Assembly: GCF_053078305.1 (NCBI RefSeq)
Contig: NZ_CP166879.1
Reading direction: 5' to 3' (one strand)
DNA length: 64,000 bases
A program made the translations under genes and the position numbers. The notes under the pieces were generated by a model. That model saw only the letters and a program-made list of their open reading frames with translations. It made no database searches and was not told the origin of the DNA. This document shows, piece by piece, positions 1 through 64,000 of the stretch (within the stretch, counting starts at the first letter, position 1; every line of letters starts with the position of its first letter).

Positions 1-5
1 CGGGG

Positions 6-1604
6 GTGCTGGTAGTGGGACGTATAATTGATCTTGACGGAAAACCTTTCTCCTTTGACCCGGAGATGCAGAGTGCCGCGCTGGATATTCCGCAGATTGC
101 CAGCCGTTATATTGAACATCCGGCCTCGGGTATCACCCCGAACCGGGCGGCGCAGTGCCTTCGCGGGGCTGAACGTGGCGATCTGATTGCCCAGTCCGAT
201 CTGGCCGCTGACATTGAAGAAAAGGATACCCACCTTTTTGCAGAGCTGGGCAAGCGACGTCTTGCCATTCAGGGGGTGCCATGGAGTATTGAGCCGCCAC
301 CGAACGCCAGCGCGAATGAGAAAAAGGACGCGGAAATGCTCGACGAATATCTGCATTCCGCCGACTGGTTTGATGCCATGCTGTTTGATGCCACCGATGC
401 CATCCTGAAGGGCTATTCCTGCATGGAGATTGAGCACGGGATGCTCGGTAAAATGCACATCATCCGCGCCATCCGCTGGCGTGACAGCGGGCATTTCTGC
501 CTTAACCCGGATGATTTGAGCGAACTGCGGCTGCGTGACGGCAGCCATGCCGGGGTGGCGTTTCAGCCCTTTGGCTGGATAGTGCATCAGTCGCGTTCAC
601 GCACTGGCTACGGTGGTGCGACGGGGCTTGTCAGAACGCTTATCTGGCCGTTCATTTTCAAAAACTATTCCGTGCGCGATCTGGCTGAATTTCTGGAGGT
701 GTACGGCCTGCCGATGAAGGTCGGGAAATACCCGTCCGGGGCAACACCGGAGCAGAAAAGCGCCCTGATGCGGGCGGTGATGGATATCGGGCGACGTACA
801 GGCGGGATCATCCCTGCCGGGATGTCGCTGGAGTTTCAGGCAGCCGCGAACGGTCAGGCCGATCCGTTTGAAACCATGATTTCGTGGGGGGAGCGTTCCA
901 TCTCCAAAGCTATCCTCGGCGGCACGCTGACCACGGAAGCCGGAGACAAGGGCGCGCGTTCGCTGGGTGAAGTGCATAACGAGGTGCGCCGGGAAATCAG
1001 GGATTCTGATTTACGTCAGCTGGCCGCCACGCTGAACCGCGATCTGGTGTATCCGCTGTATGCCCTGAACACCGCCCACGCCATTGATATCCGTCGCCTG
1101 CCGCGTATCTGTTTCCAGACCAAAGAGCCGGGGGATATCACCAAAATCACCAGTGCGGTGATGCAGCTCAGTACGGGGATGGATATTCCAGATCCCTGGG
1201 TACGGGAGCAGACCGGTATTCCACAGCCAGCCCCCGGTGAAGCCATCTTCCGTGTCCGGCAGAGCAGTAATGAACCCGCGCAGATCAACAGGGAAACACC
1301 GCCGGAAAAACAGGAAAAGACAGAGCAGACGGCGCTGTCAGCCCGAGTGCCGGAAGCGAAAAGCAGCCCCCGTGATGAACTGGACGACATGGGGGATGCG
1401 GTGCCTGCCCGCCGGTTACAGGAGGCCATCGACCCGCTACTGGAGCCGGTCATTGATGCCATCAGAACGCGGGGGCTGGCGGATGCGCTGGCAGACCTGC
1501 CTGCCCTTTACCGTGAAATGGATGATTCCCGCCTGATGACGCTGCTCAGTGATGCCATGTTTGCTGCGGAAATGAAGGGGATGCTGGATGGCTCAGGGGA
1601 TTGA
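6..1604 (+). CDS. portal protein (Mu gp29/H-like, DUF935 type)
   Basis: 532-aa ORF heading the Mu-like head block. N-terminus (HPASGITP...AADIEEKDTHLF) fits DUF935 portals. The frame is open to the window edge, so the true start may be upstream. Confidence 0.8.
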   Translation: MLVVGRIIDLDGKPFSFDPEMQSAALDIPQIASRYIEHPASGITPNRAAQCLRGAERGDLIAQSDLAADIEEKDTHLFAELGKRRLAIQGVPWSIEPPPNASANEKKDAEMLDEYLHSADWFDAMLFDATDAILKGYSCMEIEHGMLGKMHIIRAIRWRDSGHFCLNPDDLSELRLRDGSHAGVAFQPFGWIVHQSRSRTGYGGATGLVRTLIWPFIFKNYSVRDLAEFLEVYGLPMKVGKYPSGATPEQKSALMRAVMDIGRRTGGIIPAGMSLEFQAAANGQADPFETMISWGERSISKAILGGTLTTEAGDKGARSLGEVHNEVRREIRDSDLRQLAATLNRDLVYPLYALNTAHAIDIRRLPRICFQTKEPGDITKITSAVMQLSTGMDIPDPWVREQTGIPQPAPGEAIFRVRQSSNEPAQINRETPPEKQEKTEQTALSARVPEAKSSPRDELDDMGDAVPARRLQEAIDPLLEPVIDAIRTRGLADALADLPALYREMDDSRLMTLLSDAMFAAEMKGMLDGSGD

Positions 1605-2913
1605 TTTAGGTTATGCCGCCACGCTTCCCTCAAAAGAGGCGGTGGCATACTTCCGCGCCAAAGGGGCGCATATCAGCTGGAACTGGTTCGAAACAGACGC
1701 GGATGTTCATGCCCGTTCATTCACGGCGGCAAAAGTGGCACGCCTGGACGTACTGACCACACTACAGGCGGAAGTGCAGCGTGCTGTTGATGAGGGGATT
1801 TCACAGAAAGCATTTATCCGCACACTGACACCCCGCCTGCAAAAGCTGGGATGGTGGGGAAAGCAGATTGTGGTGGACAGTGCCGGTAACGCGGAAGAAG
1901 TGCAGCTGGGCAGCCCCCGCCGTCTGGCGCTGATTTACAACGTGAACACCCGCGTGGCTTACAATGCCGGGCGTTACACGCAGATGATGAACAACACGGA
2001 CACGCATCCGTTCTGGCAGTATGTAGCGGTGATGGACAGCCGCACCCGCCCGGCGCATTCCGCCCTTAACGGGCTGGTATTCCGCTATGACGATCCGTTC
2101 TGGAATACACACTACCCACCCAATGGCTGGAACTGCCGCTGCCGTGTCCGGCCATTGTCTCAGGCCCGTCTGGATGCAATGGGGTTATCCGTTTCATCCG
2201 GTCAGGATCATCTTTCCACCCGCAATGTTGAGGCTGGCGTGGATAAGCAGACCGGAGAAGTCAGAGAAATGCCGGTGACCACATATTCAGATGGCACCAG
2301 AACCATGACACCGGATGTGGGCTGGTCATATAACCCCGGTTCGGCGGCGTTCGGCACAGACCAGGCGCTGATCCGCAAGCTGATCGAAGTGAAAAGCCCG
2401 GCGTTACGGGAAATGGTGGTTCAGGAGATGAACAACAGCCCGGAGCGGCAGCTGGCGTTCCGCATCTGGGCAAAAAACATCATGAAAACCCGGCGAGGCG
2501 GTAACGATATCCGCACGCTGGGCTTTATGACCGAAAGTATTGCGCAGGCGGTGGAAAGCCGGACGGGAACGCCACCGGCCCGCCTGCTGGCGATGAGCGG
2601 TAAAAATGTGCTCCATGCGGACAGCGTGAAACATCAGAATGACGGTATCGCCCTGACGCCGGAGGATTTCGCGCAGCTTCCCGCCATGCTGGCTTCCCCC
2701 GATGCCGTGCTGTGGGATCATGTCCATCAGAACCTGCTTTACATCACTGAAACCCGTGACGGAACGGCAAAGATTGCCGTCAATGCGCCTTATGGTGTGA
2801 AGCGCCAGCCGGATAAGCTGGATGTGGTAATTAATGCTTACCGGGTAAATAAATTTGATATTGAAAAAGCAATAGAGGGCGGAAAGCTGGAACTACTGGA
2901 AGGTAAATTGTAA
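1588..2913 (+). CDS. MuF-like head morphogenesis protein (gp30 type) with a distinct C-terminal ~125-aa module
   Basis: Core motif PFWQYVAVMDSRTRPAHSALNGLVF...NGWNCRCRVRP is typical of the Mu F / SPP1 gp7 family. It overlaps the portal gene by 17 nt. Confidence 0.85.
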   Translation: MAQGIDLGYAATLPSKEAVAYFRAKGAHISWNWFETDADVHARSFTAAKVARLDVLTTLQAEVQRAVDEGISQKAFIRTLTPRLQKLGWWGKQIVVDSAGNAEEVQLGSPRRLALIYNVNTRVAYNAGRYTQMMNNTDTHPFWQYVAVMDSRTRPAHSALNGLVFRYDDPFWNTHYPPNGWNCRCRVRPLSQARLDAMGLSVSSGQDHLSTRNVEAGVDKQTGEVREMPVTTYSDGTRTMTPDVGWSYNPGSAAFGTDQALIRKLIEVKSPALREMVVQEMNNSPERQLAFRIWAKNIMKTRRGGNDIRTLGFMTESIAQAVESRTGTPPARLLAMSGKNVLHADSVKHQNDGIALTPEDFAQLPAMLASPDAVLWDHVHQNLLYITETRDGTAKIAVNAPYGVKRQPDKLDVVINAYRVNKFDIEKAIEGGKLELLEGKL

Positions 2914-2993
2914 GCCGGTGACGGGGGTCGAACCCGCATAAACATATGACCCCTGAGGGTTTATGCCGCTTTACCAGTTAAGAGTACACCGGC
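2914..2993 (-). other. tRNA-like cloverleaf element (non-canonical; not a confident tRNA gene)
   Basis: On the minus strand: 7-bp acceptor-like stem GCCGGTG/CACCGGC; T-arm GCGGG-TTCGACC-CCCGT; weak D-arm with a GG loop. The middle arm is an extended 5+4-bp stem with a 4-nt loop instead of an anticodon loop. Confidence 0.3.
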
Positions 2994-3031
2994 CTGTATT
3001 TATTTTAATCAGATAGTTTTAAGGAGGCAAC

Positions 3032-3505
3032 ATGTCATCCATCGATGCAGCCGTGGTGGTGGACGTTGCGCGTCTCCAGCGGGTCTTTGCCCGGCTTCAG
3101 TTTGTGGGTGGTGGAAAAGACCTGGCCCGCAGTGTGGCGGCGAGTCTTCTGTCATCGTCAGAAATGGCGTTTGAACAGGAAAAAGAGCCGGACGGCGAAC
3201 GCTGGCATGACTGGTCAGATCCTTACCGCAAGTGGCGTACCCGTAAGGGATACATGCCCGGCAAAATCCTGACGCTGAACGGCGATCTGGCCCGACGCCT
3301 GACCACGGATTATGGCGACACCTGGGCGCTGATTGGATCAAATGAGCCTTATGCGGCCATTCATCAGTGGGGTGGCCTGCCCGGTATGCCACCGGGACCG
3401 GCGGCCATTGGTGCACGTCCGTATATGGGCTTTGATCAGGTGGCAGAGCAGGAGATCATGGACGAAATCAGAAAACGCTTTAAAAAGGCCACAGAAACGC
3501 CTTAA
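3032..3505 (+). CDS. virion morphogenesis protein (Mu G/gp31-like)
   Basis: 157 aa with strong SD (AAGGAGG). Position after MuF and size match Mu G. Confidence 0.7.
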   Translation: MSSIDAAVVVDVARLQRVFARLQFVGGGKDLARSVAASLLSSSEMAFEQEKEPDGERWHDWSDPYRKWRTRKGYMPGKILTLNGDLARRLTTDYGDTWALIGSNEPYAAIHQWGGLPGMPPGPAAIGARPYMGFDQVAEQEIMDEIRKRFKKATETP

Positions 3506-3681
3506 TTGTTTAAGGTATGCAAATGCATTACCTTACCCCCTTCAGGCGCGTGTCGTGATTTTCTAACCTGTATTTAACGGGCTTTAAAATCTGCGTGAAG
3601 CGCCTTTGTATTTTTCCCCTGGAAGCACTTCCTGAAATCCCGCAAAACCCGCCCTGAAAATTCCCGGCTTATGCTGCCGGA

Positions 3682-4806
3682 ATGAAGACGAAAAACACGC
3701 CCAAACTTGCTTATGCCATTCTGAATGCCATCAGCCTGTCCGCAGACGGGGACGGTGACTGGTGTCAGATCATGCCAGCCGGTCGGGTAAAGGCCCGTGA
3801 CGGTCGCCCGGAAAAACCGGCTGAAGGCTGGCTGATTAACCGTGCGACCGTTGAGCGCATGGTATCCCGGGTTGTGGCGCTCAATCAGCCGGTAAAAATT
3901 GACTACAACCACCAGACCCTGATTAAGGGGCATCAGGCACCGGCTGCCGGTTTTGTGATGGCCTCACCGGAGAATTTTCGCTTCAGTGAAGAGCGTGGCT
4001 TCGAGGTGCGCCCGAAGTGGAATCCTCCGGCCCTTGAACATCTGCGTAATAACGAATTCCCCTGGTTTTCACCGGTGATTGGCTATGACGAGAGCACCGG
4101 CGAACCTGTCGAACTTCGGATGCTGGCTATTACCGGTGACCCCGGTCTGACCGGCATGAATCCTGTCGCCGCGCTGTCGGCGGATGACCTTTATAACGCC
4201 TTAAACCCTCCTTTAAAGGATACCTCCATGAATGAGCAATTACGCCAGTTGCTGACGGCGCTCGGTCTGACCGTGGCTGACGGTGACGAATTTACGCCGG
4301 AGCTGGGCACGGCAGCGCTGTCTGCCCTCACCGGGATCAAAACCCGTGCGGATGCACACGACAACCTGAAAACACAGGTTGCCAGCCTGTCGGCAGAGCT
4401 GGAAACCGCAAAAGGCACACCGGCTGGCGGCAGTATTGATCTGACGAAATACGTGCCTGTTGAAACGTATAACGCCCTGCGTACCGAATACGTTGCGCTG
4501 TCGGCGCAGCACGGCAGCACCACGCTGGAGCAGGTGCTGGACAAGGCTGAATCCGAAGGGCGCATCTTCAAAAGCGAACGCGGCTATCTGGAACAACTGG
4601 GCGGGCAGATTGGCGTGGCGGCACTTTCTGCACAGCTTGACGCCCGCCAGCCGGTTGCGGCCCTGACCGGCCTTCAGACCGACACCGTGACCGTGCCGGA
4701 TAAAAAGACTGCCACCGCTGTGCTGTCGGCTGAAGATATCGCGGCCGCCAAACTGCTGGGTAAAACCGAAGCCGAGTTCCTGAAAATGAAAGAGGAAATG
4801 CAATAA
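3682..4806 (+). CDS. head maturation protease/scaffold (Mu I/gp32-like)
   Basis: 374 aa. N-terminal Mu-like prophage I protein pattern, with an Ala/Leu/Glu-rich coiled C-terminal half (scaffold-like). Lies immediately upstream of the major head gene. Confidence 0.8.
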   Translation: MKTKNTPKLAYAILNAISLSADGDGDWCQIMPAGRVKARDGRPEKPAEGWLINRATVERMVSRVVALNQPVKIDYNHQTLIKGHQAPAAGFVMASPENFRFSEERGFEVRPKWNPPALEHLRNNEFPWFSPVIGYDESTGEPVELRMLAITGDPGLTGMNPVAALSADDLYNALNPPLKDTSMNEQLRQLLTALGLTVADGDEFTPELGTAALSALTGIKTRADAHDNLKTQVASLSAELETAKGTPAGGSIDLTKYVPVETYNALRTEYVALSAQHGSTTLEQVLDKAESEGRIFKSERGYLEQLGGQIGVAALSAQLDARQPVAALTGLQTDTVTVPDKKTATAVLSAEDIAAAKLLGKTEAEFLKMKEEMQ

Positions 4807-5753
4807 TGCCTACCCCGATTACACCGGCGATGATCACCGCCCTGATGACGGGCTACCGTTCTGATTTTCAGGCCGGGATGTCCATGGCCCCGTCGCAGTA
4901 CAAAAAAATTGCGATGACCGTGCCCTCCACATCGAAATCCAACACCTACGGCTGGCTGGGGCATGCGCCTCATTTTCGTGAGTGGATTGGTTCTCGTGTG
5001 ATCCAGAAAATGAAAGCGCACGGTTATTCCATTGTAAACAAGACCTGGGAAGATACCGTCCCTGTTAATCGTGATGATTTTGAGGACGATAATCTCGGTA
5101 TTTACTCGCCTTTATTTCAGGAGCTTGGTCGTGCCGCTGCTGTTCAGCCGGATGAGCTTGTATTTGCTGCTCTGCGTGATGGTCTGAAAAGTGCGTGTTA
5201 CGACGGTCAGAACTTCTTTGATACCGAACACCCCGTCTACCCAAATGTGGATGGTACCGGTGATGTGGCGCTGGTCAGCAACATGTTTGTGGCAAAAACC
5301 GGCTCTGTCGGTGCACAGGCAGATTACAGCGGACCGGCCTGGTATCTGCTCGACTGCTCCCGTGCAATAAAACCCATCATCTATCAGAGCCGCCGCAAGG
5401 TTGAACTGGTTGCACAGACAAAAATTGATGAAGGTCGCGCATTCACTGATAACGAGTTTGTGTTCGGTGCATCCGTTCGTCACAACGTGGGCTACGGCTT
5501 CTGGCAGATGGCCTACATGATGCAGTCACCGCTGACGCTGGATGCGCTGTGGCATGGCTGGTCCGCCATGCGTGAGTTTACCGCTGACGGTGGCCGCAAA
5601 CTCGGCATCAAACCCACCCATATTGTTGTCCCCACCTCGCTGGAAAAACAGGCGGTGCAGCTGCTGGAGCGTGAACTGTTCGCAGACGGAAACGCAACCG
5701 TCTCTAACGAGATGAAGGGCAAGCTGGAGCTGGTTGTCGCGGATTATCTGTAA
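4806..5753 (+). CDS. major head subunit (Mu T/gp34-like)
   Basis: 315 aa. ATG overlaps the upstream stop (TAATG). Followed by a GC hairpin at 5760-5785. Position and size match Mu T. Confidence 0.8.
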   Translation: MPTPITPAMITALMTGYRSDFQAGMSMAPSQYKKIAMTVPSTSKSNTYGWLGHAPHFREWIGSRVIQKMKAHGYSIVNKTWEDTVPVNRDDFEDDNLGIYSPLFQELGRAAAVQPDELVFAALRDGLKSACYDGQNFFDTEHPVYPNVDGTGDVALVSNMFVAKTGSVGAQADYSGPAWYLLDCSRAIKPIIYQSRRKVELVAQTKIDEGRAFTDNEFVFGASVRHNVGYGFWQMAYMMQSPLTLDALWHGWSAMREFTADGGRKLGIKPTHIVVPTSLEKQAVQLLERELFADGNATVSNEMKGKLELVVADYL

Positions 5754-5796
5754 ATGGTGAGCCGGGCTTACGGCCCGGCCCCTGCGGAGGGCAAAT

Positions 5797-6228
5797 ATGA
5801 ATGAACATCACACTGTGGCAGCAACAGATGATTCAGGTCTTCAGATCAGTGGTGACAATTCTGTCACGGTGCTGGCAGAAGTGCGTTGCAGTCGTTCGGC
5901 GTTTCGTCGTGCGGGGTTCCTGTTCACGCGTGGACGTCAGCAGGTTGAGGTCACCCCGGAGCAGCTTGCCCGACTGGAGGCGGAGCCATGCCTCACTGTG
6001 CGAATACTACAGACGTCTGCTGATGATGCGGGGAGCGTGGCGGGTGTGGTTCATGCAGTGGCCTGTACAGATTTAGCCGAAGCCGAAGCCGAAGCCGAAG
6101 CCGAAGCCGAAGCCGAAGCCGAAGCCGAAGCCGAAGCCGAAGCCGAAGCCGAAGCCGAAGCCGGACAGGATGCTCCCCGGAAAAAGACCGGTAACAAAGC
6201 GAAACAGGCGAAAAAGGCCCGCGCATGA
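5797..6228 (+). CDS. gp35-like small head-region protein with (Ala-Glu)14 linker and Lys-rich tail
   Basis: 143 aa. The N-terminal domain resembles the FluMu/HI1506-type domain (RRAGFLF...TPEQLARLEAEP). It contains the hexanucleotide repeat. Confidence 0.6.
   Translation: MNEHHTVAATDDSGLQISGDNSVTVLAEVRCSRSAFRRAGFLFTRGRQQVEVTPEQLARLEAEPCLTVRILQTSADDAGSVAGVVHAVACTDLAEAEAEAEAEAEAEAEAEAEAEAEAEAEAGQDAPRKKTGNKAKQAKKARA
6076..6159 (+). repeat. perfect tandem hexanucleotide repeat (GCCGAA)x14, in frame (AE)14
   Basis: Counted directly: 84 nt of uninterrupted GCCGAA, in the frame of the 5797..6228 ORF. Confidence 0.98.
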
Positions 6229-6644
6229 ATTACGCCACTGAAACCGATATGCGGGCGCGTTACCGCGAGGATTTGCTCAGGCCGTTACTGGCTGTGCCCC
6301 GTTCGGATGAGCCGGACACGCGCAAGCTGAACCGGGCGCTGACAGATGCGTCAGCCCTTATCGACAGCTATCTGTCCGCCCGTTACACGCTGCCGCTGGA
6401 GGTTATTCCGGCCGTTCTTGTTCAGCACTGTTGCGCGATTGCCTTTTATTACCTGTGCGATCAGCGAGCCTCCGATCAGGCGCGTGACCGTTACCGTGAA
6501 GCGCTGGCCTGGCTGAAAGATGTCATGAACGGCAATGTGCCGGTCGGTGTGGATACGAACGGTGCGGCCCCTGAATCCGGGGATTTACCACAGGTTCTGT
6601 CTGATGCAGCGGTATTCGGGCGCAACCAGAAGGGCTTCATATGA
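6225..6644 (+). CDS. head-tail connector-type protein (Mu gp36-like, DUF1320 type)
   Basis: 139 aa with ATGA overlap to the upstream gene. N-terminus MNYATETDMRARY... fits the DUF1320 pattern; correct position. Confidence 0.65.
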   Translation: MNYATETDMRARYREDLLRPLLAVPRSDEPDTRKLNRALTDASALIDSYLSARYTLPLEVIPAVLVQHCCAIAFYYLCDQRASDQARDRYREALAWLKDVMNGNVPVGVDTNGAAPESGDLPQVLSDAAVFGRNQKGFI

Positions 6645-7201
6645 TTACGGAAACCGAACAGGCATACATCGCCCGTATCCGTGAGTATTTCGGGAATGAA
6701 CTGGTGTCTGTTGACACGCATCCCGGCGACTGGAGCGACAGCGTACTGCGCACCATGCTGATTAACGCCCCGGCGATCTACGTTGCCTGGCTGGGTGCCG
6801 GTGAAGGCCGTACCCGTGGTCGTCTGGTCAGTCACTGGGTGTTCTACGTCATCGGCGACATGCTCAACGGGCGTGAGGCCAGCCGTCCCGGACTGTATCA
6901 GATTGTGGCCCGGCTGATTGCCGTGCTTAACGGCTTCAGAACAGAAAAAACCTCACCGCTTTACTTTGAAAAGGCGGTCAACGGTTACACCGAAACCCAG
7001 GCGGACAGTGGTGCGGTGATGTATGCGCTTTATTTCTCCTGCGAGGAAATGATCGCGCCACTGACGGATATCAGCTCGCTGGACGACTTCCTGCGTCATT
7101 ACGAAACCTTTGTGGAGCCGCCCGGTACGCCGCCGTTTGAGGCACATATTGATTTGCCGGGGAACACGACAACGGCGGTCGAACCGCCGGAGGAACTGTA
7201 A
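6641..7201 (+). CDS. Mu gp37-like protein (DUF1834 type)
   Basis: 186 aa, translationally coupled; position equivalent to Mu gp37. Confidence 0.6.
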   Translation: MITETEQAYIARIREYFGNELVSVDTHPGDWSDSVLRTMLINAPAIYVAWLGAGEGRTRGRLVSHWVFYVIGDMLNGREASRPGLYQIVARLIAVLNGFRTEKTSPLYFEKAVNGYTETQADSGAVMYALYFSCEEMIAPLTDISSLDDFLRHYETFVEPPGTPPFEAHIDLPGNTTTAVEPPEEL

Positions 7202-7447
7202 ATGAAAACCATCTTTATCAAACCCGCGCCGGGACGCCTGATTCGTGATCCCGACACAATGCGCCCGCTGGCACAGGAGGGGGAGGAAAAGCCCTTCACG
7301 CCGTTCTGGTGTCGGCGTCTTGATGACGGCGATGTCATTCAGGCTGAAAAAGCCGCTGAAGAGGCTCCGGCTGTATCTGCGGATGCAACGACTGCGACAG
7401 AAAAACCGGTCGCCCAACCGGCATCCGATAAGGAGAAACCGCAATGA
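7202..7447 (+). CDS. Mu gp38-like small protein
   Basis: 81 aa. MKTIFIKPAPGRLIRDPDT...WCRRLDDGDV pattern matches small proteins preceding Mu-type sheath genes. Confidence 0.55.
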   Translation: MKTIFIKPAPGRLIRDPDTMRPLAQEGEEKPFTPFWCRRLDDGDVIQAEKAAEEAPAVSADATTATEKPVAQPASDKEKPQ

Positions 7448-8946
7448 TTAATTTTGACGGGATCGGTAATGACCGCCGTATACCGCTGATTGAGGTTGAG
7501 TTTAATAACTCCATGGCTGTCACCGGCACCCCGGCACAGCGTCAGTGTGTACTGCTGTTTGGTCAGGCGAGAATGAAAGAGAATGCCGTGGACGGTACCG
7601 GTGTTCTGGATGTTCCGGTCAGGATCACCCGTGCGTCTCAGGCAACAGAACTCTGGGGGCGCGGCTCCATGATTGCCCTGATGGTGGCGGAATTTATCGC
7701 CATCAATCCTGATGCTGAACTGTATGCCATTGCTCAGGGGAATGGCACCGGACAGGCAACGGCTGCGGCCATGAATCTGACCGGAACGGTCACCCGTGAC
7801 GGGATTGTTTATGCCTGCGTGGGGGGGCGGCGTTATACACTCCCGGCACCAAAAGGTAAGAAAGGCAAAGAACTGACCGACGAGCTGGCCGCGCTGATCA
7901 ATGCCGATCCTGACGCGCCCTTCACGGCCTCCTCTGGTGCAGGAAGTGGTGATAATGGCGCAGGTCTGAAAGGGTCTCTGGGGATCACCGCCCGCTTTAC
8001 CGGTGAATGCTCCGTGCATGATGTGCGCCTGAACTATCACGACGGGGAAGCAACCCCGGAAGGAATACAGGTCGCTATAGCCTATCCGAAACAAAAAGCG
8101 GCTAACCCGGATATCACCCGAAGCGTGGCGGGTATGGGCGATCGCCAGTACAACTATGTCGTCATGCCCTATAAGGATGATGCAAACCTGAAAATCATCA
8201 GTGATGAGCTTCTGAAACGCTGGGGACCGGCCAAAATGTCTGACGGCGTGCTGTGGCTGGCACATACCGGCACGTTTGGTGAGGTGCAGGCATTCGGGGC
8301 AAAACGCAATGATTTTCTGGCGACCTGCACATCCATTCCCAAAGCCCCTGAACCGGATTACCTCTGGGCCGCGGCGGTCTGCGCCACCTGTGCACCCTCT
8401 CTGGGAGCAGATCCTGCGCGTCCGCTTCAGACGCTGGCGCTTCCGTCACGCATGGCCCCGGCTCCGGCCGATCGTCTGACGCGTGAAGAGCGTAACAGTC
8501 TGCTGTGGGGAGGGATTGCCTCGGTCAGTGTGGCTGCCGGTGATGTGGTTCAGATCGAACGTCAGGTGACCATGTATCGCCAGAACGTGTACGGCGAAAG
8601 TGATCCCAGCTATCTGGATGTGGAAACCATCTACACCCTCTCCTGGCTGCGTTATTCCCTGCGTACTTTTATCACACAACGTTTTCCGCGCCATAAACTG
8701 GCTGATGACGGGACGCCCGTTCGTGCCGGTCAGAATATCGTGACGCCGGAGATCATGAAGCTTCAGTTAATTTCGCTGGGTGAAGAGTGGGTGGAACTCG
8801 GGCTGGTCGAAAATCTGGACACCTTTAAAAAGAATCTGCTTGTGGAGCGTAATGCGTCAGATCGAAACCGTCTTGACGTGTTATGCACGCCGGATCTGGT
8901 TAACCAGTTCCGCTTCCTGGCAGCACAGATCCGTTTCATTTTGTGA
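7444..8946 (+). CDS. contractile tail sheath protein (Mu L-like)
   Basis: 500 aa (Mu L is ~495 aa). Followed by tube gene, chaperone and tape measure. Confidence 0.85.
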   Translation: MINFDGIGNDRRIPLIEVEFNNSMAVTGTPAQRQCVLLFGQARMKENAVDGTGVLDVPVRITRASQATELWGRGSMIALMVAEFIAINPDAELYAIAQGNGTGQATAAAMNLTGTVTRDGIVYACVGGRRYTLPAPKGKKGKELTDELAALINADPDAPFTASSGAGSGDNGAGLKGSLGITARFTGECSVHDVRLNYHDGEATPEGIQVAIAYPKQKAANPDITRSVAGMGDRQYNYVVMPYKDDANLKIISDELLKRWGPAKMSDGVLWLAHTGTFGEVQAFGAKRNDFLATCTSIPKAPEPDYLWAAAVCATCAPSLGADPARPLQTLALPSRMAPAPADRLTREERNSLLWGGIASVSVAAGDVVQIERQVTMYRQNVYGESDPSYLDVETIYTLSWLRYSLRTFITQRFPRHKLADDGTPVRAGQNIVTPEIMKLQLISLGEEWVELGLVENLDTFKKNLLVERNASDRNRLDVLCTPDLVNQFRFLAAQIRFIL

Positions 8947-8954
8947 GGTAACGC

Positions 8955-9320
8955 ATGAGCGGAAAACAGTATCAGGGCACGGCCACTATCCGTGTGAACG
9001 GTCAGGAATACGAGACGCTTGAGGGGGCTACATTTTCTCCGTCAGGTTTTGAACGTGAAGTGGTGAAAGGCGCGAAAGTCTATGGTTACCGCCAGAAACC
9101 ACGTGAAGCGACGCTGGACTGCAAATTTCCGGCAGGCGGAGAAGGCTCACCAGCCGCTGATGAAATCAACAACTGGACTGCGGTCACCATCGAGTTTGTG
9201 GCGGATACCGGCGAAGTCCACATGATGACGAAGGCCTGGAGCAGTGAACCGGCCTCGCTTGACGGTGGCGGGGAGATCTCCGTGAAGTTCGCCAGCGCCT
9301 CCAGTACCCGTGTTCAGTGA
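8955..9320 (+). CDS. tail tube protein (Mu M-like)
   Basis: 121 aa, directly after the sheath gene. Confidence 0.75.
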   Translation: MSGKQYQGTATIRVNGQEYETLEGATFSPSGFEREVVKGAKVYGYRQKPREATLDCKFPAGGEGSPAADEINNWTAVTIEFVADTGEVHMMTKAWSSEPASLDGGGEISVKFASASSTRVQ

Positions 9321-9811
9321 TCAGGAAAAATAAAATGACCACACGTAAGAAAAAAACGGCAGTTTCCGATGCCGCCGTGATGGAGGCAATCCGGGAAGCA
9401 CTTGAGGGGGCTGATCCACGCACTGCCGGGCTGACAGAGCAACTGGCAAAGGGATATGTGGATCTGCTTGATGGTCTGCCGTTTGGTGAGACCCGTGAAT
9501 ATCGTGTCACGTTCCGGGAACTGACTGCGAAAGACAGTATTGACGCAGAAGCAGAAGCCGAGCGCGTGGTGGAGACAAACAATGGCCCGATGCTGATAGC
9601 GTCTCCGTCGTTACGCGGTGTTGCACTGCTGCGCCGTCAGATTGCCGCAGTGGGAGACATTGAGGGTCCGTTGTCACCCCGTCAGATTGGGCGGTTAAGC
9701 GAGCGCGATCTCTCCCGCCTGATGGCAGCGGTCAGCCTGCTGGATACCGCGCTTGCCGGAAAGCTGGCTGCTGACCGGGGGCGATCAGGCGCAGTGTCGG
9801 GATCAGATTGA
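9317..9811 (+). CDS. tail assembly chaperone (Mu gp41-like)
   Basis: 164 aa, located between tube and tape measure. An overlapping downstream frame is typical of frameshifted chaperone pairs. Confidence 0.6.
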   Translation: MIRKNKMTTRKKKTAVSDAAVMEAIREALEGADPRTAGLTEQLAKGYVDLLDGLPFGETREYRVTFRELTAKDSIDAEAEAERVVETNNGPMLIASPSLRGVALLRRQIAAVGDIEGPLSPRQIGRLSERDLSRLMAAVSLLDTALAGKLAADRGRSGAVSGSD

Positions 9812-9935
9812 AGAAGCGGCAATTATCCTGGGGATGGTGACAAAAAGCGGCCCGGAATGGGCGCTTAACCTCCCCCTGTCGCAACTTTACCGGCACTGCC
9901 GACAGACAGAAAAAATCATCAGAACGAAGCAGTAA
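9723..9935 (+). CDS. putative frameshift extension of the tail assembly chaperone (alternate frame, no SD or good start of its own)
   Basis: The frame is open from 9723 to the stop at 9933-9935, 2 nt before the tape-measure ATG. It lies +1 (equivalently -2) relative to the chaperone frame. The -1 frame is closed (TGA at 9772). Confidence 0.4.
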   Translation, partial: WQRSACWIPRLPESWLLTGGDQAQCRDQIEEAAIILGMVTKSGPEWALNLPLSQLYRHCRQTEKIIRTKQ

Positions 9936-9937
9936 GT

Positions 9938-12013
9938 ATGGCCCGAAATCTCAGAGCATCTCTGATAGTTGATTTGCTCGGCAATATCTCAGCCAAATCC
10001 CGCCAGTGGTCTCAGGAGCTGGGGGCATTCTCACGCTCCGGCCAGGCGGGGCTGGGTGGTCTGGGAAATGCTGCCCGCCGTGCCGGGCAGGAAACAGATG
10101 TACTCGGAAGCAGGATGCAGCGCACGCTGGCCGGGGTGCGGGGCAGTATCCGCCATGTCACTTCTGATTTTGACCGTCTTCAGGGCAGTATTACCGGCAC
10201 CATCGGGCGGATCAGCAATCTTTACGGAATGCTGGCCGGTGGTGCTGCTGTATATGGCTTTAACCGGGGATTTATTCGCCCGGCAGCGGAGATGGAAACC
10301 TATATGATTCGCCTGAACTCCCTTTACAAAGGGGATCGGGCGAAAACGGATGATGTCCGCAGGTGGGCAATACAGAATGCGAAGGAAACCACCTGGGGGC
10401 TGGCTGGCGTCATGCAGGAATATACGTCCAGTCTGGGCTTTGGTATGAGTGACAGGGAGGCCCGAAATTTTGTCACCATGCTTCAGGATCAGGGTGCCGT
10501 GGGCGGCTGGTCACTGTCCGATGCACAGGGGGCATCCCTGCAACTGAAACAGATGTATGCAAGAGGCAGTATTCAGGCGGCGGATGCAAATATTCTTGCC
10601 ACCTACGGCATTAATGCCTACCGCGTGCTGGCTGATCGTCTGGGTGTGGACCAGAAAGTGGTCAGAAAACTTGGTGAAAAAGGGCTGCTTGGGCCGGACA
10701 GTATTCGCCTGTTATTTCAGACGCTGGCGGAACAGGCCAGGGGAGCACAAAAGGACGCAATGAATTCCTGGAGTGGCCTGACGGCCATGATGGGTGACGT
10801 CTGGGACCAGTTTGCCCGGGATGTGATGGACAGTGGGCCATTTGAAAAACTGAAGGGTAATCTCAGGGGATTTCTTTCATGGGTTGACAGTGCCAAATCT
10901 GATGGCAGTTACCATTCCCTGGCGGAAAGCACGGCATCAGCCATGAACCAGGGCTTTGAGTATGCCCGTGATGCAGTGACAGGGTTTTATCAGGCGATCA
11001 GAAAGGTACGCGACACGCTTCAGGCTCTGCGGGATGCGGGCTATGGTGATGCGCTGGATCGCATTGGTCAGGGGGCACAGACTGCCGCGAAATACCTGCT
11101 GTACATGTATCTCGCCACCCGTGCCCTGAAAATGGCGCGGGCTGTCGGAACGGGGATTATACGTCCGGGTGCTGCATTGCTGGGATACGGATTATCAGCG
11201 GCGGCCTTCCTGACTTCACCTTTCCGGCGCTCTCCTCCGGCCGGAACACCACCAGGCACATCTCAGGGACGAGGGCAACGTTTTATGAACTTTCTTACCG
11301 GGGTAAATCCGGCAGCCGTTCAGCCAGTGCTTGTAACAAACTGGCCCGCAGGAGGACTGTCCGGCACCGGCGCGACCGATACATCCTCAGGCGGACGTCA
11401 GGGACGGGGCCGCAGGAAACGCGGACCGGGGCGCGGAAGACCGGTCACGCCTCCCCTGCCACCGTCCCCTGTACCACCGTCGCCCTCTTCTGGTGGGTCA
11501 GGGTTCTGGGGGCGCATGATGGGGCGCGCCGGTGGGTTGCTTTCGTCTGCCGGTAACCGCATGGGACTGGGGCGTTTCTCCGGCTTTTTCCGCAGTGCCG
11601 GTGGACTGGCTGGACGGCTGGGTGGCGGTGCCCTGTGGGCTGGCGCGATGGCAGCCCCGGTTCTGCTGGATGGCAGCGCCAGTATCACAGACAAGGGAGA
11701 AGCGGTCGGCTCTCTTGCAGGCAGTATTGCCGGTGGTGCGCTGGGGGCGGCAGCCGGACCTGTGGGGATTGCCATTGGTTCTACGGTGGGCAGCTATCTC
11801 GGTAACTATCTGGGGGGGTGGCTGACTGAAGCCTGGCAGAAATTACGGGGCAGTGATAATGAAAGCAGTGGACAGGCGGTACAAAAAGCCTCTGCCCGTG
11901 TGGAGCTGGTTGCCCCGGAAGGGTGGCAGGCTCGCAGTATTGATATTGATGACACGTCCGGTCACGGACTGGATGTGAATGTCTGGAACGGAGGGAATTA
12001 TGGCCTCTGGTGA
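9938..12013 (+). CDS. tail tape measure protein
   Basis: 691 aa. Helical N-terminal two-thirds, Gly/Pro/Arg-rich low-complexity region, and Gly/Ala-rich hydrophobic C-terminus. Canonical position. Confidence 0.85.
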   Translation: MARNLRASLIVDLLGNISAKSRQWSQELGAFSRSGQAGLGGLGNAARRAGQETDVLGSRMQRTLAGVRGSIRHVTSDFDRLQGSITGTIGRISNLYGMLAGGAAVYGFNRGFIRPAAEMETYMIRLNSLYKGDRAKTDDVRRWAIQNAKETTWGLAGVMQEYTSSLGFGMSDREARNFVTMLQDQGAVGGWSLSDAQGASLQLKQMYARGSIQAADANILATYGINAYRVLADRLGVDQKVVRKLGEKGLLGPDSIRLLFQTLAEQARGAQKDAMNSWSGLTAMMGDVWDQFARDVMDSGPFEKLKGNLRGFLSWVDSAKSDGSYHSLAESTASAMNQGFEYARDAVTGFYQAIRKVRDTLQALRDAGYGDALDRIGQGAQTAAKYLLYMYLATRALKMARAVGTGIIRPGAALLGYGLSAAAFLTSPFRRSPPAGTPPGTSQGRGQRFMNFLTGVNPAAVQPVLVTNWPAGGLSGTGATDTSSGGRQGRGRRKRGPGRGRPVTPPLPPSPVPPSPSSGGSGFWGRMMGRAGGLLSSAGNRMGLGRFSGFFRSAGGLAGRLGGGALWAGAMAAPVLLDGSASITDKGEAVGSLAGSIAGGALGAAAGPVGIAIGSTVGSYLGNYLGGWLTEAWQKLRGSDNESSGQAVQKASARVELVAPEGWQARSIDIDDTSGHGLDVNVWNGGNYGLW

Positions 12014-13349
12014 CGGTCGTGGTGCGTTCCGTGGTGTGCCGTTCCTCGTCTGGCGTGAGCAGCGCGAACGTGGCGGGCGAAACATTGTCCGTCGGGAATA
12101 TCCGTTACGGGAAACCGGTGGAGCAGACGATCTGGGACCTAAACTGGCTGAATTTACGTTCAGTGTACTTGTGATGGGGGATGATGTTCAGACGCAGCGA
12201 AATCGTCTGCGTGATGCCCTTCGTGCTCCCGGTGCCGGGGAGCTGCTTCACCCGGATTACGGCACGTTAAATGTGCTGATAAACAGCTTTGAAAGTCGTT
12301 ATAACGCCGCTGAACAGGGCGTGGTTGAGTTCACCATTAATGTCACGCCGGTAAGTGATGATACCGCACCTGCTGTCACACAGGACACGGCCGCCATTCT
12401 GGAGCAGAAGAGTACCACCGCGCTCGGGCAGGTTTTTGAAACCCTGGAAGCGGGCTGGACGGTGATTTCTGACGGAATGCACGATGTCCAGGCAATGACC
12501 GAAACCATCAGCGATAAGGTGTCCGCCCTGGAAAATGCCGTTTCCGGCATGGGGATTGTGCAGGATATCAGTGCCTTTACTGCCACGTTCACGGCGCTGA
12601 AAGGGAATGCCACGGCATTACTGACAGCACCTTCCCGCATGGCCTCATCTTTTGCGGGGCTTTTCAGTGCCCTGATCACCCTGCCATCGCTGCCGTCACT
12701 GTCTTCAGGAGGCCTGAATACCCGGCCCGGTGGCAGTATCGGCCGGACGACATCCGCCGTCTATCAGGGAATGCCGCAACTGTACAGGACATTATCTTCC
12801 CTGCGTTACGTGCTGGATGAGCAGGATAATCCGCAGACTCTCATCGGTCTGACACCGGCAGCACAAAAGAATATTCGTCTGATACGGGCGGTAATGCAGA
12901 GTGCTGCCGTGGTGGCCCAGGCACAGACCGTGGGAAAACTGCTGGATCAGGTTCTCAGTCAGGAAACCCTGCCGGATAGTGACGCAGCCCACCGTACCTG
13001 GCCTGTCTGGCTGGAAAGTTCAGTCGATCTTCAGCGCATTAACCGTGACTTAAGCGAAGCGCTCGAACGGCAGGTGATGACACTGTCCGGGCAGGGGTAT
13101 ACCGCCACGGCGCTGACGCTTCGTGATGCCAGACTGGCACTGACAGAGGATCTGAATACACGGGGAGTTCAGCTACCCGGTGCAACAGTAGTGACTGTAC
13201 GTACCACCGAGCCTGCACTGGTGACCCTGTACCGTGCCACCGGGAACAGTACCGGCTGGCAACGTTTTGTGCGCCGTAACGGTATTGTTGATCCGCTGTT
13301 CATTCCCGGAGGCCATTCAGTGGAGGTGATTAGTGAGCAGCAGGGTTGA
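12000..13349 (+). CDS. DNA circularization protein N-like (Mu gp43)
   Basis: ATG at 12000 preceded by GGAGGG and overlapping the TMP stop. N-terminus ...FRGVPFLV matches the Mu N family start. The track ORF begins 21 nt earlier. Confidence 0.75.
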   Translation: MASGDGRGAFRGVPFLVWREQRERGGRNIVRREYPLRETGGADDLGPKLAEFTFSVLVMGDDVQTQRNRLRDALRAPGAGELLHPDYGTLNVLINSFESRYNAAEQGVVEFTINVTPVSDDTAPAVTQDTAAILEQKSTTALGQVFETLEAGWTVISDGMHDVQAMTETISDKVSALENAVSGMGIVQDISAFTATFTALKGNATALLTAPSRMASSFAGLFSALITLPSLPSLSSGGLNTRPGGSIGRTTSAVYQGMPQLYRTLSSLRYVLDEQDNPQTLIGLTPAAQKNIRLIRAVMQSAAVVAQAQTVGKLLDQVLSQETLPDSDAAHRTWPVWLESSVDLQRINRDLSEALERQVMTLSGQGYTATALTLRDARLALTEDLNTRGVQLPGATVVTVRTTEPALVTLYRATGNSTGWQRFVRRNGIVDPLFIPGGHSVEVISEQQG

Positions 13350-14466
13350 ACTGTATCTGGGCGGTGAGATTTTTTCCGGCTGGCTGACGGTGAGTGTTCG
13401 TCGCTCTCTTGAACATCTGGCGGGCTCCTTTGAACTGGGGGTAATGATGCCCGGTGTACGCCTTCCGTCATCCGTCCGTGCCGGTCAGTCTCTGGAATTG
13501 CGCATTGACGGTCAGCCTGTGATCACCGGCTGGCTGGATCAGGTCCGGCAGCGCATCAGCGCCACGCGTTTTCAGATCACGCTCAGCGGACGGGATAAAA
13601 CCGGTGACCTGGTGGACTGTTCAGCCATTCATCCGGGCAGCCAGTGGAGGAACCGTACGCTGGAGCACATTGCTTCAGATTTGTGTGCTCCGTTCGGGGT
13701 CACGGTGCGCTGGCAGGTAAATGATGCAACGGCAGCCCGGCCCTTTTCCACCTTCACACTGGAAAACTCAGAAACCGTGGCAGATGCGCTGACACGGGCC
13801 GCGAGACACAGAGGCGTCCTGGTAACCAGTAATGCCGCCGGTGAACTGGTTTTCACTCAGGCCGGCAGTCAGCGTGGCGACACGCTGACGCTGGGCGAAA
13901 ATCTGCTGGATTTGGATCACAACGTGGATCACCGTCTGCGCCACAGTGAATACCGTGTACGGGGGCACGGGCGTGGTGGTGGTCATGCCGGGGATGCACT
14001 GACAGCCGGAACGCTGGCCGCACCCGTTGGTACGGTGACAGACAGTGCCATCCACCGTTACAGACCGAAAATTGTGCTGGCGGATCATGCTGTTGATGCA
14101 GACGGTGCACGCCAGAGGGCTGTCCGGGAAATGCGCCGGGCGGTTGCCCGCTCTGTGCGCCTGACAGCCACCGTGCGGCACTGGTTTCGGGAGAACGGCC
14201 AGTTGTGGGATATCAACCTGCTGACGGCTGTCACGGCTCCCCGCACCGGAGTGGAAGAGCGTGATCTTCTTGTCTGTCAGGTGGAGTTTTCGCTGGATGC
14301 AAATCACGGCGAAACCACCCGTCTGATTCTGGCACCCCGTGACGGCTTTATTGTTCCGGCAGAGCCGGACAGCCGGGGAAACAGCGGAAGCGGAAATGCG
14401 GGTGATGTGGACGCCTTCGTGCGGGCACAGATGAAAAAACAGGGGATTAAATTCAATGATGAATGA
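13333..14466 (+). CDS. baseplate hub protein (Mu P/gp44-like)
   Basis: 377 aa (Mu P is ~379 aa), GTG start after GGAGG; position after N. Confidence 0.75.
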   Translation: MSSRVELYLGGEIFSGWLTVSVRRSLEHLAGSFELGVMMPGVRLPSSVRAGQSLELRIDGQPVITGWLDQVRQRISATRFQITLSGRDKTGDLVDCSAIHPGSQWRNRTLEHIASDLCAPFGVTVRWQVNDATAARPFSTFTLENSETVADALTRAARHRGVLVTSNAAGELVFTQAGSQRGDTLTLGENLLDLDHNVDHRLRHSEYRVRGHGRGGGHAGDALTAGTLAAPVGTVTDSAIHRYRPKIVLADHAVDADGARQRAVREMRRAVARSVRLTATVRHWFRENGQLWDINLLTAVTAPRTGVEERDLLVCQVEFSLDANHGETTRLILAPRDGFIVPAEPDSRGNSGSGNAGDVDAFVRAQMKKQGIKFNDE

Positions 14467-15070
14467 CGAAGTCATCAGCCGCCTTCTGGCCCCCGTGATG
14501 CGGGGTGTTCGTCTGCTGTTCGGGCGTGGTGTACTGACCGGCACAACGGACACGCTGAAAATCCAGAATGTGCAAATCACCGGTATGGATGGTGAAACCT
14601 TTGATGACGTTGAGCGCCCCCAGCAGTACGGGCAAATCAGCGTCCCCCTGCCTGGTGCGGAAGTTTTTCTGGCCTGTGCTGGTGGACAACGGGATCAGGC
14701 CGTGGTGCTTGTGGTGGAAGACCGCCGCAGTCGCCCGACCGGACTTACCGCCGGAGATACCGGCGTGTATCACCATGAGGGGCACCGTATACGTCTGACA
14801 AAGAACGGCCGGATCATTGTGACCTGTAAGACGCTGGAGATTTACGCCGATGAAGGAGTTCAGGTGGATACACCGGAGGCTCACTTTACCGGTAATGTCA
14901 CAGTGGATAAGAACCTGCATGTCAAAGGCAATGTGTCCATTGACGGCACCGGAAGATCACAGGGGACGTTCACGATGTCCGAAGCGGTTATTGCCGGGAT
15001 CACCTATTCAGGTCATGTGCATCACGATAACGGTGAAGGCAGCAAAACGGGAGGACCAGAGAATGGCTGA
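14456..15070 (+). CDS. baseplate assembly/spike protein V (Mu gp45-like)
   Basis: 204 aa in the gpV-type position. C-terminal HHDNGEG-type motif. Confidence 0.7.
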   Translation: MMNDEVISRLLAPVMRGVRLLFGRGVLTGTTDTLKIQNVQITGMDGETFDDVERPQQYGQISVPLPGAEVFLACAGGQRDQAVVLVVEDRRSRPTGLTAGDTGVYHHEGHRIRLTKNGRIIVTCKTLEIYADEGVQVDTPEAHFTGNVTVDKNLHVKGNVSIDGTGRSQGTFTMSEAVIAGITYSGHVHHDNGEGSKTGGPENG

Positions 15071-15500
15071 TATTGCTGTCGTCTGGGATCAGGGTTGTGG
15101 TTCCCTGCAACTGAACGGCGCAGATCTTCTGACGGATAACAGCCTGCTGACTGCGGTCATTATTTCACTGTTTACGGACAGGCGGGCGCTGGATTCCGAT
15201 GAAATCCCTGACGGCACCCGTGACCGTCGGGGATGGTGGGGAGACAGTTTCCGGGAGCGCCCCATTGGCTCCCGTCTCTGGCTGTTAAGCCGTGAAAAGA
15301 CGCTGTCCTCCGTGGTCAGCCGTGCACAGGCCTATGCTGATGAAGCGCTGGCGTGGCTGCATAAAAGCGGTGCTGCCACATCCGTGGTATGTCATGCCAT
15401 GCGTGTGGGGCATGATCGCCTTTCGCTTTCCGTGAAAATCACCCTGCCGGACGGAAGCAGACATCCGATGATTTTTTATGCTGATATGAAGGGGGAATGA
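15063..15500 (+). CDS. baseplate protein (Mu gp46-like)
   Basis: ATG at 15063 (MADIAVVWDQ...) overlaps the gp45 stop. The 71-codon N-terminal extension in the ORF track overlaps gp45 and is unlikely to be real. Confidence 0.7.
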   Translation: MADIAVVWDQGCGSLQLNGADLLTDNSLLTAVIISLFTDRRALDSDEIPDGTRDRRGWWGDSFRERPIGSRLWLLSREKTLSSVVSRAQAYADEALAWLHKSGAATSVVCHAMRVGHDRLSLSVKITLPDGSRHPMIFYADMKGE

Positions 15501-16582
15501 TGCCTTATCAGCCCTTACCACTGGCGCAACTGATCACACAGACACAACAGGATATCAGCCAGCGCCTGCCCGGTTCGCAGCCGGGCGTGAATGAAACCAC
15601 CCTGAATGCCATTGCGTATGCACTGGCGGGTCTGTCAGCACAGGAGCATGAACATCTGGCCTGGATCTCCCGGCAGATAATTCCGACAGAAGCTGATGAA
15701 GCCGAACTCCTGAAACACTGCGCATTCTGGGGTGTCATCCGTAAACCGGCTTCCCGCGCTGACGGACCGGTACAACTGATGCTGACCACGGATGCAGGGA
15801 TCACGGAAGGCGTACTCCTTCAGCGAAGCGATGGTGTTGTGTACCGCATCACCGGCTCTGCGACCGGAAAAGCCGGAACACTGAATGTTAATGTGGAGGC
15901 GGAAAGTGCGGGGCGCGCTGGAAATACCCCGACCGGAACCCGCCTGTCCTTTATCACGCCACAGGCGGGCATCAACCAGACAGCCACGGTCACCGGCACG
16001 GGACTCACCGGTGGTGCGGATGTGGAAACGGTGCCGGAGTTGCTGTCCAGGCTGGTATTCCGGGTACAGAACCCGCCATCAGGGGGAACACAGTATGATT
16101 TTGAACGCTGGGCACGGGAAGTACCGGGCGTGACGCGGGCATGGTGTAAGCCTGAATGGCCTGAGGCGGGTAGTGTTGGTGTGACTTTTGTTCAGGATAA
16201 TAACCCTGACATTTTCCCCGGAGAAGGTGATGTGAAGCGGGTGGCGGATTATATCCGCAGTCATGATGATCCGGCGACGGGCCAGCCCGTTGGTCAGCCA
16301 CTTGGGCCGACAATCAGCGTGTTTAAGCTGACCAATAAGTCGGTGGCGTTTGAGATCAGGATTGTACCCAAAACGCCGGAAAATCAGGCTGCCGTAAAAC
16401 AGGCATTAACGGACCTGCTTTATAACGAATCGCGGCCGGGTGGACTTGTATTGCCTTCATCATTCTGGCGGGCTGTTGCAGGGGTGAAAGGACTGGAGGA
16501 TTTTGAAGTTCGCAGTCCGCTGAAGTCCGTGATGGCCGGAGATACAGAGTTGCTGACCGTGGGGGAAATCACATGGCTGTAA
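15497..16582 (+). CDS. baseplate J-like protein (Mu gp47-like)
   Basis: 361 aa, ATGA-coupled; baseplate J position and size. Confidence 0.8.
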   Translation: MMPYQPLPLAQLITQTQQDISQRLPGSQPGVNETTLNAIAYALAGLSAQEHEHLAWISRQIIPTEADEAELLKHCAFWGVIRKPASRADGPVQLMLTTDAGITEGVLLQRSDGVVYRITGSATGKAGTLNVNVEAESAGRAGNTPTGTRLSFITPQAGINQTATVTGTGLTGGADVETVPELLSRLVFRVQNPPSGGTQYDFERWAREVPGVTRAWCKPEWPEAGSVGVTFVQDNNPDIFPGEGDVKRVADYIRSHDDPATGQPVGQPLGPTISVFKLTNKSVAFEIRIVPKTPENQAAVKQALTDLLYNESRPGGLVLPSSFWRAVAGVKGLEDFEVRSPLKSVMAGDTELLTVGEITWL

Positions 16583-17130
16583 CCCTGACCCCGCATCAGC
16601 GCGCCCTGTTGCAGTTGCTGCCTGACGGGCTGGCATGGGATAAGCGGCCGTCATCCGTTCTTGCAGCTTTGTGCCTGGGCCTCAGTCATTCCACGGAGCG
16701 TGTTTCCTGGACCGGTAACCAGATGCTGGCAGAACGTTTTCCTGATTCATCCCGTCTGCTGCTGGAAGACTGGGAGCGTTATCTGGGGTTGCCGGAATGT
16801 GATATGACCGGCGCAACCATTCAGGAACGTCAGCGTTATGCCGGGAATAAATACCGGATGAAACCCTCTCTTAACCGTGAATTTTATATCCGGTTTGCGG
16901 CTGAGTTTGGTTATGAAATAGATATCCAGCCATCACCGGAATCACAATGGATCAGTATTGTGACAGTGAAGACGGCGGTGGGATACCGTCACATGAATGT
17001 ACTGGACGATATTCTTACACCACTGCGAATTTATGATGCAAGTGCGCTGGAGTGCATTTTAAACCGTTATAAGCCAGCCTGGCAGACGTTTTTATATCTG
17101 TACGAAAACAGTCATGAGGAGACGGAGTAA
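16573..17130 (+). CDS. baseplate/tail protein (Mu gp48-like)
   Basis: 185 aa, between the J-like gene and the tail fibre gene. Confidence 0.65.
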   Translation: MAVTLTPHQRALLQLLPDGLAWDKRPSSVLAALCLGLSHSTERVSWTGNQMLAERFPDSSRLLLEDWERYLGLPECDMTGATIQERQRYAGNKYRMKPSLNREFYIRFAAEFGYEIDIQPSPESQWISIVTVKTAVGYRHMNVLDDILTPLRIYDASALECILNRYKPAWQTFLYLYENSHEETE

Positions 17131-18017
17131 TGTATTTTGTCGACAACAATTCAGGTGTGACCGATATGCCACCACTGGCCCCCTCTCAGGGTACGCAGGT
17201 TAAATGGTTTACTGAAGGTGACGGACGCAAAGGGATCAGCCATATCGGTCAGGACTGGCTGAACATCGTGCAGGCAGAGCTGCTTGCCATTCTGACAGAA
17301 GGAAAGGTTCAGCCGGATAAGGCAAAACTGAACCAGCTGGTGACAGCCATTAAGGCAATCATTGCAGCAAACGCATACAGCCGGAAAAACAACCTTAAGG
17401 AGATTGCGGATGCAGGTGCAGAAGCACAGGCTGCTGCCCGCCGTCATCTGGGGCTGGGAGGATTATCAGGAAAAGACAGTCTGGCTGCTGCTGATGTGGG
17501 AGCACTGGAGAAATCCCGGAATTTTGACGATGTACCGGATAAACCGACGGCCCGCCTGAATCTTGATGTTTACAGTAAGGGAGAAGGCGATGAGCGTTAT
17601 CTGCGCAGGGACCAGAATGGCGCGGATATCCCGGACAAAGGAACCTTTATCGATAACCTCGGTTTACGGGAAACGGTAAATAAGGCTGCTGATGCCCTGC
17701 CATCGGGTGGAACCGCCGTGGCAGCGAATAAACTCGCCACCCCAGTAAATATTAATGGCGTTCCTTTCGACGGAACGCAGGATATCAATATTACATCGGG
17801 GATGACGCAGTCTGTGGCTGACTCACGTTATGTTCAAAGCATTCGAAGAGGTTCAAGGTCAACGATTGGAATGCAATATAATATTTTTGAAGTTCCTGAC
17901 GGATGCGTACTTACAGGGCTTGATGTCGCTGGTGATGGTAATGCAACGGTAACCGCATATTATCGCCCTGTTCAGTTTCTGATAAATGGTTCGTGGAAAA
18001 CAGCTTCCAGCGCATAA
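17130..18017 (+). CDS. S: tail fibre protein S (constant part plus currently expressed variable tip Sv)
   Basis: 295 aa. The frame crosses the left gix site at 17647-17672. The C-terminal tip is homologous to the silent cassette and to the lambdoid Stf tip (YYRPVQ...W[KR]T). Confidence 0.8.
   Translation: MYFVDNNSGVTDMPPLAPSQGTQVKWFTEGDGRKGISHIGQDWLNIVQAELLAILTEGKVQPDKAKLNQLVTAIKAIIAANAYSRKNNLKEIADAGAEAQAAARRHLGLGGLSGKDSLAAADVGALEKSRNFDDVPDKPTARLNLDVYSKGEGDERYLRRDQNGADIPDKGTFIDNLGLRETVNKAADALPSGGTAVAANKLATPVNINGVPFDGTQDINITSGMTQSVADSRYVQSIRRGSRSTIGMQYNIFEVPDGCVLTGLDVAGDGNATVTAYYRPVQFLINGSWKTASSA
17655..17788 (+). repeat. left arm of perfect 134-bp inverted repeat of the invertible segment
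   Basis: Exact reverse complement of 18906-19039, compared by eye base by base. Imperfect homology continues to about 17813. Confidence 0.9.
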
Positions 18018-19034
18018 AAGTGCAGTAGTTCAAAAAACAGATTATCTGAATAAATATATGATGATTTTGTCTTTTCAACAAAAACAAGGTGAAATAATGG
18101 AGCTTATTAACGTAAAACGATATTACCCGGAACACAAACCCTATGGTGAGGATGTTCAGTATTTCCAGAGTGAGGACGGAAGGGATTTTTATGAATCTCT
18201 CCCGCTTTTCACAAAGAAATACAAACTCTGTATTTCGCCTGTAACGGGTATTATCTGCTCTGTTGCTGAAGATGTCTCTGCTTTATATCCGGCAGGTTTT
18301 ACTGTTGTTGAAGTGGACGAACTGCCGGAAGGTGTGGATATTGACGGTAACTGGCAGTTTTCTGATGGCCTGATATCAAAGGTGCCGGTAAACTGGAAGA
18401 CGGTTGCTGAAAAGCGCCGCTCATCGCTGCTCCAGGAAGCCAACGAAACTGTGGATGACTGGAAAACGGAATTAAAACTGGACATGATTAGCGATGAAAA
18501 TAAATTACAGCTGACGCGCTGGATGGCGTATATCCGACAGCTTAAAGAAATGCACTTTAATGATATTGCCAGTGAGGGGCATTACCAGGCGATTCCCTGG
18601 CCGGAAAAACCGGAATAATTCAGAGGGTGCATTCAGCACCCTTTTCTGTGGTTTACACTGAACTTACCGTTCTCCAGGCATTATTAATATAAATCTGAAC
18701 CGGGCGATAATAGACCCCACCGATATTGTCCGCAGACCGGGAGCCGGTTTCCTGCACGTTAATACCGGAAAGCATACAACCGGAAGGTGCGCTGTAATTC
18801 CATGACATTTCATTGCCTCCGGGTGAATGATAGCTCTGTGCTCCAAGCTGAACATTCTGTACATACCGGCCATCTGCGGTTGACTGCGTCATTCCTGACG
18901 TGATGTTGATATCCTGCGTTCCGTCGAAAGGAACGCCATTAATATTTACTGGGGTGGCGAGTTTATTCGCTGCCACGGCGGTTCCACCCGATGGCAGGGC
19001 ATCAGCAGCCTTATTTACCGTTTCCCGTAAACCG
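17660..19034. mobile_element. Gin-invertible (G-segment-like) DNA segment, ~1.37 kb
   Basis: Bounded by inverted 26-bp gix-like sites: 17647-17672 TTATCGATAACCTCGGTTTACGGGAA and 19022-19047 TTCCCGTAAACCGAGGTTTCAGGGAT. A serine invertase gene lies adjacent. Confidence 0.8.
18097..18618 (+). CDS. U: tail fibre assembly chaperone (Mu U / lambda Tfa family)
   Basis: ATG at 18097 after AAGGTGA. 173 aa (Mu U is ~175 aa). The N-terminal motif SEDGRDFYESLPLF parallels SEDGQDWYECQSLF of the lambdoid Tfa at 37334. Confidence 0.75.
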   Translation: MELINVKRYYPEHKPYGEDVQYFQSEDGRDFYESLPLFTKKYKLCISPVTGIICSVAEDVSALYPAGFTVVEVDELPEGVDIDGNWQFSDGLISKVPVNWKTVAEKRRSSLLQEANETVDDWKTELKLDMISDENKLQLTRWMAYIRQLKEMHFNDIASEGHYQAIPWPEKPE

Positions 19035-19039
19035 AGGTT
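18653..19039 (-). CDS. silent alternative tail-fibre C-terminal cassette (Sv'), promoterless, expressed only after inversion
   Basis: Minus-strand frame is open from just inside gixR (TGA at 19042-19040 closes it outside) to the stop at 18653. Its first ~45 codons are identical to S residues encoded at 17655-17788. Confidence 0.75.
   Translation of the reverse strand, partial: NLGLRETVNKAADALPSGGTAVAANKLATPVNINGVPFDGTQDINITSGMTQSTADGRYVQNVQLGAQSYHSPGGNEMSWNYSAPSGCMLSGINVQETGSRSADNIGGVYYRPVQIYINNAWRTVSSV
18906..19039 (-). repeat. right arm of perfect 134-bp inverted repeat of the invertible segment
   Basis: Exact reverse complement of 17655-17788. Confidence 0.9.
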
Positions 19040-19101
19040 TCAGGGATGTCGTATATCTGCTTTAAAAGGCATTTTCACCTCTTTTTAAGGAAGGTAAATA
19101 C

Positions 19102-19662
19102 ATGCTGATTGGCTATATACGCGTATCAACAAATGACCAGAACACAGGTTTACAAAGAAATGCGCTGGAATGTGCAGGATGTAAGCTGATTTTTGAAGAT
19201 AAAATGAGCGGAAAAACAACGCAGCGGCCGGGACTGAAGCGGGCACTGAAGAAACTAAAACCCGGTGACACGCTGATGGTCTGGAAACTGGACAGGCTGG
19301 GGCGCAGTATGCGCCACCTTGTTGCGCTGACAGATGAATTACAGCAACAGGGGATAAATTTTCGTAGTCTTACTGACAACATTGATACGTCAACCCCCAT
19401 GGGGCGCTTCTTTTTTCACATAATGGGTGCGCTGGCAGAAATGGAGCGTGAATTGATTGTCGAACGGACACGGGCTGGTCTTGCAGCTGCCCGTGAAAGG
19501 GGACGAACCGGTGGCAGACCCCGTCGTCTCACGCAGGAACAATACGAGCAGGTCGGGCGTTTACTGGCCGGGGGTGTCAGCCGAAGACAGGTGGCACTTA
19601 TTTTTGATATCGGCCTTTCAACCCTTTATCGTTATTATCCTGCAAGCATTTCGGAAAAATAA
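19102..19662 (+). CDS. gin: serine DNA invertase (Gin/Hin/Pin/Cin family)
   Basis: 186 aa. MLIGYIRVSTNDQNT...VWKLDRLGRS...GINFRSLTD...MGRFFFH is near-collinear with Mu Gin as recalled. Sits beside gix sites. Confidence 0.92.
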   Translation: MLIGYIRVSTNDQNTGLQRNALECAGCKLIFEDKMSGKTTQRPGLKRALKKLKPGDTLMVWKLDRLGRSMRHLVALTDELQQQGINFRSLTDNIDTSTPMGRFFFHIMGALAEMERELIVERTRAGLAAARERGRTGGRPRRLTQEQYEQVGRLLAGGVSRRQVALIFDIGLSTLYRYYPASISEK

Positions 19663-19752
19663 GACGCTCCCTTTGTTGGGCCTTTACTGAATTAACGCAA
19701 AATGGCGTTTATCGGTCTGTGGATATGATAATTCTGTTTATTCAGGAACAGG

Positions 19753-21810
19753 ATGAATATTATGACGTCCAAATGGGTTCAACTATCATCAATGCCCGGA
19801 AACTTTACCGTTAAAGTTTCCGGTGGTACAGCGGCATTTCTTGAGGCTCCTTTTCCTCCGGCTGAAACGAAAGGAGGAATGACATTTGCTGACTGTCTCA
19901 TCAGTTTTAATACACAGGATTGCCTGTGGGTAAGGCCAGTATCCGGTGATCCGAACGTGGAAATTACCGGAGCGGGTATTGGTGCTGTCATTCCGTTAAG
20001 TGCTGATGTTGCCGGTACTACTGAACCGTCAGACTGGGATAATGCTGAAACACATACCCGTCCGGCAGGAAATGAAACGGCTTCCAGCTCCCCTTCCTGG
20101 TATTACGTGATTGTTATAGCCGGTCAGTCCAATGCTTCATCTTATGGTGAAGGGTTGCCCCTGCCGGATTCTTATGATCGTCCTGATCCACGTATTATGC
20201 AGCTGGCACGCAGGAATACACAAACCCCCGGAGGTATTCCCTGCAAATACAATGAAATCATTCCAGCAGATCACTGCCTTCATGATGTTCAGAATATGAG
20301 TCTGCTGAACCATCCAAAAGCAGACCTGAAAAAAGGGCAGTATGGTTGTGTGGGTCAGGGACTTCATATTGCGAAAAAAGTATTACCGGTGATTCCTGCT
20401 GATGCCGGGATTTTACTGGTTCCCTGTGCCCGTGGCGGCTCTGCTTTTACAACCGGCGCAGTTGGCTCATTCGATCCGGCAAGTGGTGCAGCCGAGGCGT
20501 CACTACGCTGGGGAGTGGATACCCCACTGTATCAGGATCTTGTCAGTCGAACGAAAGCGGCACTTGAGGCGAATCCAAAGAATGTGCTGTTATCTGTCGT
20601 ATGGATTCAGGGGGAAGGAGACCTTAAAGCGACCCCGGCCCAGCATGGTGCCCAGTTTACTGCGATGGTGAAAAAATTCCGTGCGGATCTTGGTGCTTTC
20701 TCCGGTCAGTGTATTGGTGGTTCATCAGACAGTGTGCCGTGGTTATGTGGTGACACAACCTATGACTGGAAAGAGAAGAACCCGGCGGCATATGAAACCA
20801 TTTATAGCGGATATAAAAACCGGGCTTCCGAGAACATTCACTTTGTTCCACTGATGCACGATGAGTTCGGTAATAAAACCGCGACCAACCTGCCGGAGCA
20901 CGACCCGGATATCGCTTCTGCCGGGTATTATGGTGCGGAATCACGGGGAGATGGCAACTGGACAACAGCATCCAGGGCAACCCATTTTAGCTCCTGGGCG
21001 CGCCGTTTTCTGGTCTCAGATCGTTTTGCATCAGCAATTCTTAAATATGCAGGTCTGACCTCTGCATTTATTGCCGGTGTGGCCCCTGATGGTGAAGCCC
21101 TGCCTCAGCCCGCGCCGGGTGGAAAACCGGAAGCTCCGACAGGTAGTCAGCCAGGAAGCAGTGAGTCCCCCCAGCCGACATCCCCGTCACTCCGTACGCT
21201 GCTTTCACTTAAAGCATCAGCAGGGGAAGCCCCGGCTCAGGGATGGAAAATTACAGATGGTACAATCCAGCTGACGGACGAAGGTAAAGCGCTGACCGTA
21301 TCCAAACAAAGCGGAAAAACCTGGTCACTTACCCATGCGACCAGTGCTGCCGGAGAGCTGTTGCAGCATGGTGGTCAGTTGACCTGTAAATTCCGTCTGT
21401 CAGGTGAAGTAAAAGAAGGCCAGTTTGCTCTGGGTATTTACCTCCACACCGATACGGTCCCGGAAGGTGTAACCATGAGTGGTACAGGCACACCGTTCCT
21501 GATGGCGTATTATCTCCAGACAACAGGCGGCCAGTTAAATCTGATGCACCATAAAACAGGGGGGAATACGAAACTGGGATCATTTGGAGCCTACAATAAC
21601 CAGTGGCATACACTTGTCCTGAAGTTTACGGCGGGAAGTGCCCAGGTAACGCCTGTGCTGGATGGCACTCCGGGCCAGGCATTCCAGATGGTGAAAGATG
21701 CACTTTCCCCTGCCAAAGATACGCTGACACTGACAGATGTCACCAAAGGGGCAACTTATGGCGTGTCTTTTGAGAGCGTTGTCCTTGAGGTTAATACCCC
21801 TGCGGCATAA
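19753..21810 (+). CDS. SGNH/SASA-type (sialate O-acetylesterase-like) carbohydrate esterase fused to a LamG/ConA-like C-terminal domain
   Basis: 685 aa. GQSN block at aa 124-127 (nt 20122-20133) and VWIQGEGD block are typical of the DUF303/SASA esterase family (NanS-like). Pro/Ser-rich linker. The ~190-aa beta-rich C-terminus has a lectin-like pattern. Confidence 0.5.
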   Translation: MNIMTSKWVQLSSMPGNFTVKVSGGTAAFLEAPFPPAETKGGMTFADCLISFNTQDCLWVRPVSGDPNVEITGAGIGAVIPLSADVAGTTEPSDWDNAETHTRPAGNETASSSPSWYYVIVIAGQSNASSYGEGLPLPDSYDRPDPRIMQLARRNTQTPGGIPCKYNEIIPADHCLHDVQNMSLLNHPKADLKKGQYGCVGQGLHIAKKVLPVIPADAGILLVPCARGGSAFTTGAVGSFDPASGAAEASLRWGVDTPLYQDLVSRTKAALEANPKNVLLSVVWIQGEGDLKATPAQHGAQFTAMVKKFRADLGAFSGQCIGGSSDSVPWLCGDTTYDWKEKNPAAYETIYSGYKNRASENIHFVPLMHDEFGNKTATNLPEHDPDIASAGYYGAESRGDGNWTTASRATHFSSWARRFLVSDRFASAILKYAGLTSAFIAGVAPDGEALPQPAPGGKPEAPTGSQPGSSESPQPTSPSLRTLLSLKASAGEAPAQGWKITDGTIQLTDEGKALTVSKQSGKTWSLTHATSAAGELLQHGGQLTCKFRLSGEVKEGQFALGIYLHTDTVPEGVTMSGTGTPFLMAYYLQTTGGQLNLMHHKTGGNTKLGSFGAYNNQWHTLVLKFTAGSAQVTPVLDGTPGQAFQMVKDALSPAKDTLTLTDVTKGATYGVSFESVVLEVNTPAA

Positions 21811-21867
21811 TCGTGACGGCCGGGAATTTATCCGGCTGTAACATCAGTTAATAAGAGTGAGGCTTAT

Positions 21868-22047
21868 ATGACATATATAAACGTCTGCCTGCTGTATTTC
21901 TGCACGGTGGTTTGTTGTCTGTTGCTTGTCAGCGGTGGTTATAAAATTATTCGCAATTATTTTCGAAATAAAATTGATGCAGCTGCCGAGGAAAAGATAA
22001 AAAGCGGTGCTGTAATGCCGCAGCCGAAAGACTCCGGTCAGATTTAA
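21868..22047 (+). CDS. 59-aa single-pass membrane peptide (below ORF-track cutoff)
   Basis: ATG at 21868 with SD AGTGAGG. MTYINVCLLYFCTVVCCLLLVSGGYKIIRNYFRNK... has a hydrophobic N-terminus followed by a basic/charged tail. Confidence 0.5.
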   Translation: MTYINVCLLYFCTVVCCLLLVSGGYKIIRNYFRNKIDAAAEEKIKSGAVMPQPKDSGQI

Positions 22048-22082
22048 TTTTTTGTGAACCAGAAAAGGAAAGGAGAATATTC

Positions 22083-22328
22083 ATGCCAGAGATTAAAGGC
22101 ACGGTTACTGAAGAGCTTGTCAAACAGGCACTTTATTCTGAAGAAGTGAACCGCGTGCTGAAGGCGCAGGTTCGCAAGGATTTTGAGGCACAAATCGACG
22201 CATATGTTGATGAAGTGCTGGCCCGAATGGTTGGCCATTCTCCGGCTGAAAACAGCACGGAGAATGAGCCTCAGCCCGTAGAGCAACCAGAGCCGGTTCA
22301 GCCCGGAACTGACAGTGCCATGATGTAA
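22083..22328 (+). CDS. hypothetical 81-aa protein (helical N-terminus, acidic Pro/Glu-rich C-terminus)
   Basis: ATG with strong SD (AAAGGAGAA). Followed directly by a strong terminator. Confidence 0.5.
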   Translation: MPEIKGTVTEELVKQALYSEEVNRVLKAQVRKDFEAQIDAYVDEVLARMVGHSPAENSTENEPQPVEQPEPVQPGTDSAMM

Positions 22329-22333
22329 CAATA

Positions 22334-22367
22334 CAAACCGACAGCTTCTCCTGTCGGTTTGATTTTC
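22334..22367 (+). terminator. rho-independent terminator of the esterase operon
   Basis: 11-bp stem CAAACCGACAG / CTGTCGGTTTG, 6-nt loop, then ATTTTC. Confidence 0.65.
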
Positions 22368-22402
22368 ATGGGCGATGTATATACCAGTCAGAGGAAATAA
22401 TC

Positions 22403-22603
22403 ATGGACAAGAACAAAAAGCAGCCCGATACCAAAGGTCTGGAAATATTAAGCGCAGAAATTATCAATGCGCTACGTTCAGGACTTGATGAAAATACATT
22501 ACAGGATCGAAACTTCACCACTGCAATGTGGATAGCGATGCAGATCCTGTGTACCCCAAGATGCGCTATTTTTGCGGTTCGTGAGGGTCAGTTGACTCGC
22601 TGA
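22403..22603 (+). CDS. hypothetical 66-aa protein
   Basis: ATG preceded by GAGGAA. No recognisable family. Its 3' end overlaps a convergent ORF by 38 nt. Confidence 0.4.
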   Translation: MDKNKKQPDTKGLEILSAEIINALRSGLDENTLQDRNFTTAMWIAMQILCTPRCAIFAVREGQLTR

Positions 22604-22772
22604 TTGCCCGAATTACATCAGAAAAGCACGCGTTCCATAATTGCATAGCTGATGAATCACCAGCTGTATGAAAAGAGGTAAAGACACAACTGGTGGATGT
22701 CATTGCTGCAATTGTGATATCAGCTGCAATTCGCGCAGCCTGTAACTTTTGGTCGGTGGTCAGTTTATCCAT
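22566..22772 (-). CDS. hypothetical 68-aa protein
   Basis: ATG at 22772 preceded by AGGAGA (the track ORF starts 24 nt further upstream). No recognisable family. Confidence 0.4.
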   Translation of the reverse strand: MDKLTTDQKLQAARIAADITIAAMTSTSCVFTSFHTAGDSSAMQLWNACFSDVIRAISESTDPHEPQK

Positions 22773-22823
22773 TTTCTCCTGCCTGAACAGATGCATCTCT
22801 GCTTTACAGGAGGCCGGGGAATA

Positions 22824-23144
22824 TCATAGGATACACCACGAGCTCAGAGTGAAGCATTGATGCAGTTTTTTACAGATTGACCCAGAATAGTTCGCGCTAT
22901 CTGAGTCGCCATTTATGTAGTCCCGAAGTAAAGCATTGATGCAAACTTGTCTAAATCGGCCCAGCATAGTTCCAGCTATGCTGGGTTTCCCTTTTATGTA
23001 GTATCCTGTTGATTTGAAACATACTACATATACGCGCGATCCTACCTTCACTGGATAAAAAGTCAATAAAATGATCATTTTATGATCGTTTTCACCACCT
23101 AACTCTTCGTTTTCTTTAAGTAAATAATCACCGCCCTGAATCAT
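22824..23144 (-). CDS. doubtful 106-aa ORF spanning the tandem hairpin repeats
   Basis: No SD. The C-terminal half is encoded by the two ~80-bp repeat units and overlaps the putative mom regulatory region. May be non-coding. Confidence 0.2.
   Translation of the reverse strand: MIQGGDYLLKENEELGGENDHKMIILLTFYPVKVGSRVYVVCFKSTGYYIKGKPSIAGTMLGRFRQVCINALLRDYINGDSDSANYSGSICKKLHQCFTLSSWCIL
22850..23006 (+). repeat. two tandem, diverged ~79-81-bp repeat units, each with a hairpin
   Basis: AAGCATTGATGCA recurs at 22852 and 22931. CCCAG(A/C)ATAGTTC recurs, and TATGTAG recurs at 22914 and 22995. Unit 2 has a perfect 10-bp stem (22960-22969/22976-22985) plus a U-rich tail. Confidence 0.7.
23066..23087. 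promoter_or_regulatory. 18-bp perfect palindrome centred on GATC, plus an adjacent second GATC (candidate Dam-sensitive operator of the com-mom region)
   Basis: ATAAAATGATCATTTTAT (23066-23083) is self-complementary, with GATC at 23073. A second GATC is at 23084. Confidence 0.4.
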
Positions 23145-23190
23145 TGTTGATGACTTTTCAATCTATTTGTTGTATCAATTAAACAAATCG

Positions 23191-23215
23191 AATCGATCGT
23201 TTTTGTCGATCGATT
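23191..23215. promoter_or_regulatory. 9-bp inverted repeat AATCGATCG-N7-CGATCGATT, each arm carrying a GATC, just upstream of com
   Basis: Arms at 23191-23199 and 23207-23215; GATC at 23195 and 23208. In Mu, mom transcription is Dam/OxyR- and C-controlled. Confidence 0.4.
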
Positions 23216-23258
23216 GCATGAGAAAGGCATCAACAACAAAGCAGGAGGTTATGCGGCC

Positions 23259-23459
23259 ATGTATCGAAACATACGGTGCCGACACTGCAATAAGCTACTG
23301 GCACGGGCCAGTTTCAGTTATCTGGAAGTAAAATGTCCGCGCTGTAAAACCCTCAATCAAATCACATCTCCGAGCGCCACAGAGCACCCCACATACACAA
23401 GGAAATCCTGTCGTGGGGAACAGAAAGCAAGTCACATCCCGTATCATCAGCACGCCTGA
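23259..23459 (+). CDS. com: Com-like zinc-finger translational activator of mom
   Basis: 66 aa from the ATG after [14 protein letters not shown]...X17...CPRCKTLN parallels Mu Com CKNCNKLL...CPRCKRHI. Its 3' end overlaps the mom start, as in Mu. Confidence 0.8.
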
Positions 23460-24150
23460 ACTTATTCGCTATAACGACAATATCGTTGGTTATGGTTCCC
23501 GTGAGTTGCGGGTTGAGACAATAAGTTGCTGGCTGGCCAGACTGGTTATCGTCAATAAACATTACAGCCACCGTTTCGTAAATAACTCCTACCTTCATCT
23601 GGGCATATTTTCAGAACGGGAACTTGTTGGCGTAATGCAATGGGGTTACGCCCTTAACCCAAACAGTGGTGCACGCGTCGTAACGGGTACGCAGAACCGA
23701 GAATATATGGAGCTGAACCGGCTATGGATGCATGACTGTATGCCGAGAAACTCCGAATCAAGGGCAATCAGTTACGCGCTCAAGCTAATCAGGCAGCTTT
23801 ATCCGCAGGTACAGTGGGTTCAGTCGTTTGCAGATGAGCGTTGTGGCTGTCTTGGTGTCGTGTATCAGGCAAGCAATTTTGATTATGTAGGCAGCCATGA
23901 AACAATATTCTATGAACTTGATGGCGAGTGGTATCACGAGATTTGCAGGAATGCCATTAAACGAGGCGGACAACGAGGTGAACATCTGAGGGCTAATATC
24001 GACAGAGCCAGTGTGCATAAGTTCCGACAGTTTCGTTACATCCGGTTTCTGAACAAGAGGGCCAGAAAACGCCTCAACACAAAGCTATTCAAAGTCCAGC
24101 CTTACCCAAAACCACAAACAGTTAAAACTGGTTTGAAAGAGAGTGAATGA
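23413..24150 (+). CDS. mom: Mom-like DNA (adenine) modification protein
   Basis: 245 aa overlapping com. GNAT-like Mom-family pattern (KHYSHR...LGIF...LVGVMQWG...ELNRLW...[10 protein letters not shown]...SFADE...GVVYQASNF). Last gene before the phage end, as in Mu. Confidence 0.7.
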
Positions 24151-24189
24151 GCGCTTAAAAACTCATTCTAAAACTCAAAAGAAAAGCGC

Positions 24190-24259
24190 CGATTTAGTAT
24201 CAAATAAGTTGCGTATCGGCGTTTTTCAGCGGTATCAAATGAAATGCAAATCGGTATCA
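24190..24259 (+). mobile_element. Mu-like right end (attR) with three putative transposase-binding repeats and terminal CA
   Basis: GTATCA at 24197, 24232 and 24254; the last two are 22 bp apart. The element ends ...CGGTATCA at 24259. Read inward it begins TGATACCG. Confidence 0.6.
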
Positions 24260-24391
24260 AAAAAATCGCCGCGCTATATGCCGCTGACCACAGCATTTAA
24301 ACAGAATATTGAACGTATCCGGCGTGAACGCCTGCCAGAAGAACTGGCATATGCGCTGAAACAACAACTGAGGATTGCGATAAAACGATGA
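24260..24391 (+). pseudogene. Z: 3' fragment (last ~43 codons) of minor tail gene Z, truncated by the Mu-like insertion
   Basis: Translation [43 protein letters not shown], versus the recalled lambda gpZ C-terminus ...VKIPMAVPLTTAFKQNIERIRRERLPKELGYALQHQLRMVIKR. ATGA overlap with U. Confidence 0.75.
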
Positions 24392-24783
24392 AACATACTG
24401 ATATCCGTGCAGCCGTACTGGATGCACTGGAGAAGCATGACACCGGGGCGACGCTGTTTGATGGTCGCCCCGCTGTTTTTGAGGAGGCGGATTTTCCGGC
24501 GGTCGCGGTTTATCTGACGGATGCAGAGTATACCGGTGAAGAGCTGGATGCTGATACCTGGCGGGCCACACTGCATATTGAGGTGTTTTTACCGGCACAG
24601 GTACCGGATTCAGAGCTTGATCAGTGGATGGAAAGCCGGATTTACCCGGCGATGGCGGCGATCCCTGCACTGGCAGGCATGATTACCACGATGGTTACGC
24701 AGGGCTATGAGTATCGTCGTGATGACGATATGGCATTGTGGAGCTCTGCAGATCTGACTTATTCCATTACATACGAGATGTGA
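24388..24783 (+). CDS. U: tail terminator protein U
   Basis: 131 aa, lambda gpU-like, in the correct position. Confidence 0.9.
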
Positions 24784-24790
24784 GGATGAT

Positions 24791-25540
24791 ATGGCAACAC
24801 CAAATCCCCTGGCGCCGGTAAAAGGTTCCGGCACCACGCTCTGGGTTTACACCGGTAAGGGCGATGCTTATGCAAACCCGCTGTCAGATGATGAGTGGAC
24901 GCGTCTGGCAAAAATAAAGGATCTGACCCCCGGCGAGATGACGGCGGAATCCTACGACGATAACTATCTGGATGATGAGGATGCTGACTGGGTATCCACC
25001 GGGCAGGGGCAGAAATCTGCCGGTGACACCAGTTTTACGCTGGCCTGGAAGCCCGGCGAGAAAGGGCAGCGTGATTTGATTGCCTGGTTTGACAGCAGTG
25101 AGACCCGGGCCTACAAAATCCGCTTCCCGAACGGTACGGTGGATGTGTTCCGTGGCTGGGTGAGCGCCATTGGTAAAGCGGTGACTGCCAAAGAAGTGAT
25201 TACCCGTACGGTAAAAATCACCAATATTGGTCGTCCGTCGCTGGCGGAGGATCGGGGAGAAATCACACCGGTCACCGGTATTACCGTGACGCCACTAACG
25301 GGGAATGTGGCAAAAGGTCAGAGCACCACCCTGACTGTGGCCGTTCAGCCGGAAGGCGCAACGGATAAAACATTCCGCGCAACGTCGGCAAATCAGAATT
25401 TCGCCACCATTACCGTGAAAGGGAACACGATCACCGTGAAAGGTGTTGCGGCAGGTAAAGCGCAGATCCCTGTTGTCACCGGCAACGGTGAGTTTGCGGC
25501 GGTGGCGGAGATCACCGTTACGGATGGCGCTGCGGGCTGA
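24791..25540 (+). CDS. V: major tail protein V (with C-terminal Ig-like domain)
   Basis: 249 aa. ...[12 protein letters not shown]...[18 protein letters not shown]...[14 protein letters not shown] is near-identical in pattern to lambda gpV. Confidence 0.92.
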
Positions 25541-25556
25541 GGGGAGGAGATCAAGC

Positions 25557-25979
25557 ATGTTCCTGAAAACAGAACAATTTGAATATAACGGTGTGTCCGT
25601 CACGCTGTCGGAACTGTCCGCGCTGCAGCGGTTTGATTATATAAAGTTTGTTTCAGACGCAGCACAACAGGAGACAACGGAGCATGATGCCGTGCACATT
25701 AACCAGCGATATCTGGAAACGGCATCCCTGCTTGTGGCGATGTCGCTATGGCATTCCCATTCCCTCAAAGGCACTCTGGCCTCTCCGGAGACAGAGATGC
25801 AGCAGATCCGCCGTGAAGTGATGCTGGGATGGCCTGCTGATGCACTGAATCAGGCAACGAACCGGGTGCTTTATCTTTCAGGTATGCTGGATAACCGGCA
25901 CGATGCCGATCCTGAACAAACCGGGAAAGCAGAAGCGACTGAGCCGGTAACATCAAAAAAGCATTCGAAGGCGAGCTGA
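25557..25979 (+). CDS. G: tail assembly chaperone G
   Basis: MFLKTEQFEYNGVSVTLSELSALQR... matches lambda gpG MFLKTESFEHNGVTVTLSELSALQR. The track ORF has a spurious 38-codon upstream extension. Confidence 0.9.
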   Translation: MFLKTEQFEYNGVSVTLSELSALQRFDYIKFVSDAAQQETTEHDAVHINQRYLETASLLVAMSLWHSHSLKGTLASPETEMQQIRREVMLGWPADALNQATNRVLYLSGMLDNRHDADPEQTGKAEATEPVTSKKHSKAS

Positions 25980-26419
25980 ACTTTGTCCTGAAACTGGCGC
26001 GTGAGATGGGGAGAGCCGACTGGCGCGCCATGCTTGCCGGGATGACATCCACCGAATATGCCGACTGGCGACGTTTTTACTGCACGCATTATTTTCAGGA
26101 TACCCAACTGGACGCTCATTTTTCCGGGCTGATGTACGCCGTACTCAGCCTGTTTTTTGGCGATCCGGATATGCATCCGGCGGATTTCAGTCTGCTTGCT
26201 CCAGCGTGTGAGGAAGAGCAGACGGAGATGCCGGACGAGGAAGAAATGCTGATGCAGAAAGCGACAGGAGTTGCCGGAGGCGTCCGGTTCGGAGGGGACG
26301 GGGGACGCGATATTTCACCTTCTGCGGATGTGGTGGATGTCAGCGAGGATGATGTTGCATTAATGATGGCTTCAGCGGGGATTTCCGGAGGTGTGAGATA
26401 TGTCCCAGCCAGCGGGTGA
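25557..26419 (+). CDS. T: tail assembly chaperone G-T fusion made by -1 programmed frameshift
   Basis: The T frame (26006..26419 in the track) is -1 relative to G and open back past the slip site. Same arrangement as lambda G/GT. Confidence 0.8.
25923..25929 (+). promoter_or_regulatory. G GGA AAG slippery heptamer for the G/G-T -1 frameshift
   Basis: GGGAAAG lies near the 3' end of G, identical to the lambda slip sequence. Confidence 0.8.
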
Positions 26420-29012
26420 TCTGGTTATTGATTTGAGTCTGGATGCGGCCCGGTTTGATGAACAGATGGCCCGGGTACGCCGTCATTTTTCCAGTCTGGA
26501 GGCGGATGCCAGAAAAACCGCCAGTACTGTTGAACAGGGGCTGAGCCGACAGGCGCTGGCTGCACAAAAAGCCGGGATATCAGTCGGACAGTATAAGGCT
26601 GCCATGCGCACACTGCCCGCACAGTTCACGGATATTGTCACTCAGCTTGCCGGTGGTCAGAATCCCTTCCTTATCATGCTGCAGCAGGGGGGGCAGATCA
26701 GCGATTCATTCGGTGGACCGCTCAGCCTGCTTACCCTGCTGAAGGAGGAACTTCTCGGGATCAGGGATGCCTCTGAATCATCAGAGGATTCGCTGTCAGA
26801 TACGGCAAATGCTCTGGCTGAAAATGCCCGGAATGCCGGTGAACTGGGACGATTTATGTCGGTGGCCCGTGTGGCGGCAGGTGGCGGGGTTGCCGTACTG
26901 GCCGCGCTTGCTGCTGCCGCCTGGCAGGCAGAGCAGGCTGACCGGGCCTTATTGCGTTCACTGACCCTGACCGGAGGGGCGGCTGCCACCACAACGGCCG
27001 AATTGTGGAAAATGGCCGGGGTGATCAGCGATGAAGCCGGTGGTGGTATCAGACAGGCGGCAGAAAATCTGGCCCGTCTGGCAGAAAGCGGGAAATATAC
27101 CGCCGGGCAGCTACGGATCATGGGGGAAACCTCTCAGAGATGGCTGCAGACGGTGGGGGACGATGCCGGGAAGGTGGAAAAAGCCTTTGAAGGGATTGCA
27201 GCAGATCCGGTGAAGGCGCTGGCCTCCCTGAATCAGCAGTATAACTTCCTGAGCGTTTCCCAGTTACGCCATATTGATGAGCTTGAGCGCACGAAAGGTA
27301 AACAGGCTGCGGTGACGGAGGCGATGTCCCTGTTTGCGGATGTTATGAATGCACGTCTGGAGCAACTTGATAAAGCGGCCACGCCGGTGGAAAAAATCTG
27401 GGACGATGTTAAAACCTGGACTTCTGACGCATGGGCATGGATAGGTGATCATACACTGGGGGCACTCAGTCTGATCACTGACGTGGTGGCAGGAACCGTT
27501 GAACAGGTGAAGCTGCTGCTTGTGCAGGGGGATCTGGCGCTGGCTGAATTTATTCAGTCAGCCTGGGAAACGACAAAGAATGTGCCCGGCGTTGGTGCGT
27601 TGTTTGGTGAACTGGCAGAAGAGAACCGCGTATTTATTGAGAAAACAAAACGCGATGAACTGGCGCTGAGAAAATCCATTGCGGAACGGGATGCGCGTAT
27701 ACGCCAGGGGGAAATGGGGTACATCAACCGTTCGCGTGCAACAGGCGTCAGCAAAGGTCCGGGGCAGCAGGAAGCCGTCAGCCGTCTGGCTGAAGAGCTG
27801 ACAGGTAAAAAGCATACATCACCGAAAACGCGCTCTGCCGGGGAGAGGGAAGAGGAGCAGGCAAGAGAGGCTCTGCTTGCCCTTGAAGCTGAACTCAGGA
27901 CGCTGGAAAAACACAGCGGTGCGAATGAGAAAATCAGCCGGCAACGCCGTGATTTATGGAAGGCGGAAAGTCAGTATGCGGTCCTGAAAGAGGCTGCCAC
28001 GAAACGACAGTTATCCGGGCAGGAAAAATCCCTGCTGGCCCATGAGAAAGAGACGCTGGAGTACAAACGCCAGCTGGCTGAGCTGGGCGACAAGGTTGAA
28101 TACCAGAAACGCCTGAATGAGCTGGCACAGCAGGCGGCACGGTTTGAAGAGCAGCAGAGCGCGAAGCAGGCCGCCATCAGCGCAAAAGCCCGTGGTCTCA
28201 CTGACCGTCAGGCGCAGCGGGAGTCTGAAGCGCAGCGTCTTCGTGACGTGTATGGCGATAATCCGCAGGCGCTGGCACAGGTCACCGGGGCACTGAAACA
28301 GACATGGGCGGATGAAGACATGCTGCGCGGTGACTGGCTGGCCGGGCTGAAGTCCGGCTGGGGCGAGTGGGCAGAAAGTGCGACGGACAGTTTTTCGCAG
28401 GTTAAAAGTGCTGCCACGCAGACCTTTGACGGTATTGCGCAGAATATGGCGGCGATGCTGACCGGTGCAGAGGCAGACTGGCGGGGATTCACCCGTTCGG
28501 TGCTGTCCATGATGACAGAAATCCTGCTTAAACAGGCCATGGTGGGAATTGTCGGGCGTATCGGCAGTGCCATTGGTGGTGCTTTCGGTGGTGGTGCATC
28601 TGCTTCCTCGGGGACGGCCATTGAGGCTGCGGCGGCGAACTTCCATTTCGCGACCGGAGGATTTACGGGGACGGGCGGCAAATATGAGCCTGCGGGGATA
28701 GTTCACCGCGGGGAGTTTGTTTTCACGAAAGAGGCAACCAGCCGGATAGGTGTGGGGAATCTTTACCGTCTGATGCGCGGGTATGCGGAAGGTGGTTATG
28801 TGGGTGCTGCCGGAAGTCCGGCGCAGATGCGGCGGGCGGAAGGTATTAATTTTAATCAGAACAATCACGTGGTGATTCAGAACGACGGTATCAACGGACA
28901 GGCGGGGCCGCAGCTGATGAAGGCGGTGTATGACATGGCCCGTAAGGGGGCGCAGGATGAACTCCGGCTGCAGTTACGTGATGGCGGTATGTTATCAGGG
29001 AGCGGGCGATGA
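26400..29012 (+). CDS. H: tail tape measure protein H
   Basis: 870 aa. N-terminus (GDLVIDLSLDAARFDEQMARVRRHFS) and C-terminus (KYEPAGIVHRGEFVFTKEATSRIGVGNLYRLMRGYA) match lambda gpH. Confidence 0.92.
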   Translation: MSQPAGDLVIDLSLDAARFDEQMARVRRHFSSLEADARKTASTVEQGLSRQALAAQKAGISVGQYKAAMRTLPAQFTDIVTQLAGGQNPFLIMLQQGGQISDSFGGPLSLLTLLKEELLGIRDASESSEDSLSDTANALAENARNAGELGRFMSVARVAAGGGVAVLAALAAAAWQAEQADRALLRSLTLTGGAAATTTAELWKMAGVISDEAGGGIRQAAENLARLAESGKYTAGQLRIMGETSQRWLQTVGDDAGKVEKAFEGIAADPVKALASLNQQYNFLSVSQLRHIDELERTKGKQAAVTEAMSLFADVMNARLEQLDKAATPVEKIWDDVKTWTSDAWAWIGDHTLGALSLITDVVAGTVEQVKLLLVQGDLALAEFIQSAWETTKNVPGVGALFGELAEENRVFIEKTKRDELALRKSIAERDARIRQGEMGYINRSRATGVSKGPGQQEAVSRLAEELTGKKHTSPKTRSAGEREEEQAREALLALEAELRTLEKHSGANEKISRQRRDLWKAESQYAVLKEAATKRQLSGQEKSLLAHEKETLEYKRQLAELGDKVEYQKRLNELAQQAARFEEQQSAKQAAISAKARGLTDRQAQRESEAQRLRDVYGDNPQALAQVTGALKQTWADEDMLRGDWLAGLKSGWGEWAESATDSFSQVKSAATQTFDGIAQNMAAMLTGAEADWRGFTRSVLSMMTEILLKQAMVGIVGRIGSAIGGAFGGGASASSGTAIEAAAANFHFATGGFTGTGGKYEPAGIVHRGEFVFTKEATSRIGVGNLYRLMRGYAEGGYVGAAGSPAQMRRAEGINFNQNNHVVIQNDGINGQAGPQLMKAVYDMARKGAQDELRLQLRDGGMLSGSGR

Positions 29013-29338
29013 AAACCTTTCGCTGGAAAGTGAAGCCGGATATGGAGGTGAACTCGCAGCCGTCGGTGCGTGAAGTGCGTTTTGGTGACGGGTACTCACA
29101 GCGTATGGCGGCAGGGCTGAATGCTGACCTGAAAACATACCGGGTGATGCTTTCCGTGACCCGGGAGGAGGCCCGGCATCTGGAAGCGTTCCTGGCAGAG
29201 CACGGGGGCTGGAAGGCATTTTTGTGGAAGCCACCCTATGCATACCGGCAGATAAAGGTGACCTGTGCCGGGTGGTCTGCGCGGGTCGGGATGCTGCGCG
29301 TTGAGTTCAGCGCGGAGTTTAAGCAGGTGGTGAACTGA
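29009..29338 (+). CDS. M: minor tail protein M
   Basis: 109 aa in the lambda gpM position, ATGA-coupled. Confidence 0.9.
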   Translation: MKTFRWKVKPDMEVNSQPSVREVRFGDGYSQRMAAGLNADLKTYRVMLSVTREEARHLEAFLAEHGGWKAFLWKPPYAYRQIKVTCAGWSARVGMLRVEFSAEFKQVVN

Positions 29339-30036
29339 TGCAGGATATTCACGAAGAAACTCTTAACGAGTCGGTTAAGTCAGAGCAGTCACCGCGGGTG
29401 GTGCTCTGGGAAATCGACCTGACGGCGCAGGGCGGTGAGCGGTATTTTTTCTGCAATGAGCTGAATGAAAAAGGGGAGCCGGTGACCTGGCAGGGGCGTG
29501 AATATCAGGCGTACCCGATTGAGGGCAGCGGCTTTGAGATGAACGGAAAGGGCAGCAGTGCCCGCCCGTCGCTGACAGTGTCCAATCTTTTTGGGCTGGT
29601 CACCGGGATGGCGGAGGATTTGCAGAGCCTGGTGGGTGCCACGGTGGTCCGCCGCCGGGTGTATGCGCGTTTTCTGGATGCGGTGAATTTTGTGGCAGGC
29701 AATCCGGAGGCAGACCCTGAGCAGGAGCTGATGGACCGGTGGGTGGTGGAGCAGATGTCAGCGCTGACGGCCATGACGGCCTCGTTTGTGCTGGCGACAC
29801 CGACGGAGACGGACGGTGCGCTGTTTCCCGGTCGCATCATGCTGGCGAACACCTGTATGTGGGATTACCGGGGCGATGAATGCGGGTATAACGGTCCGGC
29901 AGTGGCGGATGAGTTCGACAACCCCACCACGGATATCCGGAAGGACAGATGCAGTAAATGCATGCGCGGGTGTGAGATGCGCGGCATGGTGGCTAATTTC
30001 GGCGGTTTCCTTTCCATTAATAAACTTTCGCAGTAA
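29338..30036 (+). CDS. L: minor tail protein L
   Basis: 232 aa, lambda gpL-like, including the C-terminal Cys cluster. Confidence 0.9.
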   Translation: MQDIHEETLNESVKSEQSPRVVLWEIDLTAQGGERYFFCNELNEKGEPVTWQGREYQAYPIEGSGFEMNGKGSSARPSLTVSNLFGLVTGMAEDLQSLVGATVVRRRVYARFLDAVNFVAGNPEADPEQELMDRWVVEQMSALTAMTASFVLATPTETDGALFPGRIMLANTCMWDYRGDECGYNGPAVADEFDNPTTDIRKDRCSKCMRGCEMRGMVANFGGFLSINKLSQ

Positions 30037-30046
30037 ATCCCGTTTT

Positions 30047-30790
30047 ATGACACAGACTGAATCAGCGATTCTGGCGCATGCCCGGCGGTGTGCGCCAGCG
30101 GAGTCGTGCGGCTTCGTGATAAGCACCCCGGAGGGCGAACGGTACCAGCCCTGCGTGAATATCTCCGCAGAGCCGGAGGCGTATTTTCGTATTGCACCGG
30201 AAGACTGGCTGCGGGCAGATATGCAGGGGGAGATTGTGGCGCTGGTCCACAGTCATCCCGGTGGTCTGCCCTGGCTGAGCGAGGCGGACCGGCGGCTGCA
30301 GATAAAGAGTGCCCTGCCCTGGTGGCTGGTCTGCCGGGGCGACATTCACCGGTTCCGCTGTGTGCCGCACCTGACCGGACGGCGCTTTGAACACGGTGTG
30401 ACGGACTGTTACAGCCTGTTCCGGGATGCATACCATCTGGCGGGGATAACGCTGCCGGATTTTGTGCGTGAGGATGACTGGTGGCGCAACGGCCAGAACC
30501 TGTACCTGGACAACCTGGCGGACAACGGCTTTTACCGGGTGTCTCCGTCCTGTGCACAGGCGGGCGATATCCTGCTGTGCTGCTTTGGTTCATCGGTGCC
30601 GAATCATGCCGCCATTTACTGTGGCAACGGTGAACTGCTTCACCATATACCTGAACAACTGAGTAAACGGGAGAGGTATTCTGAAAAATGGCAACGACGA
30701 ACGCATTCTGTCTGGCGTCACCGCCACTGGTCCGTATCTGCCTTCACGGGGATTTACAACGATTTGGTCGCCGCATCAGCCTGTATGTGA
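30047..30790 (+). CDS. K: tail tip assembly protein K (NlpC/P60 + JAB-like)
   Basis: MTQTESAILAHARRCAPAESCGFV... is identical in pattern to lambda gpK. The track ORF start at 29786 is an upstream artefact overlapping L. Confidence 0.9.
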   Translation: MTQTESAILAHARRCAPAESCGFVISTPEGERYQPCVNISAEPEAYFRIAPEDWLRADMQGEIVALVHSHPGGLPWLSEADRRLQIKSALPWWLVCRGDIHRFRCVPHLTGRRFEHGVTDCYSLFRDAYHLAGITLPDFVREDDWWRNGQNLYLDNLADNGFYRVSPSCAQAGDILLCCFGSSVPNHAAIYCGNGELLHHIPEQLSKRERYSEKWQRRTHSVWRHRHWSVSAFTGIYNDLVAASACM

Positions 30791-31368
30791 ACACGGCAGC
30801 GGAGGCCATACGTGCCCTGTCACTGCAGGTGCCGGGATTCCGCGGTCAGATGAACGAAGGCTGGTACCGGATACGTATTGCCGGTGAGGATACCGCGCCG
30901 GAGGCGGTGTATGCCCGTCTTCACGAACAACTGGGTGAGGGAGCGGTCATCCACATTGTACCGCGACTGGCCGGAGCCGGGGGAAATGGTGTTTTTCAGG
31001 TGGTGCTGGGGGCAGCAGCCATCGTGGGCTCTTTCTTCACAGCCGGTGCAACGATGGCGTTGTGGGGCGCAGCCCTGAGTGCCGGAGGGCTGACTGCCAC
31101 CACGATGCTGTTCTCACTGGGTGCCAGCATGATACTGGGTGGTGTGGCTCAGATGCTGGCCCCGAAGGCAAAGACGCCGGAGTACAAAAGTACGGATAAC
31201 GGTAAACAGAACACGTATTTTTCGTCACTGGACAACATGATTGCCCAGGGTAACCCGATGCCGGTACCTTACGGTGAAATGCTGGTTGGTTCACGACGGA
31301 TATCCCAGGACATTAGCACCCGTGATGAGGGCGGAGACGGGAAAGTGGTGGTTATCGGACGGGGATAA
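30688..31368 (+). CDS. I: tail tip assembly protein I
   Basis: 226 aa. ...ICLHGDLQRFGRRISL...DNGKQNTYFSSLDNM... matches lambda gpI. Overlaps the K 3' end as in lambda. Confidence 0.9.
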   Translation: MATTNAFCLASPPLVRICLHGDLQRFGRRISLYVNTAAEAIRALSLQVPGFRGQMNEGWYRIRIAGEDTAPEAVYARLHEQLGEGAVIHIVPRLAGAGGNGVFQVVLGAAAIVGSFFTAGATMALWGAALSAGGLTATTMLFSLGASMILGGVAQMLAPKAKTPEYKSTDNGKQNTYFSSLDNMIAQGNPMPVPYGEMLVGSRRISQDISTRDEGGDGKVVVIGRG

Positions 31369-31370
31369 AA

Positions 31371-31406
31371 ATAAAAAAATCCCGCAGAGTTAGTGGAGCT
31401 GCGGGA
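31371..31406 (-). terminator. minus-strand rho-independent terminator in the I-J spacer
   Basis: Minus strand reads UCCCGCAG-11 nt loop-CUGCGGGA, followed by UUUUUUUAUUUUU. Confidence 0.65.
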
Positions 31407-31535
31407 AATAACGATGAAGATTAATGTTATGGAGTTATTTTTTTGGGCAGAAAAACAGTAACGCAGCGTCATTATAGCGGCTACAGGCAATTGCCGGAAA
31501 TGTGAAGAATTTCAGAAATTTTATTCCGTCATGAC

Positions 31536-31566
31536 ACAGGCACCCTCCGGGGTGCCTGTTGTTTTT
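31536..31566 (+). terminator. plus-strand rho-independent terminator immediately upstream of J
   Basis: 10-bp stem ACAGGCACCC/GGGTGCCTGT, loop TCCG, then TGTTTTT. Confidence 0.7.
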
Positions 31567-31609
31567 GGGCATAAACAGATTCAGACATCAGACAGGAGAG
31601 GGGGACAGA

Positions 31610-34600
31610 GTGGGTAAAGGGGGCGGCAAGGGGCACACACCGCGTGAGGCGAAGGACAATCTCAAATCCACGCAGATGATGAGCGTGATTGATGCCATTG
31701 GTGAGGGACCGGTGGAAGGTCCGGTGAAGGGACTGCAGAGTATTCTGGTGAACAAAACCCCGCTGACGGACACGGACGGTAATCCCGTGATACACGGTGT
31801 GACCGCCGTCTGGCGCGCCGGGGAGCAGGAGCAGACACCGCCGGAAGGCTTTGAGTCCTCCGGGGCAGAAACCGCACTGGGCGTGGAGGTGACGAAGGCA
31901 AAGCCGGTGACGCGCACCATCACGTCAGCGAACATTGACCGTCTGCGGGTCACCTTCGGGGTGCAGTCACTGGTGGAGACCACCTCAAAGGGTGACCGTA
32001 ATCCCTCTTCTGTCCGCCTGCTGATTCAGCTTGAGCGTAACGGGCACTGGGTGACGGAGAAGGATATCACCATTAACGGCAAGACCACCTCGCAGTACCT
32101 GACGTCTGTGATTCTGAATAATCTCCCTGAGCGCCCCTTTAACATCCGGATGGTCAGGGAGACGGCGGACAGCACCACGGACCAGCTGCAGAACAGAACG
32201 CTGTGGTCGTCATACACCGAAATCATCGATGTGAAACAGTGCTACCCGAACACGGCCATTGTGGGGCTGCAGGTGGATGCGGAGCAGTTTGGTGGCCAGC
32301 AGCTGACGGTGAACTACCATATCCGTGGTCGCATCATTCAGGTGCCGTCAAACTATGACCCGGAAAAACGCACCTACAGCGGTATCTGGGACGGGAGTCT
32401 GAAACCGGCATACAGCAATAACCCGGCCTGGTGCCTGTGGGACATGCTGACCCACCCGCGCTACGGCATGGGAAAACGCCTGGGGGCCGCGGATGTGGAC
32501 AAGTGGGCACTGTATGCCATCGGGCAGTACTGCGACCAGACGGTCCCGGATGGTTTCGGGGGAACAGAGCCGCGGATGACTTTCAATGCGTACCTGTCAC
32601 AGCAGCGTAAGGTGTGGGATGTCCTGGGGGATTTCTGCTCGGCGATGCGCTGTATGCCGGTATGGAACGGCCAGACGCTGACGTTCGTTCAGGACCGTCC
32701 GTCGGATGTGGTGTGGCCGTACACCAACAGCGATGTGGTGGTGGATGATAACGGCGTGGGGTTCCGCTACAGCTTCAGTGCCCTGAAGGACCGGCACACG
32801 GCGGTGGAGGTGAATTACACCGACCCGCAGAACGGCTGGCAGACCTCCACGGAACTGGTGGAAGACCCGGACGCCATCCTGCGCTACGGACGCAACCTGC
32901 TGAAGATGGATGCGTTTGGCTGTACCAGCCGCGGTCAGGCCCACCGTGCCGGACTGTGGGTGATAAAGACCGAACTGCTGGAAACGCAGACGGTGGATTT
33001 CACGCTCGGGTCACAGGGGCTGCGGCATACGCCCGGTGACATCATTGAAATCTGTGATAACGACTATGCCGGGACCCTGACCGGCGGACGCATCCTGTCC
33101 ATTGATGCCGCCAGCCGCACACTGACGCTGGACCGTGAGGTGACACTGCCGGAAGCAGGGACATCGACGGTGAACCTGATTAACGGCAGCGGTAAGCCGG
33201 TGCGCGTGGACATCACTGCACACCCCGCGCCGGACCGGATACAGGTCAGCGCCCTGCCGGATGGCGTGGAGACATACGGTGTGTGGGGACTCTCCCTGCC
33301 GTCACTGCGTCGTCGCCTGTTCCGCTGTGTTTCCATCCGGGAAAACACGGACGGCACTTTTGCCATCACGGCAGTGCAGCACGTACCGGAAAAAGAAGCC
33401 ATTGTGGATAACGGGGCTCGCTTTGAGCCGCTGTCCGGTTCACTGAACAGCGTTATCCCGCCGGCAGTGCAGCACCTCACGGTGGAGGTGAGTGCCTCAG
33501 ACGGCCAGTATCTGGCGCTGGCGAAATGGGACACGCCGCGGGTGGTGAAGGGCGTGCGCTTCAGTCTGCGCCTGACCAGCGGAAACGGTGAAAACAGCCG
33601 CCTGGTGACCACCGCCATCACTGCCGACACGGAGCACCGTTTCAGTGGCCTGCCTCTGGGGGAATACACCCTGACGGTCAGGGCGATAAACAGCTACGGC
33701 CAGCAGGGCGAACCTGCCACCACCGCGTTCCGGATTAATGCGCCTGCAGCACCGGCCAGCATTGAGCTGACGCCGGGGTATTATCAGATAACAGCAGTAC
33801 CGGTGCTGGCGGTGTATGACCCGACGGTACAGTTTGAGTTCTGGTTCTCGGAGGCAAAAATCGCAGACACATCTCAGGTGGAAACCTCTGCCCGTTATCT
33901 GGGGACAGGCAGCCAGTGGAGCGTCTCCGGCCCGCACATCAAGCCGGGGAAGGATTTCTGGTTTTATGTGCGCAGCGTTAACCTGGTGGGGAAATCTGCG
34001 TTTGTGGAAGCCAGTGGCCGGGCGAGCAATGATGCAGAAGGGTATCTGGGGCTGTTTCGGGAAAAGATAGGAAAACTGCATCTGGCACAGGGGATGTGGG
34101 AGCTGATTGATAACAGCCAGCTTGACAATGAGATGGCGGAGATGAAGACCACCATCACCGAAACCCGCAATGAAATCACGCAGACGGTCAGTAAAACCCT
34201 GGAAGACCAGAGCGCCACCATACAGCAGATACAGCGGGTGCAGACAGACACAAATAACGACCTGGCTGCGCTGTACATGCTGAAGGTGCAGAAAACAAAA
34301 AACGGCATTCCGTATGTTGCCGGTATAGGTGCGGGGATTGAGGATGCTGATGGCCAGCCCCTGAGCAATATTCTGCTGCAGGCGGACCGTATCGCGATGA
34401 TTAACCCGGAGAACGGCAACACCACGCCGCTGTTTGTGGCGCAGGGGAATCAGCTGTTCATGAACGATGTGTTCCTGAAGCGGTTGTTTGCAGTGAGCAT
34501 CACCTCGTCCGGCAATCCCCCGACGTTTTCCCTGACGCCGGACGGGAAACTGACGGCCCGCAATGCTGATATCAGCGGACATATCAGTGCGAACTCGGGC

Positions 34601-35077
34601 ACGCTGAATAATGTCGTGATAGCGGAGAACTGTACGATAAATGGCACGCTGAAAGCGGAGAACATTATTGGTGATCTTGTGAAATGTGCAGGGGTGGCTT
34701 TTCCGGTGGATGGTAGTTACCTTGCGAACGGTACACGAACGCTGACGGTATATGACGATCACAGCTTTGACCGGCAGATTATAATCCCGCCGATAATCTA
34801 TGTCGGGTCAAAACAGGAATCCCGTACCAGTAATGACATCTGGACAGAGTGCTTCCTGCATGTTGATCAGAACGGACGCCGGATTTATTCAGGCAGGTCA
34901 GTGACAGAGCCGGGAATTTTCAGCGGGATCATCGATATGCCAGCCGGAGGTGGTCATATCACCCTGAGTTTTACCGTAAGTTCACGACGTCAGAACGGGA
35001 GTTTTGGCAGTTCACGTATCAGTAACCTTCAGGCGATAGTGGTGAAGAAAAACAGCGCGGGGATCAGTATCCGCTGA
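31610..35077 (+). CDS. J: tail tip / host specificity protein J
   Basis: GTG at 31610 after [33 protein letters not shown]... matches lambda [22 protein letters not shown]. Collinear with lambda J for ~1000 aa; the last ~130 aa diverge. Confidence 0.92.
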
Positions 35078-35275
35078 ACATCGCGCCCCGGGATTGCCGG
35101 AAGGAGACAAAAACCGTACAGTATGCGCGGGTGCCTTTGGCTGATGGCCGGAGGGAACACCTGAAGGCCGGAAAGACGAAGGCCCCGGACAAACATTCAT
35201 GTTTAACCCGAGGCCTGACTTTCGATCTTCAGCAAATTGAAGGTTAGCGCCTCTCCGTAAAAGGAGCAAGCGTTT

Positions 35276-35416
35276 ATGTCGCAAAAACCGTTAAAAACCA
35301 CCGTGATTTGTACCACGGTAGTGCTCATTATCTGGATCACCCACACTTCACTGTGCGAGTTCCGGTTCCGGATAGCGGGCGCGGAGATTGCGGCGTTCTT
35401 ACAGTGTAAGCAGTAA
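35276..35416 (+). CDS. Hok/Gef-family type I toxin peptide (46 aa; below ORF-track cutoff)
   Basis: ATG at 35276 after AAGGAG. MSQKPLKTTVICTTVVLIIWITHTSLCEFRFRIAGAEIAAFLQCKQ has a TM helix, then the LCE(F/I/V)R...E(I/V)AAF signature of Hok/Gef/RelF peptides. Confidence 0.7.
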   Translation: MSQKPLKTTVICTTVVLIIWITHTSLCEFRFRIAGAEIAAFLQCKQ

Positions 35417-35510
35417 GAAACCGTGGCGTGGGAGAATATCCCCCGCCGACCGGTTGCTGAGGGTGGTCAGCCGGATGGCACCGTTTTAACACCAACAAAC
35501 CACAAATATT

Positions 35511-35545
35511 ACCGCAGGCCGGGAAACCGGTACTGCGGTTTTTTT
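35511..35545 (+). terminator. rho-independent terminator downstream of the hok-like gene
   Basis: Stem ACCGCAG/CTGCGGT enclosing an inner CCGG-GAAA-CCGG hairpin, followed by T7. Confidence 0.7.
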
Positions 35546-35558
35546 ATGGGGGAAATCC

Positions 35559-37292
35559 ATGACAGTCAGAATATCGGGTGTGCTGAAGGATGGTACGGGA
35601 AAAGCGGTACCGGGATGCACGATAGAGCTGAAAGCGCGCCGCACAACGGAGACGGTGATTGTCACCACGGTGGCGTATGGTCAGCCGGGGGAAACCGGCA
35701 GTTACAGTATGGATGTTGAGCCGGGGTTGTACCGGGTGACGCTGAACACGGAAGGGTACGCGCCGTCATATGTGGGTGACATTCTGGTGAAGGCGGATTC
35801 TGCACCGGGAACGCTGAATAAATTTCTGATGGACCTGGAAGACGCACAGTATTACCCGAAAGCCCTTGCAGAGCTGGAAGCGGTGGCAGCGGAAATCCTG
35901 AAGCGTGCAGAAGCGTCAGCGGCCAGTGCAGAGGAAGCGAAGAAACGGGCAGAGAATGCGCGGGGACCGAAGGGGGATAAGGGAGACACCGGGCCACAGG
36001 GGATTCCCGGGCCAAAAGGCGATACCGGCGAGCGGGGGCCAAAGGGTGAGCGTGGTGAGACAGGGCCACAGGGGCTTCAGGGTGTGAAAGGTGAACGGGG
36101 AGAGAAGGGCGAAAAAGGCGAGCCGGGAGGGCCGGATGCGACGACGGCACAGAAGGGAATTGTGCAGTTAAGCAGCGCAACGGACAGTGATGATGAAACG
36201 AAGGCAGCCACGCCGAAAGCGGTGAAAGCGGCAATGGACAAAGCGGACGGATGCCTGGAGAAAGCGAAAAACGGTGACGATATCCCGGATAAGGTGAAGT
36301 TTCTGAACACCGTGGGAGCAGCCAGAGTATACGGGCGGGACATTCATACGGGGGCCGGTGAATGGACCACGAGTGAGTTTGTCGCCTGGCTGAAAGAAAA
36401 AGGGGCATTTGACCAGCCTTACTGGATGATGAAGGCATCACTGCTTGCGTCAATGAATAAAGTCATCACAGATGTCGGACCGGGAAAACTCAATCTGGGT
36501 GGCTGTGTCATTGAGGTGATGGGAACGTATGAGGCTGCCATAGTCCGGGTCACCATTGGCGAATACGGTGCAACGGGGTTTATTAATGGCACGGTCTGTA
36601 CCTGTACGGTTTACGGCGACACACAGTATTTCCACTGGCGGGTGGATTACAGCACAAAAAACAAACCGGATACGGTCAGCCAGCGGGATGCCAGTACGAC
36701 GCAGAAAGGTGTGGTGCAGTTAAGCAGTGATACTGGCAGTAATGACGAAACAAAGGCAGCCACGCCGAAGGCCGTGAAGGCGGCAATGGATGTGGCAAAT
36801 GAAGCGAAAACAAAGGCAGAAGAGGCTGCAGCAGGAGGTGGTGTTCCCGGTCCGAAAGGAGAGAAAGGTGACCCCGGAGCACAGGGTCCGAAAGGTGAAA
36901 CGGGAGCAACAGGCCCCGCTGGTCCGCGGGGAGCGCAGGGACCGAAAGGGGAGAAAGGCGACCCCGGTCCCAGAGGTGAGCGTGGAGAAACCGGGCCGAT
37001 GGGGCCGCCGGGGGCATCAGGAGATGACGGGAAGAGTCGTGTCATGGGCTTCAGGCTGGGGAATCCGGTAACGTATGAGTTGCAGGAGGGGGACCATGGC
37101 TGGTCAGTTAATCTGGCTGATGGTTCAGTCATTACAGGGCTTTCGGGGAACACTCAGGGCGGCGTCAGCCGTGTTACAACGATTTACTACAGGCCGCTGC
37201 AGATGACGTTTGATGGCTCTCACTGGCGCACCGTTGGTGTTGGTGAGTATGTGTCGTCAGGAGCGCCGGGGCGTGAGTATTTTTCATTATAA
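35559..37292 (+). CDS. stf: side tail fibre (Stf-like) with two collagen-like G-X-Y tracts and duplicated fibre repeats
   Basis: N-terminus [28 protein letters not shown]... matches lambda Stf [31 protein letters not shown] runs at about 35941-36130 and 36840-37020. The repeat QKG(I/V)[21 protein letters not shown] occurs twice. Confidence 0.85.
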
Positions 37293-37333
37293 AGCGCATC
37301 ACTTGTCAGACATGTAACCGGGAGGACTTACAG

Positions 37334-38005
37334 ATGCACATAAAGAATTTCAGACAATACACGCCGGAAAATCCGGATGTGCCGGGTGCGATGTACCTGA
37401 AATCAGAGGATGGTCAGGACTGGTATGAGTGTCAGTCGTTATTTTCAGCAGAGACGCTGAAGGTGGTTTATAACAGTGCCGGGGTCATTACCGGCATCAG
37501 CAGGGTGGCATCAGTTCTGTGGCCTGTGAATCAGAGTGTGGTGGAGGTGGCGGATACGGAAGAAAACCGCAAAGCTGACATCTCCGGGCGCTGGGGTTTT
37601 GACGGGGAGAAAATCACGGACCTGCTGACCGCGGAGAAAGCGCGAGGGATGAAGGGCGATGAAATTAACGCCTGGCGTAATGCGATGGAAGCGGCGAACT
37701 ACACGTTTGAGCACAATGGGCGTAAATGGGACTACGGGAAGTCAACGCAGACGCGTCTTGAGCCGTCGGTGGCGGCAGCGAAAGCGGGGAAACTGCCGGA
37801 GGCGTTTTTCTGGACGGATGCGGAAAACAATGATGTGCCGGTGACAGCAGACGAGCTTATTGCGCTGAGTGAAGCGGCAGAGCAGGCGATGTTTACCAAA
37901 GGGATGGAAATCCACGTCCGGCAGCGCACCATGAAGAAAGAGCTGGAAAAGCTGACCAGTGAGGATGAGATACTGGCATACAGGGTTGGCTGGGCACAGG
38001 AATAA
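37334..38005 (+). CDS. tfa: tail fibre assembly protein (Tfa family)
   Basis: 223 aa directly after stf. Tfa/U-family N-terminal motif (YLKSEDGQDWYECQSLF). Hairpin terminator at 38016-38039. Confidence 0.85.
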   Translation: MHIKNFRQYTPENPDVPGAMYLKSEDGQDWYECQSLFSAETLKVVYNSAGVITGISRVASVLWPVNQSVVEVADTEENRKADISGRWGFDGEKITDLLTAEKARGMKGDEINAWRNAMEAANYTFEHNGRKWDYGKSTQTRLEPSVAAAKAGKLPEAFFWTDAENNDVPVTADELIALSEAAEQAMFTKGMEIHVRQRTMKKELEKLTSEDEILAYRVGWAQE

Positions 38006-38317
38006 CAGACAAAAAGATGGGGGACCATCACCTCCCCCATGAACTGCGTTGACTATGTAATTATTGTGAAGAGACCTTACCTACACAGATAAAGAGTGCC
38101 ACGGAAAAGTTAATTCCGGAAGTGATGGAGCTCTCATTTTTGCGTGCTTTTTGTTCATGGGATTTACATGGGGCATCTTGGGGCATATATGGGACAAAAG
38201 AAGTCCTCAGATAAACAGAGAAATCGAGTTCAGGATTCTTATTGAAAAATGTAATTATCTGAAAAAACTTAGAAAACGCAAATAAGGCCACAGAATGTTA
38301 GAAAACATCTATGAATT

Positions 38318-39601
38318 ATGGATTTCCAGTTATATTCGCTCGGCGCAGCGTTAGTGTTTCATGAAATATTTTTTCCTGAATCATCAACGGCAATGGCGTT
38401 AATTTTGGCAATGGGAACCTACGGTGCAGGTTATGTGGCGCGTATTGTCGGAGCATTTATTTTCGGCAAAATGGGCGACAGAATAGGGCGTAAAAAAGTG
38501 CTCTTTATTACCATCACCATGATGGGGATCTGTACCACCTTAATTGGTGTGTTACCGACCTATGCACAGATTGGTGTTTTTGCCCCCATCTTGCTGGTGA
38601 CGCTGCGTATTATTCAGGGGTTGGGTGCAGGTGCGGAAATTTCCGGTGCCGGTACGATGCTGGCGGAATATGCGCCAAAAGGTAAGCGCGGAATTATCTC
38701 CTCATTTGTAGCTATGGGAACTAACTGCGGAACCTTGAGCGCAACGGCAATCTGGGCCTTTATGTTCTTCATTCTCAGTAAAGAGGAACTGCTGGCGTGG
38801 GGATGGCGTATACCGTTCCTGGCGAGCGTTGTCGTGATGGTCTTTGCTATCTGGTTGCGTATGAATCTGAAAGAAAGCCCGGTCTTTGAGAAGGTTAACG
38901 ACAGCAACCAACCGACAGCAAAACCTGCACCTGCTGGTAGCATGTTCCAGAGCAAATCCTTCTGGCTGGCAACAGGGCTGCGTTTTGGTCAGGCAGGTAA
39001 CTCCGGGTTAATTCAGACTTTCCTTGCAGGCTATTTAGTACAGACGTTATTGTTTAACAAAGCAATTCCAACAGATGCATTGATGATCAGTTCGATTCTC
39101 GGCTTTATGACCATTCCGTTCCTTGGTTGGTTATCCGATAAAATTGGTCGCCGGATCCCGTATATTATTATGAATACCTCTGCGATTGTGCTGGCATGGC
39201 CAATGCTTTCTATCATCGTAGATAAAAGCTATGCCCCGAGCACCATTATGGTTGCACTGATTGTGATTCATAACTGTGCGGTGCTGGGATTATTTGCTCT
39301 GGAAAACATTACCATGGCAGAAATGTTCGGCTGTAAAAACCGCTTTACCCGGATGGCTATTTCTAAAGAAATTGGTGGTCTTATCGCTTCCGGTTTTGGT
39401 CCTATCCTTGCGGGTATTTTCTGCACCATGACGGAATCCTGGTATCCGATCGCCATTATGATCATGGCATATTCAGTGATTGGTTTAATCTCTGCGCTGA
39501 AAATGCCAGAAGTGAAAGACCGTGATTTAAGTGCGCTGGAAGACGCTGCGGAGGATCAACCGCGTGTTGTAAGAGCTGCGCAACCTTCCAGAAGTCTGTA
39601 A
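38318..39601 (+). pseudogene. ydfJ: ydfJ', MFS (metabolite:H+ symporter type) transporter lacking its N-terminus because of prophage integration
   Basis: 427 aa, beginning MDFQLYSLGAALVF inside the conserved ...(W/F)xDFxxY... start of TM1 for this family. In-frame TGA two codons upstream. Same truncated form as K-12 ydfJ next to Qin. Confidence 0.8.
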
Positions 39602-39689
39602 ATCCTCAATCCCTTCTCTTACCGGAGAGGGGATTTTTATTCATATAACAAAACATGTAGCTTGCCATATTTAAATTTAAGGAATTGTT

Positions 39690-41150
39690 ATGGGAAATAA
39701 TTTGTTATCAGCAAAAGCGACACTCCCTGTTTATGATCGTTATAACCTGGCCCCAAGAATTGTTCATTTAGGCTTTGGTGCATTTCACCGTGCGCATCAG
39801 GGCGTGTATGCCGATATTCTTGCTACAGAACATTTCAGTGACTGGGGATATTATGAGGTCAACTTAATCGGCGGCGAACAGCAAATTGCCGATTTACAAC
39901 AGCAAGATAATCTTTATACCGTTGCGGAAATGTCGGCCGATGCGTGGACGGCTCGCGTCGTTGGCGTCGTTAAAAAAGCCTTGCACGTACAGATAGATGG
40001 CTTAGAAACCGTGTTGGCTGCGATGTGTGAACCGCAAATCGCGATTGTCTCTCTGACAATCACCGAAAAAGGGTATTTCCACTCTCCGGCGACCGGACAG
40101 TTAATGCTCGATCACCCGATGGTCGTTGCCGATGTACAAAATCCCCACCAGCCGAAAACTGCAACAGGGGTGATAGTCGAGGCGCTGGCTCGCCGTAAAG
40201 CGGCAGGACTTCCCGCATTTACCGTCATGTCATGTGACAACATGCCAGAAAACGGTCATGTTATGCGTGACGTTGTCACTTCCTACGCGCAAGCTGTTGA
40301 TGTAAAATTGGCACAATGGATCGAAGAAAACGTGACTTTCCCATCAACAATGGTGGACCGTATTGTGCCCGCAGTGACAGAGGATACGCTGGCGAAAATC
40401 GAACAACTTACCGGTGTGCGCGATCCTGCGGGCGTTGCCTGTGAACCTTTCCGCCAGTGGGTTATCGAAGATAACTTTGTTGCCGGACGTCCGGAATGGG
40501 AAAAAGCGGGAGCCGAACTGGTTAGTGATGTGCTGCCTTATGAAGAGATGAAGTTGCGCATGCTCAACGGCAGTCATTCATTCCTGGCGTATTTGGGTTA
40601 TCTTGCTGGATATCAGCACATTAATGACTGTATGGAAGATGAACATTATCGTTATGCGGCGTATGGCTTGATGTTGCAGGAACAAGCGCCGACGCTGAAA
40701 GTGCAGGGCGTTGATTTGCAAGATTACGCTAACCGATTAATTGAACGCTATAGCAACCCGGCGTTACGTCATCGAACCTGGCAGATTGCGATGGATGGCA
40801 GCCAGAAATTGCCACAGCGGATGTTGGATTCTGTTCGCTGGCATCTGGCGCATGACAGCAAGTTCGATCTGCTGGCGCTGGGCGTCGCGGGTTGGATGCG
40901 TTATGTCGGTGGTGTTGATGAACAGGGAAATCCGATAGAAATCAGTGACCCACTGTTACCTGTTATTCAGAAGGCTGTACAAAGTAGTGCCGAAGGGAAA
41001 GCGCGCGTCCAGTCATTGCTGGCGATTAAGGCAATCTTTGGTGATGATTTGCCAGACAATTGCTTGTTTACTGCAAAAGTGACGGAAGCGTACTTGTCTT
41101 TATTAGCGCATGGCGCGAAAGCGACCGTGGCGAAATATTCCGTGAAGTAA
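39690..41150 (+). CDS. ydfI: mannitol dehydrogenase-family oxidoreductase
   Basis: 486 aa, long-chain mannitol/mannonate dehydrogenase family. Synteny with ydfJ/ydfZ. Confidence 0.85.
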
Positions 41151-41185
41151 AAAAAGCAATGCCGCCATCGGCGGCATTCACACGC

Positions 41186-41389
41186 TTAGTTCATGCCGAG
41201 ACGAATCAGGTCCAGTGGTGCCAGTTTCTCTTCACAACCTTCAACAACTACGGTTTTTCCGCGGCGGATTTGCTCAGCGGTCAGACCTTCAGTATCAATC
41301 GACAGGATCTTGCCAGTGTGACCGGTGCCGCTAACCATAACACGGCTGCCAGTGGTGATTGCGTTACGGTTACGATCGTAGGTCGTCAT
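41186..41389 (-). CDS. ydfZ: small selenium-binding-type protein YdfZ
   Basis: 67 aa, [35 protein letters not shown]...; matches K-12 YdfZ as recalled. Confidence 0.9.
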
Positions 41390-41565
41390 AGGTGTTTTCT
41401 CCTTTCTGATTTACAGTCGAAGCCCACGTAACGGGCGCAATATAAATACTCCTGTCGAGTGAAATATTTTTTGTTTTTGATCAAGCTCACATCTTTTTTG
41501 ATGCATGCATGAGCCATAAGGCGGGGGAAAAGACTCTCACCCCGGATGGGATGAGAGGAAATGAA

Positions 41566-42252
41566 TTACTCTTCGCTAAACCAGTCGCTATTTTCCTGGC
41601 GGATCTGGCGCACGGATTCGCTGATTTCCTGCAAATGTTGCGTCATTGCACGTTCTACCGCATCGCCATCACGTTTTTGCAGGGCAGAGAAAATATCAAG
41701 ATGCTGGCGTAACAGCATTTCTGGTGGTGAAACGTGGTCGAAACTCATATAGCGCACGCGATCAACGGTCGCTTTCAGGTTCTCAATGGTATCCCACGCC
41801 AGTTGACAGTCGGCAATCTGCGTCAGGAGTTGATGGAAGTTGTCATCAAGTTCAAAAAAATCATCCAGTTGCTTGCGCTCAATGGCAATGCGTTGCTGGT
41901 GAAGATTTTGTTCCAGTTGGTAGCACTGGCTTTCGGTAATCATGCTCGCCGCCCGACGCGCCACCGCGCACTCAATGGCCTGACGGATAAAACTGCCGTT
42001 GCGCACCTGGGCCATGGAAATTTTGTTGACGTAGCTGCCACGCTGTGGACGAATTTGAATCAGGCCGTTTTCCGCCAGTTTAATAAAGGCTTCACGAACC
42101 GGCTGGCGAGACACATTGAAACGAACAGAAACTTCTTTTTCCGACAACGGTGTGCCTGGGGCAATCAGGCAATGGACAATGTCGCGACGAAGGATACGAT
42201 AAATCTGCTGATTGACAGGCTGTGTGGGATTAAGTTGCGTTTCGACGGTCAT
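41566..42252 (-). CDS. ydfH: GntR-family transcriptional regulator
   Basis: 228 aa with an N-terminal GntR wHTH and an FCD domain. Synteny. Confidence 0.85.
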
Positions 42253-42340
42253 TCGTTCTTGCTTGTGAGTGAGTTAACTGCATGAGTCTACCACTTTTTT
42301 ATGACAAGCAATAACCCGGCAGTTACGCCGGGTATAAAAA

Positions 42341-43087
42341 TTACTGACGGTGGACATTCAGCCCGGCATAGCTTTGGGTAACCGGCATCATTTCCAGGGT
42401 ATTGATATTGACGTGAGCAGGCAGCGTTGACACCCACCAGACGGCTTCGCTGACATCTTCCGGCGTTAATGCAACGGTATTTTGATAGGTTTTTTCCGCT
42501 TTACCGTCATCGCCTTTAAAGCGGACATTGGAAAACTCGGTGCCACCCACCAGACCCGGTTCGATGTCGGTGACGCGCACCGCCGTACCATGCAGGTCCG
42601 TACGCAGATTCAGGCTAAACTGACGAACAAAGGCTTTCGTCGCACCGTAAACGTTACCACCGGCATACGGCCAGCTGCCTGCCGTTGAGCCAATGTTAAT
42701 AATATGACCATGATTACGTTCAACCATACCCGGTAAGACGGCGCGCGTCATATATACCAGGCCTTTGTTGTTGGTATCAATCATCGTTTCCCAGTCTTCA
42801 ATGCTGGCTTTATGCGCAGGCTCCATGCCCAACGCCAGGCCGGCATTATTTACCAGGATATCAATATTGCTCCACTCGGCAGGGAGCGATGCCAGCATCT
42901 CTTCAATAGCGGCGCGGTTGCGAACGTCCAGTTGGGCGATGTACAGATTATCTCCCAGTTCGTCTTTTAACTCCTGCAACCGTTCCTGGCGACGGCCAGT
43001 GGCGATAACTTTATGCCCTTGTTGAATAAAACGACGAGTAATGCATTCACCAAAACCTGCCGTTGCTCCAGTTACTAAAACGATCAT
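42341..43087 (-). CDS. ydfG: NADP-dependent 3-hydroxy acid dehydrogenase (SDR)
   Basis: 248 aa from MIVLVTGATAGFGECITRRF...; the track ORF has 5 extra N-terminal codons. Confidence 0.9.
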   Translation of the reverse strand: MIVLVTGATAGFGECITRRFIQQGHKVIATGRRQERLQELKDELGDNLYIAQLDVRNRAAIEEMLASLPAEWSNIDILVNNAGLALGMEPAHKASIEDWETMIDTNNKGLVYMTRAVLPGMVERNHGHIINIGSTAGSWPYAGGNVYGATKAFVRQFSLNLRTDLHGTAVRVTDIEPGLVGGTEFSNVRFKGDDGKAEKTYQNTVALTPEDVSEAVWWVSTLPAHVNINTLEMMPVTQSYAGLNVHRQ

Positions 43088-43223
43088 CTCACTGTTCCTC
43101 AACGCTTTTGTGTGTCAATAACATAGCACGTGATGCTTAAGAGCGGGTAATACTGGTTTGCAAGATTGCACTCCGTTATCAGTAAGCCTACGCTATGGAA
43201 CACCTCGCGTTCAGGAGAACAAA

Positions 43224-45269
43224 ATGACAACAATGAATCCTTTCCTTGTGCAAAGCACACTGCCGTATCTGGCTCCCCATTTTGATCAAATTGCCAATCA
43301 TCACTATCGCCCGGCATTCGATGAGGGAATGCTGCAAAAGCGGGCAGAAATTGCTGCCATTGCGCTTAACCCGCAAACACCTGATTTCAACAATACTATT
43401 CTGGCACTGGAACAAAGCGGAGAATTACTTACCCGCGTTACCAGCGTCTTTTTTGCGATGACTGCGGCGCATACCAATGATGAATTACAGCGTCTTGACG
43501 AGCAGTTTTCCGCTGAACTGGCGGAACTGGCTAATGATATCTATCTGAATGGTGAATTATTCGCGCGGGTAGATGCTGTCTGGCAGCGCCGTGAATCTCT
43601 TGGGCTTGATAGTGAATCCATCCGCCTGGTGGAGGTGATTCATCAACGTTTTGTCCTTGCCGGAGCCAAACTTGCGCAAGCTGATAAAGCAAAATTAAAA
43701 GTATTGAATACAGAAGCTGCGACCCTGACCAGCCAGTTTAACCAGCGATTACTGGCAGCAAATAAATCCGGCGGTCTGGTTGTGAACGATATCGCGCAGC
43801 TGGCAGGAATGAGTGAGCAAGAGATTGCGCTGGCGGCAGAGGCGGCTCGCGAGAAAGGTCTGGATAACAAATGGCTGATTCCGCTGCTGAATACCACCCA
43901 ACAACCGGCGCTTGCCGAAATGCGCGATCGTGCGACGCGTGACAAACTGTTTATTGCGGGCTGGACGCGAGCGGAAAAAAATGATGCCAATGATACCCGC
44001 GCTATCATTCAACGTCTGGTGGAGATCCGTGCACAACAGGCAACACTACTTGGTTTTCCTCATTATGCCGCATGGAAAATCGCCGATCAGATGGCAAAAA
44101 CACCTGAAGCAGCACTTAACTTTATGCGGGAAATTGTTCCAGCGGCGCGTCAACGTGCGAGCGATGAATTAGCCTCCATACAGGCGGTTATCGATAAGCA
44201 GCAAGGCGGGTTTAGCGCGCAGCCGTGGGACTGGGCATTTTATGCCGAACAGGTCCGGCGGGAGAAATTTGATCTTGATGAGGCGCAGCTCAAGCCATAT
44301 TTTGAATTAAACACGGTGTTGAATGAAGGTGTATTCTGGACCGCGAATCAGCTCTTCGGTATTAAGTTTGTCGAACGTTTTGATATTCCTGTCTACCATC
44401 CTGACGTTCGTGTGTGGGAAATTTTTGATCATAATGGCGTGGGACTGGCGTTATTTTACGGTGATTTCTTCGCCCGTGATTCAAAAAGCGGCGGTGCATG
44501 GATGGGCAATTTTGTTGAGCAATCAACGCTTAATGAAACGCATCCGGTAATTTATAACGTCTGCAATTATCAGAAACCCGCTGCCGGTGAGCCTGCGTTG
44601 TTACTCTGGGATGATGTCATAACCTTATTCCATGAATTTGGTCATACGCTGCACGGCCTTTTTGCCCGCCAGCGTTATGCCACGCTCTCCGGCACCAACA
44701 CGCCGCGTGATTTTGTCGAATTTCCGTCGCAAATCAACGAACACTGGGCAACGCATCCGCAGGTATTCGCTCGCTACGCCCGGCATTATCAGAGCGGGGC
44801 AGCAATGCCTGACGAACTGCAACAGAAAATGCGTAATGCCAGCCTGTTCAATAAAGGGTATGAGATGAGCGAACTGCTTAGCGCCGCACTTCTCGATATG
44901 CGCTGGCATTGCCTGGAAGAAAACGAAGCAATGCAGGATGTCGATGAATTTGAATTGCGGGCGCTGGTGGCGGAAAATATGGATCTTCCTGCTATACCGC
45001 CACGCTATCGCAGCAGTTATTTCGCCCATATTTTTGGTGGCGGATATGCCGCAGGTTATTACGCTTATCTGTGGACGCAAATGTTGGCCGATGATGGTTA
45101 TCAGTGGTTTGTTGAGCAGGGCGGATTAACGCGTGAAAATGGGCTGCGTTTTCGCGAGGCGATCCTTTCCAGAGGTAACAGCGAAGATCTGGAACGCCTG
45201 TATCGACAATGGCGCGGTAAGGCTCCTCAGATTATGCCGATGCTGCAACATCGTGGCTTGAACATATAA
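43224..45269 (+). CDS. dcp: dipeptidyl carboxypeptidase II (M3 family)
   Basis: 681 aa from MTTMNPFLVQSTLPYLAPHFDQI; HEFGH zinc motif. The track ORF has a 22-codon upstream extension. Confidence 0.95.
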   Translation: MTTMNPFLVQSTLPYLAPHFDQIANHHYRPAFDEGMLQKRAEIAAIALNPQTPDFNNTILALEQSGELLTRVTSVFFAMTAAHTNDELQRLDEQFSAELAELANDIYLNGELFARVDAVWQRRESLGLDSESIRLVEVIHQRFVLAGAKLAQADKAKLKVLNTEAATLTSQFNQRLLAANKSGGLVVNDIAQLAGMSEQEIALAAEAAREKGLDNKWLIPLLNTTQQPALAEMRDRATRDKLFIAGWTRAEKNDANDTRAIIQRLVEIRAQQATLLGFPHYAAWKIADQMAKTPEAALNFMREIVPAARQRASDELASIQAVIDKQQGGFSAQPWDWAFYAEQVRREKFDLDEAQLKPYFELNTVLNEGVFWTANQLFGIKFVERFDIPVYHPDVRVWEIFDHNGVGLALFYGDFFARDSKSGGAWMGNFVEQSTLNETHPVIYNVCNYQKPAAGEPALLLWDDVITLFHEFGHTLHGLFARQRYATLSGTNTPRDFVEFPSQINEHWATHPQVFARYARHYQSGAAMPDELQQKMRNASLFNKGYEMSELLSAALLDMRWHCLEENEAMQDVDEFELRALVAENMDLPAIPPRYRSSYFAHIFGGGYAAGYYAYLWTQMLADDGYQWFVEQGGLTRENGLRFREAILSRGNSEDLERLYRQWRGKAPQIMPMLQHRGLNI

Positions 45270-45280
45270 ACACCACCAAT

Positions 45281-45310
45281 GGCTGTCCTGGAGATATCGC
45301 CAGGACAGCC
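45281..45310. terminator. bidirectional hairpin between convergent dcp and ydeJ
   Basis: 11-bp stem GGCTGTCCTGG/CCAGGACAGCC with an 8-nt loop. Confidence 0.6.
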
Positions 45311-45313
45311 TGG

Positions 45314-45832
45314 TTATAGCAGTAACTGCAGCAGCTGGGCGAGGGCAAACCTCACCGCTAAAGCTAATACCGTTTCGCAGTCGCCAGCAAAATGCATAAC
45401 CGCAGTGTAGTTCTGGCCTTTAATATGCCACGCGAACCAGACGGTACCCGCAGGCGTACCATCTTCACCGCCCTCCGGTCCGCCGTAGCCGGTAATGGCA
45501 ATACTGACATCAGCATCCGCACGCTCTATGGCACCGGTTGCCATTTCTGCTGCCACTTTCTCACTCACCGCAGAATATCGTTCAAGAGATTGCTGGCTTA
45601 CGCTGAGGATTTTCATCTTTGCCTGATCGGTGAAAGTAACAAAGCCTGCACCGTAAAATTTGGGTGTATCTTCAGCTGCACACAGGGCGCTAGCCAACTT
45701 ACCGCCGGTGCATGATTCGGCGGTAGTTAAGCGTAATTGATCCGCGATAAGTCTTTGACTCAACGCGGATGTCAGGTTTTCAATAGTGTCGGTATCTGCA
45801 AGTTGTACAATTTTATCTTTATTAATGTTCAC
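45314..45832 (-). CDS. ydeJ: CinA/PncC-like (NMN amidohydrolase family) protein
   Basis: 172 aa with a CinA C-terminal domain pattern. Synteny. Confidence 0.85.
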   Translation of the reverse strand: MNINKDKIVQLADTDTIENLTSALSQRLIADQLRLTTAESCTGGKLASALCAAEDTPKFYGAGFVTFTDQAKMKILSVSQQSLERYSAVSEKVAAEMATGAIERADADVSIAITGYGGPEGGEDGTPAGTVWFAWHIKGQNYTAVMHFAGDCETVLALAVRFALAQLLQLLL

Positions 45833-46107
45833 TGTTTTTTGTCCACGCTATTATATGTAAAGGTGATTTGCTTTTTCTGTATGCTCGTCCAATATAATAA
45901 TTTTCAAACATATAAATCCGATTATTCTGAAAATATGTTTAAGACTCTTCAATCTTCTTAACTTTAGTGAGTTAAATTCTCTGAATATTTGACAGCTAGT
46001 TGGCTGATTTTAAATGCCTTATAACAATTGGCAGTATTCTTATTTGGCAATTATAAAAATAGCAACCAGACTTAATAAGTCAAACCAAACGCAATTAAGG
46101 AGTTAGT

Positions 46108-46500
46108 ATGAAATTTCAGGCCATTGTATTAGCAAGTTTTCTTGTCATGCCTTATGCGTTGGCAGATGACCAGGGCGGTTTAAAACAGGATGCAGCGCCA
46201 CCGCCGCCTCATGCAATAGAAGATGGCTATCGCGGAACCGATGATGCAAAAAAAATGACCGTTGATTTCGCAAAAACCATGCACGATGGCGCTTCGGTTT
46301 CACTACGCGGTAATTTGATTTCTCACAAAGGAGAAGACCGTTACGTTTTTCGAGATAAGAGCGGTGAAATTAATGTCGTTATTCCTGCGGCCGTTTTTGA
46401 TGGACGAGAAGTTCAGCCGGACCAGATGATCAACATTAGCGGCAGTCTGGATAAGAAAAGCGCGCCGGCCATTGTTCGGGTCACTCATTTGCAGAAATAA
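46108..46500 (+). CDS. ydeI: periplasmic OB-fold (YgiW/BOF family) stress protein
   Basis: 130 aa with a signal peptide ([19 protein letters not shown]). Synteny. Confidence 0.8.
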
Positions 46501-46754
46501 AAATAAATTAGCCTGATGGCCTGAACTACTGGGCCATTAGGGTATTGGGTTATGCTTTTTGTCATCCTTTTATTTACGATAATGCAGAGGTAATTTACAG
46601 AATTAAACACTTTTTTATCCGCTGATTTTGTTTTAAATCACAATGTTATCTCAGAGATGACTCATAACTTCGGATTTCTATGAAAATATTGACGTAATTT
46701 TGCTTTTCTCTCGTTAGAATAGCGCGCACAAGGAACTGTGAAAAAGGAGTGGCA

Positions 46755-47645
46755 ATGATCAAGAAGACAACGGAAATTGATGCCATCTTGTTAAATCTCA
46801 ATAAGGCTATCGATGCCCACTACCAGTGGCTGGTGAGTATGTTTCACAGCGTGGTCGCGAGAGATGCCAGTAAGCCAGAAATAACGGATAACCATTCTTA
46901 TGGACTGTGCCAGTTTGGTCGGTGGATTGATCATCTGGGGCCACTCGATAACGATGAATTACCTTACGTTCGGCTAATGGATTCTGCCCATCAACATATG
47001 CATAACTGTGGTCGGGAATTAATGCTGGCTATTGTTGAAAATCACTGGCAGGACGCGCATTTCGCCGCTTTTCAGGAAGGGTTACTTTCTTTTACTGCGG
47101 CATTAACCGATTACAAAATTTATTTGCTGACAATCCGTAGCAATATGGATGTTTTGACGGGATTGCCGGGGCGTCGGGTTCTTGATGAATCCTTTGATCA
47201 TCAGTTACGCAACACTGAGCCTCTGAATCTTTATTTAATGTTGTTGGATATTGACCGATTTAAATTGGTTAATGATACCTACGGGCATTTAATCGGCGAT
47301 GTAGTATTACGCACCCTGGCAACTTACTTAGCCAGTTGGACGCGTGATTACGAAACGGTTTATCGCTACGGGGGCGAAGAATTTATCATTATTGTCAAAG
47401 CGGCTAATGATGAAGAAGCATGTCGTGCAGGTGTCAGAATTTGCCAGTTAGTCGATAACCATGCCATCACACATTCTGAAGGGCATATCAACATTACCGT
47501 GACAGCTGGTGTCAGTCGCGCATATCCTGAAGAGCCTCTGGATGTGGTCATTGGAAGAGCAGACCGGGCAATGTATGAGGGTAAGCAAACCGGAAGAAAT
47601 CGCTGCATGTTTATTGACGAACAAAATGTGATTAACCGAGTTTAA
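46755..47645 (+). CDS. dgcZ: zinc-regulated diguanylate cyclase (CZB + GGDEF)
   Basis: 296 aa from MIKKTTEIDAILLNLNKAIDAHYQWL...; GGEEF motif. Matches K-12 DgcZ (YdeH). Confidence 0.93.
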   Translation: MIKKTTEIDAILLNLNKAIDAHYQWLVSMFHSVVARDASKPEITDNHSYGLCQFGRWIDHLGPLDNDELPYVRLMDSAHQHMHNCGRELMLAIVENHWQDAHFAAFQEGLLSFTAALTDYKIYLLTIRSNMDVLTGLPGRRVLDESFDHQLRNTEPLNLYLMLLDIDRFKLVNDTYGHLIGDVVLRTLATYLASWTRDYETVYRYGGEEFIIIVKAANDEEACRAGVRICQLVDNHAITHSEGHINITVTAGVSRAYPEEPLDVVIGRADRAMYEGKQTGRNRCMFIDEQNVINRV

Positions 47646-47655
47646 GCTCCGTTTA
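47639..47655 (+). promoter_or_regulatory. PhoP box (direct repeat aGTTTA-N5-cGTTTA) of the mgrR promoter, overlapping the dgcZ stop codon
   Basis: AGTTTAAGCTCCGTTTA fits (T/G)GTTTA-N5-(T/G)GTTTA. A candidate extended -10 (TGcTACTGT) lies ~23 nt downstream. Confidence 0.55.
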
Positions 47656-47689
47656 ACATTCATTGAGAAAACTGATGCTACTGTGTCAA

Positions 47690-47790
47690 CGATCCGTTAT
47701 CAGTGCAGGAAAATGCCTGTTAGCGTAAAAGCAAAACACAAATCTATCCATGCAAGCATTCACCGCCGGTTTACTGGCGGTTTTTTTTTT
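47690..47790 (+). ncRNA. mgrR: MgrR sRNA (PhoP-activated, Hfq-dependent); 5' end approximate
   Basis: Location between dgcZ and mgtS as in K-12. Upstream PhoP box. Terminator stem 47763-47780 followed by T10 (47781-47790). Confidence 0.55.
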
Positions 47791-47865
47791 CGCCGTCATA
47801 AAAATCAGGCCCCTTGTACACAACTGTAACAAGGGGCCGGTTAGGTGAGGGATTATCTCCGTTCA

Positions 47866-47961
47866 TTAGTCATCCCATTTGTGGCTGAAATACGCGGCCA
47901 GAAAACCAGAAAATAAAATTATTCCCAGTACGGCCATAAAAACATTCATATTACCCAGCAT
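47866..47961 (-). CDS. mgtS: 31-aa membrane peptide MgtS (YneM), below ORF-track cutoff
   Basis: Minus-strand translation MLGNMNVFMAVLGIILFSGFLAAYFSHKWDD is identical to MgtS as recalled. SD GGAGG lies upstream. Confidence 0.9.
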   Translation of the reverse strand: MLGNMNVFMAVLGIILFSGFLAAYFSHKWDD

Positions 47962-48068
47962 TATTTGCCTCCGTTTATGGTGTGGTGTGTTTCCTCGCTT
48001 ACCTTAATTTTCATCTCAATGAGAAAGATATTAGCAGAGGTTATCTAAACAAAGGCTGAATCAGGCGA

Positions 48069-49065
48069 TTATTGTGATGGGGAACGGCTGTTTTTGCGAT
48101 ATTGCGAAGGAGATAATAAAAAACGTTGGTGAAAGTGATGACGCAATAACGCTGAATTGCCAAAACCCGTCAGCTCGGCAATTTTCTCGATGTTAAAAAC
48201 CGAATTTTGCAGATAATCCTGTACTCGTATTAAGCGCTCATTGAGCAGCCAGCGGGCGGGCGTCATGCCAGTTAACGCCTCAAAACGTCTTAAAAAAGTG
48301 CGCGGACTCATATTTACCCGTTCGGCGAGGGAAGACACAGTATGTGTTTGTGCCAGATTCTGCTGCAAAAAGTCGAATAAGGCACCTAACGTCTGGCTTT
48401 CACGCGGTGAGGCCATTGGGCGCGTCAGATTTTGTGGTTGATCCCCCTGGCGATGTGGCTGAATGACCAGTCGCCGGGCGACATTATTAGCAATCTCATG
48501 ACCAAAATCTTTGCGCACGATATGTAAACACAGATCGATCCCCGCGGCGCTTCCGGCGGAGGTCATCACTTGTCCTTCATCCTGATATAACACATTGTCA
48601 CTTACGCTGATTGAAGGGTAACGGTGCTGGAGTTGTTCAGTGTAGCGCCAGTGGGTGGTTGCTTTTCGCTGATGAAGAAGGCCCGCAGCAAGCAGCAAGG
48701 ACAAACACGCCAGAGCATATTGATACCAGGCGAGTACCGCGCTGGTGTGCCTCGCGCAATGACTGGCATAGCATCTCCGGCACTTTGGCATCTATTCCGC
48801 GCCAGCCAGGAATAATAATCATATCGGCGTTGGGCAATAACTCCAGTCCACCATCTGCAACCACGTGGATCCCCCCGGTGGCTTGTAGCGCACCAGGTTC
48901 TACCGCAGCAACAGCAAAACGATACCAATTATCGCCCAGTTCCGGTCGTGGCAGGCCGAATATTTCAACGGCAACGCCAAATTCAAAAGTACATAGCCCG
49001 TCATATGCCAGTGCAATGACCAGCGGACGTTGTAACGTTGTCATCATTTTGCTCATTTCTGGCAT
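48069..49065 (-). pseudogene. GlxA-family (DJ-1/PfpI + AraC HTH) transcriptional regulator, frameshifted by a 7-bp tandem duplication
   Basis: The two overlapping minus-strand ORFs (48637..49065 and 48069..48791) together give a complete GlxA-like protein. The frames switch at CAGCAAGCAGCAAG (48686-48699). Confidence 0.8.
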
Positions 49066-49138
49066 ATCGAGAGGCGGTCAGTGAAAGGTAGATTAGTTAC
49101 ATTATTGTTAACACAACAAACCAAAAGGACAAAGCAAT

Positions 49139-49534
49139 ATGCGTTATGTCACTGAATTTACCACAGCGAAGCCAGAAGTTGCTGAGGCGCATTTTCTCGC
49201 GCGCTTGAGTGTCGAAACAGATTGCGCCGATGTTCATGACTCTCTGGCTTATATTGGCGATGATTTCGTTTTACTTCATGTGGTTGGACGTGAAGAGGAC
49301 TTCGCGCGTCGGCATATCCCAGGCGCTCTCCATTTACCCCATAAGCAAATGACCGCAGAAAGAATGGCCGAATGGCCCGACGATACGCTATTTGTGGTGT
49401 ATTGCGCGGGGCCACATTGTAACGGTGCAGACCGTGCGGCACTCAAACTGGCTCGACTCGGAAAGCCGGTTAAAATCATGCTCGGCGGGATAACCGGCTG
49501 GGAAGATGAAGGCTATGCCTTTGCCTCAGAATAA
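49139..49534 (+). CDS. rhodanese-like domain protein
   Basis: 131 aa. ...HIPGALHLP...VVYCAGPHCNGA...GGITGWEDEGY is a rhodanese active-site loop pattern. Divergent from the GlxA-like gene. Confidence 0.65.
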   Translation: MRYVTEFTTAKPEVAEAHFLARLSVETDCADVHDSLAYIGDDFVLLHVVGREEDFARRHIPGALHLPHKQMTAERMAEWPDDTLFVVYCAGPHCNGADRAALKLARLGKPVKIMLGGITGWEDEGYAFASE

Positions 49535-49574
49535 TGATTAGCGAAGCCGTGCCAGTAGTGGAACGGCACGAACG

Positions 49575-50762
49575 TCAACAGAGTGCTGGTTGCCTCTGGG
49601 GTCTGGCGTTAATACCTTTTAACATCAGCGCCCACGCGGCAATGATGACTAACGCCAGAATGATAAACAGCGAAGACGACGGGAGAGTGGTAAGTACAAC
49701 ACCACTCACTAATGGATTTACCGCTGCGCCCAACCAGCCTAAAGACTGGGCGGAAAAATAGCTGGCTTTCATTCCTGGCGGCGCAATATGGTCAATCAAC
49801 ATATACTCGCCCGGCGCATAAATGATTTCACCGACAGTAAATACCGCAGCTGACATACCCCACAATAGCAGGCTGTTGCCGGAAAAAATAAAACCGACCA
49901 GACCGATGACGAAACAGAGGGTGCCAGCTGTCATCAGCGCGCGGATGTTAGCCGGGTTAAGGCGGCGGCCCACGGAATATTGCAACGTAACCACCATGGC
50001 AGCATTCACCGGAAGAACAACCGCGACCACCTTTTCGGCAAAATCCCCATCAGCAATCACCATCACATATTGTGAGATGCATGAAGCAAATGCGCCACTA
50101 ACAAAAGAAGCCAGAAAGCCAGAGCAGGTAAACCACAACAGTGCTTTATCTTGTAATAAAACTTTCGGCGACCAGACACTGTCTGTTTCCGTGGCGATGA
50201 TTTTCTCGCTGCGCTTTACCCAAATTTGAATGAAAAGCATGGGAAACGCGGAACAGATAGCTGCCAGCCAAAAGGGCAGATTGATGCTCTGCATCACCAA
50301 CAGCGTGCCGAGCGGCGGGCCGACGGTCCAGCCAATATTGAGCATGGTGTAGTTGATCGAGAAGATCTTCGTTTTGCTGGTGGATGAAAGATTGTCGGCA
50401 AACCAGGCTTTCAACACTGTGGCAAAAACGGAATAGGCGCAGTTGATGAGTGCGAAAAAAAGTACCACCAGCGTGACGCTGTCCACCAGGGGAATAGCAA
50501 TAAAACCGCTGGCGAAGGCCGTAATTGCCAGTAACATATAGCGTTTCTTGTCGAACTTATCCGCCAGGATACCAAAACCGAGGCTAAAAACGACGCCAAT
50601 AGTGAGCGCAATTGTCATCGCATAACCAATGAGATCGACACTCAGGCTGTACTGACGACTTAAGTAAATAGTCATAAATGGCAGCGTGGCGCCGCGTCCG
50701 ATAGTTAATAACAATGACGAGGCGAGAAGGGCGCAAGTAGAGCGTCTCAGAGATAAGTTCAT
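49575..50762 (-). CDS. ydeE: MFS efflux transporter
   Basis: 395 aa, 12-TM MFS. Synteny next to eamA. Confidence 0.85.
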   Translation of the reverse strand: MNLSLRRSTCALLASSLLLTIGRGATLPFMTIYLSRQYSLSVDLIGYAMTIALTIGVVFSLGFGILADKFDKKRYMLLAITAFASGFIAIPLVDSVTLVVLFFALINCAYSVFATVLKAWFADNLSSTSKTKIFSINYTMLNIGWTVGPPLGTLLVMQSINLPFWLAAICSAFPMLFIQIWVKRSEKIIATETDSVWSPKVLLQDKALLWFTCSGFLASFVSGAFASCISQYVMVIADGDFAEKVVAVVLPVNAAMVVTLQYSVGRRLNPANIRALMTAGTLCFVIGLVGFIFSGNSLLLWGMSAAVFTVGEIIYAPGEYMLIDHIAPPGMKASYFSAQSLGWLGAAVNPLVSGVVLTTLPSSSLFIILALVIIAAWALMLKGINARPQRQPALC

Positions 50763-50955
50763 TTGGCTGTCCGACAGTGCATTTCGTTATGTTTTGTTTT
50801 GGAGATGTAAAGAAATAGCATGGCAAAAATCCGAAGTATAGCGACTTATTTGCCATTAATGCTGTGGTAAACGGTGATTAATGAATGAACTGTTAAATAA
50901 AAGTAAATTCAGCTAAGTTGATTGCTGACAAAAAATGAAATTCAGAGGCGGGAAA

Positions 50956-51855
50956 ATGTCGCGGAAAGATGGGTTGTTGGCGCTACTAGTCGTCGTTGTA
51001 TGGGGGCTTAATTTTGTGGTCATCAAAGTGGGGCTTCATAACATGCCACCGCTGATGCTGGCCGGTTTGCGCTTTATGCTGGTCGCCTTCCCGGCAATCT
51101 TTTTCGTGGCACGACCAAAAGTACCGCTGAATTTACTGCTGGGGTATGGTTTAACCATCAGTTTTGCACAGTTTGCCTTTCTCTTCTGCGCCATTAACTT
51201 CGGTATGCCGGCTGGACTGGCCTCGCTGGTCTTACAGGCTCAGGCGTTTTTTACTATCGTGCTCGGTGCTTTTACTTTTGGCGAACGGCTGCACGGTAAG
51301 CAACTGGCGGGGATTGCGTTAGCGATTTTTGGCGTACTGGTGTTAATCGAAGATAGCTTTAACGGTCAGCATGTGGCGATGCTCGGTTTTATGTTGACTC
51401 TGGCAGCGGCATTTAGTTGGGCGAGTGGCAATATCTTCAACAAAAAGATCATGTCTCATTCATCCCGTCCGGCGGTAATGTCTCTGGTCGTCTGGAGCGC
51501 ATTAATCCCGATAATTCCGTTTTTTGTCGCCTCGCTCATTCTCGATGGCTCCGGAAAAATGATTCACAGTCTGGTCACTATCGACATGACCACCATTCTG
51601 GCGTTGATGTATCTGGCATTTGTAGCGACGATAGTTGGCTACGGGATTTGGGGTACGCTGCTTGGACGCTATGAAACATGGCGTGTCGCACCATTATCAT
51701 TACTGGTGCCGGTAGTCGGTCTGGCAAGTGCAGCGTTACTGCTGGATGAACGCTTAACGGGTCTGCAATTTTTCGGCGCGGTGCTCATTATGACCGGGCT
51801 GTATATCAATGTATTTGGTTTGCAGTGGCGTAAAGCGGTGAAGGTAAGAGGTTAA
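50956..51855 (+). CDS. eamA: cysteine/O-acetylserine exporter (DMT family)
   Basis: 299 aa from MSRKDGLLALLVVVVWGLNFVVIKVG...; matches K-12 EamA. The track ORF starts 7 codons upstream. Confidence 0.93.
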   Translation: MSRKDGLLALLVVVVWGLNFVVIKVGLHNMPPLMLAGLRFMLVAFPAIFFVARPKVPLNLLLGYGLTISFAQFAFLFCAINFGMPAGLASLVLQAQAFFTIVLGAFTFGERLHGKQLAGIALAIFGVLVLIEDSFNGQHVAMLGFMLTLAAAFSWASGNIFNKKIMSHSSRPAVMSLVVWSALIPIIPFFVASLILDGSGKMIHSLVTIDMTTILALMYLAFVATIVGYGIWGTLLGRYETWRVAPLSLLVPVVGLASAALLLDERLTGLQFFGAVLIMTGLYINVFGLQWRKAVKVRG

Positions 51856-51885
51856 CAAGCCCCGATATGCCGGGGCCTGAATATA

Positions 51886-52104
51886 CTACATGGCTTGTTG
51901 GTTATAATAGGGCACGCCCAGCGCATCCGATTTGTCACTGCCTGTACCCATGTGATTTAAATCGAACGGTGGTTGTTCCTGCGATGGGGGAACAACCACC
52001 ACATCGCCACAGGAAGTAACGAGCGGTTGCTGGGTTTGTTCCGCAACGCCCTGCGCGGAAAAGAGAATAAGCGCAGCTGCTATTGCGGATAAAAGCGGTT
52101 TCAT
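51886..52104 (-). CDS. marB: periplasmic protein MarB
   Basis: 72 aa, MKPLLSAIAAALILFSAQGVAEQT...GVPYYNQQAM. Confidence 0.9.
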   Translation of the reverse strand: MKPLLSAIAAALILFSAQGVAEQTQQPLVTSCGDVVVVPPSQEQPPFDLNHMGTGSDKSDALGVPYYNQQAM

Positions 52105-52135
52105 AATTGCCTCAGTGACGTTGTCACGTTTTCAA

Positions 52136-52519
52136 CTAGCTGTTGTAATGATTTAATGGATGTAAAAAGCGCGATTCGCCCTGCATATTGGTCATCCGGT
52201 ATTTATGTGGCGGGACATCAAAGTAATTTTTGAAGGTTCGGGTCAGAGTTTGTTGCGACTCGAAGCCATATCGTTCTGCCAGATAGAGTATTGGCTCGTT
52301 ACTTTCCTTCAGCTTTTGCGCGATTTCCGTCATCTTACGGCTGCGGATGTATTGGCCTAATGAATGACCGGTTTCTTTTTTAAACATCCGTTGCAGGTGC
52401 CATTTGGAGTAACCCGAACGCTCTGACACTTTCTCCAGTGACAGTGGCGATTCCAGGTTGTCCTCGATCCAGTCCAAAATGCTATGAATGGTAATAGCGT
52501 CAGTATTGCGTCTGGACAT
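52136..52519 (-). CDS. marA: multiple antibiotic resistance activator MarA (AraC/XylS)
   Basis: 127 aa from [31 protein letters not shown]...; the upstream part of the track ORF overlaps marR. Confidence 0.95.
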
Positions 52520-52538
52520 CGTCATACCTCTTTTTTGT

Positions 52539-52973
52539 TTACGGCAGGACTTTCTTAAGCAAATGCTCAAGTGTTGCCACTTCGTCCGCCGTCAGGTTTT
52601 TTGTTAATTCTTGATGCAGGTCCTGGCCAACTAATTGATGGCATTGTTCACATATTGCCGCGCCGCTGGTGGTAAGTTTTACCAGTACGCCGCGCTTATC
52701 ATTCGGGTTCGGCAACCTTTCCACCCAGCCTTTACAGACCAGGCGATCCAGCATACGGGTCAGTGCTCCCAGGTCGACCGACAACACTTTTTTCAGTTCA
52801 ACCGGAGTAATACACGCCGCGCAGCGGATAGAGCAGAGCACCTTAAACTGTGCCGCAGTAATATCCAGCGGAGACAGATACTCGTTAAGCAGACGATCTT
52901 TCTTCTGATTAACCATATGGATTAAGCGACCCAATGGAATAATTTCATTGAACAGATCGCTGGTACTTTTCAC
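52539..52973 (-). CDS. marR: repressor MarR
   Basis: 144 aa, [49 protein letters not shown]... Confidence 0.95.
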
Positions 52974-53184
52974 ATTAGTTGCCCTGGCAAGTAATTAGTT
53001 GCAGGGGATAATATTGCCCAGGCAAGTATAAGTCAAATGAATGAATTGACCGATGCCACGTTTTGCTAAATCGGTTCAAGTTTTGGTCAATGCGATGCAA
53101 GGTTAGCTAAAGAGTGACACTTTATCCTTGTTTACCCCTTATACTTTTCGCTGATAACCCAGATACACAGGATAACAACCACCA
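52974..53184 (-). promoter_or_regulatory. marO: marRAB promoter/operator (two MarR operators and the marbox), divergent from marC
   Basis: TTGCCCTGGCAA (52979-52990) and TTGCCCAGGCAA (53014-53025) are palindromes. Marbox ATGCCACGTTTTGCTAAATC is at 53053-53072. Confidence 0.85.
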
Positions 53185-53850
53185 ATGTTAGATTTGTTTA
53201 AAGCAATTGGCCTGGGGCTGGTGGTGTTACTGCCGTTAGCTAACCCATTAACAACTGTCGCGTTATTTCTTGGCCTGGCAGGCAACATGAACAGTGCCGA
53301 ACGTAATCGTCAGTCGTTGATGGCCTCGGTGTACGTCTTTGCCATCATGATGGTGGCGTATTACGCCGGGCAACTGGTGATGGATACATTTGGCATTTCG
53401 ATTCCCGGTCTGCGAATTGCAGGCGGCTTAATCGTCGCGTTTATCGGTTTTCGGATGCTCTTTCCGCAACAGAAAGCGATTGATTCACCGGAAGCGAAAA
53501 GCAAGTCGGAAGAGCTGGAAGATGAACCCAGCGCCAATATTGCTTTTGTACCACTGGCAATGCCAAGTACCGCCGGTCCGGGAACCATTGCGATGATTAT
53601 TAGCTCGGCGTCCACAGTGCGTCAGAGTTCAACCTTCGCTGATTGGGTACTGATGGTTGCGCCGCCGCTGATCTTTTTCCTGGTGGCGGTTATTTTGTGG
53701 GGAAGTCTACGCAGCTCTGGCGCAATTATGCGGCTGGTGGGCAAGGGTGGCATTGAAGCGATCTCCCGCCTGATGGGGTTCCTGCTGGTATGTATGGGTG
53801 TGCAGTTTATTATTAACGGCATCCTGGAAATCATTAAAACGTACCATTAA
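53185..53850 (+). CDS. marC: inner membrane protein MarC
   Basis: 221 aa, MarC/UPF0056 family. Synteny. Confidence 0.9.
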
Positions 53851-53874
53851 AAAAGGCCCGAATGGGCCTTTCAA

Positions 53875-55065
53875 CTATTGCGTCTGTTCTTCGAGTGTCA
53901 CTGGCCAGCGGCGAAATATAATGATTGACCATATTAACGCGGCAAAAGCAGGCACCGCGCCCACATAACCAATCATCGACATTGACCAGTGCAGACTCAC
54001 CTGATTACCTACCAACGCACCCGCCCCGATTCCAATATTAAATATCCCGGAGAATAGCGCCATCGCGACGTCGGTAGCATCTGGTGCCAGCGCCAGCACT
54101 TTAACCTGCATACCAAGCCCGATGATCATCATCGCGATCCCCCAGAAAATACTCAGCATCCCGAGGTGTATTTCACTGTTCGCCGCAGGTAGCAGCAGTG
54201 CCAGGCACACCAGCAACAGCGCAATCGCCGTACTTACCAACGCAGACGCATACTGATTACCCAGTTTACCGAAAATCACGCTGCCAATAATGCCCGCACC
54301 ACCGAGTAATAACAGTAATGCCGTGGCAAAGTTGGCGCTGAATCCCGCAATGTTTTGCACAAAAGGCTCAATATAGCTGTATGCCGTGTAATGGGCGGTG
54401 ACAACCACCACAGTTAACAAATAAATGCTCATCAATGCCGGGCGGCGGAACAATAGCGGGAGGCTTTTCAATGAACCGGAATGCTCACTGGGCAGTAAGG
54501 GAAGTAACTTAATCAGGCACAAAAGGGTAATAAGCGCCCCGATACCAATCGCGAAGAAGGTCATTCGCCAACCGAAATACTGCCCCACAATGCGCCCGAG
54601 AGGTAATCCTAATACCATTGCCAGTGCTGTACCTGTGGCAATTAAACTCAATGCCTGTGCTCGCTTCCCGGCCGGAGCCATACGGATCGCCAGGGACGCC
54701 GTAATCGACCAGAAAATCGCATGTGCAAAAGCCACACCAATGCGACTGATCACCAGGACGGTAAAGCTCCACGATAAAAACGACAGTACGTGGCTGGCAA
54801 TAAACACCACAAACAGGCAGATCAGTAATTTGCGCCGTTCAACCTGGCTGGTCATTAACATAAAAGGCAATGACATTAGCGCTACTACCCATGCGTAAAT
54901 GGTCAACATGATGCCGACCTGAGCGGTTTGCATGTGAAAACTTTGCGCAATGTCAGAGAGCAGGCCAACAGGGACAAATTCGGTGGTGTTGAAGATGAAG
55001 GCGGCGACTGCCAGCGTAACGACCCGTAGCCACGCCACTTTGCGGGAAACAGTGTTTGTTGTCAT
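53875..55065 (-). CDS. sotB: MFS sugar efflux transporter
   Basis: 396 aa MFS. Position next to marC as for K-12 sotB (ydeA). Confidence 0.85.
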
Positions 55066-55215
55066 AACAGATTATCGGGTGAGTTGCGAAAAAGTGATGA
55101 AATGATCTTAAAACGGTTAATGATGTGAATACAATGCATTTGTGATCTGGATCGCGTTTTCCGTTTCTCTGACGCTGATTCTTTCACGCGTCAGAGAGAC
55201 GGTAAACATCACGGT

Positions 55216-56331
55216 TTAATGACGATCAGGAATGTCTGGCGTTTTGGAGGTTGCGGGTATAGGTGGTCTGACAGGGGAGCGAGGCCTGTTTTTCACCAGG
55301 TCTTCATGAGTAACTTTTGGCGGTGTTTCATTTTTTACAAACAGTTTGAGGGTCTTGCGCGCCATATGTTTGATAATTTTATCATCACTTAATGATGCTG
55401 GCATCAACACGTCATTCAAATCACTTTCATTGGGATTCATAAATTGGTGATAGTGTAACAACATATTGGCGAAAAATAAAAACAAGTCCTGAAAATGAGG
55501 AGATTCTTGTTCTGCTAAAAGGGATAAAAAACAGATGCAGACTTCGGGTAGTACATGTTTGTTAGAACCTAATGAATCCATCAGGCTTTGCAATAAATCC
55601 TCTTTTAATTCGCTGTCCGTTATGTCGAGAATGGCGGTGATCAAGTTAGGATCTTTATTGACGAACCATCTGTGAACCTCAGAGTTATTCCATAATCGGG
55701 GGAGTATGACAAAATTACCGCGAGAGATAAAATTCAGGACAAGCAAATCAAACTGGCGTAAGTAATCTGCAGCGGTATGGTGATCCGGAGGCAGGGGTTC
55801 AATATGTGGTGTATGCGCTCTTTTGATGGGAACGCCAGGGTTGATCATTGGGAATTGTTCAATAAAATCATTCAGAAACAGAAAGAGCACACGCTCGACG
55901 CCGGTCTGAAATACGCGCCCCATAGTAACAGGCTTTGGGTTGGGAGCGCAAAAAATATTAATTTCTCCATCATGGCGGAAATTATCTAAATAAATAGGGC
56001 TTAAATTTATTACTACCTGAAATTCAATATTTTCTTTGTGTCTTCCATTCCTGGCGGGATAAGTGAGTTTAAACTGAACCTTTTCATTGTATAGCGTGTC
56101 GTTACCCCGAAAAGAAGTCCTCTGAATATATGATAAGTTGTCAAGATTATTAAATATCTTTTTTGTGGCTGAGTTGATGTTTAAAGACGTGCGCCACTCT
56201 TCATTACATATTATTGTACTAAGTGCATCAATAAAATCCTTTAAAACTTCTTTTACCTGCTGTGCAATATTACGAACGGGAAAATCATCAGGAAGAGATA
56301 TGTAATTGCTGATGCTTACTGGCGTAACCAT
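55216..56331 (-). CDS. yneK: uncharacterised protein YneK
   Basis: 371 aa, AT-rich gene. Position between sotB and yneJ as in K-12. Confidence 0.7.
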   Translation of the reverse strand: MVTPVSISNYISLPDDFPVRNIAQQVKEVLKDFIDALSTIICNEEWRTSLNINSATKKIFNNLDNLSYIQRTSFRGNDTLYNEKVQFKLTYPARNGRHKENIEFQVVINLSPIYLDNFRHDGEINIFCAPNPKPVTMGRVFQTGVERVLFLFLNDFIEQFPMINPGVPIKRAHTPHIEPLPPDHHTAADYLRQFDLLVLNFISRGNFVILPRLWNNSEVHRWFVNKDPNLITAILDITDSELKEDLLQSLMDSLGSNKHVLPEVCICFLSLLAEQESPHFQDLFLFFANMLLHYHQFMNPNESDLNDVLMPASLSDDKIIKHMARKTLKLFVKNETPPKVTHEDLVKNRPRSPVRPPIPATSKTPDIPDRH

Positions 56332-56408
56332 ATTTGCCCCATATAGTCATAAGTCATCGGAACATCACTATATAGAGCATATTAGCCGCAAGAACTATCA
56401 AAAATAGC

Positions 56409-57290
56409 TCATTGATATCCCTGTCTTGCCGAGTCAGGCACATCCAGCAGTTGAATAAATGCCTCGAGCGGACGTGTTTTCGCACCACGACGCCAGACCA
56501 GCCAGGTTGTTAACCAACGCCATTGCTCAGCTAACGGCCACGCTTCAACCTGGTGATGCCCCGGCATACTTTCCAGCATAGAGCGCGGAATAAGCGCAAT
56601 GCCTGCTCCTGCGACTACACAGGCCAACATTCCGTGATAAGACTCCATCTCATGGATAGTTCCCGGAGCGGCACCGTCAGCATGAAACCAGCTCTCGAAG
56701 TGGCGACGATACGAACAATTGGCGCGGAAGGCATAAATGTTACTGCCATTAACCTGACTGGCACGGATTACTGGCGCATTACCTTGTGGCGTGACGATCA
56801 TCAGCTCCTCGCGGTATACCGGTATCCCGTCAATGGCAGTATGGTTAATGGGTCCATCAATAAACGCCGCGGTAAGTTTTCCCTCCAGCACACCTTCCAG
56901 CATAGTGCCGGAAGGGCCGGTGGAAAGTGAAAACTGAATTTTGGGATAACGACGGTTGAATTCCGCCAGCGTGGCCGGAATGCGAACTGCTGCGGTGCTT
57001 TCCAGCGAACCCAGAGAAAATAAACCTTGCGGCTCATCGCCAGCGACAACGCTCCGCGCTTCATCCACTAACGCGAGAATTTGTTGGCTATAGCGTAAAA
57101 AGTTATGCCCGGCAGGAGATAGACGTAAACGCTGATTCTCGCGAATAAACAGATCTACCCCCAGTTCTGTTTCCAGCTGGCGTAGACGGGTAGTGAGATT
57201 CGACGGCACGCGATGCACTATTGATGCAGCCTGCGTAATGCTGCCAGCTTCGGCAACCGCGTTGAACATCTCCAGTTGGGTCAGATCCAT
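56409..57290 (-). CDS. yneJ: LysR-family transcriptional regulator
   Basis: 293 aa with a LysR HTH N-terminus. Divergent from sad. Confidence 0.8.
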
Positions 57291-57390
57291 AATATTCTCG
57301 ATTCGTGAATAAGTGGCTTAATATTATTCATTTTAAAGCAAGAGTAAATCTGCGTATCTTCATACCATGACTCATAAAGGAGATACCCCG

Positions 57391-58779
57391 ATGACCATTA
57401 CTCCGGCAACTCATGCAATTTCGATAAATCCTGCCACGGGTGAACAACTTTCTGTGTTGCCGTGGGCTGGCGCTGATGATATCGAAAACGCACTTCAGCT
57501 GGCGGCAGCAGGCTTTCGTGACTGGCGCGAGACAAATATAGATTATCGTGCTGAAAAACTGCGTGATATCGGTAAGGCTCTGCGCGCCCGTAGCGAAGAA
57601 ATGGCGCAAATGATCACCCGCGAAATGGGCAAACCAATCAACCAGGCGCGCGCTGAAGTGGCGAAATCGGCGAATTTGTGTGACTGGTATGCAGAACATG
57701 GTCCGGCAATGCTGAAGGCGGAACCTACGCTGGTGGAAAATCAGCAGGCAGTTATTGAGTATCGACCGTTGGGGACGATTCTGGCGATTATGCCGTGGAA
57801 TTTTCCGTTATGGCAGGTGATGCGTGGCGCTGTTCCCATCATTCTTGCTGGTAACGGATACTTACTTAAACATGCGCCGAATGTGATGGGCTGTGTTCAG
57901 CTCATTGCCCAGGTGTTTAAAGATGCGGGAATCCCACAAGGCGTATATGGCTGGCTGAATGCCGACAATGACGGTGTCACTCAGATGATTAAAGACTCGC
58001 GCATTGCTGCTATCACGGTGACCGGAAGTGTTCGTGCTGGAGCGGCTATTGGTGCACAGGCTGGAGCGGCACTGAAAAAATGCGTACTGGAACTGGGCGG
58101 TTCGGATCCATTTATTGTGCTTAACGATGCCGATCTGGAACTGGCGGTTAAAGCGGCGGTAGCCGGACGTTATCAGAATACCGGACAGGTTTGTGCAGCG
58201 GCAAAACGCTTTATTATCGAAGAGGGAATTGCTTCGGCATTTACCGAACGTTTTGTGGCAGCTGCGGCAGCCTTGAAAATGGGCGATCCCCGTGACGAAG
58301 AGAACGCTCTCGGACCAATGGCTCGTTTCGATTTACGTGATGAGCTGCATCATCAGGTGGAGAAAACCCTGGCGCAGGGTGCGCGTTTGTTACTGGGCGG
58401 GGAAAAGATGGCTGGGGCAGGTAACTACTATCCGCCAACGGTTCTGGCGAATGTTACCCCAGAAATGACCGCTTTTCGGGAAGAAATGTTTGGCCCCGTT
58501 GCGGCAATCACCATTGCGAAAGATGCAGAACATGCGCTGGAACTGGCTAATGATAGTGAGTTCGGCCTTTCAGCGACCATTTTTACCACCGACGAAACAC
58601 AGGCCAGACAGATGGCGGCACGTCTGGAATGCGGTGGGGTGTTTATCAATGGTTATTGTGCCAGCGACGCGCGAGTGGCCTTTGGTGGCGTGAAAAAGAG
58701 TGGCTTTGGTCGTGAGCTTTCCCATTTCGGATTACACGAATTCTGTAATATCCAGACGGTGTGGAAAGACCGGATCTGA
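57391..58779 (+). CDS. sad: NAD+-dependent succinate semialdehyde dehydrogenase
   Basis: 462 aa from [20 protein letters not shown]...; aldehyde dehydrogenase family. The track ORF starts 8 codons upstream. Confidence 0.9.
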
Positions 58780-58842
58780 CGCGACATATTCAGCTCTGAT
58801 ATACTCGCAGGTCTTTTCAGACCTGCGGTCCAGGAGTAGAAA

Positions 58843-59769
58843 GTGGCAGTCGCCATGGATAATGCAATTTTAGAAAACATCTTGCGGCAAGTGCGGCCGC
58901 TCATTGGTCAGGGTAAAGTCGCGGATTATATTCCGGCGCTGGCTACAGTAGACGGTTCCCGATTGGGCATTGCTATCTGTACCGTTGACGGACAGCTTTT
59001 TCAGGCCGGAGACGCGCAAGAACGTTTTTCCATTCAGTCTATTTCTAAAGTGCTGAGTCTCGTTGTCGCCATGCGTCATTACTCCGAAGAGGAAATCTGG
59101 CAACGCGTCGGCAAAGATCCGTCTGGATCACCGTTCAATTCTTTAGTGCAACTGGAAATGGAGCAGGGTATTCCGCGTAATCCGTTTATTAATGCTGGTG
59201 CGCTGGTGGTCTGCGATATGTTGCAAGGGCGATTAAGCGCACCACGGCAACGTATGCTGGAAGTCGTGCGCGGCTTAAGCGGTGCGTCTGATATTTCCTA
59301 CGATACGGTGGTAGCGCGTTCCGAATTTGAACATTCCGCGCGAAATGCGGCTATCGCCTGGCTGATGAAGTCGTTTGGCAATTTCCATCATGACGTGACA
59401 ACCGTTCTGCAAAACTATTTTCATTACTGCGCTCTGAAAATGAGCTGTGTAGAGCTGGCCCGGACGTTTGTCTTTCTGGCTAATCAGGGGAAAGCTATTC
59501 ATATTGATGAACCTGTGGTGACGCCAATGCAGGCACGGCAAATTAACGCGCTGATGGCGACCAGTGGTATGTACCAGAACGCGGGGGAGTTTGCCTGGCG
59601 GGTGGGACTACCGGCGAAATCTGGCGTTGGTGGCGGTATTGTGGCGATTGTTCCGCATGAAATGGCCATCGCAGTCTGGAGTCCGGAACTGGATGATGCA
59701 GGTAACTCGCTTGCGGGTATCGCCGTCCTTGAACAATTGACGAAACAGTTAGGGCGTTCGGTTTATTAA
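58843..59769 (+). CDS. glsB: glutaminase 2
   Basis: 308 aa, [34 protein letters not shown]...; serine-dependent glutaminase family. Confidence 0.9.
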
Positions 59770-60128
59770 TGCAGTCTCTCGATCCACTCTTCGCGCGTTT
59801 ATCCCGTTCAAAATTTCGATCTCGCTTTCGTTTGGGCATGAAAGAGCGTCAGTATTGTCTGGAGAAAGGCGCGCCAGTCATCGAACAACATGCGGCGGAT
59901 TTTGTCGCTAAACGTCTTGCTCCGGCATTACCGGCTAATGACGGTAAACAAACCCCCATGCGCGGGCATCCGGTGTTTATCGCTCAGCACGCCACCGCGA
60001 CCTGCTGTCGCGGTTGTCTGGCTAAGTGGCATAACATTCCGCAGGGTGTTTCGTTAAGCGAAGAACAACAACGTTATATCGTGGCGGTAATCTATCACTG
60101 GCTGGTTGTACAGATGAATCAGCCATGA
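59769..60128 (+). CDS. yneG: DUF4186-type protein YneG
   Basis: 119 aa, coupled to glsB (TAATG). Confidence 0.8.
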   Translation: MQSLDPLFARLSRSKFRSRFRLGMKERQYCLEKGAPVIEQHAADFVAKRLAPALPANDGKQTPMRGHPVFIAQHATATCCRGCLAKWHNIPQGVSLSEEQQRYIVAVIYHWLVVQMNQP

Positions 60129-60266
60129 GAATTGCGGAAAACGATAAAATAGCATTCCCAGGGTACCTTTATTTGCCGCCGCTGTCAGCGAACATGCTAT
60201 CCTTTATGAGAATTTACTTATTACGTTGAGATAATTGCCACCCGCAATTGTATGGACAGATAATTA

Positions 60267-61685
60267 ATGCATGTACACCCCATTTCAACTTTCCGTTTGT
60301 TCCAGGAAGGTCATCTGCTACGTAATAGCATCGCTATTTTTGCGCTAACCACGCTGTTCTATTTTATTGGTGCAGAGTTACGGCTGGTTCACGAACTTTC
60401 TCTTTTCTGGCCGCTGAATGGCGTAATGGCGGGGGTGTTTGCCCGCTATGTCTGGCTTAATCGACTGCATTACTATGCGATCAGTTATGTGGCGATGCTG
60501 GTTTATGATGCCATAACCACCGAATGGGGACTGGTTTCACTGGCTATCAATTTCTCCAATATGATGTTTATTGTTACCGTCGCCTTACTGGTCGTGCGGG
60601 ATAAGCGTTTGGGGAAAAATAAGTATGAGCCAGTAAGTGCCTTACGGCTATTTAATTACTGTCTGATTGCCGCATTATTATGCGCTATTGTCGGGGCGAT
60701 TGGTTCGGTCAGTATTGATAGTCTGGATTTCTGGCCTTTGCTTGCGGACTGGTTCAGTGAGCAATTCTCAACGGGCGTGTTGATCGTGCCTTGTATGCTG
60801 ACGTTGGCTATTCCTGGAGTGCTGCCGCGCTTTAAAGCAGAACAGATGATGCCCGCCATCGCGCTTATTGTGTCGGTTATTGCCTCGGTAGTCATTGGTG
60901 GAGCGGGGAGTCTGGCGTTCCCGCTGCCTGCATTAATCTGGTGTGCAGTGCGCTATACGCCGCAGGTAACATGTCTGTTGACCTTTGTCACCGGTGCGGT
61001 GGAAATCGTACTGGTGGCTAATTCGGTGATTGATATCTCGGTCGGTTCGCCGTTCTCCATTCCGGAAATGTTCTCCGCACGTCTCGGTATTGCCACGATG
61101 GCGATATGCCCAATTATGGTTTCTTTTAGCGTGGCAGCGATCAATTCGCTAATGAAGCAAGTTGCGCTGCGAGCCGACTTTGATTTTCTGACTCAGGTTT
61201 ACTCACGGTCCGGTCTTTATGAGGCGCTGAAAAGTCCATCGCTGAAACAGACACAACATCTGACTGTCATGCTGCTTGATATCGACTATTTCAAAAGTAT
61301 TAACGATAACTATGGACATGAATGTGGCGATAAAGTGTTAAGCGTGTTTGCCCGGCATATCCAGAAGATTGTCGGTGATAAGGGGCTGGTGGCGCGAATG
61401 GGCGGCGAAGAATTTGCTGTTGCAGTGCCGTCGGTGAATCCTGTCGATGGTCTGCTAATGGCGGAAAAAATCCGTAAAGGCGTTGAACTGCAACCATTCA
61501 CCTGGCAACAAAAAACGCTTTATCTCACGGTAAGTATTGGCGTCGGTAGTGGTCGCGCATCGTACCGAACGCTGACCGATGACTTTAATAAATTGATGGT
61601 CGAAGCCGATACGTGTCTGTATCGCTCGAAGAAAGATGGGCGCAACCGTACCAGCACTATGCGTTACGGTGAGGAAGTTGTCTGA
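60267..61685 (+). CDS. dgcF: membrane diguanylate cyclase (MASE1-like + GGDEF)
   Basis: 472-aa ORF with a multi-TM N-terminus and GGEEF motif. The position of K-12 yneF/dgcF. The true start could be internal. Confidence 0.8.
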   Translation: MHVHPISTFRLFQEGHLLRNSIAIFALTTLFYFIGAELRLVHELSLFWPLNGVMAGVFARYVWLNRLHYYAISYVAMLVYDAITTEWGLVSLAINFSNMMFIVTVALLVVRDKRLGKNKYEPVSALRLFNYCLIAALLCAIVGAIGSVSIDSLDFWPLLADWFSEQFSTGVLIVPCMLTLAIPGVLPRFKAEQMMPAIALIVSVIASVVIGGAGSLAFPLPALIWCAVRYTPQVTCLLTFVTGAVEIVLVANSVIDISVGSPFSIPEMFSARLGIATMAICPIMVSFSVAAINSLMKQVALRADFDFLTQVYSRSGLYEALKSPSLKQTQHLTVMLLDIDYFKSINDNYGHECGDKVLSVFARHIQKIVGDKGLVARMGGEEFAVAVPSVNPVDGLLMAEKIRKGVELQPFTWQQKTLYLTVSIGVGSGRASYRTLTDDFNKLMVEADTCLYRSKKDGRNRTSTMRYGEEVV

Positions 61686-61911
61686 CATCTTTATTCATTC
61701 AGAGTGATTTGAATGCAATGTGTTCTACCACTTTATGATCCAGGAAAAGGCGTATTTCCTCGATTAAACCATGATCCGCGCCACACTTTTCTCATAAAAC
61801 TGCTCATTAATCATCAGGAGTTGATCAAAACAGGGGTTCGGCGTATTAAAGTTTGCTAACCTGTCGTACCAATTCAAACAGGTTGTATGACTAATCAGAA
61901 GGGAACCCATT

Positions 61912-63363
61912 GTGAAAACACTAAATCGTCGCGATTTTCCCGGTGCACAGTATCCAGAACGTATCATTCAGTTTGGTGAAGGTAACTTCCTGCGCGCCTT
62001 TGTTGACTGGCAAATCGATCTCCTGAATGAGCACACCGATCTGAATTCTGGTGTGGTCGTTGTTCGTCCGATTGAAACTTCATTCCCGCCGTCACTGAGC
62101 ACGCAGGATGGTCTGTACACCACCATTATCCGTGGCCTGAATGAGAAGGGGGAAGCGGTCAGCGACGCGCGTCTGATTCGCTCTGTTAATCGTGAAATCA
62201 GCGTCTACAGTGAATACGATGAATTCCTGAAACTGGCGCACAACCCGGAAATGCGCTTTGTTTTCTCTAACACCACCGAAGCGGGTATCAGCTACCATGC
62301 GGGCGATAAATTCGATGACGCGCCAGCGGTAAGTTATCCGGCAAAACTGACTCGTCTACTGTTCGAACGTTTCAGTCATTTCAACGGCGCGCAGGATAAA
62401 GGTTGGATCATCATCCCTTGTGAACTGATCGACTATAACGGCGATGCGCTGCGTGAACTGGTTCTGCGCTACGCACAAGAGTGGGCGCTACCAGAAGCAT
62501 TTATTCAATGGCTGGATCAGGCTAACAGCTTCTGCTCTACGCTGGTGGATCGTATCGTTACCGGTTATCCGCGTGATGAAGTGGCGAAACTGGAAGAAGA
62601 ACTGGGTTATCACGATGGTTTCCTCGACACCGCGGAACACTTTTACCTGTTTGTGATTCAGGGGCCGAAATCCTTAGCGACTGAACTGCGGCTGGACAAA
62701 TATCCGCTCAACGTGCTGATTGTTGACGATATTAAACCGTATAAAGAGCGCAAAGTGGCAATCCTCAACGGTGCGCACACCGCGCTGGTGCCGGTGGCGT
62801 TCCAGGCAGGGCTGGATACCGTAGGTGAAGCGATGAACGATGCTGAAATTTGCGCATTCGTTGAAAACGCTATCTACGAAGAGATTATTCCGGTACTGGA
62901 TTTGCCACGCGATGAGCTGGAATCTTTTGCCAGTGCAGTCACCGGGCGTTTCCGTAACCCGTACATTAAGCATCAGCTGCTGTCTATCGCGCTCAACGGT
63001 ATGACCAAGTTCCGCACCCGCATCCTGCCGCAGCTACTGGCAGGGCAGAAGGCAAACGGCACACTTCCGGCGCGCCTTACTTTCGCATTAGCGGCATTGA
63101 TTGCGTTCTATCGCGGTGAGCGTAACGGAGAAACATATCCGGTACAGGACGATGCACACTGGCTGGAACGTTATCAGCAACTCTGGAGCCAGCATCGTGA
63201 CCGTGTTATCGGTACCCAGGAACTGGTTGCGATTGTGTTGGCAGAAAAAGACCACTGGGAGCAGGACCTGACGCAAGTGCCTGGTCTGGTCGAGCAGGTT
63301 GCTAATGACCTGGATGCGATTCTTGAAAAAGGGATGCGCGAAGCTGTACGTCCGTTGTGCTAA
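61912..63363 (+). CDS. uxaB: altronate (tagaturonate) oxidoreductase
   Basis: 483 aa, mannitol dehydrogenase family. GTG start ([30 protein letters not shown]). Hairpin terminator at 63371-63392. Confidence 0.9.
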
Positions 63364-63559
63364 TACTCTGAACCCGGTTTCGACCGGGTTTCTTATTTCA
63401 TTATATTAGTTACAACATCCTATGAGCCTTTATCATTAACAGGTGCCACATGCAGCGCCTGTTAATGTTGTAATTTTGTAGGTAATTTGTAAGTAGCGTC
63501 TTGAGAATGTGATCGTAATCACGTTTAATAGGGCGACTTTTCCACGCCTGAAGATAACC

Positions 63560-64000
63560 ATGATTGTTCGTCCACAACAACACTGGCTGCGCCGTATTTT
63601 TGTCTGGCACGGTTCAGTATTATCCAAGATATCCTCGCGCTTACTACTCAATTTTCTCTTTTCTATCGCTGTTATTTTCATGCTGCCCTGGTACACGCAT
63701 TTGGGCATTAAATTCACCCTCGCACCGTTCAGCATTCTCGGTGTCGCCATCGCCATTTTTCTTGGTTTTCGTAATAATGCCGGTTACGCCCGTTACGTTG
63801 AAGCGCGAAAACTTTGGGGGCAGTTGATGATTGCCTCGCGGTCGTTACTGCGCGAGGTAATAACGACATTGCCGGATTCGGCAAGTGTAAGGGAGTTTGC
63901 CCGGCTGCAAATCGCCTTCGCTCACTGTTTACGCATGACATTACGCAAACAGCCACAGGCGGAAGTGCTGGCTCATTATCTCAAGACTGAAGATCTTCAG
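63560..64000 (+). CDS. yneE: bestrophin-family membrane protein, 5' part (runs off the window end)
   Basis: ATG at 63560. MIVRPQQHWLRRIFVWHGSVLSKI... is open for 147 codons to the window edge (not in the ORF track because there is no stop). Synteny after uxaB. Confidence 0.8.
   Translation, partial: MIVRPQQHWLRRIFVWHGSVLSKISSRLLLNFLFSIAVIFMLPWYTHLGIKFTLAPFSILGVAIAIFLGFRNNAGYARYVEARKLWGQLMIASRSLLREVITTLPDSASVREFARLQIAFAHCLRMTLRKQPQAEVLAHYLKTEDLQ

What the first reader, a model, noticed from the sequence alone, without database searches (positions are those of the whole stretch)
24190..24391. Prophage-in-prophage junction: Mu-like right end lies inside tail gene Z of a lambdoid prophage
After mom there are three GTATCA repeats (24197, 24232, 24254). 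The last two are 22 bp apart, which is the spacing of adjacent MuA-type end sites in Mu. The last copy ends in the CA dinucleotide expected of a Mu-family terminus. Read inward, the end is TGATACCGATTTGCATTTCATTTGATACCG.

From 24260 the frame that runs into the U start (ATGA at 24388-24391) encodes [43 protein letters not shown]. This matches my recollection of the lambda gpZ C-terminus (...VKIPMAVPLTTAFKQNIERIRRERLPKELGYALQHQLRMVIKR).

Only about 43 codons of Z remain, and everything 5' of them is Mu-like DNA. A transposable phage has therefore inserted into, and inactivated, the tail module of a resident lambdoid prophage that itself sits in ydfJ.
Basis: partly seen in the sequence, partly recalled or inferred. 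Interest (0 to 1): 0.6.

Follow-up and report, generated by a model that had tools for sequence, protein, structure and literature searches.

The report
Mu-like prophage inserted in lambdoid gene Z

Summary
The core claim holds, but the details are wrong. Window 1-24278 is the right 24.3 kb of an Sp18-type Mu-like prophage.

**Where the prophage ends.** Thirteen independent insertions all end in ...ATCGCCGCGCTATA and then diverge. The right terminus is therefore 24278, not 24259, and it ends in TA, not CA.

**The Z remnant.** Lambdoid Z homology starts exactly at 24279. It comprises 2 nt, 36 codons and the stop codon, and that stop overlaps the U start at 24388-24391.

**The GTATCA repeats.** All three are real. 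They are the inner parts of the transposase end sites. The same TTTGATACC motif lies at the same distance from the left terminus in Sp18.

**The left junction.** It lies outside the window. I found it in a draft assembly of the same strain (0 substitutions over 18.2 kb of overlap). It reads FII, then the Z 5' part, then ...GGCGGTGCC|TGTAACCAGG (Mu left end).

**Simple insertion.** The flanking duplication is TGCC (4 bp), not AAAAA. Removing the prophage and one TGCC copy restores a 192-codon Z that is 90% identical to lambda-type Z.

**Context.** The lambdoid prophage abuts a truncated ydfJ. It also lacks the terminase and the 5' part of the portal gene. Other E. coli genomes carry this phage inside portal and terminase genes of other prophages. 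The finding is ordinary.

**Side note.** This phage group shows 4-bp duplications in 7 of 7 insertions.

The parts
1..24278 (+). Right 24.3 kb of an Sp18-type Mu-like prophage, from the portal gene to the right terminus. The left ~14.8 kb lies upstream of the window.
   Evidence: Collinear with Sakai Sp18 at 96-98% nt identity, except for the inverted G segment and a divergent stretch at about 20.5-22.9 kb. Pfam Portal_Mu hit at 15-1604.
17655..19039 (.). Invertible G-type tail-fibre segment, bounded by 158-bp inverted repeats (17655-17812 and 18882-19039).
   Evidence: Inverted relative to Sakai Sp18 and relative to the second copy in the same strain.
19102..19662 (+). gin-like serine DNA invertase.
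   Evidence: Pfam Resolvase (E 5e-51) plus HTH_7.
23214..23459 (+). com ORF. The probable start is near 23259, by comparison with the 66-aa RefSeq homologues.
   Evidence: Pfam Zn_ribbon_Com, E 3e-12. Com is annotated at this position in relatives.
23413..24150 (+). mom, the DNA modification gene and last gene before the right end.
   Evidence: Pfam Mom, E 3e-77. The identical 245-aa protein occurs in 10 other insertions.
24197..24212 (-). Innermost end-site repeat (R3-like): GTATCAAATAAGTTGC.
   Evidence: Repeat family D1. GATAC at position 78 from the terminus when read inward.
24232..24247 (-). Second end-site repeat (R2-like): GTATCAAATGAAATGC.
   Evidence: GATAC at position 43 from the terminus.
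24254..24278 (-). Terminal end site (R1-like) through the right terminus. Read inward: TATAGCGCGGCGATTTTTTTGATAC.
   Evidence: GATAC lies at position 21 from the terminus at both the right end and the Sp18 left end. The terminus at 24278 is fixed by 13 insertions.
24279..24282 (+). Right copy of the 4-bp target-site duplication, TGCC (Z nt 467-470).
   Evidence: The left junction in the same strain reads ...GGCGGTGCC|TGTAACC. Intact Z reads GCGGTGCCGCTGACC.
24279..24391 (+). 3' remnant of lambdoid tail gene Z: 2 nt of codon 156, codons 157-192 and the stop.
   Evidence: 100% nt identity to the intact prophage in strain Z1323MEC0001, starting exactly at 24279. Pfam Minor_tail_Z profile positions 155-190 of 190, 34.5 bits.
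24388..24783 (+). Lambdoid tail terminator gene U, intact.
   Evidence: Pfam Phage_tail_U, E 1e-61. The identical protein sits next to an intact Z in 10 other prophages.
24791..38005 (+). Rest of the lambdoid tail module (V, G, T, H, M, L, K, I, J, tail fibre, tail-fibre assembly).
   Evidence: ORF list. Gene order and Pfam families match those in L026 and L005-L014.
38318..39601 (+). 3' part of ydfJ, at the host side of the lambdoid attachment site, followed by ydfI, rspR, ydfG and dcp.
   Evidence: 98.6% identical region in strain FHI_NMBU_10 is annotated 'ydfJ, incomplete, missing N-terminus'.

Best explanation
A Mu-like transposable phage of the Sp18 group integrated by transposition into codons 156-157 of tail gene Z of a lambdoid prophage already resident at ydfJ.

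**How it works**
- The phage's MuA-family transposase binds repeated sites at both ends. At the right end the TTTGATAC(C) motifs lie 21, 43 and 78 nt in from the terminus.
- It joins the two termini (5'-TGTAACC... and ...GCGCTATA-3') to target positions staggered by 4 bp.
- Repair of the gaps duplicated TGCC.

**Result**
- Z is split into a 5' ORF (157 Z residues plus VTR and a stop, outside the window) and an orphan 36-codon 3' piece at 24279-24391.
- A prophage of roughly 39 kb (the size of relatives) now separates the lambdoid head genes from U-J.

**Shown**
- Both junctions, the exact termini, the 4-bp duplication and restoration of the Z reading frame.

**Inferred**
- The chemistry, by analogy with phage Mu.
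- Loss of gpZ function and a polar block on U-J expression.
- That the Mu-like phage was active in this lineage, suggested by a second 99.9%-identical copy elsewhere in the same strain.
For: **Right terminus.** The window and 12 other insertions next to unrelated genes (frvX, appC, gyrA region, yciO/trp, T6SS, flg and others) share ...ATCGCCGCGCTATA and then diverge.

**Start of Z homology.** It begins exactly at 24279, with 100% identity to an intact lambdoid prophage.

**Same strain.**
- The tape-measure protein of the window occurs in only one contig of the protein collection, JPQG01000014.1.
- That contig matches window 16400-34658 with 0 substitutions and 10 single-base gaps.
- The same contig is IMG/VR UViG_2617271340_000003.

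**Left junction.** The predicted sequence GATGGCGGTGCC|TGTAACC is found once in IMG/VR, in UViG_2617271340_000001 of the same genome. It reads FII, Z 5' part, TGCC, Mu-like left end. The Z' ORF matches Pfam Minor_tail_Z positions 1-157.

**Frame restoration.** Joining the Z 5' part to window 24283-24391 gives a 579-nt open frame. It differs by 2 residues from a neighbouring intact Z and is 90% identical over its full length to Z of lambda-derived phages.

**Family duplication length.** The 4-bp duplication matches the family: 6 of 6 complete-genome insertions have 4-bp duplications.

**End sites.** The motif is at position 21 at both ends, with 22-bp spacing between R1 and R2.

**Transposition genes.**
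- The left-end type seen in L033 leads into A and B transposition genes in a related contig.
- Sp18 A and B carry the Pfam Mu-transpos_C, HTH_Tnp_Mu_1 and Phage-MuB_C domains.
Against: - The left junction is not in the window or in the same assembly. It comes from a short-read draft of what is, by sequence, the same strain.
- That draft contig stops 472 bp into the Mu-like left end. Physical continuity of left end, 39 kb of prophage and right end is therefore inferred, not read.
- The strain holds at least two near-identical copies of the phage. A later exchange between copies cannot be strictly excluded.
- The transposase genes of this particular copy were not seen.
Confidence: 0.93

Rival explanations
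1. The junction is not a simple insertion. It results from a Mu-mediated rearrangement (adjacent deletion or inversion), or from homologous recombination between the two Mu-like copies in the strain. In that case the right end next to Z 3' and the left end next to Z 5' would belong to different original insertions.
For: The strain carries a second copy, 99.9% identical, whose right end lies next to yciO/trp. Continuity through the prophage was not read in one contig.
Against: The two flanks overlap by exactly 4 nt of Z (TGCC), the duplication length seen in all six other insertions of this family. They restore Z without loss or gain of a base. Both flanks have the same orientation relative to the phage. 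An exchange between copies would leave mismatched flanks at each copy.
Confidence: 0.03
2. This is a mosaic hybrid phage. Illegitimate or homologous recombination fused a Mu-like late region to a lambdoid tail module, with no transposition event.
For: Lambdoid prophages are highly mosaic. The ORF 24143-24391 runs in frame from the end of mom into Z.
Against: The break lies exactly at the transposon terminus shared by 13 insertions. There is no shared homology across the junction. A reciprocal left junction with a target duplication exists.
Confidence: 0.02
3. This is an assembly artefact: a chimeric join of a Mu-like contig to a lambdoid contig.
For: Repeated prophage DNA is a common cause of misassembly. 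No complete RefSeq E. coli genome holds the junction.
Against: Two independent assemblies share the junction base for base: the 64-kb window and the draft JPQG01000014.1 / IMG/VR contig. The complementary left junction is in a separate contig.
Confidence: 0.02

Closest known systems
Prophage Sp18 of E. coli O157:H7 Sakai (Mu-like; described as apparently intact and packaged, PMC2669165)
   Same: Collinear at 96-98% nt identity over the 24.3 kb in the window. It has the same right terminus, the same first 88 nt of the left end and the same end-site motif. It has the same gene set, including gin, the SASA/DUF6645 gene, com and mom.
   Different: Sp18 is inserted in sorM, not in gene Z. The G segment is in the opposite orientation. 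The stretch at about 20.5-22.9 kb is divergent. The left-end immunity region of the copy in this strain is of another type beyond nt 88.
Bacteriophage Mu
   Same: - Overall layout: portal through tail genes, invertible tail-fibre segment, gin, com, mom, right end.
- Several transposase sites at each end, with two adjacent right-end sites 22 bp apart. This comes from my knowledge of Mu attR, not from a test here.
- Insertion at many unrelated sites with a short duplication.
- A and B proteins with Mu-type Pfam domains.
   Different: The end sequences are unrelated in detail. The right terminus is TA, not CA. The duplication is 4 bp, not 5 bp. The transposase is too divergent for phmmer to hit MuA chains in the PDB and gives only weak hits to retroviral integrase cores.
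Mu-like prophages inside other prophage genes in E. coli strains War and M7638
   Same: The same phage family is inserted in the portal gene (War) or at the terminase small-subunit gene (M7638) of lambdoid-type prophages. These are also prophage-in-prophage cases.
   Different: The target genes are different, and the right-hand junctions there were not examined.
Lambda tail completion protein gpZ (Pfam PF06763)
   Same: The reconstructed gene is 192 codons and 90% identical to Z of lambda-derived phages. It has the same Z-U start/stop overlap and the same position between FII and U.
   Different: Here it is split at codons 156-157. Only the last 36 codons are in the window.

Membership tests
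Mu-like transposable phage (Sp18 group) | Mu-type morphogenesis and accessory genes in Mu order (Mu portal, invertible segment plus gin, com, mom at the right end) | tested here: met
   Pfam Portal_Mu, Resolvase/HTH_7, Zn_ribbon_Com and Mom. Collinear with Sp18.
Mu-like transposable phage (Sp18 group) | Fixed termini found next to many unrelated host sequences | tested here: met
   13 right ends and 7 left ends have constant termini and variable flanks. There are 278 places in 230 of 5426 complete genomes.
Mu-like transposable phage (Sp18 group) | Multiple repeated transposase-binding sites at both ends | tested here: met
   TTTGATAC(C) lies at 21, 43 and 78 nt from the right terminus and at 21, 116 and 168 nt from the left terminus, all in the same orientation. 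Actual binding was not tested.
Mu-like transposable phage (Sp18 group) | MuA- and MuB-type transposition genes near the left end | tested here: inconclusive
   They are outside the window and beyond the end of the draft contig for this copy. They are present in Sp18 and in a contig with the same left-end type.
Phage Mu proper (Mu/D108 type transposition) | 5-bp target-site duplication | tested here: not met
   A 4-bp duplication in 7 of 7 insertions with both flanks known.
Phage Mu proper (Mu/D108 type transposition) | Termini 5'-TG...CA-3' | tested here: not met
   The left end begins TG. The right end is ...CTATA in all 13 copies.
Lambda gpZ (Pfam Minor_tail_Z, PF06763) | Sequence match above the curated threshold, with a position between FII and U | tested here: met
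   The remnant scores 34.5 bits against a cutoff of 23.9, on profile positions 155-190. The 5' part scores 216.9 bits on profile positions 1-157. The full reconstruction is 90% identical to lambda-type Z.
Simple transpositional insertion | Both halves of the target gene flank the element in the same orientation, with a direct duplication, and the target is restored on removal | tested here: met
   The left half was read in a draft assembly of the same strain, not in the window.

The most novel reading that the evidence does not exclude
The Sp18 group of Mu-like phages transposes with a 4-bp rather than 5-bp target stagger and uses a non-canonical 3'-TA right terminus. Its divergent MuA-family transpososome would then have a different target-capture geometry from Mu. 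If this has not been described, these widespread E. coli prophages are a natural variant for studying how DDE transpososomes set the length of the duplication.
Probability: 0.4. Interest if true: 0.45.

Novelty: new member of a known kind. Interest (0 to 1): 0.2.

Why it matters
The main value is for correct annotation.
- The boundary between the two prophages is 24278|24279.
- The small ORF 24143-24391 is a junction artefact.
- The lambdoid element at ydfJ is a multiply damaged remnant.

The finding also shows that a transposable phage has been active in this strain's lineage: there are two copies, one of them inside another prophage. Nested insertions of this phage family recur in E. coli, so the event is not surprising.

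The by-product has some wider interest. This family shows a consistent 4-bp duplication and a TA terminus, which bears on transposition mechanics if it is not already on record.

Tried and rejected
1. Looked for the junction in 5426 complete E. coli genomes. None holds it.
2. Exact-protein look-up of the junction ORF 24143-24391 found nothing on record.
3. Look-ups of U and Mom did not return the source strain among the places shown. They did supply intact-Z neighbours and 10 more right ends.
4. Searched for a truncated Z' protein among Z homologues. No representative ends in the predicted fusion tail.
5. Ten guessed Z'-fusion sequences, in 4-bp and 5-bp versions, were not in the collection. 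The real N-terminus differs by one residue from my nearest guess.
6. Cluster members of ten short Z clusters were all contig-end fragments or unrelated fusions.
7. A scan of species-representative genomes for the predicted left junction gave no match.
8. A literature search found no statement on the ends or duplication length of Sp18-type phages.
10. Pfam aligns the 82-aa ORF from profile position 135, but this adds only about 3 bits over the 36-aa remnant. I treat it as over-extension into phage-end DNA.

Full report
**What is at the coordinates**

- GTATCA occurs at 24197, 24232 and 24254.
- As the longer word TTTGATAC on the minus strand, 3 of the 4 matches in the whole 64-kb window fall within these 65 bases. 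About 1.8 matches are expected by chance in the whole window.
- The repeat finder extends the unit to 16 nt (GTATCAAA-N5-YGC), with spacings of 35 and 22 bp.
- Upstream lie mom (23413-24150; Pfam Mom, E 3e-77), com, a SASA/DUF6645 gene, a gin-like invertase and an invertible tail-fibre segment.
- Downstream lies an intact lambdoid U (24388-24783; Pfam Phage_tail_U), whose ATG overlaps the TGA of the preceding frame.

**Where the Mu-like DNA really ends**

A megablast of 23900-24700 against 5426 complete E. coli genomes found no genome with the whole junction. It found many genomes with either half.

I aligned the window with two independent insertions of the same phage and with an intact lambdoid prophage. 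The two insertions are in O157 FDAARGOS_293 (in frvX) and in strain 07_3636 (in appC).
- The phage sequence common to all three runs to ...AAAAAAATCGCCGCGCTATA, which is window 24278.
- The lambdoid match, at 100% identity, starts at 24279.

An exact-protein look-up of Mom then gave ten more insertions next to unrelated host genes. All end in the same ...CGCCGCGCTATA and differ from the next base on, where A, C, G and T are all seen.

The GTATCA words are the inner parts of the end sites.
- Read inward, GATAC lies 21, 43, 62 and 78 nt from the right terminus.
- It lies 21, 66, 116 and 168 nt from the Sp18 left terminus.
- ATTTGATACC is at the identical distance at both ends.

This is the layout expected of transposase end-binding sites.

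**What the phage is**

- Window 1-24278 is collinear with prophage Sp18 of O157:H7 Sakai at 96-98% identity. The G segment is inverted and one stretch (about 20.5-22.9 kb) is divergent.
- Window position 1 corresponds to a point about 14.8 kb from the Sp18 left end.
- Sp18 is a known Mu-like prophage, described as apparently intact and efficiently packaged (PMC2669165).
- Its A and B proteins carry the Pfam Mu-transpos_C, HTH_Tnp_Mu_1 and Phage-MuB_C domains.
- The transposase is too divergent for phmmer to reach MuA structures.

**What the lambdoid side is**

- Window 24279-24391 holds the last 2 nt of Z codon 156, codons 157-192 and the stop. It matches Pfam Minor_tail_Z profile positions 155-190 of 190 at 34.5 bits, against a cutoff of 23.9.
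- U, V, G, T, H, M, L, K, I, J and the tail-fibre genes follow. After them comes a ydfJ lacking its N-terminus, then ydfI, rspR, ydfG and dcp.
- The lambdoid prophage does sit in ydfJ.

**The left junction**

It lies outside the window, so I looked for the source strain.
- The window's tape-measure protein occurs in a single contig of the protein collection, JPQG01000014.1 of GCA_000736735.1. That contig holds the same mom|U junction.
- It matches window 16400-34658 with no substitutions and ten single-base gaps. It is the same strain in a different assembly.
- The same contig is in IMG/VR as UViG_2617271340_000003.

To predict the left junction I first measured the flanking duplication of this phage family. 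In six complete genomes with both ends it is 4 bp every time:

| Genome | Duplication |
|---|---|
| Sakai | TAAA |
| FDAARGOS_293 | ATCA |
| E2865 | GATA |
| PV0838 | AGAA |
| 00_3230 | GGTT |
| 07_3636 | CTAC |

The pattern GATGGCGGTGCC(N0-1)TGTAACC then hit exactly one IMG/VR contig, UViG_2617271340_000001, from the same genome and without the optional base. Its sequence reads FII, then the Z start, then ...AAAATCCCGATGGCGGTGCC|TGTAACCAGGTAAATCATTTGATACC....
- The Z' ORF has 160 codons and ends MAVPVTR-stop. It matches Minor_tail_Z positions 1-157.
- The 472 bp of phage DNA on that contig are 99.8% identical to another IMG/VR contig, in which A (92%) and B (99%) homologues of the Sp18 transposition genes follow.

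The structure is therefore Z5'-TGCC-[prophage]-TGCC-Z3'.
- Joining the two halves with one TGCC gives a 579-nt open frame.
- It is two residues different from the Z of a neighbouring intact prophage.
- It is 90% identical over all 192 residues to Z of lambda-derived phages.

**Mechanism and consequences**

Shown:
- exact termini;
- a 4-bp duplication of target nt 467-470 of Z;
- perfect restoration of the target.

Together these are the signature of a simple transpositional insertion.

Inferred, by analogy with Mu:
- transposase bound at the end sites cleaves the 3' ends and joins them to staggered target phosphates.

Also inferred:
- gpZ is lost;
- the lambdoid late transcript can no longer reach U-J across about 39 kb of foreign DNA.

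Whether this insertion is what killed the lambdoid prophage is doubtful.
- In the draft contig, homology to an intact relative begins only about 813 nt inside the portal gene.
- The terminase large subunit, W and the portal 5' part are missing.
- A different set of genes lies upstream in their place: Nu1-like, D-like, E-like, SSB and AAA_25.

**Rivals**

- A hybrid phage made by recombination is excluded by the terminus-exact break and the reciprocal junction.
- A rearrangement between the two phage copies in this strain would give mismatched flanks, whereas the flanks here match. The second copy lies next to yciO/trp and is 99.9% identical. This rival keeps a small probability, because continuity through the prophage was not read in one contig.
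- An assembly artefact is unlikely because two assemblies agree base for base.

**Comparison with what is known, and novelty**

This is a new insertion site of a known phage type.
- The left end occurs at 278 places in 230 of 5426 complete E. coli genomes.
- In strain War the phage sits in the portal gene of another prophage. In strain M7638 it sits at a terminase small-subunit gene.
- Prophage-in-prophage is therefore recurrent for this family.

I rate the finding as ordinary (interest 0.2).

The one thing I did not expect is the consistent 4-bp duplication and TA right terminus (7 of 7 and 13 of 13). Phage Mu has 5 bp and CA, from my own knowledge. I found no statement about this in the papers I could search, and I cannot say whether it is on record elsewhere.

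Noticed in passing
window 24263-24282; L027, L004, L029, L030, L031, L025/L002, L033: Sp18-type Mu-like prophages end 5'-TGTAACC...GCGCTATA-3', so the right terminus is TA, not CA. They are flanked by 4-bp, not 5-bp, direct duplications in 7 of 7 insertions with both flanks known. Their transposase has Mu-type Pfam domains but is very divergent from MuA.
   Followed up: partly
L019 (JPQG01000005.1), compared with window 13414-24278: The same strain carries a second copy of the Mu-like prophage. Its right end lies next to yciO/trp. It is 99.9% identical to the window copy (10 mismatches in 9.8 kb) and its G segment is in the opposite orientation. This suggests transposition or repeated lysogeny in this lineage.
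   Followed up: partly
L033 (IMGVR_UViG_2617271340_000001), about 5.0-12.8 kb from the Z' end: Upstream of the head genes, the lambdoid prophage loses homology to intact relatives about 813 nt inside the portal gene. The terminase large subunit and W are absent. Instead there are Nu1-like, D-like, E-like, SSB and AAA_25 genes, possibly another phage-like or satellite element.
   Followed up: partly
L038 (strain War) and L039 (strain M7638): Mu-like prophages of the same family are inserted in the portal gene and at the terminase small-subunit gene of other lambdoid-type prophages.
   Followed up: yes
window 17655-19039: The invertible tail-fibre (G-type) segment has 158-bp inverted repeats next to the gin-like invertase gene (19102-19662). 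It is in the orientation opposite to Sakai Sp18.
   Followed up: partly
window 19753-21810 and about 20564-22924: A 685-aa protein with a sialate O-acetylesterase-like SASA domain plus DUF6645 lies between gin and com. The region around and after it is the least conserved part relative to Sp18: 89% identity, then no megablast match.
   Followed up: no
window 24181-24227: A 13-nt inverted repeat (GAAAAGCGCCGAT / ATCGGCGTTTTTC, 92% complementary) brackets the innermost end-site repeat just after mom. It may be a terminator-like hairpin or part of the end architecture.
   Followed up: no
window 16400-34658 compared with L026: The window and the draft contig differ only by ten single-base gaps and no substitutions. 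In the draft, J is called as fragments, whereas the window has one long J ORF (31559-35077). This looks like homopolymer errors in one of the assemblies.
   Followed up: no

What the first reader, a model, noticed from the sequence alone, without database searches (positions are those of the whole stretch)
31369..31609. 240-bp structured insert between tail genes I and J: convergent terminators and a perfect -10, an sRNA-like cassette
As I recall, lambda I and J are separated by only a few tens of bp. Here the gap is 240 bp and holds three signals:
- a minus-strand intrinsic terminator (31406-31371; 8-bp GC-rich stem plus U7AU5);
- a perfect minus-strand TATAAT (complement of 31471-31476) about 95 nt upstream of that terminator's U-tract, which predicts a ~90-nt minus-strand RNA (about 31464 to 31371);
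- a strong plus-strand terminator (31536-31566) placed right before the J ribosome-binding site, inside an operon that must be read through by antiterminated late transcription.

The predicted RNA is fully antisense to a 15-codon plus-strand ORF (31414-31461, MKINVMELFFWAEKQ). The geometry recalls moron-encoded sRNAs or type I toxin-antitoxin pairs, but the peptide is not convincingly toxin-like.
Basis: partly seen in the sequence, partly recalled or inferred. Interest (0 to 1): 0.55.

Follow-up and report, generated by a model that had tools for sequence, protein, structure and literature searches.

The report
Known prophage small RNA (PasB family)

Summary
The sequence features are all present at the stated coordinates. 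The I-J gap is 241 bp here and 60 bp in phage lambda.

The predicted minus-strand RNA is an allele of a sRNA family that has been validated by experiment:
- PasB of EPEC E2348/69 is 83 nt and Hfq-dependent. It was detected by Northern blot and RIL-seq and lies in the same I-J gap, antisense to the tail genes.
- EcOnc22/23/24 of EHEC Sakai prophages Sp15/Sp14/Sp11 are about 85 nt and were found by Hfq-CRAC and Northern blot. Their RNase E-CLASH read fragment is the exact reverse complement of the Sakai spacer.
- The window allele is 88% identical to EcOnc22 and 79% identical to PasB.

Across 24 spacer variants, four parts are conserved while the RNA body, the terminator loop and the promoter spacer are hypervariable. 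The conserved parts are the terminator stem with its U-tract, an AUCUU/CUCC core, the -10 (nATnAT), and an upstream CRP-like box (TGTGA-N6-TCAGA) always 24 bp from the -10.

The 15-codon ORF is not conserved, so a type I toxin-antitoxin reading is rejected. The plus-strand hairpin before J has a counterpart in lambda and is not part of the insert.

Related phages carry 1-3 tandem sRNA units or a sodC gene at this junction.

Verdict: already known; low interest.

The parts
30688..31368 (+). Tail assembly gene I (left flank of the spacer)
   Evidence: ORF; Pfam Lambda_tail_I, 1.5e-15
31373..31464 (-). Predicted primary transcript of the PasB/EcOnc22-24-family sRNA. It would be 92 nt if +1 lies 7 nt after the -10. 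The 5' end would be about 31449 (77 nt) if it matches the annotated PasB 5' end.
   Evidence: Identity: 88% to EcOnc22 and 79% to PasB. The homologous loci give RNAs of 83 nt and about 85 nt. The Hfq-CRAC peak of EcOnc22 maps to about 31390-31451 on the minus strand, after a coordinate shift of +135.
31373..31406 (-). Intrinsic terminator of the sRNA: stem 31405-31399 / 31387-31381 plus an outer U-A pair, 11-nt loop, U7 tract at 31379-31373
   Evidence: Fold. The stem and U-tract are invariant in 14 distinct variants while the loop is hypervariable. The PasB 3' end and Northern probe fall on this hairpin.
31416..31436 (-). Conserved single-stranded core of the sRNA (AACUCC ... UUAAUCUUC). This is the candidate seed or Hfq-contact region.
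   Evidence: Invariant columns A29 A30 C33 and A44-U48 in alignment A3; unpaired in the consensus fold; contained in the CLASH chimera fragment
31450..31464 (-). Conserved 5' block GCGUUACnGUUUUU, between the -10 and the annotated PasB 5' end
   Evidence: 84% mean identity, against 54-61% for neighbouring segments
31471..31476 (-). -10 hexamer TATAAT of the sRNA promoter
   Evidence: Present. Kept as nATnAT (TATAAT, AATAAT, TATCAT, GATAAT) in all but one variant (L087), within variable flanks. No good -35.
31498..31535 (.). Conserved upstream block containing a CRP-like box, TGTGA-N6-TCAGA, at 31501-31516. Its centre is about -44.5 from the predicted +1.
   Evidence: The box matches the consensus with 1 mismatch. 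The block has 93% mean identity. It sits exactly 24 bp from the -10 in every unit, including the three tandem units of L011. Variable sites fall in the N6 spacer.
31536..31566 (+). Plus-strand hairpin and intrinsic terminator just upstream of the J ribosome-binding site. It is ancestral to the junction and not part of the sRNA insert.
   Evidence: 98.6% of cells are paired, with one compensatory pair and wobbles valid only on the plus-strand RNA, but this is statistically weak. Lambda has an analogous hairpin.
31610..35077 (+). Tail tip gene J (right flank): GTG start, RBS AGGAGAGGGGGA at 31594-31605
31414..31461 (+). 15-codon ORF (MKINVMELFFWAEKQ), judged not to be a gene
   Evidence: The start codon is ACG or ACA in three variant groups; length and frame change between variants (15, 31 or 39 aa); the peptide is not hydrophobic

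Best explanation
The spacer carries a moron-type gene for an Hfq-dependent, base-pairing small RNA of the PasB/EcOnc22-24 family. It sits between tail genes I and J and is transcribed against the late operon.

Inferred from sequence:
- A promoter made of a conserved -10 (TATAAT) and a conserved upstream block (CRP-like or UP-like box), without a good -35, starts transcription near 31464.
- The RNA runs through a largely unstructured body of about 60 nt with a conserved CUCC...UAAUCUUC core and variable flanks.
- It ends at the invariant hairpin plus U7, 5 nt from the I stop codon.

Shown in the literature for homologues:
- The RNA is about 83-85 nt, needs Hfq for stability and is bound by Hfq.
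- It forms chimeras with cellular mRNAs and sRNAs in RIL-seq and CLASH.
- In EPEC it is more abundant in overnight static LB than in mid-log DMEM.

Inferred mechanism:
- In the lysogen, when the late operon is silent, it acts in trans on host or prophage mRNAs through its single-stranded core.
- Differences between alleles in the variable segments retune target choice.

The plus-strand hairpin before J is a separate feature of the junction, shared with lambda. It probably acts as a terminator or stabiliser for transcripts that are not antiterminated.
For: - Same locus, strand and 3' end as PasB: NC_011601 1466343->1466261, between I (ends 1466255) and gpJ (starts 1466496). The Northern probe AATCCCGCAGTGATCGCGGAGCT is the terminator hairpin.
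- EcOnc22/23/24 are Hfq-CRAC peaks in the I-J gaps of Sakai Sp15/Sp14/Sp11. Northern about 85 nt; destabilised in the hfq deletion.
- Their CLASH fragment GCCTGAAAAATAACTCCATAACGTTAATCTTCA is the exact reverse complement of the Sakai spacer and maps at NC_002695.2 2902852-2902884.
- The window spacer is 93.8% identical to VT1-Sakai. The transcript region is 88% identical to EcOnc22 and 79% to PasB.
- The spacer occurs in 799 of 5426 complete E. coli genomes (median 3 copies) and in 147 phage records, mostly Stx phages.
- Conservation is a mosaic. Mean identity is 100% for the terminator 3' stem arm, 98% for the A-run plus 5' arm, 93% for the box and 84% for the 5' block. It is 54% for the loop, 54% for the variable body and 61% for the segment between the -10 and the box.
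- The consensus fold contains only the terminator; the body is unpaired.
- PasB drops by log2 -6.8 without Hfq. It has 37 RIL-seq partners, with 258 chimeras in the activating condition and 1820 in the non-activating one.
Against: - No expression data exist for this window's allele, which differs from every described allele. The best match among complete E. coli genomes is 97.1%.
- No sigma-70 consensus promoter is detected because the -35 is poor.
- The annotated PasB 5' end and the CLASH/CRAC fragment starts lie about 15 nt downstream of the promoter-predicted +1. Either the RNA is processed or the start is mis-assigned.
- The terminator stem shows no covariation, since it is invariant.
- No validated target or seed is published for PasB or EcOnc22-24. 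The CLASH chimeras with yjbJ (inside the coding sequence) and ECs5349 rest on 1-2 reads.
- The CRP-like box is centred near -44.5, which is not a canonical class I or class II position. At one mismatch, such a motif is expected about twice per window by chance.
Confidence: 0.85

Rival explanations
1. The main role of the RNA is in cis. Being fully complementary to the I-J intercistronic part of the late mRNA, it would pair with it during lytic growth. That would trigger RNase III cleavage or transcriptional interference and so set the I:J expression ratio or the timing of tail-tip synthesis.
For: - The gene lies inside the late operon on the opposite strand and is complementary to the late transcript over about 90 nt.
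- Its position next to the I stop codon is kept in every spacer class, even where the promoter has been replaced by sodC.
- The pre-J hairpin could protect a J mRNA fragment after cleavage.
Against: - The duplex would cover neither the I coding sequence nor the J ribosome-binding site, which is more than 130 nt away.
- Lambda and the sodC-class phages make tails without an active copy.
- PasB and EcOnc22-24 are abundant in uninduced lysogens, bind Hfq and form chimeras with unlinked RNAs.
- The body is hypervariable, which suits retargeting in trans better than a fixed cis role.
Confidence: 0.1
2. The cassette is a type I toxin-antitoxin pair or encodes a small protein on the plus strand. Candidates are the 15-codon ORF, the roughly 20-aa ORF at 31443-31505, or the 10-aa ORF over the box. 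The minus-strand RNA would be its antisense repressor.
For: - Plus-strand ORFs exist, some with a GGAG-like motif upstream.
- The antisense geometry resembles hok/sok, and a real hok/sok locus lies 3.5 kb downstream.
Against: - The start codon of the 15-codon ORF is ACG or ACA in three variant groups, and its length and frame differ (15, 31 or 39 aa).
- The KTVTQR-type ORF varies from 12 to 39 aa with different starts.
- All five variable sites in the 10-aa ORF are non-synonymous and fall in the spacer or flank of the DNA box.
- The peptides are hydrophilic and have no membrane helix.
Confidence: 0.03
3. In this particular prophage the cassette is an inert relic. The two hairpins merely act as bidirectional transcription stops between I and J, and no functional RNA is made.
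For: - The -35 is poor, no promoter is called, and a lone TATAAT is not significant.
- The allele is rare: 20 of 5426 genomes have a megablast match to the sRNA region, at best 97.1%.
- Promoterless remnants exist in the sodC class.
Against: Every element conserved in expressed homologues is intact here: the -10 is a perfect TATAAT, and the box, the 5' block, the core, the terminator stem and the U7 tract are all present. Sakai alleles with a weaker -10 (AATAAT) are expressed.
Confidence: 0.05

Closest known systems
PasB (pathogenicity-associated sRNA B) of EPEC E2348/69 prophage PP6. Sources: Pearl Mizrahi et al. 2021, Sci Adv, PMC8550237; Zhu, Shabalina & Storz 2026, bioRxiv 10.64898/2026.05.13.724894
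   Same: - Same I-J intergenic slot (240 bp) and same antisense orientation.
- Same terminator stem plus U7 next to the I stop codon.
- Same -10, box and 5' block.
- 79% identity over the transcript.
   Different: - The window allele lacks 5+1 nt in the body and differs in the variable segments and the terminator loop.
- PasB is annotated as 83 nt, starting about 15 nt downstream of the +1 predicted here.
- Expression and Hfq dependence are shown for PasB only.
EcOnc22 / EcOnc23 / EcOnc24 of EHEC O157:H7 Sakai prophages Sp15 (Stx1), Sp14 and Sp11. Sources: Tree et al. 2014, Mol Cell, PMC4104026; Waters et al. 2017, EMBO J, PMC5286369
   Same: - Same slot and strand.
- The spacer is 93.8% identical and the transcript 88% identical.
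- About 85 nt, Hfq-bound.
   Different: - 11 differences, clustered in the 5' third. One lies in the core (CAUAACAUUAAUC here, CAUAACGUUAAUC in Sakai) and would break the yjbJ pairing seen by CLASH.
- The -10 is TATAAT here and AATAAT in Sakai.
- The papers held in this library do not link EcOnc22-24 to PasB.
AgvB/AsxR anti-sRNAs (Rfam RF02702, RF02703) and HnrS (EcOnc10-12), which are other multicopy sRNAs of EHEC lambdoid prophages
   Same: They are short, Hfq-associated RNAs with intrinsic terminators. They are encoded at fixed moron slots of lambdoid prophages, are multicopy through poly-lysogeny, and combine conserved ends with variable target-recognition segments.
   Different: - Different slots: downstream of PR'/stx, and after Rz.
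- No sequence or covariance-model similarity.
- Known targets (GcvB, FnrS, hha) exist for them but none for this family.
Protein-coding morons at tail-gene junctions, e.g. prophage sodC
   Same: Related phages carry a minus-strand Cu/Zn superoxide dismutase gene in the same I-J junction. It is inserted exactly upstream of the sRNA body.
   Different: Here the cargo is only an RNA gene.
hok/sok type I toxin-antitoxin
   Same: A small antisense RNA opposite a short ORF. A genuine hok/sok locus lies at 35129-35416 in the same prophage.
   Different: There is no conserved toxin ORF in the I-J spacer and no Rfam sok hit there.

Membership tests
PasB / EcOnc22-24 prophage sRNA family | Encoded in the intergenic spacer between tail assembly gene I and tail tip gene J of a lambdoid prophage, antisense to the tail operon | tested here: met
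   PasB lies between the tail assembly protein gene and gpJ. EcOnc22-24 lie between the host specificity and tail assembly genes of Sp15/14/11.
PasB / EcOnc22-24 prophage sRNA family | Nucleotide homology to the experimentally mapped RNAs | tested here: met
   88% to EcOnc22 and 79% to PasB over the transcript. The whole spacer is 93.8% identical to VT1-Sakai. The CLASH read fragment aligns to the window with one core mismatch.
PasB / EcOnc22-24 prophage sRNA family | Rho-independent terminator CCCGCAG-loop-CUGCGGG-A-U7 forming the 3' end a few nt from the I stop codon | tested here: met
   The mapped PasB 3' end falls at the U7 tract, and the probe sequence lies on the hairpin.
PasB / EcOnc22-24 prophage sRNA family | Own promoter upstream (conserved -10 and upstream box) | tested here: inconclusive
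   The -10 and the box are conserved and equally spaced in all units. No sigma-70 consensus promoter is called, and the mapped 5' ends of homologues lie about 15 nt downstream of the predicted +1.
PasB / EcOnc22-24 prophage sRNA family | Expressed as a discrete RNA of about 83-85 nt, bound and stabilised by Hfq | not testable with these tools
   Shown only for homologues.
Type I toxin-antitoxin (hok/sok-like) | Conserved small hydrophobic toxin ORF opposite the antisense RNA | tested here: not met
   ORFs differ in start, frame and length between variants and are hydrophilic. There is no Rfam sok hit in the spacer.
AgvB / AsxR anti-sRNA families (Rfam RF02702, RF02703) | Match to the family covariance model | tested here: not met
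   No hit in the spacer at E <= 1 or in the whole window at gathering score. The AgvB model does find AgvB1 in Sakai as a positive control.
HnrS (EcOnc10-12) | Located downstream of the Rz endopeptidase gene in the lysis region; 66 nt | tested here: not met
   The EcOnc10-12 coordinates fall between Rz and the DNase gene of Sp9/10/12, not in the tail region.
CRP-activated promoter | Match to TGTGA-N6-TCACA | tested here: met
   TGTGAAGAATTTCAGA at 31501-31516 has 1 mismatch. Both half-sites are invariant across variants, and variation falls in the N6 spacer. The motif alone is not significant: 4 found against 2 expected.
CRP-activated promoter | Site centred at -41.5 (class II) or at -61.5/-71.5 and so on (class I) | tested here: not met
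   The centre at 31508.5 is about -44.5 from the +1 predicted from the TATAAT, which is 3 bp off class II. This follows from the sequence.
CRP-activated promoter | Dependence on cAMP-CRP in vivo | not testable with these tools
   Only indirect evidence. PasB is higher in overnight LB than in DMEM mid-log, whereas Spf is about 5-fold higher in DMEM; Spf being CRP-repressed is my own background knowledge, not taken from these papers.
Intrinsic (Rho-independent) terminator, plus strand, before J | G+C-rich hairpin followed by a U-tract, with pairing kept across homologues | tested here: met
   98.6% of cells are paired, with 1 compensatory pair and wobbles valid on the plus-strand RNA only. The shuffle control is not significant, at 128/500.

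The most novel reading that the evidence does not exclude
The I-J junction of lambdoid prophages may be a modular expression slot for sRNAs. A fixed promoter module (-10 plus a CRP-like box at a fixed 24-bp distance) and a fixed terminator module would bracket a hypervariable body. Recombination would then swap target specificity, stack units in tandem (2-3 units in some phages), or replace the promoter with cargo such as sodC. The whole set would be switched on by carbon starvation or stationary phase through cAMP-CRP. Under this reading, PasB and EcOnc22-24 are alleles of one diversifying, nutrient-responsive family. That link is not made in the papers I could search.
Probability: 0.3. Interest if true: 0.45.

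Novelty: already known. Interest (0 to 1): 0.22.

Why it matters
The element itself is not a discovery. The same antisense sRNA at the same junction was found by Hfq-CRAC in EHEC (2014) and by RIL-seq in EPEC (2021), and its distribution was surveyed in 2026.

The second look still has practical value:
- This widespread RNA gene is present in about 15% of complete E. coli genomes, often in several copies, yet none of the genome or phage records listed by the searches annotates it and Rfam has no model for it.
- PasB and EcOnc22-24 are the same family.
- The regulatory block upstream suggests a testable link to catabolite or stationary-phase control.

No target is validated for this family. Its role in virulence-associated prophages is therefore still open, but that was already an open question.

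Tried and rejected
- Rfam, on the spacer at E <= 1, on the whole window, and on PasB's own locus: no family covers this RNA. Absence from Rfam is therefore not evidence of novelty.
- HnrS (EcOnc10-12) looked attractive because it also occurs in up to nine copies. Its coordinates fall after Rz, not in the tail region.
- AgvB/AsxR: there is no model hit.
- Taking the 2014 coordinates at face value placed the Hfq peak on the plus-strand hairpin. Calibration with AgvB1, with the geometry of the HnrS copies, and finally with the CLASH read sequence showed a +135 shift between genome versions. With that shift the peak falls on the predicted sRNA.
- Small-ORF and type I toxin-antitoxin readings are rejected.
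- TTCACA in the box as a -35: there is no conserved -10 at 16-18 bp from it (sequence).
- A plus-strand promoter for a second, convergent sRNA ending at the plus-strand terminator: no credible -10/-35, and no Hfq peak on that strand is listed for Sakai.
- Covariation support for either hairpin: none for the sRNA terminator, which is invariant, and weak for the plus-strand hairpin.
- TSS and Term-seq tables of Sy et al. 2020 are not held, so the 5' end could not be settled.
- The genome-contig scan for the box found only E. albertii plus probable contaminant contigs.

Full report
**What is in the sequence**

The window carries a lambda-like tail module.
- The ORF at 30688-31368 (+) is a tail assembly protein I (Pfam Lambda_tail_I).
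- The ORF starting with GTG at 31610 and ending at 35077 is a tip attachment protein J with the full set of J domains.
- The gap between them is 241 bp. In phage lambda the gap is 60 bp, since I ends at 15444 and J starts at 15505.

- Minus-strand hairpin: CCCGCAG/CUGCGGG plus an outer U-A pair, with an 11-nt loop, followed by U7-A-U5. It ends 5 nt from the I stop codon. The simple scan did not list it because its loop limit is 8 nt.
- Minus-strand TATAAT at 31476-31471.
- Plus-strand hairpin at 31536-31559 with UGUUUUU: 10 pairs, -25.9 kcal/mol, z = -4.4.

Taken singly, these signals are weak evidence. TATAAT occurs 16 times in the window against 18.5 expected. No full sigma-70 promoter is called because the -35 is poor.

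**Identification**

BLAST shows that the spacer is not a private feature.
- It occurs in 147 phage records, mostly Stx-converting phages. Enterobacteria phage VT1-Sakai is 93.8% identical.
- It occurs in 799 of 5426 complete E. coli genomes, with a median of 3 and up to 9 copies per genome.
- None of the records listed in the search outputs annotates an RNA gene there. Two phage entries annotate a hypothetical protein.
- Rfam has no matching family.

The literature does cover it.

EcOnc22-24 in EHEC Sakai:
- Tree et al. 2014 (PMC4104026, Table S2) list three homologous Hfq-CRAC peaks: EcOnc22 (Sp15, the Stx1 phage), EcOnc23 (Sp14) and EcOnc24 (Sp11). A Northern band of about 85 nt was destabilised in the hfq deletion.
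- Their coordinates refer to an older Sakai genome version. I first calibrated the offset with AgvB1, located by its Rfam model, and with the mirrored geometry of the three HnrS copies.
- The RNase E-CLASH table of Waters et al. (PMC5286369) then gave the actual read fragment for EcOnc22/23/24: GCCTGAAAAATAACTCCATAACGTTAATCTTCA.
- That string is the exact reverse complement of the I-J spacer of Sp15. It maps at NC_002695.2 2902852-2902884 (+), a shift of +135, opposite the tail operon, which is on the minus strand there.
- In window coordinates the Hfq peak covers about 31390-31451 on the minus strand.

PasB in EPEC E2348/69:
- Table S6 of Pearl Mizrahi et al. 2021 (PMC8550237) gives PasB as NC_011601 minus strand 1466343->1466261, 83 nt, in prophage PP6. 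The Northern probe is AATCCCGCAGTGATCGCGGAGCT.
- That interval lies in the 240-bp gap between the tail assembly protein gene (ends 1466255) and gpJ (starts 1466496).
- The probe is the terminator hairpin of this family, and the PasB 3' end is the U7 tract.
- PasB falls by log2 -6.8 without Hfq. It has 37 RIL-seq partners, with 258 chimeric fragments in the activating condition and 1820 in the non-activating one.
- It is more abundant in overnight static LB than in mid-log DMEM.

Comparison with the window and state of the literature:
- Over the predicted transcript, the window allele is 88% identical to EcOnc22 and 79% to PasB.
- The closest alleles in complete E. coli genomes are 97.1% identical.
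- A 2026 preprint (Zhu, Shabalina & Storz) surveys the distribution of PasB and notes that it is embedded in an operon of phage structural genes.
- Neither that paper nor the 2021 paper links PasB to EcOnc22-24. A 2021 review lists the EcOnc22-24 targets as unknown.

**Anatomy from comparison**

I fetched 80 IMG/VR loci through the I protein, extracted the I-J spacers and aligned the 24 distinct spacers of about 240 bp.

The spacer is a mosaic of conserved and hypervariable blocks:

| Segment | Mean pairwise identity |
|---|---|
| Terminator stem, 3' arm | 100% |
| A-run plus terminator stem, 5' arm | 98% |
| Upstream block 31498-31535 | 93% |
| Plus-strand hairpin | 93% |
| 5' block GCGUUACnGUUUUU | 84% |
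| Terminator loop | 54% |
| Middle of the RNA body | 54% |
| Segment between the -10 and the box | 61% |
| First 300 nt of J, for comparison | 93% |

Other points from the alignments:
- Within the body, only AA..C (part of AACUCC) and AUCUU (in UUAAUCUUC) are invariant.
- RNAalifold predicts only the terminator. The body is single-stranded and no covariation is available.
- The -10 is kept as nATnAT in all but one variant (L087): TATAAT, AATAAT, TATCAT or GATAAT.

The upstream block contains TGTGA-N6-TCAGA (31501-31516), one mismatch from the CRP core consensus.
- Its half-sites never vary, and the variable positions fall in the N6 spacer.
- As a result, all substitutions in the overlapping 10-codon ORF are non-synonymous, which points to a constraint on the DNA rather than on a protein.
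- The box lies exactly 24 bp from the -10 in every unit.
- Its centre is about -44.5 from the predicted start, so it is not at a canonical CRP position. At this stringency the motif is expected about twice per window by chance.
- I therefore call it CRP-like, or possibly UP-like. The higher PasB level in glucose-free stationary culture, where Spf is lower (Spf being repressed by CRP is my own background knowledge), is compatible with CRP or stationary-phase control. It does not prove either.

**The junction as a cargo slot**

Spacer lengths fall into classes:

| Spacer length | Content | Loci |
|---|---|---|
| about 240 bp | one sRNA unit | 43 (including the window and the three Sakai loci) |
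| about 342 bp | one unit plus a different right arm with a bidirectional terminator | 20 |
| about 424 bp | two units | 3 |
| 715 bp | three complete tandem units, each with terminator, body, 5' block, -10 and box (L011) | 1 |
| about 851 bp | minus-strand Cu/Zn superoxide dismutase gene (Pfam Sod_Cu) | 14 |

- In the sodC class, the gene replaces the promoter. The breakpoint is at the first bases of the sRNA, so a promoterless sRNA body and terminator remain next to I.
- The window's closest E. coli relatives carry the two-unit form.

**The plus-strand hairpin**

- Pairing is kept in 98.6% of cells across seven variants.
- There is one compensatory C-G to U-A change, and four G-U wobbles that would be A-C mismatches on the other strand. 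This favours a plus-strand RNA element.
- The shuffle control is not significant, at 128/500.
- Lambda's 60-bp gap also consists largely of a hairpin (AAACCGCC-UGCG-GGCGGUUU, -16.5 kcal/mol) followed by UGUCAUUU, just before the J ribosome-binding site.
- A hairpin before J is therefore a feature of the junction itself. The insert relative to lambda is the sRNA unit of about 180 bp.
- Its role is inferred, not shown. It could stop transcripts that are not antiterminated, or stabilise the flanking mRNA segments.

**Rejected readings**

- The 15-codon ORF has ACG or ACA in place of ATG in three variant groups. A 1-nt indel turns it into 39 codons in Sakai.
- Other short ORFs change start, frame and length, and none is hydrophobic. 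A type I toxin-antitoxin pair or a small protein is therefore unlikely.
- A genuine hok/sok locus does exist 3.5 kb downstream (Rfam sok at 35129-35287; Hok/gef ORF at 35276-35416).
- HnrS and AgvB/AsxR are different RNAs at other slots.

**Open points**

- The 5' end. The promoter predicts +1 near 31464, giving 92 nt here, about 91 nt in Sakai and about 98 nt in E2348/69. The annotated PasB 5' end and the CLASH/CRAC fragment starts correspond to about 31449-31448, giving 77 nt here and 83 nt in PasB. The Sakai Northern estimate of about 85 nt lies between the two. The conserved 5' block argues that this segment is transcribed and perhaps then processed.
- Targets. The CLASH chimeras are with yjbJ, at codons 45-57 of 69, and with ECs5349. 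They rest on 1-2 reads. The window allele has a G-to-A change inside that pairing segment.

**Verdict**

- The element is an allele of an already described and experimentally validated sRNA family, so novelty and interest are low.
- The useful by-products are these:
  - the equivalence of PasB and EcOnc22-24;
  - the conserved promoter box;
  - the tandem and sodC-linked forms;
  - the lack of any annotation or Rfam model for this RNA.

Noticed in passing
window 35129-35416 (+): A hok/sok-type toxin-antitoxin locus lies immediately downstream of J. There is an Rfam sok (CssrC) hit at 35129-35287 (63.5 bits) and a 46-aa Hok/gef-family ORF at 35276-35416 (Pfam 7.4e-10).
   Followed up: partly
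window 47657-47872 (+): Strong Rfam hit to the Hfq-binding sRNA STnc560 (276 bits).
   Followed up: no
L011 spacer (715 bp); L010, L012 and L014 spacers (421-425 bp): Tandem arrays of two or three antisense sRNA units lie between I and J. The extra unit has a different terminator (CUCCCG...CGGGAG plus a U-tract) and a different body. In L011 all three units keep their own 5' block, -10 and CRP-like box. No Rfam match. The window's closest E. coli relatives (e.g. NZ_CP035498, NZ_CP148318) carry the two-unit form.
   Followed up: partly
L026, L045 and 12 other loci (spacers of 848-851 bp): A minus-strand Cu/Zn superoxide dismutase (sodC) gene occupies the I-J junction. It replaces the sRNA promoter, with the breakpoint at the first bases of the sRNA. 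The sRNA body and terminator would then lie downstream of sodC and could act as a 3'UTR.
   Followed up: partly
L091 (lambda NC_001416 15445-15504): Lambda's own 60-bp I-J gap is mostly a G+C-rich hairpin followed by a U-rich stretch, just upstream of the J ribosome-binding site. The simple terminator scan does not call it.
   Followed up: partly
L093, L094, L097 (genome contigs): Short contigs in assemblies labelled Asaia platycodi, Parendozoicomonas haliclonae and Streptomyces flavalbus are 84-96% identical to this E. coli prophage I-J region. They are probably contamination.
   Followed up: partly
Sakai coordinates in PMC4104026 Table S2 and PMC5286369 Table EV7: The published EcOnc coordinates are offset by +135 to +137 bp relative to the current RefSeq record NC_002695.2, at least between 1.78 and 2.90 Mb. 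Taken at face value, they put EcOnc22 on the wrong hairpin.
   Followed up: yes
window 35559-37292 (+): The side tail fibre gene has collagen triple-helix repeats and phage tail fibre repeats (Pfam). It is followed by a DUF4376/tail fibre assembly-like gene at 37334-38005.
   Followed up: no
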